Origin: Acidobacteriota bacterium
Lineage (GTDB): Bacteria; Acidobacteriota; Blastocatellia; Chloracidobacteriales; JADJPF01
Assembly: GCA_017303955.1 (NCBI GenBank)
Contig: JAFLBC010000021.1
Coordinates: forward strand, 79,810 to 104,445
Length of the DNA stretch: 24,636 nucleotides
Direction: 5' to 3'
The notes beneath the pieces were generated by a model. It had not been told where the DNA came from, searched no databases, and saw nothing but the letters and a program-made list of their open reading frames with translations. The translations under genes and the position numbers were made by a program. This document shows, one piece after another, positions 1 through 24,636 of this stretch (the first letter of the stretch is position 1; every line of letters starts with the position of its first letter).

Positions 1-1
1 T

Positions 2-274
2 GCTGAATATGCCAATATGGTGACAGCATCTTCAATGGCTACTTTACTATTTTTAGGCGGTTGGCACGGGCCATTTGTAAAAGAACTTCCCCTACTTGGG
101 CCAATTTACTTTACCTTAAAAGTCTTATTTTTCTTGGTTTTATATATTTGGCTACGCGGCACTTTGCCACGTTTTCGCTATGATCAGCTAATGAAGTTTG
201 GTTGGAAATTTATGATTCCAGTGGCTATAGCCAATGTTGTTTTGGTAGCTGGACTTGCTTTACTTTTATTTTAA
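2..274 (+). CDS. nuoH: NADH-quinone oxidoreductase subunit H, C-terminal fragment; the gene begins upstream of the window
   Basis: In-frame translation from position 2 reads AEYANMVTASSMATLLFLGGW...LPRFRYDQLMKFGWKFMIP. This matches the conserved NuoH/ND1 C-terminus (AEY...GGW, PR.RYDQ.M.FGWK). It is followed by nuoJ 15 nt downstream. Confidence 0.9.
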   Translation, partial: AEYANMVTASSMATLLFLGGWHGPFVKELPLLGPIYFTLKVLFFLVLYIWLRGTLPRFRYDQLMKFGWKFMIPVAIANVVLVAGLALLLF

Positions 275-289
275 TTAATAGGGATTATT

Positions 290-793
290 ATGGAACAGGC
301 TTTTTTCCTTGTTTTAGCGGTTTTATCAGTAGGCGCAGCCTTAAGCGTAGTAATTCAACGTAGCCCACTTTATAGTGCTTTTTCCTTAATTGGTTTATTT
401 GCTTGTCTTGCCGCGCTTTATGTTTCCTTACAAGCACAATTTCTTGGTGCTATTCAAATCATTGTTTATGCAGGTGCGATTATGGTTTTGTTTATCTTTG
501 TGATTATGTTGCTTAACATACGCAAAGATGCTCAAGTTTTAGATAAGCATCGCTATCTTTGGGTTTTAGGTGTCCCTTTTGGGCTAGTGCTAGCTATAGA
601 AGTTCTTTATACCTTATCTAAAGTAGCAAAAGTTAGTATTGATAAACCTGCTATAGGGGATAGCCAAAGTATAGGTTATGGCCTGTATACTACTTATTTA
701 ATGCCATTTGAGCTAACTTCAATACTAATTTTACTTGCAATAGTTGGTTCAGTAATTTTGGCTCGCCGAGATGATGAAAAAGAAGAGAATTAA
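290..793 (+). CDS. nuoJ: NADH-quinone oxidoreductase subunit J
   Basis: 167-aa polytopic membrane protein. It has the NuoJ/ND6-like N-terminus ([16 protein letters not shown]...SLIGLF) and sits between nuoH and nuoK. A weak SD (aggga) lies upstream. Confidence 0.85.
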
Positions 794-807
794 GGAGAGA
801 TATTTTT

Positions 808-1110
808 ATGGTACCGCTTTCCTGGTATTTAGCTTTAAGTGCAGTGCTTTTTACTATTGGTGCTGTAGGAGTTTTTGTTAAACGAAATGTTATTTCTATC
901 TTTATGTGTATTGAGTTAATGCTTAATGCAGTAAATTTAACCTTAATTGCTTTTTCTTCTTATTATAGAGAAATTTCAGGTCAACTATTTGTCTTTATTG
1001 TAATGACTGTTGCTGCTGCTGAAGCTGGTGTAGGATTGGCTCTAGTCATTGCTGTCTTTCGTAATCGTCAATCTTTGGATGCAGACGACGCAAATTTATT
1101 AAAGCTTTAG
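808..1110 (+). CDS. nuoK: NADH-quinone oxidoreductase subunit K
   Basis: 100-aa three-TM protein with the NuoK/ND4L pattern ([13 protein letters not shown]...[10 protein letters not shown]...[10 protein letters not shown]). A strong SD (aaggagag) lies 7 nt upstream. Confidence 0.9.
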
Positions 1111-1144
1111 AAATTTTGCCAAAAAAAGTATAGAGGCATTATAA

Positions 1145-3226
1145 ATGTTAAGAGTAATAGTTTTTGCGCCACTTCTAGGTGCTATCATTTTAGGTTTATT
1201 TGGTAAACGCCTTTCTGAACGTATCATTGCACTAATTGCATGTTCATCAATCGCTGTTTCTACAATAGCCGCTTTTGCCGCTTTTGCAAAATTACTTGCT
1301 CAACAACCTGACTCAGCAGGGGTACGTAGAATTAGTGATACTTTGTTTACCTGGATACAAGTAGGAGCATTTAGAGCAGACTTTGCTTTTATGCTTGATC
1401 CCCTTTCAGGTGTAATGATTTTGTTTGTTACTGGTGTAGGGCTTCTTATCCATATCTTTGCAACGGCTTATATGTCTGGTGAAGATAGCTATTACAGATT
1501 TTTTACTTACTTAAATCTGTTTATGTTTATGATGATTACCCTAGTGCTAGCAGACAATTATTTAATGATGTTTGTTGGCTGGGAAGGTGTTGGTCTTTGC
1601 TCTTATCTATTAATTGGTTATTATTTCCTAAGAGATTACGCTAATGACGCTGCTAAGAAAGCTTTTATTGTTAATCGTATAGGTGATTTTGGCTTTGCTT
1701 TAGGTGTAATGTTAATCTTCTATCACTTTAATACTATTAGCTTTATTGATAAGACTGGTATTGCTAGCGTATTTACTTTAGCTGCTAATAAACCCATTGA
1801 AGATCTTGCCAGTGCAGCTTTATTTGCTGGTGGTTTAACAACAATTGCAATACTTCTTTTTATTGGTGCAACCGGAAAAAGTGCGCAAATCCCTCTTTAC
1901 GTCTGGCTTCCAGATGCAATGGCAGGCCCAACACCAGTTTCTGCACTAATTCACGCTGCTACAATGGTTACAGCAGGCGTTTATATGATTGTGCGTTCCA
2001 ATATGATTTTTGGTAAAGCACCAATGGCACTAACCATAGTTGCTGTTGTTGGAGCTTTAACAGCCTTTTTTGCCGCTACAATAGGTATTGCTCAATGGAA
2101 CATTAAAAAAGTCCTGGCCTACTCTACAGTTTCACAGCTTGGTTATATGTTTTTAGCTTGTGGTGCAGGTGCTTTTGGCCCAGCATTTTTCCACGTTGTT
2201 ACACACGCCTTCTTTAAAGCTTTACTCTTTTTAGGTTCAGGCAGTGTTATCCACGCAATGCATCATAATGAAGATATGCGTACTATGGGCGGCTTAAGTA
2301 AATATCTAAAAATTACTTTTGCAACAATGGGTGCTGGTACACTTGCAATTGCTGGTTTTCCTTTACTTTCAGGTTTCTTTAGTAAGGATGAAATTCTTTG
2401 GAAAGTAAGAAGTTCTACTGTTCTACCAGGTAGTTTAGGCACTATTCTTTGGTTACTAGGTCTACTAACTGCTGCTATTACAGCTATTTATATGACCCGT
2501 ATGATGGTTATCACCTTTTTTGGTGAGGAACGCTTTAGAAATGCTCATCATGATGATCACGGTCATAGCGGACACGACGATCATAAAGCTCATGATGATA
2601 AACATGGGCATGATTCACATGGCGGACATGGTGGAAATCCTCATGAATCACCTTTAGCAATGACAATTCCTTTAATTGTTTTAGCTATTCTTTCTGTAGT
2701 TGGTGGTTTTATGGGTGTTCCAGAAGGTCTAGCAGAAAAATTTCTCCCTCATTCACTACACCATTATACACATAGCTTTTATGCTTTCCTTCAACCAGTA
2801 ATAAGCGTTCCAGTAATTGCTGGTAATGGTGGGGAAGCTTTAGCAAAAGACCATGGAGCAGAGTTAGTTTCTACAATTCTTTCATCCATAGTTGCTTTAG
2901 TTGCAATTGGCATTGGTTATCTCGTCTTTAAAGGCAAACCTTTAATGCAAATGCCTGCTTTCCTTGAAAACAAATATTTTATTGATGAAATTTATGATGC
3001 AGTTATTGTCAATCCATTAAAAGCTATTTCTACAACAGGACTTTGGAAATTTGTTGATGTTGTAATTATTGATGGTAGTGTTAATGGACTTGCTAAATTA
3101 GTAAATTTAACTGGTAGTGGACTACGCTATTTACAGCCAGGTATAACACGCCTTTATGCTGCCTTTATTTTTGGTGGGGCAGTGTTTGTTATTGGTTGGT
3201 TTTTTTATGTAGTCGTCAATCGGTAG
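1145..3226 (+). CDS. nuoL: NADH-quinone oxidoreductase subunit L, with an ~35-aa His/Asp-rich insertion
   Basis: 693 aa. It has conserved NuoL/ND5 antiporter-like motifs (WEGVGLCSYLLIGYY, IPLYVWLPDAMAGPTPVSALIHAATMVTAGVY, AYSTVSQLGYM) and lies between nuoK and nuoM. It is about 80 aa longer than typical NuoL because of the His-rich segment encoded around nt 2545..2650. Confidence 0.9.
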   Translation: MLRVIVFAPLLGAIILGLFGKRLSERIIALIACSSIAVSTIAAFAAFAKLLAQQPDSAGVRRISDTLFTWIQVGAFRADFAFMLDPLSGVMILFVTGVGLLIHIFATAYMSGEDSYYRFFTYLNLFMFMMITLVLADNYLMMFVGWEGVGLCSYLLIGYYFLRDYANDAAKKAFIVNRIGDFGFALGVMLIFYHFNTISFIDKTGIASVFTLAANKPIEDLASAALFAGGLTTIAILLFIGATGKSAQIPLYVWLPDAMAGPTPVSALIHAATMVTAGVYMIVRSNMIFGKAPMALTIVAVVGALTAFFAATIGIAQWNIKKVLAYSTVSQLGYMFLACGAGAFGPAFFHVVTHAFFKALLFLGSGSVIHAMHHNEDMRTMGGLSKYLKITFATMGAGTLAIAGFPLLSGFFSKDEILWKVRSSTVLPGSLGTILWLLGLLTAAITAIYMTRMMVITFFGEERFRNAHHDDHGHSGHDDHKAHDDKHGHDSHGGHGGNPHESPLAMTIPLIVLAILSVVGGFMGVPEGLAEKFLPHSLHHYTHSFYAFLQPVISVPVIAGNGGEALAKDHGAELVSTILSSIVALVAIGIGYLVFKGKPLMQMPAFLENKYFIDEIYDAVIVNPLKAISTTGLWKFVDVVIIDGSVNGLAKLVNLTGSGLRYLQPGITRLYAAFIFGGAVFVIGWFFYVVVNR

Positions 3227-3251
3227 TTAATAATTTATTGCGGAAAAAATT

Positions 3252-4802
3252 ATGAATGCCTTAAAACCTTATCTGCTTAATATATTAGTATTCTTCCCAT
3301 TACTTGGCACAATTGTAATGCTGATGTATGACCAAATTGTTGGTAAAAATGAAGAAACCTTAAAAAAGATGGCTTTGTTTTTTTCCTCTATCACCTTTTT
3401 TGCTTCCTTACCTTTAATTTGGTGGTATAACGACCCAGCTTTAATAGTAAATGTTCCTTGGGTGGAAACTTTAGGCATTAATTATCATTTACAAGTAGAT
3501 GGTCTAAGTTTATGGTTAGTTCTACTAACTACTTTTCTTATGCCTATAGCTATATTGTCTGGTTGGACAGCTATTCACGACAAAGTAAGAGAATATCTAG
3601 CTTTTATGCTAGTGCTAGAAACAGGAATGATAGGCGTGTTTTTAGCAATGGATATGATTGTTTTCTACCTGTTTTGGGAAGTAATGCTTGTACCAATGTA
3701 TTTCCTAATAGGTGTTTGGGGTGGAGAACGCCGTATTTATGCTGCTATTAAATTTGTTCTTTATACAATGGTAGGCAGCTTACTAATGTTAGTAGCTATT
3801 ATTGCTCTTTACCTAATACATGGAGAAAATCAAGCAGGTGGAGCAAAAGCTACTTTTGATATGGTTACTATTACCCAAAATTTAGCTCAATATAATTTCC
3901 TAACTCCTACACAACAATTTTGGATGTTTGCAGCCTTTGGGCTAGCTTTTGCAATCAAAGTTCCTCTTTTCCCCTTCCATACTTGGCTTCCAGATGCACA
4001 CGTAGAAGCACCAACAGCAGGGTCAGTAATTCTAGCTGGAGTTTTACTTAAGATGGGAACTTATGGTTTTATGAGATTTAACTTGCCAATGTTCCCTGAA
4101 GCTGCACATCAATTTGCTGTTCCTATTATGATTCTAGCTGTAATTGGAATTATTTATGGAGCTTTAGTGGCAATGGTGCAACCTGATATGAAAAAGTTAA
4201 TTGCTTATTCATCAGTTAGTCACTTAGGTTTTGTAATGTTAGGAATGTTTGCTTTTACCGAAATGGGAATGCAAGGTTCACTATATCAAATGCTTAATCA
4301 TGGTGTTTCATCAGGAGCATTATTTTTAATTGTTGGTATGGTTTATGAGCGTCGTCACACTAGACAAATTGCAGACTTTGGAGGACTTGCTACTCCAATG
4401 CCTCTTTTTGCTACCTTATTTTTAATTATTGCTTTTAGTTCTATAGGACTTCCTTTATTAAATGGTTTTGTTGGTGAATTTTTAATCTTGATTGGTACAT
4501 TTAATTCTACTTACTCTAGAGCTTTTGCAGCTTTTGCTACTACAGGTGTAATTCTTTCAGCTATTTATATGCTCTGGATGGTTCAAAGGGTAGTATTTGG
4601 TGAAATTACTAATGAAAAGAACCGACATTTACAAGACTTAAATTTACGTGAAAAAATTATTTTAGTCCCAATAGTAATATTAATTGTTTTTATGGGCGTT
4701 TATCCTAGCTTTTTCTTAAATCGTACTTCAGAAAAAGTTAACGAAATTCGCAAAGTTGTTGAAATACATAAAACAACAACCCCAGTAGCTACTACTAACT
4801 AA
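3252..4802 (+). CDS. nuoM: NADH-quinone oxidoreductase subunit M
   Basis: 516 aa with the NuoM/ND4 signature HTWLPDAHVEAPTAGSVILAGVLLKMGTYGFMRF, plus KKLIAYSSVSHLGFV. Gene order L-M-N. Confidence 0.9.
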   Translation: MNALKPYLLNILVFFPLLGTIVMLMYDQIVGKNEETLKKMALFFSSITFFASLPLIWWYNDPALIVNVPWVETLGINYHLQVDGLSLWLVLLTTFLMPIAILSGWTAIHDKVREYLAFMLVLETGMIGVFLAMDMIVFYLFWEVMLVPMYFLIGVWGGERRIYAAIKFVLYTMVGSLLMLVAIIALYLIHGENQAGGAKATFDMVTITQNLAQYNFLTPTQQFWMFAAFGLAFAIKVPLFPFHTWLPDAHVEAPTAGSVILAGVLLKMGTYGFMRFNLPMFPEAAHQFAVPIMILAVIGIIYGALVAMVQPDMKKLIAYSSVSHLGFVMLGMFAFTEMGMQGSLYQMLNHGVSSGALFLIVGMVYERRHTRQIADFGGLATPMPLFATLFLIIAFSSIGLPLLNGFVGEFLILIGTFNSTYSRAFAAFATTGVILSAIYMLWMVQRVVFGEITNEKNRHLQDLNLREKIILVPIVILIVFMGVYPSFFLNRTSEKVNEIRKVVEIHKTTTPVATTN

Positions 4803-4823
4803 AATTATAGAGAGAAGATTGCT

Positions 4824-6341
4824 ATGCAAGCACAAGCATTGAACCTTAACTATTATTATGTGTTACCACATATAATTGTTGCTGTTACAGGCATTATGTC
4901 CTTACTTTTTGGTGCTTTTAATAAAAAAGCCCATCGAGATTTGGTCTTTATTAACCTAGCAGGAATTTTTACTGCGGGTGCTTCTACTTGGAAACTTTGG
5001 AATTTAGTAACTACTGCTTCACAAGATGGTGTTGGTAAATCTTTGACAGCCTTTAGTGGCATGGTAGTGCTAGACCATATGAGTTTAGCTTTTATCTTTA
5101 TTTTCCTCATTGTAGCCTTTCTAGGAACAATCCTTTCCTTAAACTTTCTTGAAGATGAAGACCTTTCACCAGAAGAATTTTATTCTTTGCTAATGTTTTC
5201 TACCGTTGGCATGATGCTTATGGCTTCATCTGGTGATATGGTAATGATTTTTCTAGGACTGGAAATTTCTTCAATCGCTACATATGTTTTAGCTGGCTAT
5301 CGTCGTAAAGATTTAAGATCTAATGAATCAGCACTTAAGTATTTTATTTTAGGCTCTTTATCAACAGCCTTTTTGCTTTATGGAATGGCTTTAGTTTACG
5401 GTGCTACAGGTACTACTAACTTAGAATCTATTGCAACAGCAATTAAACAAGGTACAAATCTTGTAACTTCTCAACCAATGACAGTAGAAATTTTATATAT
5501 TGGTGTAGCAATGTTACTAGTAGGTTTTGGCTTTAAGATTGCTACTGCGCCTTTTCATGTTTGGACACCAGATGTTTATCAAGGTGCGCCCAGTGCAGTT
5601 ACAGCTTTTATGGCATCAGGGCCAAAAGCAGCAGGTTTTGTAGCTTTTTTAAGAATTTTTGTTATTGCTTTTGCAGCAGATACCTCTTTTGAGCTTAATG
5701 CCACTTGGACTAGCATTCTTCAAGTTTTAGCAATACTTACTATGATAATTGGTAATGTTGTTGCTCTGTCACAAACTGATATTAAAAGAATTTTAGCTTA
5801 TTCATCAATTGCTCATGCTGGTTATGCTTTAATTGGATTTCTAGCTAATGATTGGACATCAGTAGCTTTTTATATGCTTACCTATTCTGTTATGAATATT
5901 GGAGCTTTTGCAGTAATTTCTGTAATGGCTGGTAAAAATGAGCAAAATACTGAGTTAGAAACTTGGGCAGGAATGGGTTTTAAGTCTTTAGGGCTTTCTA
6001 TTGCTTTACTAATTTTTATGCTAAGTATGGCTGGAATGCCTTTAACAGGCGGGTTTATGGGCAAATTTTTAGTCTTTAAGACTGCTTGGGATAAAGGCTT
6101 ACATGCTTTAGTAATAGTAGCTGTACTTAATAGTGCTGCCTCAATTTATTATTATTTACGTCCAATGGTTGTACTGTTTTTCCGTGAAGGTAATGAAGAA
6201 ACCCCAGCACCACTACTTTCTTGGAGTGCATATGTAACAATTTTATTAGCTTTAGCTGGTACGTTCTACTTAGGCTTAATGCCAGGAAAGTTATTTAGTC
6301 TATTAGAAGCTGCACGTGACACAGTTGCTTTAGTAAGATAA
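4824..6341 (+). CDS. nuoN: NADH-quinone oxidoreductase subunit N
   Basis: 505 aa with the NuoN/ND2 motifs FKIATAPFHVWTPDVYQGAPSAVTAF and KRILAYSSIAHAGY. It is the last gene of the operon and is followed by a terminator. Confidence 0.9.
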   Translation: MQAQALNLNYYYVLPHIIVAVTGIMSLLFGAFNKKAHRDLVFINLAGIFTAGASTWKLWNLVTTASQDGVGKSLTAFSGMVVLDHMSLAFIFIFLIVAFLGTILSLNFLEDEDLSPEEFYSLLMFSTVGMMLMASSGDMVMIFLGLEISSIATYVLAGYRRKDLRSNESALKYFILGSLSTAFLLYGMALVYGATGTTNLESIATAIKQGTNLVTSQPMTVEILYIGVAMLLVGFGFKIATAPFHVWTPDVYQGAPSAVTAFMASGPKAAGFVAFLRIFVIAFAADTSFELNATWTSILQVLAILTMIIGNVVALSQTDIKRILAYSSIAHAGYALIGFLANDWTSVAFYMLTYSVMNIGAFAVISVMAGKNEQNTELETWAGMGFKSLGLSIALLIFMLSMAGMPLTGGFMGKFLVFKTAWDKGLHALVIVAVLNSAASIYYYLRPMVVLFFREGNEETPAPLLSWSAYVTILLALAGTFYLGLMPGKLFSLLEAARDTVALVR

Positions 6342-6367
6342 GGGGCAAGCAATGCCCCTATCTTTTC
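6341..6367. terminator. Bidirectional rho-independent terminator between nuoN (+) and the convergent small ORF (-)
   Basis: Perfect 7-bp stem AGGGGCA/TGCCCCT (6341-6347 and 6353-6359) with a 5-nt loop. It is followed by a T-rich tract (atcttttcc) on the + strand and an A/T-rich tract in the other direction. Confidence 0.7.
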
Positions 6368-6601
6368 CTACTTTGATTTTGATTTGGGCTTTTTTTCACG
6401 TCTCCAAGTGTGAAATATACCAATCACTATATGCAGTAAAATAATAAAAAATCCCCAAAGTACATCAGGAGAAAGAAAATTACTAGCCATAATCGTTAGT
6501 GAAACAGCCTCGTTTAATGATGGACAAGCTAAAGTAGAATTACTAATAAATAACATTATAGTTAATGTTAGGAAGAAGCTAAACAAATCATTTAATTTCA
6601 T
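6368..6601 (-). CDS. Hypothetical small membrane protein (77 aa) with a basic C-terminal tail
   Basis: ORF with two predicted hydrophobic helices (FFLTLTIMLFISNSTLA; LWGFFIILLHIVIGIF) and a C-terminal RREKKPKSKSK. It is 32 nt downstream of the TPR-like gene on the same strand. I recognise no family. Confidence 0.45.
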   Translation of the reverse strand: MKLNDLFSFFLTLTIMLFISNSTLACPSLNEAVSLTIMASNFLSPDVLWGFFIILLHIVIGIFHTWRREKKPKSKSK

Positions 6602-6633
6602 AATTTTACCTCAAAAGTATCAATTTATTTTTA

Positions 6634-7314
6634 TTATAAATTCTTAAGCATATCTTTAGCCACTTGTTTATCACGAGTGTCTTCTTTTTCATGGTTAGGT
6701 GAAAGAGGTGCTTTAATTACCCATTCTAAATGCTCACGAGCTTTATCTTTATTTTTTGTTGCCGCATAAACATCAGCTATATAAATATGATTTAAGTAGA
6801 ATTTGGGGCCGTGTTTTAGAGCTTTAAGCATAAAATCAAGAGCTTTTTTATTATCACCTCGTGAAAGCGGCCAAGAAGGTAACTGATTGTAAAGACGACC
6901 TAAAACCCTTAAAGGTGCGCCATAAAAGTATTTTTCATCTATTTCTAGAGCTTTACGAGTATGTTTTTCTATTGGATCTATTAGTCGTACAGCTTCTAAC
7001 ATCCCTTTTTCGCGCCCATAAAGCCCATAATTCACAGCCAACCAAAAATTAGACTCTAAAGAATCTTCATCAACTTCAACACCTTGTTTTCCGTATTCAA
7101 CACCTTGTTGATAAATTTCTAAACGATCTTCTGCTTCAGCAACTTCACCTCGCCAATAGTAAATTTGTGCTAGTAGCCCATATGCCCAATCCGTGTCAGG
7201 CTCTTTTTTTATTAACTTAACTAGCAAAGTTTCAGAATCTTTAAGATTAGTTTTTTTCTGTTCTCTAAGTTTAATTAAATTAAGTGCTTCATCATAAATT
7301 TTTTGATTTTTCAT
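6634..7314 (-). CDS. TPR-like helical-repeat protein (226 aa)
   Basis: Repeated W/Y-A-x-G-x-h-Y..G...A helix-pair patterns typical of TPR repeats (WAYGLLAQIYYWRGEVAEAE; FWLAVNYGLYG; RVLGRLYNQL; HIYIADVYAATKNKDKAREHLEW). It starts 4 nt after the upstream zinc-ribbon gene stops. Confidence 0.55.
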   Translation of the reverse strand: MKNQKIYDEALNLIKLREQKKTNLKDSETLLVKLIKKEPDTDWAYGLLAQIYYWRGEVAEAEDRLEIYQQGVEYGKQGVEVDEDSLESNFWLAVNYGLYGREKGMLEAVRLIDPIEKHTRKALEIDEKYFYGAPLRVLGRLYNQLPSWPLSRGDNKKALDFMLKALKHGPKFYLNHIYIADVYAATKNKDKAREHLEWVIKAPLSPNHEKEDTRDKQVAKDMLKNL

Positions 7315-7318
7315 AGGT

Positions 7319-7690
7319 TTATCCCAAAAATGCTTTAATCCATTTTATTACTGGTGGTGAAAGCTGTATTGCTCCTATTATAGAAATAAGTAATAAAAAT
7401 AAGTGAAAAAATATACTACTCAAAGATTTTAATTCTAAAATAGACATTCCTAAAATAGAGCTAGAAAAAATAAGTCCGATAATAAAAAATGTAACTGTAA
7501 AAAATACTGTTATAGATATTTTTATTCCTAACTCTAGCTTTTCAAGCTCTGGAGCTATAACAATTTCTGCTGGTTTTCCAATAGGGTTGCCATCCATATC
7601 TATTAAATTAGAGCTACAATGATGACAATGATGAGCAGAGACTTGTAATAATTTTGAGCAAAAAGGACATTTCTTCATTAGTTTTGTCAA
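7319..7690 (-). CDS. Zinc-ribbon (CxxC...CxxC) membrane protein (123 aa)
   Basis: N-terminal CPFCSKLL...HHCHHCSS is a four-Cys zinc-ribbon-like motif. Two hydrophobic TM helices follow (ISITVFFTVTFFIIGLIF; FFHLFLLLISIIGAI). It is the first gene of a three-gene minus-strand cluster. Confidence 0.5.
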   Translation of the reverse strand: MTKLMKKCPFCSKLLQVSAHHCHHCSSNLIDMDGNPIGKPAEIVIAPELEKLELGIKISITVFFTVTFFIIGLIFSSSILGMSILELKSLSSIFFHLFLLLISIIGAIQLSPPVIKWIKAFLG

Positions 7691-7879
7691 AAACCTTAAT
7701 TTTTAAGATGGATACTAAAACTTGTAAGATTAATTTTAAGGCTAAGTTTTAGCTGGATTATTTTAAACGATAGGCTATTAAACAGCTAGTATTAATATTG
7801 TCCCAAATAGAAGAAAAACACAAAATTAATATTTTTTAGAAACCATTTACTTTTATTTATTTAATAATTCTTATCCTAG

Positions 7880-7955
7880 ACAAGCGGATAATTCTTTATG
7901 CTTGATCTATAATCACCCAAACTAACTATAAATAATTATAACTAGGGAAAATTAT
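7880..7955 (+). promoter_or_regulatory. Putative promoter region for the large repeat-protein gene
   Basis: AT-rich 265-nt divergent intergenic region. TATAAT hexamer at 7908..7913, 43 nt upstream of the ATG, and an SD-like tagggaaaa before the start. The -35 is poor, so the call is tentative. Confidence 0.25.
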
Positions 7956-10868
7956 ATGAGACTAACGCTGGCTATATTAACTAAGATATATAAGCTAATG
8001 TTTATTACAATATTTATTGGATTATGTTCAACTTTAACATTAGCTCAAGCAACTAAAGGCGATTTTAACCTTGAAATTAATCCAAAATCTGCAACTATTC
8101 CCGTAGGCAATGCAACCAGCTTTAGTATTTCTTTAACACCTGTAAATGGATTTAATGAAGCAATAAAACTAACAGCTAGTTCTTCTGTAAAAATAGATAT
8201 AGATTTCTCTACTAATTCAGTTAGACCGCCAGCTACAGTGACTATGAGAGTTAGCGTCCCTGATACTATACAACCAGGTAGCTATACAATAGGTGTTACA
8301 GCAAGTTCTGGATCAATTACAAAATCACAAAATATAACTATTAATGTCCCTTCGCCAACTTTTAGCTTAAGTGTTAGCCCTACGTCTGTACAAACTACAC
8401 CAAACAGTAGCTTGGATTTTACTGTCTCAGTTGGTGGAGGAAGTGACTTAAAACGAGATGTTTCATTGAATGCTCAAAGCAAAGACGGCTTACCTGTGAG
8501 GTTGTCTAGTGATTTTGTTAGGCCTCCTGGCAGTGTTCGTATGACAGTTACTATTCCTACTGGAACGGAGATAAGAAATTATCAGGTAGTAGTTACTGGT
8601 AGTTTACCAGGCAGTACTACTTCACAAACTGCTACAGTTAACATTGATGTCAGACCTTTACCAGATTATAGGCTTAGCTTTAATCCTACTTCCATTTCTT
8701 TGGCTGCTGGTGAGTCAGGAGATGTTTTTGTCAACATAGCTAGTCTTAACGGGTTTGATCAAAATGTAGACTTAAAAATAGACACTGAACTTAAAGCTTC
8801 CCTTTCTTCCACTGTCATTAATGGAGCAGGTACAACTCGTTTATCTATTAATACAGATCGGAATACGGCTGTTAAAGATTATTTAATTACAGTCAATTCC
8901 TCTAGTAACACTAAAGGAGGAGTAATTACAAAACGCGATACTCTAACAGTTACAGTTACTGCACCGCCTGATTTTACATTAGTTGCTTTACCAAATACTT
9001 TAGATATAGATCCAGGTAAAAGTGCTAATGTTAATGTTTCTATTACTCCTACTAATAGGTTTACTGGAATAGTGAATTTAACAACAAATCCATCTAACCC
9101 TAATATTACAACTAGTTTAACTAGTAATAATATTGGCCCAAACTCAAGTGCAAGTTTAGCAATAAACGTTGGTGCTAATGTTGCACCAGGTACTTATGAT
9201 ATAAGCGTTTTTGGTTCATCTAGCGGAATACCGCAGAAAACAACAATAGTTAGAGTAAATGTTAAATCTGTAGGGGATTTTGACTTGTCACTTAACTCTA
9301 ATAAACAAGAAATTATGGCAGGCGAATCTGCTAATTTTGTTGTTAACACACTCGGACAAATGGGTTTTGCAGAAAGAATTACACTTTCTGCCAGTGTTGA
9401 TGGGCTTCAAACTAGCTTTTCTCCTACTACAATAGATGCAACTGCTATGTCAACTTTGATTGTTAATACTACACAAGAAACAGAGGCTAAAGATTATTTA
9501 GTTACTATTACTGCTAGAGGTGGAGGAATCACTAAGACCACAACAGCTACATTAACAGTAAAACCTCGCTTAATTGGTGATTTTACTTTGATAACTACAC
9601 CAGACTTGCAAACGCTTTCTGCTGGTAAATCAACATCTTTTAGTTTAGCAATAAATCCTGAAAATGGTTTTAATGAGCCAGTTAATTTAACTGCCGAAGT
9701 GTCAGAAAGCTCTATACAAGTAGTCTTTTCTAATAAAACTGCAAGACCTGGTGATAATATTTCTGCTACTATTATTACAACTGGAACTACACCTCCTCAA
9801 AATTACTCTATTAGAATTATAGGTGCTTCAGGTTCCTTAGTTAAAACTGCATTATTTGGCCTAAATGTTACTCCTCAAGTGCAGGAAGCTTTCTCCTTAG
9901 CATTAGCACCTAATCTACAAAGTATTGCTAATGGTGAATCTACAATGTTTACCGTTGGGGTAGTTGGTCGTAATGGCTTTAATCAAGCTGTTAGCTTAAG
10001 TGCTAGTACAACCGATCCAAGCATTCAACTTAATTTTGATAGTTCAAGTGTTAATGCTGGAGGCAATACTTTTATTACTGTAACTACTAGTTCTAATACT
10101 CAACCAGGCACTTACACTATTTCAATTACAGGTAGGGCAGGAAGTTTAACAGTTTCTCAGCCAGTAATTTTAGCTGTTCGTCAAGCTGTTCTAAAAGTAG
10201 ACATTAGCTTTGACCCTCCTCAAGTAGGGCAAATGGGGCCTCCACAAAATGTTAAAGTTGTAGCAACAGAATTAAAACCAGGACAAACTCAATCAATTAG
10301 AACAAGTGCCAATAAACTAGAACCTTTAGCAGATAGTGATTTAGCAGGCTTTAAGATTTATAGGCTTCCAACACCAGCAGAGGGACAACCAGCTTTAACC
10401 GCAGAAGACTTGGTAAAAGATGAAAACTTAATAGCTACAATTCCTAATGATACAACAACTTTTACTGATAATGTTCCAGTAGGGGCAAGCTCAACAGGTA
10501 ATTTCACTTATTCAGTAACAAGCTTTTTTGGAAATGGGCAAAATAGCAATGGTTCTAATCCTATGGGAACGGAACTACCTGTAATTAGAAATCCAAAGTT
10601 TATCAAAGGAACAATTTTCTTAGATTCAGCAAGTTCTTTTATCAACGCAACAGGCGCAACAATAATAATTAATGGTATAGATGAGTATCCATTAATTTTT
10701 AATTCTGAAGCTACTCAATTTACAGTTAATAAGAAAATTACCAGCTTACCAAGTAGCATAACTTTGAAAAAATTAATTAAAAAAGGTCAAACTGTAGAAT
10801 TAGTAGTTAGAAATAAGGATGGTAAACTGTCTGTAGCTAAAAGTCTTACTCGTCCTAAGAAAAAATAA
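7956..10868 (+). CDS. Large secreted/cell-surface protein (970 aa): N-terminal signal-like hydrophobic segment, seven tandem ~100-aa Ig-like (CARDB/NEW3-like) beta-sandwich repeats, and an FN3-like C-terminal region
   Basis: The N-terminus KLMFITIFIGLCSTLTLAQA is signal-peptide-like. Seven repeats share the pattern F-x-L-x-x-x-P....G.S..F.V.h...NGF...V.L.A....(Y.I.V.G.SG). The protein is Ser/Thr/Asn-rich. The C-terminal ~225 aa has FN3-like strands (NVKVVATELKPGQTQSI...FKIYRL...YSVTS). Confidence 0.7.
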   Translation: MRLTLAILTKIYKLMFITIFIGLCSTLTLAQATKGDFNLEINPKSATIPVGNATSFSISLTPVNGFNEAIKLTASSSVKIDIDFSTNSVRPPATVTMRVSVPDTIQPGSYTIGVTASSGSITKSQNITINVPSPTFSLSVSPTSVQTTPNSSLDFTVSVGGGSDLKRDVSLNAQSKDGLPVRLSSDFVRPPGSVRMTVTIPTGTEIRNYQVVVTGSLPGSTTSQTATVNIDVRPLPDYRLSFNPTSISLAAGESGDVFVNIASLNGFDQNVDLKIDTELKASLSSTVINGAGTTRLSINTDRNTAVKDYLITVNSSSNTKGGVITKRDTLTVTVTAPPDFTLVALPNTLDIDPGKSANVNVSITPTNRFTGIVNLTTNPSNPNITTSLTSNNIGPNSSASLAINVGANVAPGTYDISVFGSSSGIPQKTTIVRVNVKSVGDFDLSLNSNKQEIMAGESANFVVNTLGQMGFAERITLSASVDGLQTSFSPTTIDATAMSTLIVNTTQETEAKDYLVTITARGGGITKTTTATLTVKPRLIGDFTLITTPDLQTLSAGKSTSFSLAINPENGFNEPVNLTAEVSESSIQVVFSNKTARPGDNISATIITTGTTPPQNYSIRIIGASGSLVKTALFGLNVTPQVQEAFSLALAPNLQSIANGESTMFTVGVVGRNGFNQAVSLSASTTDPSIQLNFDSSSVNAGGNTFITVTTSSNTQPGTYTISITGRAGSLTVSQPVILAVRQAVLKVDISFDPPQVGQMGPPQNVKVVATELKPGQTQSIRTSANKLEPLADSDLAGFKIYRLPTPAEGQPALTAEDLVKDENLIATIPNDTTTFTDNVPVGASSTGNFTYSVTSFFGNGQNSNGSNPMGTELPVIRNPKFIKGTIFLDSASSFINATGATIIINGIDEYPLIFNSEATQFTVNKKITSLPSSITLKKLIKKGQTVELVVRNKDGKLSVAKSLTRPKKK
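8064..10187 (+). repeat. Seven tandem, diverged ~300-nt coding repeats (protein domain repeats) inside the 970-aa gene
   Basis: Repeat units start at about nt 8064, 8361, 8667, 8973, 9279, 9582 and 9891. Each encodes 99-103 aa beginning F/Y-x-L-x and containing a conserved N-G-F. They are diverged at DNA level (domain duplication, not a recent repeat). Confidence 0.7.
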
Positions 10869-10897
10869 ATTTTAACCATCAATTTGTAAATAAAAAT

Positions 10898-10924
10898 AGC
10901 CCAAGATAACACTTATCTTGGGCT
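10898..10924. terminator. Bidirectional rho-independent terminator between the convergent repeat-protein gene (+) and the ABC-2 permease gene (-)
   Basis: 12-bp perfect stem AGCCCAAGATAA/TTATCTTGGGCT with a 3-nt loop (cac). It is followed by attttatt on the + strand and preceded by aaaaat, giving a U-tract on the minus-strand transcript. Confidence 0.8.
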
Positions 10925-10930
10925 ATTTTA

Positions 10931-12049
10931 TTAAACATTACTTTGACGAAATCTTAGTGATGCTAACAGTAACATTACTAGTCCCATAACTAACATTACT
11001 GCTCCATTTACCCATAAATGATTAAAACCTGCTCCACGTAAAATAATGCCTCGCAAAGTATCAATATAGTAAGTTGTAGGAATAAAACGGCTTATCAACC
11101 AAAATATTTTTGGCATATTATCTAATGAAAAAATATAGCCTGACAAAAATATTGCTGGTAGCAATGTACTCATCGCCATTTGCATTGCTTCGCTTTGAGT
11201 ACGCGCTTTTGTAGAAATAATTAACCCCATCCCTAAAATAGTTAAAATAAAAGGAATAGAGAAAATTAATAGTAAAATTACACTTCCATGAATTGGTACA
11301 TCAAAAGCATAACGCATCACCAGTAAAATCCAGCAAAGCTCAAAAAATCCTAATATCCCATAAGGCAACATCTTTCCTACCATTAACCCTAATGGGCTAA
11401 TAGGTGCTAGGTAAAGATTTTCTAATGTTCCTCGTTCCCGTTCTTTTACTAAAGAAAATGAAATTAAAGCAATTAACATCATTTGTAAGACTACAGCGAC
11501 TAACCCAGGAATAAAAAAGTTAGCTGAACGAGTGCTGGGATTAAAAAGAACTTTATGCCGTGATTCAACTACACCAGGTGATTTTGCTACAATTCGTTTT
11601 AATGATTCTTGTAAAGTAATAGCACTAGATACATTTACTGCCTCACTTGTAACATTTGATTCCGAACCATCAACTAGCAGTAAGACACTAGTGTTTATAC
11701 CTTTTTGCAGAGCGCGTGAGTAATCTTCAGGAATTTTAATTCCAACTTTTGCTTCTCCTGCAACAATTTTATCATAAAGTTCCTTATCAGAATTTACTCT
11801 AGCAACTACATTAAAGTCATCACTATTAATATAACGTTCAATTAAAAGATGACTTTCCTGAGTTTTTGCCAGGTCATAAACTACTGTTTTTATTTGACGT
11901 ACATTAGTATCTACAGCAACGCCTAGTAAAACCATTTCAAAAATAGGTATAAAAAGAGCAAAAAATAATGTTGTTGGGTCGCGTAGTATCTGAAGTATTT
12001 CTTTCTTAAAAACAGGAATTAAGCCTGAAAAAAGATAATTTTCACTCAT
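10931..12049 (-). CDS. ABC-2 type transporter permease (YhhJ/YbhS-like), 372 aa
   Basis: N-terminal TM helix, then a large extracytoplasmic loop, then five C-terminal TM helices ([16 protein letters not shown]..., [22 protein letters not shown]..., [22 protein letters not shown]...). Its start codon overlaps the upstream ATPase stop by 4 nt (ATGA). Confidence 0.8.
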
Positions 12050-13026
12050 AACTTTGTACCTCCTAACAGCGATATGTTGTTAGTAATATTATTAGTTAGA
12101 GTGACAAAAATATCTTCTAAGGAAGGTCTGATAGGGTTTATTACTAGATTTGTAAAACCTGCTGTTTCTAGGTCTTCTTTCAATTTGGAACTACTTTGAG
12201 TTTTTTCACAAAGCACATGAATTGATTGACCAAAAATTGTTGATTCCCAAACATAGGGAAGATCTTTAATAAAACTTAATGCTTCAGATGGAGAGCTAGA
12301 AAGAATTTCTAAGCGTGTTGAACCAACAGGAGAAACTTCTGGCAACGTTCTTAGTTCGTCAACAGTTCCAACAGCAATTAAGTTTGATAAATAGATATAA
12401 CCAACACGGCGGCATCTTTCGGCCTCATCCATATAATGTGTTGTAACAAAAATAGTTATCCCATTAGCAGAAAGCTTAAAAAGCAGATCCCATAAAGCCC
12501 GACGTGCTACAGGGTCAATTCCCGCAGTAGGTTCATCTAGGAATAATACTTCAGGTTCATGAATAATTGCACATCCTAAAGCTAAACGTTGTTTCCAACC
12601 ACCAGATAAAGCACCTGCACGACGTTCTAAATAAGGGGTTAAGCCTGTTAGCTCTAAAACTTCAGGTTTACGTAACTTTATTTGATCTTTTTTCATATGG
12701 TATATGCCAGCATAAAAATCTAAATTCTCATTTACTGTTAGCTCTTCATAAAGACTAAATTTTTGAGACATATAACCAATGCGTTTTTTAATTTTAAAAG
12801 AATCTTTATGAATATCTAAACCAAGAATTTTACCTTCACCAGTTGCATGAGTAATTAGCCCACATAAAGCTTTAATAATCGTAGTTTTACCAGAGCCATT
12901 TGGCCCAAGTAAGCCAAAGATTTCACCTGTTTTTACTTGAAAAGAAACTTTGTTAACAGCAGTAAATTTTCCAAATTTGATGGTTAAATTTTTTGTTGAA
13001 ATTACTGGATCTATTGTATTTATCAT
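12046..13026 (-). CDS. ABC transporter ATP-binding protein, 326 aa
   Basis: Walker [13 protein letters not shown] signature [12 protein letters not shown], Walker [13 protein letters not shown]-loop TTHYMDE. A ~90-aa C-terminal extension follows. It lies 3 nt after the HlyD gene. Confidence 0.9.
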
Positions 13027-13029
13027 AGC

Positions 13030-14172
13030 TTACTCCATTGGCTTTAATTTAACATCAGCCGCCATGCCAGCCTTAAGTAAGCCTTCTTTGTTATCAATAT
13101 GAATTTTAATTGCAAAAACTTGATGAGAACGTTCATCACGATTTTGAACATTTCGGGGTGTAAATTCAGCTTTAGCTGAAATTTGTTCTACTTTTCCAAG
13201 AAAAGCTTTGTTAGGAAAAGAATCAACAAAAACTTCTACTTCCTGTCCAACTTGGACAAAACCCAGATCAGGTTCTGGCACATAGACACGTACACGAATT
13301 TGATCACTTTCCAAAAGTCTTGCAATAGGGCTAGTTGCTTGAACTAGATCGCCTACTCGAACACTAAGCAAATCTATTTGACTATCAACAGGAGCAATTA
13401 CTTCTGCTTCATTTAGTTGGGTGTTAAGTTTTTCAAGCGTCGCATTAGCTTCGGCTAGTCGTGCTTTAGCTTCCAAAATATCTTCGCTTCTTGCACCAGA
13501 TTTAAGTAATTTTAGGTTAGCAATAGCTTGTTGGTAACGTTCTTGACCTACACGAATATCTTCGCTTCTTGTTCCTGCTTCTAAAAGAGCAAGTTTTTGC
13601 TGTAAGGATTGATAACGAGAATCACTTAAAGCTACTTTAGCAGCCATATCATCACAGCTTTGTTTAGAAACATAGCCTTCCTTAAAAAGCTGTTCTAATC
13701 TAGCTAAGGAGGTTTTATAGTGATTTAGTTCAGCTTTTACACCAATAATTTCTTCTTTTAGTTGGGAAATTTCTTGGGGACGTGGGCCATTTTTTAAGGC
13801 TTCTAATTGGGCTAGTTCACGATTAACCGTTGCTTGGGCTTGTGCAATTTCTTCTGTCCGATAACCATTTTCTAGCTTTTTTAGATAAGCCTCAGCTTGG
13901 TCAATTTTTGCTTGGAGTTGTTTTTTTTCTGCTAGCAGGGTGTCATTATCAAATCGTACTAGAGGAGTCCCTTTTTTTACTATTTGCCCTTCTTGTGCTA
14001 AAACTTCTATGACACGACCACCAATTTTAGAACCAATTTGTACTTCTTGAGCTTCGATTGTTCCAAAAAGCAAAAGTTCTACTTTTGTGCTTTCGCTTTT
14101 TGTATACATTCCTGTTACTACAATACCAAATGAGATTAATAAAATAATGATAACAACAAGTTTTTTATACAT
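13030..14172 (-). CDS. HlyD-family membrane fusion (periplasmic adaptor) protein, 380 aa
   Basis: N-terminal TM anchor (LVVIIILLISFGIVVTGMY) and a long central coiled coil (repeated LxxAxxxL/E-Q heptads). The C-terminal beta-domain motifs (VRVRVYVPE, AADVKLK) are typical of HlyD/EmrA adaptors. Confidence 0.85.
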   Translation of the reverse strand: MYKKLVVIIILLISFGIVVTGMYTKSESTKVELLLFGTIEAQEVQIGSKIGGRVIEVLAQEGQIVKKGTPLVRFDNDTLLAEKKQLQAKIDQAEAYLKKLENGYRTEEIAQAQATVNRELAQLEALKNGPRPQEISQLKEEIIGVKAELNHYKTSLARLEQLFKEGYVSKQSCDDMAAKVALSDSRYQSLQQKLALLEAGTRSEDIRVGQERYQQAIANLKLLKSGARSEDILEAKARLAEANATLEKLNTQLNEAEVIAPVDSQIDLLSVRVGDLVQATSPIARLLESDQIRVRVYVPEPDLGFVQVGQEVEVFVDSFPNKAFLGKVEQISAKAEFTPRNVQNRDERSHQVFAIKIHIDNKEGLLKAGMAADVKLKPME

Positions 14173-14213
14173 TTGTCACCTCGTTATAAAAAAATGAAGA
14201 GAACAAAATAAAC

Positions 14214-16874
14214 TTAGTCTTTGATCATTATTTGGCCTTTATCACCGTCAACAGTTATATGTTGACCATTTTTAATTATAGTAAGCAGATTAGGAATATT
14301 TACTACTGCCGGTAGTCCATATTCACGCGCAACAATCGCGCCATGAGATAAAAATCCTCCTACTTGCATAACTATTGCTGAAGCACGTAAAAAAAGAGGT
14401 GTCCAACCTGGGTCAGTTGTAGGGGCTATAAGTATTTCTCCTGGAGCTAACAGATTGCCTTCTGATGGGTGCATAATAATTCTTGCAATACCTGAATATT
14501 TCCCGCTAGATACTGCTAAACCTTTTAATATTGTGCCATTTGAAGTTTTTTCTATTATTGCTGGTTTATTGACTGCGCTAGTATTTGTTGTAGGGTTGCC
14601 AAAATGATCAAAAATATAAAAATCTTTAATAGTTGTTTCTTTTAACCAAATTTCTCTTTGGTTTCTATTGTCTGTTGCTATTTCTCTTGCTCCTTGTCCG
14701 TTCCATTGGCCTGTTAAATAAGCTTCCATATCAAAACCGCTTAAATGAAAAATATCTGTTGGATCATCTAAGAAACCACTGTTAACAAGGCGTTTACCAA
14801 CTTCTAAGCAAATTTTTCTAATAGGCTCTATGGTTGCAACTAACGTAGATTTGCTAAGTTCGCGTAGTGCTGCACCTTGGCGAGCTTTTTTAGTAAACCA
14901 ATTGATTAAAGGACGATAAGGAAAAGAAAGCTGTGAAATTTCTTTTTCTGCTGCTTGACGAACTGCTATAGCAGTGTTTTTTGGGGAAGTGATGTTTTCT
15001 GAGCTTAAAATTAATTGTATTTGTTCAAATAAATAGCTAGGGTCTTCATTCCATCGTGGGTTGGCTGTTTCAGCTTCATAAACTGCCCGATGTCCAAATT
15101 CAGCTAAAAACTTTTCAAACTCTTGACGAAAACTAGATGTTTTAGGAAGCTTTTGCCAGTCTTTAGCAATAATTGGTGTTTGTTTTAGATAAGTAAGTGC
15201 GTCTGTGTCTTGTTGTGCTACTTTGGCTAAATGGTAAAGTTGATAACCATGCTCTGCTGTAGTAACTTGTCCGCTACCAGCTAAAACCGCTGTAGTTAAA
15301 GCCTCGGCCCTCTCAGGTTTAATTTTTGTTAGCGTTTCTTTAATTGGTGTCACCCACGCACCAGCATTAGCATTAGCCAACTGAAACTTTTTAGCAAATT
15401 CATATTGAAAAACTAAAATTTCCCTAACTAAATCTGCTAATTCTTGATTAGATTTACTTGCTACATCTGTGTTTTTCCAACCCTTTATGCGTGTTTGTAA
15501 AGTGACAATATCTTTTGGCATTTGTCGGGAAATCTTAAGCAATACTCTAAGAAATTTTATTTGTCTTAGTTTACGTGTTAATCCTACTTTACCTTTTAGG
15601 GGATCGCCTGAAGGCACAGGAATTAAAGGATGATGACCGCCTAGTCCCCGTGAAGTGTCTTCGGGAGACATTCCAACAGCATCATAAAAAGCCCATTGCA
15701 TAGTTGTTACTTCAAAATAACCACGTCCGTTAAAACGCTTAAGCATTGGTGAACCATCTTTTCTGGGATAATCCATTGCATCTAAGATTTCATATAAAAT
15801 TTCAGAAACAAAGTCATGCACCATATGCCAGGTTAAAGTAGTCGGTACACCTGCAACAGCGTCTTGAATATTTCCTGTTGACCAAATTATTGGTAAATGC
15901 TCAATATTTGGGAAAGTATAATGAGGTAAACGGGTTACAGGTCTAGCTTGAAGCAGCCAAAACTTTTCTCCATCAAATGCCCATTCTATGTCCTGTGGGT
16001 TATCACCTTTTCCTATTGCCCAATGAATACGCCAAACCAGTTGAGTTAATTTTATTGTTTGTTCTGGAGTTAAAACTTGTTGCTCAGGGCTTTTTCTTGA
16101 TATTTCAGTTAGATTACCTTCTTTAGATAAAACTGTAATTTCTTCAGGATTAACTTGACCACTAACCAGGGCCTCAGCTAAACCATTGACAGCATTAATT
16201 GTTACAACATTAAGTTGACCTGTTCGCGGGTCGCAAGAAAATGCTACACCGGCTGATTTAGCCTTGACCATCTCACAAATTACTACAGCACAAGCCACTT
16301 GGTCATCTTTCAAATTCATTTTACGACGATAAGCAATTGCTTGTGGTGTCCAAAGTGAGCCATAACAACCTTTAATTGCATCAATTATTTCTCTTAGCCC
16401 TTGAACATTTAGAAAACTGCGATGAATACCAGCAAATGAAGCCGTTTCGCTATCTTCTGCCGTCGCGCTAGAACGAACGGCAACAGATGTATTTAATAAG
16501 TTATTTTGTTTAAGAAAATTTTCTAGCTCTAATGTAAATTCTTTTGAAAAATTAATGTTGGCTAAAATCTCTTGGATTTTATTAAGTTTTTCTATTGTTT
16601 GAGCTTCTGAGACGGATAAAGGGGATATATTTTCTAATTCTAATTGTAGGCTTTTTAACTCTGGGCTAAGCATTATTTCTTGATAAAGGTTGGCTGTAAC
16701 TACACCGCCTACAGGAACTTGAAAGCCATAGCGGTAAAGCTGGCCTAATTTCCAGCCTTTTCCACCACAAAGCGCGGCTCCAGCTAATGCTGCTGTTGTC
16801 CAATCTAAGATTTTGCTACTTGTAATTTCTTCATCATTTATAAAATTAATTGCTACTTGACTTGCATTGCTCAT
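14214..16874 (-). CDS. PEP-utilising phosphotransferase of the PEP synthase/PPDK family with rifampin-phosphotransferase-like architecture: N-terminal ATP-grasp, ~450-aa middle domain, C-terminal His swivel domain; 886 aa
   Basis: N-terminal PPDK_N-type motifs (GGKGWKLGQL, VAVRSSATAEDSETASFAGIHRSF, QDIEWAF). The extreme C-terminus is the PEP-utilisers mobile domain with the catalytic His (APTTDPGWTPLF...GGFLSHGAIVAREYGLPAVVN). There is no C-terminal TIM-barrel PEP/pyruvate domain, so this is not a canonical PpsA or PPDK. Confidence 0.8.
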   Translation of the reverse strand: MSNASQVAINFINDEEITSSKILDWTTAALAGAALCGGKGWKLGQLYRYGFQVPVGGVVTANLYQEIMLSPELKSLQLELENISPLSVSEAQTIEKLNKIQEILANINFSKEFTLELENFLKQNNLLNTSVAVRSSATAEDSETASFAGIHRSFLNVQGLREIIDAIKGCYGSLWTPQAIAYRRKMNLKDDQVACAVVICEMVKAKSAGVAFSCDPRTGQLNVVTINAVNGLAEALVSGQVNPEEITVLSKEGNLTEISRKSPEQQVLTPEQTIKLTQLVWRIHWAIGKGDNPQDIEWAFDGEKFWLLQARPVTRLPHYTFPNIEHLPIIWSTGNIQDAVAGVPTTLTWHMVHDFVSEILYEILDAMDYPRKDGSPMLKRFNGRGYFEVTTMQWAFYDAVGMSPEDTSRGLGGHHPLIPVPSGDPLKGKVGLTRKLRQIKFLRVLLKISRQMPKDIVTLQTRIKGWKNTDVASKSNQELADLVREILVFQYEFAKKFQLANANAGAWVTPIKETLTKIKPERAEALTTAVLAGSGQVTTAEHGYQLYHLAKVAQQDTDALTYLKQTPIIAKDWQKLPKTSSFRQEFEKFLAEFGHRAVYEAETANPRWNEDPSYLFEQIQLILSSENITSPKNTAIAVRQAAEKEISQLSFPYRPLINWFTKKARQGAALRELSKSTLVATIEPIRKICLEVGKRLVNSGFLDDPTDIFHLSGFDMEAYLTGQWNGQGAREIATDNRNQREIWLKETTIKDFYIFDHFGNPTTNTSAVNKPAIIEKTSNGTILKGLAVSSGKYSGIARIIMHPSEGNLLAPGEILIAPTTDPGWTPLFLRASAIVMQVGGFLSHGAIVAREYGLPAVVNIPNLLTIIKNGQHITVDGDKGQIMIKD

Positions 16875-17505
16875 AAGGTGGAACTCCTTTAGCTAAAGAG
16901 AAATCCAGACTTGGTTTAGCACCTTCTAAAAACAAAGAAAGACAAAAATTAAGTTTTTCTTTTAATGAAATATTTTCACTAGATTCTAGCCAATATCTTA
17001 CTGAATGGATGAAAACAAGCCCAAAGATTTGTGAAAGCTCATAGGAAGAAATATCATTTCTAAGCTCGCCTTTTTCTTGTGCTGTGGCTAAAAACTTATG
17101 GACAACCTGCCTAAATGAAGGATGATCATGGCGTTCATGATGCTTTTTCATATGCTGATAATTACTAATGCTATAGTGGAAAAAAATATTAGCTAGCTTA
17201 CGGTTTTCTGTTAGCCATCTTGCGGCTTCTGCTAGAAAATCCTGAAGTGCAATAAGAGGTGATTGACCTGTTTCTATAGCTATTTGTGTACGCAAAGCGT
17301 TTTCTAACATAGCCGTTTCACCAAGTGCTAAAACTAGTTCCTCTTTACATTCAAAATGATAATAAAATGTTCCCTTAGCTACTTTGGCAGCTTTAGTAAT
17401 ATCGTCTATAGTGGTTGTTTCATAACCTTGTTTGGTAAATAGTGAAATTGCTGTAGAAATGATTTGCTCACGGGTGGCAGTTCGTTTTTCTTCTCTTAAT
17501 CCCAT
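16846..17505 (-). CDS. TetR/AcrR-family transcriptional regulator, 219 aa
   Basis: N-terminal HTH TREQIISTAISLFTKQGYETTTIDDITKAAKVAKGTFYYHFECKEELV is a canonical TetR_N. It is the first gene of the operon. Its 3' end overlaps the phosphotransferase start by 29 nt. Confidence 0.85.
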   Translation of the reverse strand: MGLREEKRTATREQIISTAISLFTKQGYETTTIDDITKAAKVAKGTFYYHFECKEELVLALGETAMLENALRTQIAIETGQSPLIALQDFLAEAARWLTENRKLANIFFHYSISNYQHMKKHHERHDHPSFRQVVHKFLATAQEKGELRNDISSYELSQIFGLVFIHSVRYWLESSENISLKEKLNFCLSLFLEGAKPSLDFSLAKGVPPYEQCKSSSN

Positions 17506-17514
17506 AGTTAATTT

Positions 17515-17525
17515 ATTGTAACAAT
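17515..17525. promoter_or_regulatory. 11-bp perfect palindrome ATTGTAACAAT immediately upstream of the TetR start; candidate operator
   Basis: ATTGT-A-ACAAT is self-complementary and sits about 10 nt upstream of the TetR ATG, in the TetR/coiled-coil divergent intergenic region. TetR regulators commonly autoregulate through palindromic operators. Confidence 0.25.
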
Positions 17526-17654
17526 CTGACTAAAGTTTATTTTTAGACTACGGTCAGTTTTCTAAAAAAGTTTCTCTACTCTAGCAAAATAAAGCTTTGG
17601 AAGCATCAATAAAAACTATGCTAAACTCAACAAAAACAGCAAAGTAGGTAGGCT

Positions 17655-18032
17655 ATGACAAATAAAGAAATTCAAAAATTAATAGAATTTATTATCACTC
17701 AACAAGCAGAAATGTCTGTAAAACATGCACAGATACTTGATATTCAATTTGAAACTGCAAAAAGACAAGGTGAATATGAAAAACGCCAAGCTGAATTTGA
17801 AATCAAATTTAACAATAAATTAGATGCTTTATTAGATTGGCAAGCAAAATTTAGTATTGATTTAGAAGATTTAAGAAAAGAGACTAAGGAATTTAGAGAC
17901 GACCTTAAAAAAACTAAAGATACCCTTAAAGAAACTAATGATATCCTTAAACAAGTTTCTCATTTGGCTGTTGAAACTTCTGAAAGAGTTGATAAGCTTG
18001 AAGATAAGCTTGAAGATAACGAAAAAGAATAA
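17655..18032 (+). CDS. Small highly charged coiled-coil protein (125 aa), hypothetical
   Basis: Lys/Glu/Asp-rich ORF with heptad-like periodicity (LKETNDILKQV..., VDKLEDKLEDNEKE) and no TM segment. It is divergent from the TetR operon and convergent with the 502-aa ORF. Confidence 0.5.
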   Translation: MTNKEIQKLIEFIITQQAEMSVKHAQILDIQFETAKRQGEYEKRQAEFEIKFNNKLDALLDWQAKFSIDLEDLRKETKEFRDDLKKTKDTLKETNDILKQVSHLAVETSERVDKLEDKLEDNEKE

Positions 18033-18059
18033 TTAAGATATTACCTGCATTGTTAAACT

Positions 18060-19568
18060 CTACGTTATTTTATCTAGTAACCAGGTAGGCCATTCAGATT
18101 CTTTATTCCAAAGTAAATATTCCTTTACATAATCTTGCAACATCACTCTAAAAAAAATAGGCAGTTGAAATTGCCCATTTCCTTTCCAGTAATTTTCCCA
18201 ATAAATCGGAAGAGAAAAATTAAATATTTTGTTAGCTTCCTGGATAATTCGTTGAAATTGATTGGTTTGTATTTGAAGGCTATCCAGGAAATCTTGTTGT
18301 AAAAATTTAATGCCTGATATGTCTGGCTGCCAACAATCAATCTTTTGCTCTCGCTCAATTTTTTGCTCTAAAACCTTCCATTTGTTATTAGCAGTTTTTC
18401 TTAAGACTCCAGCCTTAAAAAGCATTGGCAGCAATTCAATTACTACTTTTTTATTAAAAATAGCTAGCTGAGAGCTTTTTGCTGATAAATAAACCTCAAT
18501 TTCTTGGGCAGTAGCGGATAAATCTGTAATATCAATATTAGTAAAATCACATAATGCGTTAGCTAGGCGTTTAAGATAGATTTTTAAGCTAGTTGAAGGC
18601 TTTACAGATGGACAAGCATTGTCCAAGTCCCAAGAATAATTAAGTTCTGTGCGCCAAATTTCTGGTCTTTGTTGCCACCAGTTTAAGAGTAAAATTAGCA
18701 ATACTACTAGACGTTCTAAAGGTTTTGTTTCTGGAATAATTACTGTAAGTCGTGAACCTTCATTAATTTGCTCTGCATATTCTAGGCATTCTTTTAATAG
18801 CGTAGGCAAATAATTAATTTTTTGAAGAAACTCTGTTGCCAAAGAAACAAAGTTTGATAAATCACATTCAGCAAATAAAGAGCATAAATTTAATTTTCGT
18901 TTTACTCCAAAACAAGTAACAAACTCTAAACTTAATTTATTTTTTAAGTTGGGTAGTTCAGCAATATTAGTAATTTGCTTTAAGTTTGTTGCTACTTGCC
19001 AATAAGATTTTGGTGTAACGGTTAGTCGTTTTTCAAGGTCGTCTTGGCACCAAATAATGATTTTTTCCCGCAGTTTTATTATTGCTATTTTGCAAGCATG
19101 ATGAGGATCTGAGCCTAAATTAAAGTTGTCAAACCAGTCATCAATTGACACTTTTGACCAAAGTTTATTTGGACGATTAACGGCCATATCCAACAGAGCA
19201 GCAGCAGTTCTAGTTGCTGGATCATCTCTAAATAAACTTGGGTCAGCACTATAAATGCTTCCAATCCGAGGCATTCCGCTACGATAAAGCAGACCGGAAA
19301 AGGCTAGCCCAATAAATAAACCTGTAGGCTTTTTGTCTCCATAATCTACTTCACTGTCCTTCCACCTTGGCGCACTTTGGTCAGCTTGAAAATTAATGTC
19401 AATTAAGATTATGTCAGGGTCAATTAATTCTGTTTGAGTGTTAAGCAAATGTTGGGCAGTTGTCCAAGTGTCAATATGCAGTAAATCTAGATCATCTGCT
19501 CTTAAAACAGGATAAGAAATATAGTCATTTACATCATCGATTAATAGAATTTGTAGCTTATCACTCAT
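18060..19568 (-). CDS. Hypothetical 502-aa protein with an N-terminal receiver (REC)-like region; no recognised family
   Basis: The N-terminus LQILLIDDVND ... DIILIDINF ... GLFIGLAFSG resembles receiver-domain beta1 (acidic pair), beta3 (phospho-acceptor Asp position) and beta4. The remaining ~380 aa has no motif I recognise. It starts 6 nt after the 697-aa ORF stops, consistent with co-transcription. Confidence 0.55.
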   Translation of the reverse strand: MSDKLQILLIDDVNDYISYPVLRADDLDLLHIDTWTTAQHLLNTQTELIDPDIILIDINFQADQSAPRWKDSEVDYGDKKPTGLFIGLAFSGLLYRSGMPRIGSIYSADPSLFRDDPATRTAAALLDMAVNRPNKLWSKVSIDDWFDNFNLGSDPHHACKIAIIKLREKIIIWCQDDLEKRLTVTPKSYWQVATNLKQITNIAELPNLKNKLSLEFVTCFGVKRKLNLCSLFAECDLSNFVSLATEFLQKINYLPTLLKECLEYAEQINEGSRLTVIIPETKPLERLVVLLILLLNWWQQRPEIWRTELNYSWDLDNACPSVKPSTSLKIYLKRLANALCDFTNIDITDLSATAQEIEVYLSAKSSQLAIFNKKVVIELLPMLFKAGVLRKTANNKWKVLEQKIEREQKIDCWQPDISGIKFLQQDFLDSLQIQTNQFQRIIQEANKIFNFSLPIYWENYWKGNGQFQLPIFFRVMLQDYVKEYLLWNKESEWPTWLLDKIT

Positions 19569-19574
19569 AAATTT

Positions 19575-21668
19575 TTATTTTTGGAAAACAAGCTGAGGAC
19601 GAAATCTTATAGCAATAGAATGGTAATTTGATGGTGATTTATCTACAAGCAAAAATTCAACTAACTTTTTTTCTTCTCCTTTATCATTGCGAAATACAAA
19701 ACAGGAAAGCAAGTTTTGAGTTCTTTTTAGCCCATCGGAAAGTTCTGTTGGCTTTTCGTCCCCTGCTACAGGGTTAGAAATCAGTAATTCATAAAATTCA
19801 TCCTCTTCTAAAATTAAAGAAAACTTTATATCAATAATGTAATTGATTAAATCTTTTGACTTTAAGAAAAATTTCTTGTTTTGTTCTAGTTGTTTAACTA
19901 AATATTGGATTGCATTACCTAAAATCTCATGTATTCCTACTAGAAATAATGAGGTTGCCTCTATGCTAAATGGTGGAAATACAGGTATTTCTGCTAAATT
20001 GCTATTTTGTTCTAGTTTTGGACATAAACAATCATTTGATTTGCTACACTCAGCTTTATGAAAAATAATAGCAATACTACTAGAGTTAATTAGAGAGAAT
20101 AATAAATGCTGAATAATTTCTTGAATGGTTTTGCGCCAAAGGTCAGCAAACTCTTGTAAGTTAAAAGCATTAGTGTTATTAATAAGTTTTAATAAGTAAG
20201 TTTTAGGATTATCAAATTTTGTTACAGTTCTAATTGCATCTGTAAGATGATAAAGCTCTTGTAGGACGGCGCAAGTATAAAGCACTTCAGCCTTTTCTAT
20301 CGGCTCATTATTTAGGCTTTTAGCATAAAGAACGCGGTAACGACTCCGCCGGCTTAAGGTGTTCATAATTTCATGAGTTAAGCCTTGAGTAAGAAAATAT
20401 TGTTCTTTAATAATAATTGCTGCTGTTCGGGAAAGTTTTTCTCTAAATTGTGCTTCCCAATATTCTTCTTGACCAGGTAGATTTAACTTTACACCTGGAC
20501 AATTTCTGTAAATTACTAAATCAAAACCAAAGGCTTTTTTAAGTAAATAAGCATCTTTATGTCTGTTTAGATTAAAAATTATTGTTGCTGTAGAGTTGCT
20601 ATCTTCTTCAATTATCAGGAGTTTTGATTTTTCTGTACTAGATTCTGATATTGGTAAGGACGCTAAATTGTTTTCTTTTTTTTCTACTGAAAAATGAAGA
20701 GCTAAAGAGTTTTCTCTAAAAAATAAAATTTCTTCTGCAATCCATAAATGAGAAAAAACATTTGCAACGTTTTTCATTCTTTCCAAAGCATCTGTGTGTT
20801 TAGAAATAGCGTCTTCAAGTAGAAAAATAAAAACATCTATTAAATTAATAGAGTAAATTTCCTCAATTGCTAAAATTAATGATTCAGGAGGCGACTTTCT
20901 AACTAATCTAAGATGCTCTTTTAACTGCTTATTTTTAGGACAGATCCAGCCAGCCATAGCTCGCCATTGTGCTAAACCTCTTAGCGGTAACAAAATAGGA
21001 ATAAATGCGCTAGGCAGAATTTTGGAAAATGAAGATAGTCGTGCATAAAGATATTCTGCTAGGTAAATATGCAAATTTTCTGCTGTTATAAGATTGTTTT
21101 GAACTGTGTAATTTAATAATGCAATTAAATTAGAATACTTAATTTGTTTATATTGGTTAGGATTGTTATTTTTATTTAAGTTTGCTATATCCAATAGAGC
21201 TTGAAAACTAAAAGGAGTTTTACGATGACTACTACTAATTAAAAGAGCTTCAGCAGAAATAATATATCCAACCGCGCCGCCTATAAGTTCTAAGTGAAAT
21301 CCTAAATTTTCTTCACTTCCAACACCATCACCAATTTCAAGCAATTTACATAAGTCACTGGTTGGATCCAATATTTTGCTAGCAAGCTCAATTAAAGCTT
21401 GATGATTATTATCTACATTTTTGTAATTTTCTTGCCAATAAAGATAGATATTTTTTTTGATTTTTTCAGCACATTCTTTGGTGTTAGAGTTAGTTTGATA
21501 GCCTGTATCCCAGAACTGAATTTTGTCAGATAGAGGATTAAAACTTCTTTGTTGGGTAAGAAAAAAATGTTGTAGCTTAGGGGTAAAATGTTGCAATGTC
21601 CAAACTAGTAAATCAAAGCAGCGTTTTTGAATCGCTTCTGCATTTAATTTTGCTTCTAAACTTAGCAT
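19575..21668 (-). CDS. Hypothetical 697-aa protein; no recognised family
   Basis: Long uninterrupted ORF, Asn/Lys/Ile/Leu-rich. It has one short motif, HEILGNAIQY, reminiscent of a GHKL/histidine-kinase N-box, but no G1/G2 boxes are evident. It is the upstream partner of the 502-aa ORF. Confidence 0.55.
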   Translation of the reverse strand: MLSLEAKLNAEAIQKRCFDLLVWTLQHFTPKLQHFFLTQQRSFNPLSDKIQFWDTGYQTNSNTKECAEKIKKNIYLYWQENYKNVDNNHQALIELASKILDPTSDLCKLLEIGDGVGSEENLGFHLELIGGAVGYIISAEALLISSSHRKTPFSFQALLDIANLNKNNNPNQYKQIKYSNLIALLNYTVQNNLITAENLHIYLAEYLYARLSSFSKILPSAFIPILLPLRGLAQWRAMAGWICPKNKQLKEHLRLVRKSPPESLILAIEEIYSINLIDVFIFLLEDAISKHTDALERMKNVANVFSHLWIAEEILFFRENSLALHFSVEKKENNLASLPISESSTEKSKLLIIEEDSNSTATIIFNLNRHKDAYLLKKAFGFDLVIYRNCPGVKLNLPGQEEYWEAQFREKLSRTAAIIIKEQYFLTQGLTHEIMNTLSRRSRYRVLYAKSLNNEPIEKAEVLYTCAVLQELYHLTDAIRTVTKFDNPKTYLLKLINNTNAFNLQEFADLWRKTIQEIIQHLLFSLINSSSIAIIFHKAECSKSNDCLCPKLEQNSNLAEIPVFPPFSIEATSLFLVGIHEILGNAIQYLVKQLEQNKKFFLKSKDLINYIIDIKFSLILEEDEFYELLISNPVAGDEKPTELSDGLKRTQNLLSCFVFRNDKGEEKKLVEFLLVDKSPSNYHSIAIRFRPQLVFQK

Positions 21669-21688
21669 TGCTTTTATGTTTGGAGCTT

Positions 21689-21717
21689 AGGGATTTTCAT
21701 ATTGTATAAAAATCCCT
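21689..21717 (-). other. Stable 9-bp-stem hairpin in the 61-nt spacer between the M28 peptidase gene and the 697-aa ORF
   Basis: AGGGATTTT (21689-21697) pairs with AAAATCCCT (21709-21717) around an 11-nt loop. There is no U-tract after it on the minus-strand transcript. It may be a partial terminator, an RNA processing or stability element, or a protein-binding site. Confidence 0.4.
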
Positions 21718-21729
21718 AATGTTAATTAA

Positions 21730-23349
21730 TTAATCGCGTTCACGAGTATATGCGTCTGGCAATGGGTTATCTACAACAGGACGAGATGCGCGATTAGCTA
21801 AATCTAATGTAGTCATATAGATAGTACGGGTGACTTTTTCCATTTTTTGATAATCTATTTTATCAGGGCTATCTGAGGGTTTATGATAATCTTCATGAAC
21901 TCCATTAAAGTAGAAAATAATTGGGATACCTTTTCTAGCATAATTATAATGATCGCTACGATAGAAAAATCTATTAGGGTCATTTGGATCATCATAAGTG
22001 TAATTAAATTTTAATTTTAAGTATGAGTTATTTACCGATTCGCTAACTTGGCCTAGTTCGCTACTCATTAGCTTTGAGCCAATTACATAAATTTCATCTG
22101 GGCCGGAAAGCTCTTTATTAGCTGGTTTAGTGTCGTTTGGTTCTTTGCTACGACCAATCATATCAATATTTAATTGTGTAATGATTTGATTAAGCGGTAC
22201 AGTTGGGAATTTCATTAAATAGCGTGAACCAAGTAAGCCTTTTTCCTCTCCACAATGCCAAACAAACATTATTGAACGTTTAGGGCGTGACGGCGCGTGA
22301 GAAAAGGCTTCTGCAAGTTGTAGAACTGCTACTGTGCCTGACCCATCATCATCAGCACCATTATAGATTTTATCTCCATTTACAGGCGAGCCTACACCAA
22401 CATGGTCATAATGTGCGCCAATGGCTACATACTCATTTTTTAGTGTTGGATCGCTACCTTCTAAAATTGCAATTACATTTTGAGAGACTTCTTTTTCAGC
22501 TTTAACAGCTATTTTTAAGGAGATTTTTTTGTCTTGTTTTAATTCAAAAGGGGCAATTGTTTGGCTAACATCACGAAAAATACTATTAGCTGATTGGGAT
22601 TCTTCGCTAAACATTTTTATTAGTAATTTTGGGGAAGGGCTTATCACAGGTAAGGAAAAAGATTTTTCTTCTAATTTTTCAAAAATTGTTTGTCCTTGTT
22701 CTTCAAAATAAGAAACAGTTCTATCCCAACTAGCTAAACTTTCAAAACTTGGAATTAGGATAACTGCTTTACCACCATTTTTTTCTATATAATCAAAAGG
22801 CTCAAACCAATCTTCTCCTTCATTTCCTGTTAGGTCATTATAGCTAAGACCTTGTGGAAAACCATTGGAGATAACAACAATTTTGTCTTTAATATCAAGG
22901 TTTTGATAAGGGTTGATATTTTTAGATTTAATTACCCAGCCATGACTTGCAAAAACAAGAGGTGCTGTTAAATCTGTTTCATTAGGAAAAGCAAAAAAAT
23001 CTTCTCCTAACTTAAAGCTCTGACCTCCAAATGTTACAGAACTATTAACACGGTCTGTTTTGTTACGACGTATTTGGATTTTTTGAAAATATGAACCATT
23101 GTCCCCACCAGGCTTTAAGCCCCACATAGAAAGGTTCATAGCCAAAAACTTGGCCGTCATATTTAACCCTTTAGATGGTGTGTCTCGTCCTTCCATCTCA
23201 TCAGAAGCAATAAAATAAAGATAATCTTTCATTGCTGAAGCATTAATTTTATCTACTCCTGTAGCCCCAGGATTTTGCGCTAACACAGAATTTAGCGGGC
23301 TAAGTAACAAGCAAAATAATATTAAATTGAGTAAAAATTTTTTCATCAA
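21730..23349 (-). CDS. Secreted M28-family zinc aminopeptidase (539 aa) with signal peptide
   Basis: Signal peptide MMKKFLLNLILFCLLLSPLNSVLAQ. M28 metal-ligand and catalytic motifs AHYDHVG, GADDDGSG, HCGEEKGLLGS, NIDMIG and SDHYNY. A strong SD (aggggaa) lies upstream. Confidence 0.85.
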   Translation of the reverse strand: MMKKFLLNLILFCLLLSPLNSVLAQNPGATGVDKINASAMKDYLYFIASDEMEGRDTPSKGLNMTAKFLAMNLSMWGLKPGGDNGSYFQKIQIRRNKTDRVNSSVTFGGQSFKLGEDFFAFPNETDLTAPLVFASHGWVIKSKNINPYQNLDIKDKIVVISNGFPQGLSYNDLTGNEGEDWFEPFDYIEKNGGKAVILIPSFESLASWDRTVSYFEEQGQTIFEKLEEKSFSLPVISPSPKLLIKMFSEESQSANSIFRDVSQTIAPFELKQDKKISLKIAVKAEKEVSQNVIAILEGSDPTLKNEYVAIGAHYDHVGVGSPVNGDKIYNGADDDGSGTVAVLQLAEAFSHAPSRPKRSIMFVWHCGEEKGLLGSRYLMKFPTVPLNQIITQLNIDMIGRSKEPNDTKPANKELSGPDEIYVIGSKLMSSELGQVSESVNNSYLKLKFNYTYDDPNDPNRFFYRSDHYNYARKGIPIIFYFNGVHEDYHKPSDSPDKIDYQKMEKVTRTIYMTTLDLANRASRPVVDNPLPDAYTRERD

Positions 23350-23399
23350 TCAATTCCCCTAAGTTCTTACTATAAAATTAATTAGCTAGTAAATAATTT

Positions 23400-24287
23400 T
23401 TATTGGCGGCTAGCAATATTGCTTAAAAATTCTAATAGAGCATCTAAAACTTTTTCTGGGGCTTCTATTTGTGGATAATGGCCTATATTATGTAATGGTA
23501 CTACATCAGGATTTGGAATCAATTCACGATACCGATCAGCCATTGCTTGCCCAGAAGTAGGTGCAAACATCCCATTAATTAAGCGTAAAGGAACTTTGGT
23601 TGTTTGCATTGCTCCTACCCAACGATTACGAAACTTTTTTCTTTCTTCTAAATAACGGATGATTTTATGTGCTGCTGCTGTCCCATTATTGTATTTTAAG
23701 AGTTGCCAGTAATTATCTACTTCTCTTTCTGTTGGCTTAGTATTTGGGCCAAACATTGCTATAAAACCTTTCTTAAATTGCCCTTCAGAAATTAATTTAC
23801 TAAAAATTGCGCCTAATGGACTCATCAATAATTTTTGAATTAGTAAAGCTTGGTGTGCTTCAGGAAACATTCCACCATTAAGAAAACAAATCCCTTTTAT
23901 TTCAAAACCTGCTTGGTTATTTTTTTTTCGATCTTCATAACGGGCTAATAATTCTTGTGTAATAGTATCACCATAATCTTGAGCTAAAATATAAGCTTGC
24001 TTTACTTCTAAACACCTAAGCAATGTTTCGTGTAGTGTAGTTTGATAATCAATAGAATAAACATCTTCAGCAGGTTTATCAGAGAAACCAAAACCTAGCA
24101 TATCAGGAGCAATAACTCTGAAACGCTTGGTTAATTCGGGCCATAAAAGATGCCAATCCCAAGACGAAGTTGGAAAACCATGAATACAGATTAAAATATC
24201 TTCTCCTTGACCATCATCACGATAAAAGACCGTGTGGCTACCATATTTAAGGTATCCACCTTCATTTTTCCAATCTTCTAACTTCAT
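23400..24287 (-). CDS. Alpha/beta-fold hydrolase, epoxide hydrolase/haloalkane dehalogenase-like subfamily (Asp nucleophile), 295 aa
   Basis: Oxyanion-hole HGFP motif (HGFPTSSWDW), nucleophile-elbow sm-x-D-x-G (LAQDYGDT) with Asp in place of Ser, and a C-terminal catalytic His (NIGHYPQIE). SD agaaggaaaa upstream. Confidence 0.75.
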   Translation of the reverse strand: MKLEDWKNEGGYLKYGSHTVFYRDDGQGEDILICIHGFPTSSWDWHLLWPELTKRFRVIAPDMLGFGFSDKPAEDVYSIDYQTTLHETLLRCLEVKQAYILAQDYGDTITQELLARYEDRKKNNQAGFEIKGICFLNGGMFPEAHQALLIQKLLMSPLGAIFSKLISEGQFKKGFIAMFGPNTKPTEREVDNYWQLLKYNNGTAAAHKIIRYLEERKKFRNRWVGAMQTTKVPLRLINGMFAPTSGQAMADRYRELIPNPDVVPLHNIGHYPQIEAPEKVLDALLEFLSNIASRQ

Positions 24288-24460
24288 TAGTTTTTCCTTC
24301 TATTAATTATCAAGAGAGTAAAGCAAATTTAACTTTTTTTACTATTTTTTTGCAATAACGAGATTACAGTTATTTAGGATTACTATAGTGATCCCCAATG
24401 TCAAGGCACCAAAATCATCTATTTAAGATAGTAAGAAAATAAAAATTATCAACAAAATTT

Positions 24461-24543
24461 AAAATCATCATCATTTTCTTTTTCGCTTTTAAATCAATCA
24501 TCATCAAAAAATCATCATCAAAAAATCATCATCAAAAAATCAG
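24461..24543. repeat. Tandem direct repeats of a 14-nt unit AAAAAATCATCATC (about 3.8 copies at 24491..24543) plus a related copy at 24461..24477
   Basis: Read directly from the sequence. Full copies at 24506-24519 and 24520-24533, a variant copy at 24491-24505 (AAATCAATCATCATC), and a truncated fourth copy (AAAAAATCAG). The array is non-coding and lies upstream of an ORF start at 24585. Confidence 0.8.
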
Positions 24544-24584
24544 GTAAAATAAACAGCAGAAGGAGTAAGGTAGTCAAGAGATTG

Positions 24585-24636
24585 ATGAGGACGTTGAAAG
24601 TTATAAGAAGAAAAGTAACGAGAAATACCACTAACA
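24585..24636 (+). CDS. Start of an ORF running off the window end (MRTLKVIRRKVTRNTTN...); identity unknown, possibly mobile-element related
   Basis: The ATG at 24585 is preceded by aaggag / agaga SD-like sequences and remains open to the end of the window. Only 17 codons are visible. Confidence 0.2.
   Translation, partial: MRTLKVIRRKVTRNTTN

Follow-up and report, generated by a model that had tools for sequence, protein, structure and literature searches.

What is the role of an operon that places an enzyme resembling rifampin phosphotransferase (RPH) between a TetR-family regulator and the genes of an ABC exporter? Such a cluster lies in a stretch of 24,636 nucleotides from an Acidobacteriota bacterium, the whole of which we call the window. 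The original prediction, made from the letters alone, proposed a TetR-controlled unit in which a PEP-dependent, RPH-like phosphotransferase inactivates a small molecule and the neighboring pump exports it. The cluster and its borders comprise the following features.

17526..17557, minus strand: candidate TetR operator, an imperfect palindrome (cross-locus conservation)
16846..17505, minus strand: TetR-family regulator (219 aa; ORF call)
14214..16874, minus strand: predicted ATP-dependent small-molecule dikinase (886 aa; Pfam, NCBIfam and PDB matches, AlphaFold2, Foldseek)
13030..14172, minus strand: YbhG/EmrA-type membrane-fusion (periplasmic adaptor) protein (380 aa; HlyD_D23 and HlyD_3)
12046..13026, minus strand: ABC ATPase, DrrA/RbbA-like, with a single nucleotide-binding domain (326 aa; ABC_tran)
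10931..12049, minus strand: ABC-2 type permease (372 aa; ABC2_membrane_3)
10888..10924, minus strand: intrinsic terminator (sequence reading and ViennaRNA fold)

The five minus-strand genes were found as open reading frames at exactly the positions and in the order that had been predicted, with overlaps or gaps of 3-41 nt. In gene order, the TetR and dikinase genes overlap by 29 nt, 41 nt separate the dikinase gene from the adaptor gene and 3 nt the adaptor gene from that of the ATPase, and the ATPase and permease genes overlap by 4 nt; AAAGGAG precedes the ATG of the dikinase gene (16874) with a spacer of 8 nt. On its upstream side the cluster is bordered by the operator-like palindrome (17526-17557), and on its downstream side by a strong terminator (10888-10924). 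The core of this terminator is an 11-bp G+C-containing stem (AGCCCAAGATA/TATCTTGGGCT) followed by a T tract, and ViennaRNA lengthens the stem into the adjoining A/T bases; the RNA fold reaches -22.1 kcal/mol (z = -7.4), and 0 of 200 shuffled sequences folded as well. It is probably bidirectional, serving also the convergent 970-aa gene. A consensus scan gave no convincing minus-strand terminator within the cluster, though the same scan missed the one at 10888-10924. The promoter scan showed no enrichment (23 sites against 22.9 expected), and an Rfam gathering search of the whole window returned 0 matches and thus no riboswitch or leader. From the gene spacing alone, we infer that the five genes are co-transcribed.

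Three domains make up the dikinase: ATP-grasp (about aa 22-317), substrate-binding in the middle (about aa 318-770) and, at the C-terminus, the phospho-His swivel (about aa 771-886). It has the C-terminal motif FLSHGAIVAREYGLPAVV as originally claimed. Pfam assigned PPDK_N to aa 35-317 and PEP-utilizers, the mobile His domain, to aa 810-880 of the 886-aa enzyme, and detected no PEP-utilizers_C domain; the protein lacks the PEP/pyruvate TIM barrel. When the AlphaFold2 model (pLDDT 88.9, pTM 0.88) was submitted to Foldseek, the top matches were full-length structures of RPH-Lm (E 2e-43, about 920 aligned columns), whereas PEPS and PPDK matched the ATP-grasp domain only. The three-part layout of RPH, as opposed to that of PpsA/PPDK, had thus been correctly recognized. 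PEP synthase (pyruvate, water dikinase) was rejected as an identity on the scores of TIGR01418 (280 against a cut-off of 739.75 bits) and PRK06464 (294 against 598); only the ATP-grasp and His domains match. On the other hand, the presumed dependence on PEP has to be given up: the enzyme is predicted to use ATP, because its ATP-grasp domain has intact ATP-contact residues and the PEP/pyruvate TIM-barrel domain is absent.

The relationship to RPH extends beyond the ATP-grasp domain. In a profile alignment, residues 453-874 of the dikinase were laid onto 448-865 of RPH-Lm, a precomputed match to Pfam Rph_4th is on record, and the motifs GRxYF/GGRLF and WSxxN/ISVAH align between the two proteins. 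These matches and the fold indicate that the middle domain is homologous to the substrate-binding domain of RPH, as the original prediction required. Moreover, K39, R134, S153, E297, T539, R671, E672, K675 and H844 align with residues of RPH-Lm that mutagenesis showed to be required, and they are conserved throughout the clade described below. Three sites deserve to be located.

14343..14345, minus strand: codon of His844, the predicted phosphocarrier, equivalent to RPH-Lm His825 (alignment column; translation checked)
14850..14864, minus strand: codons of the motif for the second step of phosphotransfer, R671-E672-x-x-K675 (R666/E667/K670 in RPH-Lm; alignment)
15861..15863, minus strand: codon of Asp338, the clade-defining residue in place of the product-phosphate-binding Gln337 of RPH (alignment)

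In the alignment of 108 sequences, made up of RPH-Lm, 62 clade members and 45 others, the column of His844 is invariably His. Those of R671 and E672 hold Arg and Glu in 62 of 62 clade members, and that of K675 Lys in 53 of the 62 and Arg in the rest. In RPH-Lm, R666A and E667A abolish rifampin modification (PMC4844700). The domain order, with the large helical substrate domain between ATP-grasp and the C-terminal His swivel as in the RPH-Lm structures 5FBS, 5FBT, 5FBU and 5HV1, the catalytic residues and the middle-domain homology together place the enzyme among the RPH-type small-molecule dikinases. Since ATP-contact and His/Arg-Glu/Lys residues are shared with RPH-Lm, the expected chemistry would be ATP to AMP, Pi and phospho-substrate.

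Is the enzyme then a true rifamycin phosphotransferase, and the operon a cassette that inactivates and exports rifamycins? This reading draws on the common three-domain architecture, on RPH-Lm leading the solved structures in sequence as well as fold comparisons, on the retained catalytic His, Arg-Glu and Lys, and on the label 'rifampicin phosphotransferase' that some homologues bear in databases. However, the dikinase reached neither of the two marks of RPH membership that we used, i.e., at least 999 bits with NF041857 or more than 42% identity to RPH-Lm. It scored 334 bits with that model and 235 with NF000283 (cut-off 1700), remained below the cut-offs of all other NCBIfam models too, and is only 26% identical to RPH-Lm, from which it is separated on its own neighbor-joining branch. 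Validated RPHs of clade A show more than 42% identity to RPH-Lm (PMC4844700). Eleven rifampin contacts of RPH-Lm were compared (Q336, Y351, T354, P356, A357, M359, V368, L387, L478, F479 and M673), a check that the original prediction had asked for, and 10 of the 11 differ in the dikinase, with an alignment of lower confidence across RPH-Lm 317-447. The sole matched contact, Q336 (Q337 in the window), is Lys or Arg in most clade members, and profile search fails to align RPH-Lm 317-447, the very stretch with most of the contacts. In addition, every one of the 62 clade members has Asp or Glu in the column of Asp338, against Gln in 41 of 45 RPH-side relatives. A clade-N homologue from C. difficile conferred no rifampin resistance (PMC4844700), and a C. 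difficile protein in our set (L077), presumed to be this homologue or a close relative, is far nearer to RPH (752 bits). Thus, the narrow RPH reading does not hold up, and a rifamycin resistance cassette is very improbable, while the accompanying reservation, that the enzyme might act on something other than an antibiotic, was well placed.

The dikinase is better assigned to the RPH superfamily as a member of a distinct, non-RPH clade, to judge from these scores, the branching and a signature of its own (W331, D/E338, W394, D398, G412, A540, S676 and R695). Placement outside RPH was an outcome that the original prediction had itself listed as refuting. Two Syntrophomonadaceae loci hold a clade member together with an RPH-like paralogue. 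No locus among the 80 from genomes attained the RPH cut-off, so the RPH-Lm reference was rebuilt from a PDB alignment, and all 21 residues named in PMC4844700 were verified in it. The RPH superfamily is large, with more than 4,500 relatives from this homologue search alone, and the clade is large too, spanning bacteria of many phyla and at least one archaeon. Some database sources name homologues 'rifampicin phosphotransferase'. MarK was considered as a relative and dropped, since its fold is unrelated (UPF0261). Actinomycete rph genes are controlled by the rifamycin-associated element, whereas the genomic partner of our clade is a TetR regulator. Distant clades such as N and Q, small-molecule dikinases too, were described by Stogios et al. 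(2016) as keeping the Arg-Glu and Lys block and the general phosphotransferase machinery and losing the rifampin-specific blocks (PMC4844700). Our clade has the same pattern of kept and lost blocks, a likeness that stops short of equating it with any lettered clade, but neither TetR pairing nor pump fusion is reported in the accessible part of that paper. Our literature search for a characterized clade member or a TetR-linked RPH homologue found none, though absence there is not proof.

We also compared gene neighborhoods. TetR is the only recurrent neighbor: it is clustered with the dikinase in 26 of 46 clade loci, upstream and on the same strand in nearly all of these and directly adjacent in most, whereas only a few RPH-side loci have one. 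About 40% of clade loci, including examples from Planctomycetota and Ktedonobacteraceae, are without TetR. Most of the 46 loci have no transporter adjoining the dikinase, so export is not required for its function. No biosynthetic, carboxylase, ring-cleavage or other catabolic genes recur beside the dikinase in these loci. The middle domain itself is very highly conserved across phyla, which fits a common metabolite as well as a xenobiotic.

The same conservation, suggestive of one common substrate, would suit a biosynthetic or secretory unit, in which the dikinase activates an endogenous metabolite for a condensation like those of PigC and HapC or for a phospho-signal, and the pump exports the product. 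PigC, RedH and HapC share the architecture and the His-swivel mechanism, serve non-antibiotic substrates and score comparably to RPH (322 bits for PigC and 305 for RedH), and ligases of the PigC/HapC kind are included in the RPH superfamily (PMC13534948). These scores are nevertheless far under the respective cut-offs of 1300 and 1350, and a prodigiosin ligase was rejected on them and on the lack of biosynthetic neighbors; no biosynthetic gene recurs in the 46 loci, and the flanks vary among the loci with the five-gene cluster. A further point against biosynthesis is the ligand-sensing TetR immediately before the enzyme gene, which more typically accompanies inducible detoxification, efflux or catabolism. 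We regard this reading as rather improbable.

Catabolism is itself a candidate: the enzyme may be a scavenging kinase for phenolics or other aromatics, similar to HpeHI, CreHI and the phenylphosphate synthase PpsAB, with the pump as an unrelated passenger or an exporter of excess substrate. Several hosts of clade members come from lineages known to degrade aromatics anaerobically, such as Syntrophomonadaceae, Pelotomaculum, Desulfosporosinus and Dechloromonas. The genes of HpeHI, CreHI and PpsAB sit within catabolic clusters, whereas no catabolic gene recurs alongside ours. Characterized non-antibiotic members of the superfamily phosphorylate phenolics (PMC12167813), sharing the His-swivel mechanism, and HpeI (9goj) is among the structural matches of our model. 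On the other hand, HpeHI, CreHI and PpsAB are two-component enzymes (PMC12167813) whereas the dikinase is a single chain, and an exporter fused downstream is opposed to uptake for catabolism. Such a kinase is an improbable explanation here.

The regulator of the window has a TetR_N domain (59 bits) and TetR_C_44/43 in Pfam. It is 28-32% identical over the full length to TetRs that precede clade dikinases in other phyla, and the similarity among dikinase-associated TetRs extends through the ligand-binding domain. By contrast, it resembles the TetRs associated with the pumps of L093-L095 only in the N-terminal part that binds DNA, over the first 60-100 residues. Among solved structures, its best relative is 3ang (E 6e-14, full length, 55 bits only), deposited merely as 'Transcriptional repressor, TetR family'; an inference of the ligand from 3ang was dropped because this match is too weak. 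The candidate operator is an imperfect 11-N10-11 repeat, CTGACCGTAGT-N10-ACTTTAGTCAG, located 21-52 nt upstream of the TetR start codon. The palindrome noticed in the original prediction is thus no perfect repeat, and it was flagged neither by a search for inverted repeats upstream of TetR (seed 6, minimum length 10), which found nothing, nor by folding of the operator region in the window alone (z = -0.28, not significant). Nevertheless, when the window, L002, L082 and L083 are compared, it is the sole conserved block in upstream regions that cannot otherwise be aligned, with arms matching at 10 of 11 positions in L083; of 89 loci scanned, L001, L002 and L083 alone have the pattern. It is this conservation across loci that makes it a candidate operator.

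The exporter genes next to the regulator and the enzyme were also correctly recognized. The adaptor scores 131 bits with TIGR01730 (cut-off 94.9), has a precomputed HH_YBHG match and an N-terminal membrane anchor (MYKKLVVIIILLISFGIVVTG), and its best solved relative is EmrA (4tko). The ATPase scores 109 bits with ABC_tran and 244 bits with TIGR01188 (drrA), below the cut-off of 312, and retains intact Walker A (GPNGSGKT), signature (LSGGWKQR), Walker B (LFLDEP) and H-loop motifs. The permease (ABC2_membrane_3, 170 bits) has closest relatives with 57-69% identity, which are labeled Acidobacteriota wherever the source is named. A metagenome scan with the permease gave three loci: an identical contig, an already known locus and a short fragment. 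No gene for an outer-membrane channel or factor was found in or beside the cluster in the window. A similar combination of a TetR, a YbhG-type adaptor, ABC and ABC-2 genes, also with no outer-membrane factor gene, is the TetR-controlled cecR-ybhG-ybhF-ybhS-ybhR of E. coli (PMC12998191, PMC7190983). The operon of the window differs in having the dikinase between regulator and adaptor, in its regulator, which is not CecR-like (19 bits with PRK11552, cut-off 365), and in its adaptor, which scores 212 bits with the YbhG model PRK03598 (cut-off 393). E. coli YbhF has two nucleotide-binding domains and its system two permease genes, whereas the ATPase here has one such domain and the operon a single permease gene. 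On this comparison, the pump would work like the YbhGFSR type but is not its ortholog.

Adaptor, ABC and ABC-2 genes downstream of the dikinase occur only in L002, L082, L083 and L084, with enzymes 62-93% identical to that of the window. L002, L082 and L083 carry all five genes and L084 four, having retained pump and dikinase and lost TetR. L002 is a near-identical relative of the organism of the window, the flanking genes differ in L082, L083 and L084, and all five proteins have diverged in parallel (61-87% identity). The five-gene arrangement is evidently not a matter of chance, because the same genes recur in these four loci. The pump linkage is restricted to one low-GC, Acidobacteria-labeled lineage. 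Thus, the proposed pairing of enzyme and pump is borne out by its retention in four loci, but it is a lineage-specific fusion and not general to the enzyme family. The nearest relatives of the pump, in L093-L095 (permease 57-68% identical), are encoded in operons of TetR, adaptor, ABC and ABC-2 genes that lack a dikinase. The TetR-dikinase module has displaced the pump's own regulator, because the TetR of the window is of the dikinase type while the pump relatives carry other TetRs.

A rearrangement that put TetR and dikinase before the pump might also have left two modules with one promoter and different molecules. Both modules are indeed independent elsewhere, the dikinase in the many clade loci without a pump and the pump in L093-L095, and the fusion is restricted to one lineage. 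However, the fusion with its tight junctions is kept down to 62% enzyme identity despite changes of the flanks, the pump, having lost its own regulator, is left to the dikinase-type TetR or to read-through, and L084 holds enzyme and pump even after the loss of TetR. Adjacency without a shared substrate is accordingly rather improbable in our estimation.

The explanation that we favor, with moderate confidence, is a chimeric operon for ligand-induced phosphorylation and export of a small molecule, in which the identity of the substrate and the coupling of enzyme and pump are inferred. A widespread TetR-dikinase module would have been inserted before a resident adaptor/ABC/ABC-2 pump in the low-GC, Acidobacteria-labeled lineage, replacing the TetR of the pump. 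When the ligand is absent, TetR would bind the conserved palindrome upstream of its own gene and repress all five genes; a small, probably hydrophobic, hydroxyl-bearing compound would release it. The dikinase would then pyrophosphorylate His844 of the swivel domain with ATP and lose the gamma-phosphate to water. The beta-phosphate would travel on the swivel domain to the middle domain, with R671, E672 and K675 perhaps positioning it there for transfer to the bound substrate; phospho-substrate, AMP and Pi would result. The pump might expel the compound, the phospho-product or both from the cytoplasm or the inner membrane. Repression and induction, this chemistry on the real substrate, and one molecule common to pump and enzyme are all proposed here by analogy and gene context. 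L084 and the roughly 40% of clade loci without TetR, the imperfect palindrome, the missing outer-membrane channel gene and co-transcription read from spacing only count against this explanation.

A known arrangement of the same kind is mphR(A)-mphA-mrx, in which a TetR-family drug sensor controls an antibiotic-inactivating kinase and a membrane protein. The parts are unrelated, however: MphA is an APH-type kinase that converts GTP or ATP to the nucleoside diphosphate and is no His-swivel dikinase, and Mrx is not an ABC pump. It is conceivable, though we consider it doubtful, that the TetR-dikinase is a widespread ligand-inducible inactivating kinase for a non-rifamycin class of compounds, and so represents a new family of resistance or detoxification enzymes, and that the Acidobacterial exporter specifically extrudes the phospho-product; we know of no characterized ABC exporter that specifically extrudes the phosphorylated product of a kinase.

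Finally, the known substrates of the RPH superfamily are only rifamycins, prodiginine precursors and a few phenolics, and the clade newly defined here is marked by a distinct signature in the active site and comes with a TetR sensor dedicated to it. This sensor offers a practical route to the substrate of the dikinase. The fusion to an exporter points to a need to expel either the phosphorylated compound or its precursor. Moreover, the operon illustrates one way in which a resident pump can come under a regulator-enzyme pair, namely through replacement of its repressor. If the substrate is an antibiotic, the clade would be an unrecognized environmental resistance determinant, presently annotated as 'PEP synthase'.

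The original prediction of five minus-strand genes, coding for a regulator, a phosphotransferase and the three parts of an efflux pump, was confirmed in its gene positions by the ORF coordinates, and the interpretation offered with it found support in part. The operon and the hairpin at its end are as follows.

16846-17505, minus strand: TetR regulator, 219 aa (Pfam TetR_N and TetR C-terminal domain)
14214-16874, minus strand: dikinase, 886 aa (Pfam PPDK_N at aa 35-317, mobile PEP-utilizers His domain at aa 810-880)
13030-14172, minus strand: adaptor, 380 aa (Pfam HlyD_D23, HlyD_3)
12046-13026, minus strand: ABC ATPase, 326 aa (Pfam ABC_tran)
10931-12049, minus strand: ABC-2 permease, 372 aa (Pfam ABC2_membrane_3)
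10888-10924, between two convergent genes: hairpin terminator at the operon end, 7 bases past the permease stop codon, with T/A tracts on both sides

TetR and dikinase overlap by 29 nt, dikinase and adaptor lie 41 nt apart, adaptor and ATPase 3 nt apart, and ATPase and permease overlap by 4 nt. AAAGGAG precedes the dikinase start codon at a spacing of 8 nt. A hydrophobic membrane anchor forms the start of the adaptor, and the full set of nucleotide-binding motifs is found in the ATPase. The hairpin, which folds at -22.1 kcal/mol (z = -7.4), probably terminates transcription from both directions; a consensus terminator scan of the window missed it, and an Rfam search of the whole window gave no family matches.

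Around the operon, the last part of a complex I gene cluster lies at 17-6341 on the plus strand (the nuoH 3' end, then nuoJ, nuoK, nuoL, nuoM and nuoN, with Oxidored_q3, Oxidored_q2 and three Proton_antipo_M proteins). A 970-aa protein (7956-10868, plus strand) is convergent with the operon. Its sole above-threshold match, the NCBIfam 'lipo-invert' C-terminal anchoring domain (44 bits, cut-off 37), is located mid-protein at aa 702-741, and weak Ig-like and alpha-2-macroglobulin-like matches suggest a large surface protein. On the other side are a divergent 125-aa ORF (17655-18032, plus strand) and two large tandem minus-strand ORFs of 502 aa (18060-19568) and 697 aa (19575-21668), beyond which lie genes for an M28 peptidase (21730-23349) and for an alpha/beta hydrolase (23400-24287). 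None of the three ORFs had a Pfam match at the thresholds applied, nor did the 502-aa and 125-aa ORFs match NCBIfam (the 697-aa ORF was scanned with Pfam alone). The 125-aa ORF is outside the conserved module, since other genes take that position in comparison loci L082 and L083.

With regard to the enzyme, the closest solved structures by sequence were entries of the Listeria monocytogenes rifampin phosphotransferase (RPH-Lm; E 4e-67), though just residues 32-323 and 536-886 were aligned. A 26-sequence profile of relatives improved this match to E 4e-114 and lengthened the second block (453-874 in profile positions), while RPH-Lm residues 317-447 were unalignable even then. The AlphaFold2 model built from the same profile was confident (pLDDT 88.9, pTM 0.88), and all six RPH-Lm entries ranked top in Foldseek against the PDB (E 2e-43 to 3e-27, with some 890-930 columns aligned); matches to PEP synthase and PPDK were confined to the ATP-grasp domain or had poor TM-scores. 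These full-length matches bear out the proposed RPH-like architecture, and the profile and Foldseek alignments, in agreement with a precomputed Pfam Rph_4th match, support homology of the middle domain to the RPH substrate-binding domain. On the other hand, the label 'PEP-dependent' was wrong, as Pfam shows an N-terminal ATP-grasp and no PEP/pyruvate-binding TIM barrel. The enzyme belongs to the broader superfamily of RPH-type small-molecule dikinases and would be expected to work as RPH does, converting ATP and substrate to AMP, Pi and phospho-substrate (PMC4844700), yet it falls outside RPH itself. All NCBIfam models scored under their curated cut-offs.

Scores of the window enzyme on NCBIfam models, with curated cut-offs
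RIF_Ptrans_rph (NF041857): 334 bits; cut-off 999
RPH (NF000283): 235 bits; cut-off 1700
PigC: 322 bits; cut-off 1300
RedH: 305 bits; cut-off 1350
PEP_synth (TIGR01418): 280 bits; cut-off 739.75
PRK06241.1-3, the top-scoring 'PEP synthase' subfamily: 379.5 bits; cut-off 945

Residues were compared in a 108-sequence MAFFT alignment, with RPH-Lm rebuilt from a full-length PDB alignment (it agrees at 21/21 residues that Stogios et al. 2016 name). Conservation holds at the ATP site and at the phosphotransfer residues: RPH-Lm K22, R117, T136, E297, T523, R666, E667, K670 and H825 align with K39, R134, S153, E297, T539, R671, E672, K675 and H844 of the window enzyme. Of the rifampin contacts, 10 of 11 differ; the single match, Q336, stands in a column where most members of the non-RPH group containing the enzyme (hereafter the clade) have Lys or Arg. 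Gln337 of RPH-Lm, which holds the product phosphate (PMC4844700), is Asp338 here, and this column is Asp or Glu in all 62 clade members in the alignment but Gln in 41 of 45 relatives on the RPH branch. Other clade-specific invariant residues of the middle domain include W331, W394, D398, P404, G412, A540, S676, R695, G728. Identity to RPH-Lm is 26%, whereas members of the validated clade A exceed 42% (Stogios et al. 2016, PMC4844700). The same paper describes distant clades that kept the Arg-Glu/Lys block and lost the rifampin signatures; our enzyme resembles these, judged from its conserved block, lost contacts, low identity and scores under cut-off. Moreover, a C. difficile clade-N homologue conferred no rifampin resistance as reported there, and the C. 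difficile protein in our survey (locus L077), presumably that homologue or a close relative, is far nearer RPH, with 752 bits on the RPH model against 334. The enzyme was thus rejected as an RPH, and true rifamycin resistance, which fails on residues, scores and phylogeny, is highly improbable as the role of the operon. In two Syntrophomonadaceae loci, a clade member lies beside paralogues 55-57% identical to RPH-Lm, and this co-occurrence argues for distinct functions of the two. The side-by-side dikinase-superfamily genes are:

L014: 811-3585, 5451-8162, 8322-10961
L019: 3407-6118, 7965-10604

In a Halorubrum locus (L063), three RPH-side copies lie in tandem.

The dikinase family is large and taxonomically broad. 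Full-length homologues of 43-50% identity occur in Symbiobacteriaceae, Ktedonobacteraceae, Planctomycetota, Gemmataceae, Chloroflexota and Methylomirabilis, and further members, at 30-40%, in Firmicutes, Betaproteobacteria, Gammaproteobacteria, Chitinophagales and Candidatus Methanoperedens. ORFs were called in 46 clade loci, and all within 6 kb were clustered. Once antisense shadow ORFs had been removed, the sole recurrent neighbour was a TetR gene (26/46 loci); in nearly all it is upstream and on the dikinase's strand, and in most directly adjacent; one further TetR, in L086, is divergent. These TetRs align to residues ~3-197 of the window TetR, ligand-binding domain included. A TetR at that place is rare in RPH-side loci, and clade members without TetR exist, for example in Planctomycetota and Ktedonobacteraceae. 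A biosynthetic or secretory role like that of PigC is unlikely, as no biosynthetic neighbours recur. In L086, a Clostridiales bin, an amine-oxidase/NAD_binding_8 flavoprotein (10646-12127) and, further on, an MFS transporter (14672-15844) follow the TetR-dikinase pair on the same strand, possibly a different enzyme-transporter pairing in a single case.

The pump genes follow the dikinase only in the window and in L002, L082, L083 and L084 (GC 34-36%). Such GC is unusually low for Acidobacteriota. The enzyme of L002 is 93% identical to ours; this 93%-identical genome bin is labelled 'uncultured Clostridia bacterium' and the same protein cluster 'Blastocatellia', the taxonomic labels of L002 conflicting with those of the entries P0001, P0004 and P0122-P0209. 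L082, L083 and L084 each have flanking genes unlike those of the other two and of the window.

Protein identity, window versus L082-L084
TetR: 61-71% where present (L084 without TetR)
Enzyme: 62-64%
Adaptor: 70-76%
ATPase: 82-83%
Permease: 86-87%

By these identities, the proteins have diverged roughly in parallel. In L084 the enzyme and pump are still together without TetR: in L084/L085, upstream of the dikinase is only a 233-nt gap (7768-8001), then a divergent VWA-domain gene. As no TetR gene lies upstream, regulation there must differ from that of the TetR-carrying loci. The pump linkage is lineage-specific yet conserved.

The nearest permease relatives outside this group (57-69% identity) are from Acidobacteriota wherever a source label exists, and three examined loci (L093, L094 and, from Terriglobus albidus, L095) have a TetR-adaptor-ABC-ABC-2 operon without the dikinase. 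The match of the window TetR to these pump TetRs is limited to the first 60-100 residues, the N-terminal part that binds DNA, but its match to dikinase-associated TetRs of other phyla spans the full length (28-32% identity). The simplest history would be that a TetR-dikinase pair was put before a resident pump operon and displaced its repressor, so that the pump may now answer to the dikinase's sensor. That enzyme and pump are merely co-located, with no shared substrate, is rather unlikely, a reading weakened by this regulator swap and by the fact that the fusion was kept while the loci diverged.

In the window, L002, L082 and L083, the upstream regions were unalignable save for a single block immediately ahead of the TetR start codon.

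17526-17557: candidate TetR operator, CTGACCGTAGT-N10-ACTTTAGTCAG, in the block conserved across loci

The arms match at 8/11 positions in the window and 10/11 in L083. The pattern was found in 3 of 89 loci (L001, L002, L083), all with the five-gene cluster, and was not significant within the window by itself. Because of its conservation and position, the element is likely the TetR operator. In L082 the right half of the block is duplicated: at ~7290-7381, upstream of TetR, an additional spacer and right arm are present (AAAAATGAACTTTAGTAT then AAAAATAAACTTTGGTCAG), which suggests a duplicated or degenerating half-site.

On balance, we lean towards phosphorylation and export of a hydroxyl-bearing small molecule under TetR control. 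A ligand would release TetR and de-repress a single transcript, the dikinase would phosphorylate the molecule via phospho-His844, and the pump would expel the compound, its phospho-product, or both. Genes of the phenolic kinases HpeHI, CreHI and PpsAB sit in catabolic clusters. A catabolic role of that kind is quite unlikely here, as those are two-subunit enzymes (PMC12167813).

The operon is assembled from known kinds of parts. In mphR(A)-mphA-mrx, a TetR sensor stands over an inactivating kinase together with a membrane protein; the control logic is alike, though the parts are unrelated. The window pump is also similar in working to the E. coli YbhGFSR pump under CecR (PMC12998191, PMC7190983) but is no orthologue (YbhG 212 bits against a cut-off of 393, CecR 19 against 365). 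A literature search of incomplete coverage found no description of the clade, of its pairing with TetR or of the fusion to the pump. The main value of the finding is the definition of a testable TetR-linked clade of small-molecule dikinases, together with what would be a clean case of an efflux pump captured by a regulator.

Follow-up and report, generated by a model that had tools for sequence, protein, structure and literature searches.

What is the function of two large adjacent genes that no sequence library assigns to a family? The question is raised by a gene pair, here called A and B, in the window, as the whole 24,636-nucleotide stretch of Acidobacteriota DNA analysed is called. An earlier note had described two adjacent minus-strand open reading frames without recognisable family and had proposed them as a candidate undescribed signalling or defence system. 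The exact coordinates, lengths and spacing of the two frames were borne out:

19575..21668, minus strand: gene A, 697 aa, predicted to be a cytoplasmic sensor, GAF-like in its N-terminal region and of histidine-kinase fold in its C-terminal module
18060..19568, minus strand: gene B, 502 aa, the partner protein, an open reading frame that follows A and matches the distant B-like protein of L012 by hhalign
21687..21719, minus strand: inverted repeat TTAGGGATTTT-N11-AAAATCCCTAA, read directly from the sequence

Are A and B genes at all, and do they belong to this genome? They are separated by a gap of 6 nt (19569-19574), and in other loci the A-B junction is often a 4-nt start/stop overlap. Judged from the sequence, both are genuine genes rather than chance open reading frames, since full-length homologues with 60-68% identity are found in genomes ranging from 34% to 57% GC. 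The proposed AT-richness of the segment in comparison to the flanking genes is marginal (GC 0.308 in A, 0.340 in B, versus 0.33-0.38 for the neighbours), and the gap is confined to the first and second codon positions and so reflects amino acid content; the proteins, which had been called Asn/Lys/Ile-rich, contain these residues at fractions of 0.24 (A) and 0.22 (B), slightly higher than soluble neighbours. Comparison with the nuo genes, as the earlier note had suggested, placed GC3 (A 0.198, B 0.249) and codon-usage distance (A 0.077, B 0.091) within the range of the flanking genes, nuo genes included. The codon usage of the pair is native, and horizontal acquisition was rejected on GC3 and codon usage resembling those of the flanking genes.

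The pair is flanked in the window by a convergent open reading frame for a 125-aa coiled-coil-like protein, an M28 peptidase and an alpha/beta hydrolase, in agreement with the coiled-coil gene and hydrolases reported before, and the reported repeat array turned out to be 3.4 copies of a 14-bp unit (24491-24542). The mobile-element start suspected on the same flank was rejected, as a longer contig of the same species continues with genes for a 139-aa protein of unknown function, a PHP-domain protein, CutA1, an amine oxidase and a spermine synthase. The inverted repeat lies within the 61-nt spacer between the stop of the M28 peptidase gene and the start of A. In the same-species contig L010 both arms are conserved and the loop is inverted. 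It is possibly a terminator or operator, whether of this system or not.

Profile scans with Pfam, NCBIfam and PADLOC found no match to A or B even at E<=1, Response_reg and the other Pfam models giving nothing for B at this threshold, and a Pfam scan of ten distant homologues was equally empty. The HisKA, HATPase_c and Response_reg model groups of Pfam matched 0 of 23 members of the A family even at E<=10, and searches of PDB sequences with the profiles A1, A2 and A3 yielded nothing beyond chance-level matches (CCA-adding enzyme, the RAF Ras-binding domain at E 0.17, a designed helical protein). The missing HisKA, HATPase_c and Response_reg matches and the empty PDB profile searches count against a reading as two-component system. 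Exhaustive HMMER searching of 1.84 billion representatives retrieved 25 relatives (clusters) in total, the distant ones being 700-800 aa long and aligned over their full length. The family is small and restricted to Acidobacteriota wherever the organism is named. The statement that the pair has no recognisable family holds for sequence profiles and fails for structure, where the fold of A is histidine-kinase-like.

The predicted structure of A can be divided into four regions:

21075..21668, minus strand: A residues 1-198, an alpha/beta region at the N-terminus that may be a first GAF/PAS-like module, from model secondary structure and Foldseek, with a predicted domain boundary
20484..21074, minus strand: A residues ~199-395, GAF-like domain with the family signature LPLxGLGQWRAxxxW
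20220..20471, minus strand: A residues ~400-483, DHp-like helical hairpin with the candidate phospho-accepting His432
19578..19964, minus strand: A residues 569-697, CA (Bergerat/GHKL) domain with the N-box GIHEILGNAIQY, Asn632 and a short ATP lid with Gly646

In Foldseek the model is matched best by a full-length bacteriophytochrome (9eut_A, E 1.5e-5, over 570 columns); next come plant phytochromes, NifL, tandem-GAF PDE6, EL346 and HprS. At least 570 columns are aligned with the PAS-GAF-PHY-HK phytochromes and with tandem-GAF PDE6, albeit at TM-scores of about 0.17 for the phytochromes, so that the match reflects domain order and not detailed geometry. Structurally, A comes closest to sensory histidine kinases and not to GHKL proteins of the MORC or topoisomerase type. 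Within the GAF-like signature Pro228, Gly231, Gln234, Arg236 and Trp241 are invariant, and no Pfam model matched LPLxGLGQWRA.

Does A carry the residues of a kinase? In the model, two helices (400-452 and 459-483) lie ahead of the CA domain, and DHp-CA structures are among the structural matches. A is therefore predicted to have a DHp hairpin with a conserved candidate phospho-acceptor, His432 (codon 20373-20375, within GLTHEIMNTL), which is kept in 22 of 23 family members. The structure model likewise places a Bergerat-fold catalytic domain at the C-terminus. The N-box-like motif that had been noticed as an isolated feature is real and lies inside this predicted domain: in GIHEILGNAIQY (19911-19928) Glu581 and Asn585, the latter at the position of the Mg-ATP ligand, are invariant (23/23) and Ala586 is kept in 22/23. 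In an hhalign comparison of the A family with EnvZ, the EnvZ N-box fell on the N-box segment of A, at a non-significant Prob of 1.3%. A G1 box DxGxG, whose Asp contacts adenine, was not found in the A family; the corresponding strand ends in ISNPVAG without an Asp, and the expected Asp site is occupied by Asn632, kept in 20/23 members, with the equivalence of positions read from the alignment. The G2 region, where histidine kinases have GxGLG, retains a single conserved glycine, Gly646 (19/23), with Leu, Val or Ile after it, and only some 14 residues separate Asn632 from Gly646, leaving a very short ATP lid. The acidic residue following His432 is not kept in the distant branch of the family. 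Because of the Asp-to-Asn exchange in G1, the very short lid and this unconserved acidic residue A may be a pseudokinase, and the same three features count against the two-component reading.

Protein B is less well defined and consists of two regions:

19233..19568, minus strand: B residues 1-112, degenerate receiver-like region with ILLIDD (Asp12), DIILIDINF (Asp57) and KPTGL (Thr82)
18063..19232, minus strand: B residues 113-502, for the most part helical; winged-helix-like matches are weak, and the motif EWPxWL is conserved at the C-terminus

Asp12 and Asp57 (codon 19398-19400) are conserved in 11/11 B-like proteins, and the Thr82 site holds Thr or Ser in nine of the ten proteins that reach it, with Arg in L022. 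From these residues B appears to have an acidic pocket, a phospho-acceptor-type Asp and a Thr/Ser at beta4 at receiver positions. Aligned by hhalign to five REC sequences (Prob 32%, E 4.8e-4), the B family sets its Asp12 and Asp57 on Asp13 and Asp57 of REC, while alignment to CheY alone covers 15 residues. The receiver Lys that closes strand beta5 has no conserved counterpart in the segment IGSIYSADP / GIGIHTRN, and of the (beta-alpha)5 receiver fold helices alpha1 and alpha3 are not predicted. The AF2 model, built from only 7 sequences, is of low confidence and unreliable over residues 1-112. The earlier claim of a receiver-like start is therefore plausible from the retained Asp, Asp and Thr but not statistically secured by the hhalign values. 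Fold searches with the C-terminal part returned winged-helix matches only, all of them weak, and residues 349-442 faintly resemble the RAF Ras-binding domain, at a non-significant E of 0.17. Relatedness within the family is much clearer: B and the distant B-like protein of L012 align by hhalign with Prob 96.8 and E 2.5e-10.

How strictly do A and B belong together? Looking for synteny in other genomes, as had been suggested, revealed the order A-then-B in 14/15 distinct loci, at roughly 17-68% identity and 34-68% GC, L016 being the only exception among loci with downstream sequence. The neighbourhoods of the pair, about 15 distinct ones, consist of housekeeping or signalling genes; in high-GC Acidobacteriota they include Liv-type ABC transporter genes, a gene for an unknown protein of ~380 aa and a class-V aminotransferase. 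The accessory neighbourhood or defence island that had been considered was not found: no defence cluster is recognisable in any of them, and the sole defence-like gene is a D12-class DNA methyltransferase standing alone in L003. The pair is not accessory-island cargo.

Of the two options originally proposed, signalling is supported by the GAF-like and DHp/CA fold of A, the receiver-type Asp/Asp/Thr residues of B and the adjacency of A and B over deep divergence. With a probability of roughly 0.6, the two genes are co-transcribed and encode a cytoplasmic signalling pair of the two-component type that has diverged past the reach of sequence profiles. In the proposed mechanism the GAF-like domains of A with their invariant LPLxGLGQWRA hairpin presumably bind a small intracellular ligand, and His432 would be phosphorylated according to the ligand status of this region. 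Transfer of the phosphoryl group from His432 to Asp57 of B would follow and would switch the output of the winged-helix region, the C-terminal helical region probably binding DNA or a protein partner. The data show the folds of A, the conserved residues and the strict pairing of the genes; kinase activity, phosphotransfer, ligand and output are inferred. The target likely varies by lineage. In the closest sister lineages it, or a partner, is likely to be mglA, encoded divergently and without adjacent mglB; in the window no target is evident.

Alternatively, A and B might act directly on the GTPase MglA and not on transcription, A as a pseudokinase or scaffold of histidine-kinase fold and B as a receiver-like adaptor, so that an MglA without MglB would have the pair as its GEF, GAP, recruitment factor or effector, a function comparable to that of RomR-RomX or the actinobacterial conservon. 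Five sister lineages (L001/L014, L002, L003-6, L008 and L009) carry mglA divergently oriented to A, with other flanks that differ among all five. Their GTPase matches Myxococcus xanthus MglA with E 6.8e-83 and is, judged by eye from its TVPGQ motif and ER-T Arg finger, a Group-1-type MglA. Beside mglA no Roadblock/MglB gene was found in L001 or L003, although 390/449 MglA genes are coupled to MglB (PMC4316618), and signalling modules coupled to MglA-family GTPases have precedents in the histidine kinase-containing conservon CvnA-D and in the receiver protein RomR with RomX (background including PMC4316618). The degenerate G1 box of A and the faint resemblance of B to the RAF Ras-binding domain would suit such a role too, albeit the latter is not significant. 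In L025 mglA, A and B are jointly reduced to remnants, but this decay is largely one deletion that also covers neighbouring genes, and a functional link is therefore not required. Furthermore, the spacer between mglA and A contains an invariant CTTACA-N4-CTTACA repeat in the sister lineages, which suits transcriptional control at least as well. What counts against mglA as target is that the gene is missing from the window (no tblastn match), from L010 and L011, which are contigs of the same species, and from every distant locus, a whole branch that keeps A-B without it. The repeat itself has 2 matches with 2 mismatches in the window versus 4.1 expected, not above chance.

Direct action on MglA is unlikely. 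It is similarly doubtful that the pair is an unrecognised MglA regulatory module of Acidobacteriota without coupled MglB, working either directly or through the CTTACA-N4-CTTACA element. There is a small chance that in such a module A, with its non-canonical nucleotide pocket, and the receiver-like/winged-helix protein B would sense an intracellular ligand, and an equally small one that their effect on MglA would be that of a GEF, a GAP or a recruitment factor, or would run via the shared promoter region. That the lineage of the window has parted A-B from mglA is an improbable though conceivable corollary.

Could A, with its architecture-level Foldseek match of E 1.5e-5, be a phytochrome-type photoreceptor kinase with a bilin in its GAF domain? 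This is very unlikely: no Cys is conserved family-wide, the invariant residues being Pro, Gly, Gln, Arg and Trp, a heme-oxygenase gene adjoins A-B in no locus, and the low TM-scores speak for matching domain order only; A was rejected as a bacteriophytochrome (PAS-GAF-PHY-HK with Cys and heme oxygenase) on the missing Cys and heme oxygenase. An undescribed anti-phage or abortive-infection system, the other option originally proposed, to which two large co-transcribed open reading frames without family assignment and the presence of GHKL-fold ATPases in some defence systems would lend themselves, is hardly credible given the blank PADLOC (PADLOC-DB v2) scan at E<=1, the absence of evident nuclease, protease, TIR, Sir2 or membrane effector domains in A and B, the native codon usage, neighbourhoods that are not defence islands, a single-phylum distribution with a local arrangement shared by sister lineages, and structural matches to sensory histidine kinases in place of MORC- or topoisomerase-type GHKL proteins.

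What does the probable signalling pair mean in a wider context? Two-component systems are counted and classified almost wholly via Pfam profiles, and here a whole family, kinase and partner alike, escapes every profile library and is visible through structure prediction only, so that the lists of signalling proteins for little-studied phyla, Acidobacteriota among them, are incomplete. Moreover, the small family constitutes a natural test of how far a kinase ATP pocket and a receiver active site can drift under selected pairing.

Among known systems the closest to A are GAF-containing cytoplasmic histidine kinases with HisKA_2/HWE-type cores, as in EL346, and bacteriophytochrome kinases. A differs from them by lacking profile-level sequence similarity, by Asn in place of Asp/Glu at G1 and a very short lid, and by having no chromophore Cys and its own LPLxGLGQWRA signature outside Pfam. 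B resembles OmpR/PhoB-type and atypical or pseudo-receiver regulators in its acidic and Thr residues at receiver positions, and the OmpR/PhoB type in a winged-helix-matching region after the N-terminus and in a gene directly downstream of a kinase-like one. Unlike these regulators B has 502 aa instead of about 230, no receiver Lys, no predicted helices alpha1 and alpha3, no Pfam match and a large, mostly helical C-terminus that is not of the trans_reg_C fold. In contrast to the conservon, the sister loci of A-B have no Roadblock/MglB and CvnC-like genes, A is soluble and without the TM, HAMP and LPxR features of CvnA, and the sister-locus MglA is, by eye, of Group-1 type and not of Group 2; the window itself, unlike conservon and RomR-RomX, contains no mglA. 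What the five sister lineages share with the conservon and with RomR-RomX of M. xanthus is that genes for a histidine-kinase-fold and a receiver-like protein adjoin a gene for an MglA-family GTPase, and this tie to mglA without adjacent mglB provides a testable lead on the control of MglA outside Myxococcus and Thermus.

The 697-aa sensor-like gene A and its 502-aa partner gene B are present on the minus strand exactly where an earlier note had placed two large open reading frames, with an intergenic gap of 6 nt.

19575-21668, minus strand: A, ORF, 697 aa
18060-19568, minus strand: B, ORF, 502 aa

That note had recognised no family for either protein, and scans against Pfam, PADLOC and NCBIfam were likewise empty, with zero model matches at E<=1. 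A and B are genuine genes: full-length homologues with 60-68% identity are present on metagenomic contigs of 34% to 57% GC. They come from an Acidobacteriota MAG, the identical protein being listed under Acidobacteria bacterium J0M03_20915, and a Blastocatellia MAG is the nearest genome match. The pair had also seemed more AT-rich than its flanks, a difference that proved marginal: A and B have GC3 values of 0.198 and 0.249 (remaining window genes, 0.14-0.31), their codon usage differs from that of the other window genes by distances (0.077 and 0.091) inside the range of the neighbours, and the deficit behind the slightly low overall GC of A (0.308) sits in codon positions 1 and 2. The composition of A-B is native.

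How firmly are the two genes linked? Word-indexed searches of 5.8 billion proteins yielded six relatives of A and nine of B, and an A profile run exhaustively with HMMER over 1.84 billion cluster representatives yielded 25 proteins at E<=1e-3, 21 of them distant and mostly 700-800 aa long; the family alignment A3 includes 19 full-length distant relatives at ~17-21% identity. When GTDB genomes and JGI metagenomes were scanned for the motif LPLxGLGQWRA, only unnamed metagenome contigs and Acidobacteriota MAGs (Blastocatellia, Thermoanaerobaculia and "uncultured Acidobacteriota") were returned. HMM searches over all ORFs of the fetched loci found that the pairing is kept: of 15 distinct loci, 14 (the window, L001, L002, L003, L007, L008, L009, L012, L013, L015, L017, L020, L021 and L022) have a B-like gene directly after the A-like gene; in L016, the sole unpaired locus, A looks truncated. 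When the B-family profile was compared with the L012 protein, 452 columns aligned at Prob 96.8% and E 2.5e-10. Given this order, and because a 4-nt overlap of A stop and B start is common among the loci, A-B is an old, strictly conserved operon.

A was modelled with AlphaFold2 from a 23-sequence alignment (mean pLDDT 78.8, pTM 0.65); the kinases listed with the model are ThkA, PhoQ, NtrB, AgrC, WalK, HK853, CpxA and CckA. The top Foldseek match is a full-length Pseudomonas bacteriophytochrome (E 1.5e-5, 570 columns aligned), followed by plant phytochromes, NifL, tandem-GAF PDE6, EL346 and HprS. The TM-scores of these matches are only ~0.17 and A therefore resembles them in domain order, not in global geometry. 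With boundaries deduced from the Foldseek matches and the secondary structure of the model, A is read as an alpha/beta N-terminal module (residues 1-198), a GAF-like domain (~199-395) with an invariant motif on its first beta-hairpin, a DHp hairpin (~400-483) bearing His432, and a predicted CA domain (569-697) with the N-box residues Glu581/Asn585. A motif noticed earlier as isolated and N-box-like lies within this predicted CA domain and is thus a real kinase N-box. Invariant in the full-length alignment are Pro228, Gly231, Gln234, Arg236 and Trp241 (motif LPLxGLGQWRA), Leu308, Glu581 and Asn585, and His432 is kept in 22 of 23 members, the acidic residue following it being retained in the near clade only. 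In this and other points A deviates from canonical kinases: Asn632 (20/23) occupies the G1 position, where the adenine-binding Asp is expected, the G2 region has a single glycine, Gly646 (19/23), and the lid between them spans ~14 residues. A has no transmembrane segment, and Pfam kinase models gave zero matches among all A-family members even at E<=10. By eye, the N-box (HEILGNAIQY) and the H-box, which reads HEIMN or, among the distant members, HxxKN, look HisKA_2/HWE-like.

The N-terminus of B had been called receiver-like, which is plausible. The segments ILLIDD, DIILIDINF and KPTGL fit this description, Asp12 and Asp57 are kept in 11 of 11 B-like proteins, including those at ~20% identity, and at the Thr82 position 9 of the 10 proteins extending that far have Thr or Ser. 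Alignment statistics are weak: hhalign aligned only 15 residues with CheY, and residues 1-61 with a five-sequence receiver alignment at Prob 32% and E 4.8e-4, the Asp residues being in register with the receiver Asp positions. The receiver Lys is missing from B, and the prediction shows neither helix alpha1 nor helix alpha3. Mainly because of the Asp/Asp/Thr pattern and the strict pairing with a kinase-fold protein, B is regarded as a putative degenerate receiver-derived protein.

We consider A-B to be a cytoplasmic two-component-type pair, with a probability of about 0.6. The GAF region of A would sense a ligand, a phosphoryl group could then pass from His432 to Asp57 of B, and the winged-helix-like region of B might give the output. 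The earlier observation is for the most part borne out; of the two roles then proposed, signalling or defence, the former is supported by the fold of A, the residue conservation and the operon, and the latter found no support.

A ~200-aa gene divergent from A-B in the near clade encodes the cell-polarity GTPase MglA (match with the M. xanthus protein, PDB 5ymx, at E 6.8e-83). It is found in L001/L014, L002, L003-L006, L009 and L008, whose contig, read directly, terminates within mglA; all other flanks vary among these loci. No Roadblock/MglB gene lies near these mglA genes; 390 of 449 surveyed MglA genes are MglB-coupled, i.e. within four genes (PMC4316618). The mglA-A spacer, otherwise unalignable, holds a ~50-bp conserved block, TTTATTTyTAnCAyAG ... 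AAAAGC ... TCTTACACnAnCTTACA, ending in the invariant direct repeat CTTACA-N4-CTTACA (10-bp period), which occurs exactly once per locus in five lineages and may serve as an operator or promoter element.

L001:9897-9912, mglA-A spacer: CTTACA-N4-CTTACA
L002:265-280, mglA-A spacer: the same repeat
L003:9847-9862, mglA-A spacer: the same repeat
L008:104-119, mglA-A spacer: the same repeat
L009:719-734, mglA-A spacer: the same repeat

L025 is closely related to L001 and shares its outer flanks; in it, mglA, A and B are all reduced to remnants (6018-8810). Of mglA the final 69 codons are left and abut the final 65 of A, and an unrelated TPR gene and 152-aa gene are inserted between the A remnant and that of B, which consists of the final 270 codons. 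The main rival reading, that A-B is a pseudokinase and adaptor module working directly on MglA, has precedents in the conservon and RomR-RomX and appears rather unlikely; no mglA lies near A-B in the window, the same-species contigs L010 and L011 or any distant locus, and the repeat is absent from the window and the distant loci. A-B offers a testable lead on MglA regulation where no MglB is encoded nearby. That A is a phytochrome-like photoreceptor is very improbable, as the A family has no conserved Cys and no heme oxygenase neighbour.

In the distant high-GC clade, an upstream Ser/Thr kinase with TPR repeats recurs in L015, L017 and L022, a ~380-aa unknown protein and a class-V aminotransferase lie downstream or nearby in these and L012, and Liv-type ABC transporter genes stand beside A-B in L012, L020 and L021.

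L015:2123-4465 and 8496-10801: recurring neighbours
L017: recurring neighbours
L022:2533-5043 and 9980-12342: recurring neighbours
L012:7189-13381: recurring neighbours
L020:3261-4265: recurring neighbours
L021:2-3949: recurring neighbours

A fixed sensor-partner pair with lineage-varying neighbours is as expected of a regulatory module. The window has yet other genes around A-B.

17-6341, plus strand: nuoH-N
after nuoH-N: TPR protein, 123-aa ORF, 970-aa protein without family
10931-14172, minus strand: ABC-2 permease, ABC ATPase, HlyD-like protein
14214-16874, minus strand: PPDK_N/PEP-utilizers protein, 886 aa
16846-17505, minus strand: TetR regulator
17655-18032, convergent, between TetR regulator and B: coiled-coil-like ORF, 125 aa
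21730-23349, minus strand: M28 peptidase
23400-24287, minus strand: alpha/beta hydrolase, last gene of the window

The 886-aa protein carries a precomputed Rph_4th label on a same-species contig and is therefore probably rifampin-phosphotransferase-like; the genes at 10931-17505 may form an antibiotic resistance and efflux cluster. The TetR and 886-aa genes overlap by 29 nt, and the 970-aa protein (7956-10868) has solely sub-threshold Pfam matches, WxLIP_HBD and DUF7266. The convergent small coiled-coil gene described earlier is the 125-aa ORF, found in L010 and L011 and in no other A-B locus, and thus probably no part of the module; it is Glu/Lys-rich, with short tandem repeats inside it at three places (17759-17802, 17903-17951 and 17991-18019). 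The repeat array is a perfect 14-bp tandem repeat, AATCATCATCAAAA, with 3.4 copies at 24491-24542, upstream of the hydrolase gene. The mobile element suspected on this flank does not begin there: on a longer same-species contig the next genes encode a 139-aa unknown, a PHP-domain protein, CutA1, an amine oxidase and spermine synthase. The spacer from the M28 peptidase stop to the A start contains an 11-bp inverted repeat, TTAGGGATTTT-N11-AAAATCCCTAA (21687-21719), whose arms are retained in L010 with the loop flipped (ATACAATAT versus ATATTGTAT). A defence system is scarcely credible in view of the PADLOC null, the native codon usage and all neighbourhoods.

A-B represents a cryptic family of a kinase and its partner that profile libraries fail to see. 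It would work in the manner of a GAF-histidine kinase with a response regulator, but measured against formal two-component criteria the profile match, the G1 Asp and the receiver Lys are all missing and the receiver fold is putative. The pair is outside every described family, yet not categorically new, and the most fitting label for it is that of a new, highly divergent two-component variant.

Follow-up and report, generated by a model that had tools for sequence, protein, structure and literature searches.

A candidate, very divergent two-component signalling pair encoded by adjacent genes in an Acidobacteriota genome

The gene at 18060..19568 (minus strand) of the window, by which we mean the whole 24,636-nucleotide stretch of Acidobacteriota DNA that was analysed, encodes a 502-aa protein whose N-terminus had been described, from the sequence, as receiver-like and as having no evident kinase partner. 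The locus raises the question of whether this protein belongs to a phosphorylation-controlled signalling system and, if so, which protein would act as its kinase. We consider the odds to be slightly in favour of this gene and the gene directly upstream, which encodes a 697-aa protein (19575..21668, minus strand), specifying a very divergent two-component signalling pair. This rare pair is proposed because the 502-aa protein has a receiver-like N-terminus and the 697-aa protein a predicted histidine-kinase fold.

A conserved and tightly coupled gene pair

Both genes were taken from the list of open reading frames. In the 502-aa protein, the receiver-like N-terminus precedes a C-terminal region of helical and winged-helix structure; in the 697-aa partner, a helical N-terminal region of approximately 400 aa precedes the histidine-kinase-like C-terminus. 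The 697-aa gene stops 6 nt short of the start of the 502-aa gene; elsewhere the two genes overlap by 4 nt (two other loci) or abut (another locus). The pair was found intact in every locus examined, including Blastocatellia-type close relatives, one intermediate (43% identity) and three distant ones (~20% identity), while the flanking genes vary, and these two genes are the only ones conserved as a unit. An M28 peptidase gene upstream and a coiled-coil ORF downstream were rejected as members of the module, as neither is adjacent to the pair in other loci. The compositional profile of the window displays no clear island and no strong anomaly at the pair, and a scan for promoters and terminators returned fewer sites than shuffled sequence.

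The family is rare and its distribution patchy. Only eight close homologues of the 502-aa protein were found among 5.8 billion cluster representatives and just 18 matches among 1.84 billion representatives, and a search with the close alignment recovered the family in two of 185,579 species genomes; in total it numbers approximately 30 sequences, from Blastocatellia-type Acidobacteria and unassigned metagenome contigs. Scans against Pfam, NCBIfam and PADLOC returned no match for either protein, and the Pfam and NCBIfam scans of the distant relatives and their partners were also empty. At four close loci the pair sits among housekeeping genes, with no defence gene recognised among the Pfam matches listed. 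At three distant loci it comes after an ABC-transporter ATPase gene. ThiF-like and very large VWA genes are present in the vicinity of one distant locus.

The C-terminal region of the 502-aa protein, approximately 340 aa of helical and winged-helix structure, includes a winged-helix-like module around residues 350-400 (18369..18521, minus strand), which was identified from fold matches and lies inside the well-modelled part of the protein. The fold search of this region revealed no PNP-like or other enzyme-like effector fold. This result bears on the suggestion, made in the preliminary description, that the protein could be an effector like those of Detocs or other REC-effector defence proteins; in an anti-phage system of this kind, a toxic effector would be under the control of a receiver. 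In outline, a kinase-like protein together with a receiver-like protein having a non-standard C-terminus does resemble Detocs (bioRxiv 10.1101/2023.01.24.525353), and the rare, patchy family as well as the ThiF-like and VWA genes near one distant locus would suit a defence function. Such a role is nevertheless very improbable: PADLOC is empty for both proteins, there are two genes instead of the three of Detocs, with neither a stand-alone receiver gene nor a PNP-type effector, the surroundings are of the housekeeping type at the four close loci and contain the ABC-transporter ATPase gene instead at the three distant ones, and the pair lacks a strong compositional anomaly.

The receiver-like N-terminal domain

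The segment 19209-19568 (minus strand) corresponds exactly to residues 1-120 of the 502-aa protein; based on alignments A3 and A7, PDB profile matches and hhalign, the receiver-like domain extends over residues 1 to approximately 135 (19164..19568, minus strand). The three strings on which the domain was originally recognised are all present: LQILLIDDVND (residues 5-15), DIILIDINF (52-60) and GLFIGLAFSG (83-92). Nine positions (D12, D57, F60, D63, P67, P81, G83, L84 and P100) are invariant in alignment A7, which is composed of 17 sequences with identity down to approximately 20%.

Asp12 (codon 19533..19535, minus strand), which closes beta1 and is a candidate acidic metal ligand, is invariant in A7 when sequence P0008 is read from its true start, while the neighbouring position 11 varies between D, N, H, C and I. 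The acidic end of beta1 found in receivers is provided by D12, which aligns with the corresponding site of Sma0114, Rcp1 and PhoB, the string LLIDD lying over LVVED of PhoB. The candidate phospho-acceptor is the equally invariant Asp57, at the end of beta3 (DIILID57-I-N59-F60), whose codon, as read from the sequence, is located at 19398..19400 (minus strand). HMMER pairs this residue with the beta3-ending Asp of Sma0114 and Rcp1, and hhalign does likewise with E. coli receivers, so that in these alignments the Asp expected at the beta3 end of a receiver is present; we take the beta3-ending Asp of the matched receivers to be their phospho-acceptor. Asp12 and Asp57 are separated by 45 residues, and the equivalent spacing in CheY (D13 to D57) is 44.

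The assignment of the second half of the domain had to be revised. The preliminary description had read GLFIGLAFSG as beta4, with S91 as its hydroxyl residue, but S91 is replaced by L, A or V in distant relatives. This segment comes after the invariant P-x-G-L and has its best local match in receiver helix alpha3, to which, judging from the alignments, it probably corresponds, rather than to beta4. A better candidate for the counterpart of the receiver beta4 Thr/Ser is Ser107 (codon 19248..19250, minus strand; RIGSIYS), a position occupied by Ser or Thr in 17 of the 17 sequences of A7 and located at the end of a modelled strand (103-106), in a half of the domain for which the receiver alignment is not significant. 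The beta5 Lys, which could not be placed originally, was not found in the family alignments either: neither A3 nor A7 contains a conserved Lys or a recognisable beta5 after the helix that follows S107, and the sole invariant basic residue nearby, R167, lies within a long helix. Helix alpha1, the usual kinase docking surface of receivers, is not conserved, because the beta1-beta2 stretch is short (15 residues) and highly variable in length within the family. Asp57 is followed by a conserved insertion of 17-30 residues with the motif D57-x-N-F60-x-x-D63-x3-P67, in which F60, D63 and P67 are invariant and position 59 is Asn, Lys, Arg or His across the family. HAD-type DxDxT and Toprim-type DxD motifs were both ruled out on inspection of the conserved columns of A7.

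When the family profile was compared with 177,635 PDB sequences, seven weak matches were obtained (best E=0.07), four of which are receiver domains. All four share the register proposed in the preliminary description, in which D12 falls at the acidic site of beta1 and D57 at the Asp that accepts the phosphoryl group. The top match is Sma0114 (2lpm; E=0.07-0.14), and Rcp1 and 8pdc, a domain deposited as 'histidine kinase', align in the same register. Searches of PDB sequences with full-length profiles yielded nothing beyond chance matches to a RAF RBD, a CCA-adding enzyme and phosphoglycerate kinase. Comparison by hhalign with 11 E. coli receivers gave a match over residues 4-61, spanning beta1-beta3 only (72% probability, P=3.3e-5, score 35.2), against a mean score of 17.6 for block-shuffled controls (sd 3.1, max 31.4) and 20.4 for the reversed profile; the second half of the N-terminal domain alone was not significant against receivers (P=0.2). 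Pfam returned no match at E<=1 for the 502-aa protein and no Response_reg match for any of 14 distant relatives, so that the profile comparison with Response_reg gave no significant match; the 72% of hhalign, which applies to half a domain, is suggestive but falls short of what is usually accepted. Taken formally, this is the outcome that the preliminary description had named as refuting its reading. The AlphaFold model of the N-terminal 160 residues is unreliable (pLDDT 29-58); within this low-confidence model, the order of elements (beta1 7-11, beta2 27-31, alpha2 35-44, beta3 53-57, strand 103-106, then a helix) matches that of receivers.

Based on the invariance of D12 and D57, the in-register receiver matches in the PDB and the hhalign score above its controls, the receiver-motif pattern in residues 1-120 is, as far as sequence comparison can tell, beyond chance. 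The acidic beta1 end and the Asp at the phospho-acceptor position have thus stood, while the expected receiver profile match and S91 as the beta4 residue have not. The weak matches in register, the invariance of D12 and D57 and the coupled kinase-fold partner lead us to conclude that the 502-aa protein probably starts with a very divergent receiver-like phospho-acceptor domain.

The same residues could be read as belonging to another small alpha/beta metal-dependent catalytic domain, Toprim- or phosphatase-like, whose metal would be bound by D12, D57 and D63. In that case the 502-aa protein would be an enzyme that works on nucleic acid via its winged helix, with the kinase-fold protein as its regulator or partner. 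The invariant F60 and D63 in an insertion that receivers lack, the missing significant receiver profile match, an alignment that covers half the domain only, the unreliable model in this region and a C-terminal winged helix able to bind nucleic acid would all be accounted for in this way. We regard this explanation as distinctly unlikely, however, as receivers, in a consistent register, were the sole recurrent matches when all PDB sequences were searched without bias, and as the histidine-kinase fold and invariant His of the obligate partner fit a receiver best. For a Toprim-like DxD, the second position should moreover be Asp, which it never is here (Asn, Lys, Arg or His).

The 697-aa partner and a proposed signalling route

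Contrary to the initial impression that no kinase partner was evident, a histidine-kinase fold is present at the C-terminus of the neighbouring 697-aa protein, as revealed by a fold search with a low-confidence model (mean pLDDT=42); the hedge that this protein could be a highly divergent kinase was well placed. The histidine-kinase-like core (residues 401-697 approximately; 19575..20468, minus strand) is comprised of a helical hairpin with His432 and a CA-like alpha/beta domain, and DHp+CA structures align with it over 150-184 residues, so that at the level of this modelled fold a Bergerat-type CA domain is present. The matches include EL346 (4r3a), an HWE/HisKA_2-type kinase, as well as ChpT-like phosphotransferases, which do not bind ATP. 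No significant match to HisKA or HATPase_c was obtained for the partner with Pfam, NCBIfam, PDB sequences or hhalign against E. coli kinases; the local hhalign matches to the latter fall on the H-box and N-box and are not significant.

His432 (codon 20373..20375, minus strand; GLTH432EIMNTL), the candidate autophosphorylation site, is invariant in close, intermediate and distant partners, in the contexts THEIMN, SHEFMN, GHEIKN, GHELKN and GHGVVG. In the model it lies in a long helix (401-439) that is followed by a second one (459-483), as in a hairpin bearing the phospho-acceptor His, and hhalign places it, without significance, on the phospho-His of PhoR. Asn585 (codon 19914..19916, minus strand) belongs to an N-box-like motif (H-E581-ILG-N585-A-IQY), whose E...NA is invariant in both partner subfamilies and whose best local hhalign matches, also not significant, are the N-boxes of NarX and BtsS. 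Also invariant across the partner subfamilies are the Asn that occupies the G1 position and the S-x-G at the G2 position. The G1 box reads x-N-x(3-8)-[DE], with Asp637 as the G1-like acidic residue, the G2 box is reduced to S-x-G, and the ATP lid is very short; the L020 partner alone has a near-canonical G1 box (DDSTPGIP). Because the G1 and G2 boxes are non-canonical, ATP binding by the partner is uncertain.

A His/Cys cluster (H537-x3-C541-x5-C547-x-C549; 20022..20060, minus strand), an insertion located after the helical hairpin and before the N-box, may form a metal or redox site. It is invariant in six close partners, occurs in L020 as FHEEDCGVSPSCEC, and is missing from the distant partners. 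A membrane-anchored partner was rejected, as no convincing transmembrane segment was present (top 19-residue hydropathy mean 1.78, in segments with acidic residues).

Descent from a receiver and a histidine kinase does not imply phosphotransfer, and the pair may be a pseudo-two-component module that forms a stable complex. In this complex the kinase-like domain would be a scaffold or an ATP-independent phosphotransferase (as in ChpT/Spo0B), and the receiver-like domain would serve for interaction. The loss of the beta5 Lys and of a conserved alpha1, the non-canonical G1/G2 boxes and very short lid of the partner, and a translational coupling that suggests 1:1 stoichiometry all point in this direction. 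Pseudo-receivers and pseudo-kinases usually lose their catalytic residues first, however, and here His432, Asn585, Asp12, Asp57 and Ser/Thr107 remain invariant across the family in the alignments, even at approximately 20% identity, which makes this explanation unlikely, though worth keeping in mind.

For an active two-component pair, the following route is proposed. The 697-aa protein is probably a soluble histidine-kinase-like sensor, in which a signal would be sensed by the helical N-terminal region of approximately 400 aa and possibly also by the His/Cys cluster. The signal would control the autophosphorylation of His432 by the CA-like domain, with its N-box Asn585, G1-like Asp637 and short ATP lid. 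The phosphoryl group would then be transferred from His432 to Asp57 of the receiver-like domain, where Asp12 would assist in metal binding and Ser107 would be in contact with this group. Phosphorylation of Asp57 is predicted to alter the activity of the helical and winged-helix C-terminal region, whose output would most likely be nucleic-acid binding, and hence transcription. In this scheme the ATP binding, autophosphorylation, phosphotransfer and DNA binding, as well as the kind of signal, are inferred.

More speculatively, and with low probability, the pair could represent a deep branch of His-Asp signalling that has so far escaped notice because its two partners have drifted past every curated sequence model. 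Here the module may, in the distant subfamily, be linked to an ABC transporter. The receiver-like domain would then work without a beta5 Lys or a conserved alpha1 and put to use the extra F60/D63/P67 insertion beside the acceptor Asp, and the kinase-like domain would have an altered nucleotide pocket; based on these features, the chemistry or docking geometry could differ from that of canonical phosphotransfer.

To our knowledge, censuses of two-component systems are built on Pfam-type models, and the pair, as interpreted here, shows that kinase-regulator modules can exist wholly outside such models. If phosphotransfer does occur, the receiver active site tolerates the loss of the beta5 Lys and of a fixed alpha1 together with the addition of an invariant acidic insertion, and the partner extends the known range of kinases by a new sensor domain and an ATP pocket with a minimal lid. 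Since the family is tiny, its biological reach is narrow and its interest chiefly evolutionary and structural.

Comparison with known systems

The detection of Detocs is based on three genes, dtcA, dtcB, which encodes a stand-alone receiver, and dtcC, which carries the effector; dtcB serves as a buffer receiver, and the effector, which can be of PNP or another type, is usually a PNP ATP-nucleosidase (bioRxiv 10.1101/2023.01.24.525353). The pair described here shares with Detocs the logic of a kinase and a receiver-effector with a non-standard output domain, but differs by its two genes and by the absence of a PADLOC match, of an enzyme-like effector and of a defence-island context.

Compared with AgrC-type (HPK10) and other short-lid kinases, the 697-aa partner has no membrane sensor domain and shows no sequence similarity by HMMER or hhalign; its cognate regulator has no LytTR output. 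In contrast to ChpT/Spo0B-type proteins, which have the kinase fold without ATP binding, the partner keeps the E...NA, the G1 Asn with its nearby acidic residue and the S-x-G. The conservation of these N-box, G1 and S-x-G residues in distant partners speaks for the ligand pocket having been kept. No upstream feeder kinase, as would be required in a ChpT/Spo0B-type relay, is apparent beside the pair.

Sma0114 from Sinorhizobium meliloti (2lpm), which we take to be a stand-alone receiver paired with an HWE-type kinase, aligns with the 502-aa protein over beta1-beta3, with the acidic site and the beta3 Asp in register. The match does not reach significance, however, and extends over only half of the domain, and Sma0114 itself is a single-domain protein of 123 residues. 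Sma0114 presumably belongs to the receiver subfamily with the PFxFATGY motif, which is absent from the 502-aa domain.

The canonical OmpR/PhoB-type systems, in which a HisKA + HATPase_c kinase works with a regulator made of Response_reg (PF00072) and a winged-helix output, differ from the pair in that both proteins described here escape all Pfam and NCBIfam models. The receiver-like domain lacks the beta5 Lys and a conserved alpha1 and carries the F60/D63/P67 insertion after the acceptor Asp; the C-terminal region of approximately 340 aa is much larger than Trans_reg_C and unrelated to it in sequence; and the partner has a novel helical N-terminus of approximately 400 aa, non-canonical G1/G2 boxes and a short lid. 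Common to both are the order of the kinase and regulator genes and their tight coupling; in the partner, a DHp+CA-like fold in which the His and the N-box Asn are conserved; in the receiver-like domain, an acidic residue that closes beta1, an Asp that closes beta3 and a Ser/Thr closing a later strand; and, in the C-terminus of the regulator, a winged helix.

Distribution of the gene pair

The gene for the 502-aa protein (18060-19568, minus strand) starts, according to the ORF list, 6 nt past the end of that for its 697-aa partner (19575-21668, minus strand), and the pair has a G+C content of 31-34%, marginally lower than the remainder of the window. No model of Pfam, PADLOC or NCBIfam matches either protein, even at a threshold of E≤1, and the full-length profiles of both gave chance matches only against all PDB sequences. 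Homologues are few: among 5.8 billion cluster representatives, a word-indexed search returned eight for the 502-aa protein and six for the partner, the contigs of the two sets agreeing in length; an HMM search run exhaustively over 1.84 billion representatives returned only 18 proteins of the 502-aa family at E≤0.001, and a scan of one genome per species, covering 185,579 species, found two loci, one in a Blastocatellia MAG and one in a MAG labelled Clostridia. Locus L015 (CAZBMZ010000008.1), whose MAG bears the label 'uncultured Clostridia bacterium', has a match with 95% identity to the 502-aa protein of the window; NCBI attributes the 697-aa protein to an Acidobacteria MAG, and a Blastocatellia MAG holds the next relative. 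Probably one of these conflicting taxonomic labels is wrong or the contig was mis-binned.

The distant relatives of the 502-aa protein are 300-690 aa long, and a Pfam scan found no Pfam domains in them; common to them are the N-terminal domain and two motifs, SLFAD in the centre and WPxWL at the C-terminus. The gene call of P0008, the relative of intermediate distance in locus L020, starts 22 codons too late (L020:1512-1577). The in-frame stretch upstream of it, MDDKVRVLLVNDVASSVGHPV, brings back strand beta1 together with the invariant Asp; the true N-terminus is MDDKVRVLLVNDV.

The receiver-like N-terminal domain

The preliminary description read the N-terminus of the 502-aa protein as resembling a CheY-like receiver; its range, 19209-19568, corresponds exactly to residues 1-120, and the strings it quoted, LQILLIDDVND (5-15), DIILIDINF (52-60) and GLFIGLAFSG (83-92), are all present. 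These sequence observations are largely right, except for the residue assigned to beta4. When the family profile was searched against 177,635 distinct PDB sequences, the best match was the receiver Sma0114 (2lpm; E=0.14, then 0.073 with an improved alignment), and two Rcp1 receivers (E about 0.9) and 8pdc, a 143-residue chain deposited as 'histidine kinase' (E=1.7), also matched. These four of the seven matches all lie within profile positions 2-76, and the weak similarity is in the correct register in each, with LLIDD matched to the end of beta1 and ILID57 to the Asp closing beta3, which is the phospho-acceptor position. Comparison with 11 E. coli response regulators by hhalign gave a probability of 72% (P=3.3e-5) and a score of 35, against a mean of 17.6 for block-shuffled controls (sd 3.1, max 31.4) and 20.4 for the reversed profile. 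The similarity is limited to beta1-beta3, the second half of the domain alone being not significant against receivers (P=0.2). The AlphaFold model, of low confidence, places its elements in receiver order (strands 7-11 and 27-31, helix 35-44, strands 53-57 and 103-106, helix 117-131).

After correction of P0008, the alignment of the N-terminal domain comprised 17 sequences, with nine invariant positions (D12, D57, F60, D63, P67, P81, G83, L84 and P100). Of the acidic pair proposed at the end of beta1, D12 is thus invariant, whereas the first residue, D11, varies. D57 is followed by a conserved insertion, N59-F60-x-x-D63-x3-P67, and then by 13-25 variable residues. The beta1-beta2 stretch, of 15 residues in the window protein, differs in length by tens of residues among relatives, so that helix alpha1 cannot be regarded as fixed; the alignment of relatives contains no conserved Lys and no placeable beta5. 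S91, which had been taken as the beta4 hydroxyl, is replaced by L, A or V in distant relatives. Its segment, GLAFSG, comes after the invariant P81-x-G83-L84, resembling the P-x-x-D-G-L turn with which receivers enter alpha3, and LAFSGLLYR finds its best local hhalign match in receiver alpha3. The conserved hydroxyl is S107, in the context P100-RIGSIY-S107-A-D-P, this position being Ser or Thr in 17/17 sequences.

No significant match to the REC profile (PF00072) was obtained, and with the low confidence of the AlphaFold model the formal tests proposed earlier were not passed; the receiver reading is nevertheless plausible and is strengthened by the gene context. A different metal-dependent alpha/beta catalytic domain using D12, D57 and D63 is a rival reading that we consider quite improbable. 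That the domain is evolutionarily a receiver appears likely.

The kinase-like partner

Where the preliminary description saw no evident kinase partner, its own hedge, that the 697-aa neighbour might be a divergent kinase, is borne out by a kinase fold in a weak model. Motifs read in this protein are GLTH432EIMNTL (H-box-like), H-E581-ILG-N585-AIQY (N-box-like) and S644-D-G646-L (G2-like). Its AlphaFold model is poor (mean pLDDT 42; 53-73 over the last 200 residues), and superposes on isolated CA (ATP-binding) domains over 110-121 residues at 2.7-3.2 A, and on modules of the kinase hairpin plus CA (DHp+CA) over 150-184 residues. Sequence-level tests against kinases were not significant, but the local hhalign matches land on the H-box of PhoR and the N-boxes of NarX and BtsS. 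Hydropathy averaged over 19 residues peaks at 1.78, within segments that include acidic residues, and the protein is therefore probably soluble. Between the helical hairpin and the N-box sits an H-x3-C-x5-C-x-C cluster (residues 537-549; window 20022-20060, minus strand); it is invariant in the close subfamily, present in L020 and absent from distant partners, and may be an insertion that binds zinc or an iron-sulfur cluster or that senses redox state.

The two genes are coupled beyond the window. In three distant loci (L017, L018, L019) and in L020, an unannotated gene immediately precedes the 502-aa relative, overlapping it or lying within about 90 nt, and the C-terminus of its product aligns with the window partner. 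Kept in these C-termini are the His (GHEIKN, GHELKN, SHEFMN), the A-x-R and F-x-P motifs, the N-box E...NA and, at the G1 and G2 positions, Asn and S-x-G respectively. Residues of catalytic type are invariant in both proteins of the pair. The L020 partner carries RNLLLDDSTPGIPDG, a near-canonical G1 box, which suggests D637 as the acidic residue of G1 in the window partner, and a very short ATP lid. A pseudo-kinase in complex with a pseudo-receiver, acting without phosphorylation, is unlikely.

Genomic neighbourhood and proposed function

In Blastocatellia-type loci the pair stands alone amid unrelated housekeeping genes, and neither the upstream M28 peptidase nor the downstream convergent coiled-coil ORF of the window is a conserved neighbour. 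The latter (17655-18032, plus strand), a highly charged 125-aa ORF convergent with the 502-aa gene and having weak coiled-coil-type Pfam matches only, is absent beside the pair in other loci. Elsewhere in the window, a 970-aa protein (7956-10868, plus strand) carries a hydrophobic, signal-like segment at its N-terminus and numerous modules of about 100 aa in tandem, in which motifs such as '...NGFNE.V.L.A...' recur; it has the look of a repetitive beta-sandwich protein that is secreted or surface-exposed. The same-strand genes at 10931-17505 (minus strand) encode a TetR-family regulator (Pfam match; the only protein of the run scanned), an 886-aa protein with a start overlapped by the end of the regulator, and then proteins of 380 aa, 326 aa (ABC ATPase-type motifs) and 372 aa (hydrophobic); judged by eye, the run resembles a regulated cluster for efflux or resistance.

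An ABC-transporter ATPase gene directly precedes the pair on the same strand in all three distant loci (L017:3264-11719; L018:77-4349; L019:1-4097), with substrate-binding protein (PF04392), permease and ATPase all present in L017, which suggests a signalling module linked to a transporter in the distant subfamily. The fold matches of the partner include BceS, deposited in the PDB in complex with the BceAB transporter. The region downstream of the pair in L017 (12847-21719) holds a ThiF (E1-like) gene and encodes a protein longer than 1,700 aa that matches VWA faintly, alongside several short ORFs lacking annotation; at this one locus the neighbourhood could be conflict-system-like.

The most economical reading is that the pair is a very divergent two-component system. 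The 697-aa protein, as a soluble sensor kinase, would respond to a signal, bind ATP and autophosphorylate at His432, and the phosphoryl group would pass to Asp57 of the receiver-like domain, which in turn would control a winged-helix-containing output region, presumably binding DNA; we lean slightly towards this full phosphotransfer mechanism. The earlier comparison with the defensive Detocs rested on a REC-effector architecture, and Detocs is defined by three genes; this pair has two, with no PADLOC match and no effector support, and a Detocs-like role is very improbable. As a two-component system, the pair would differ from known ones in that both its halves escape every curated model and its receiver-like domain does without two hallmark features.
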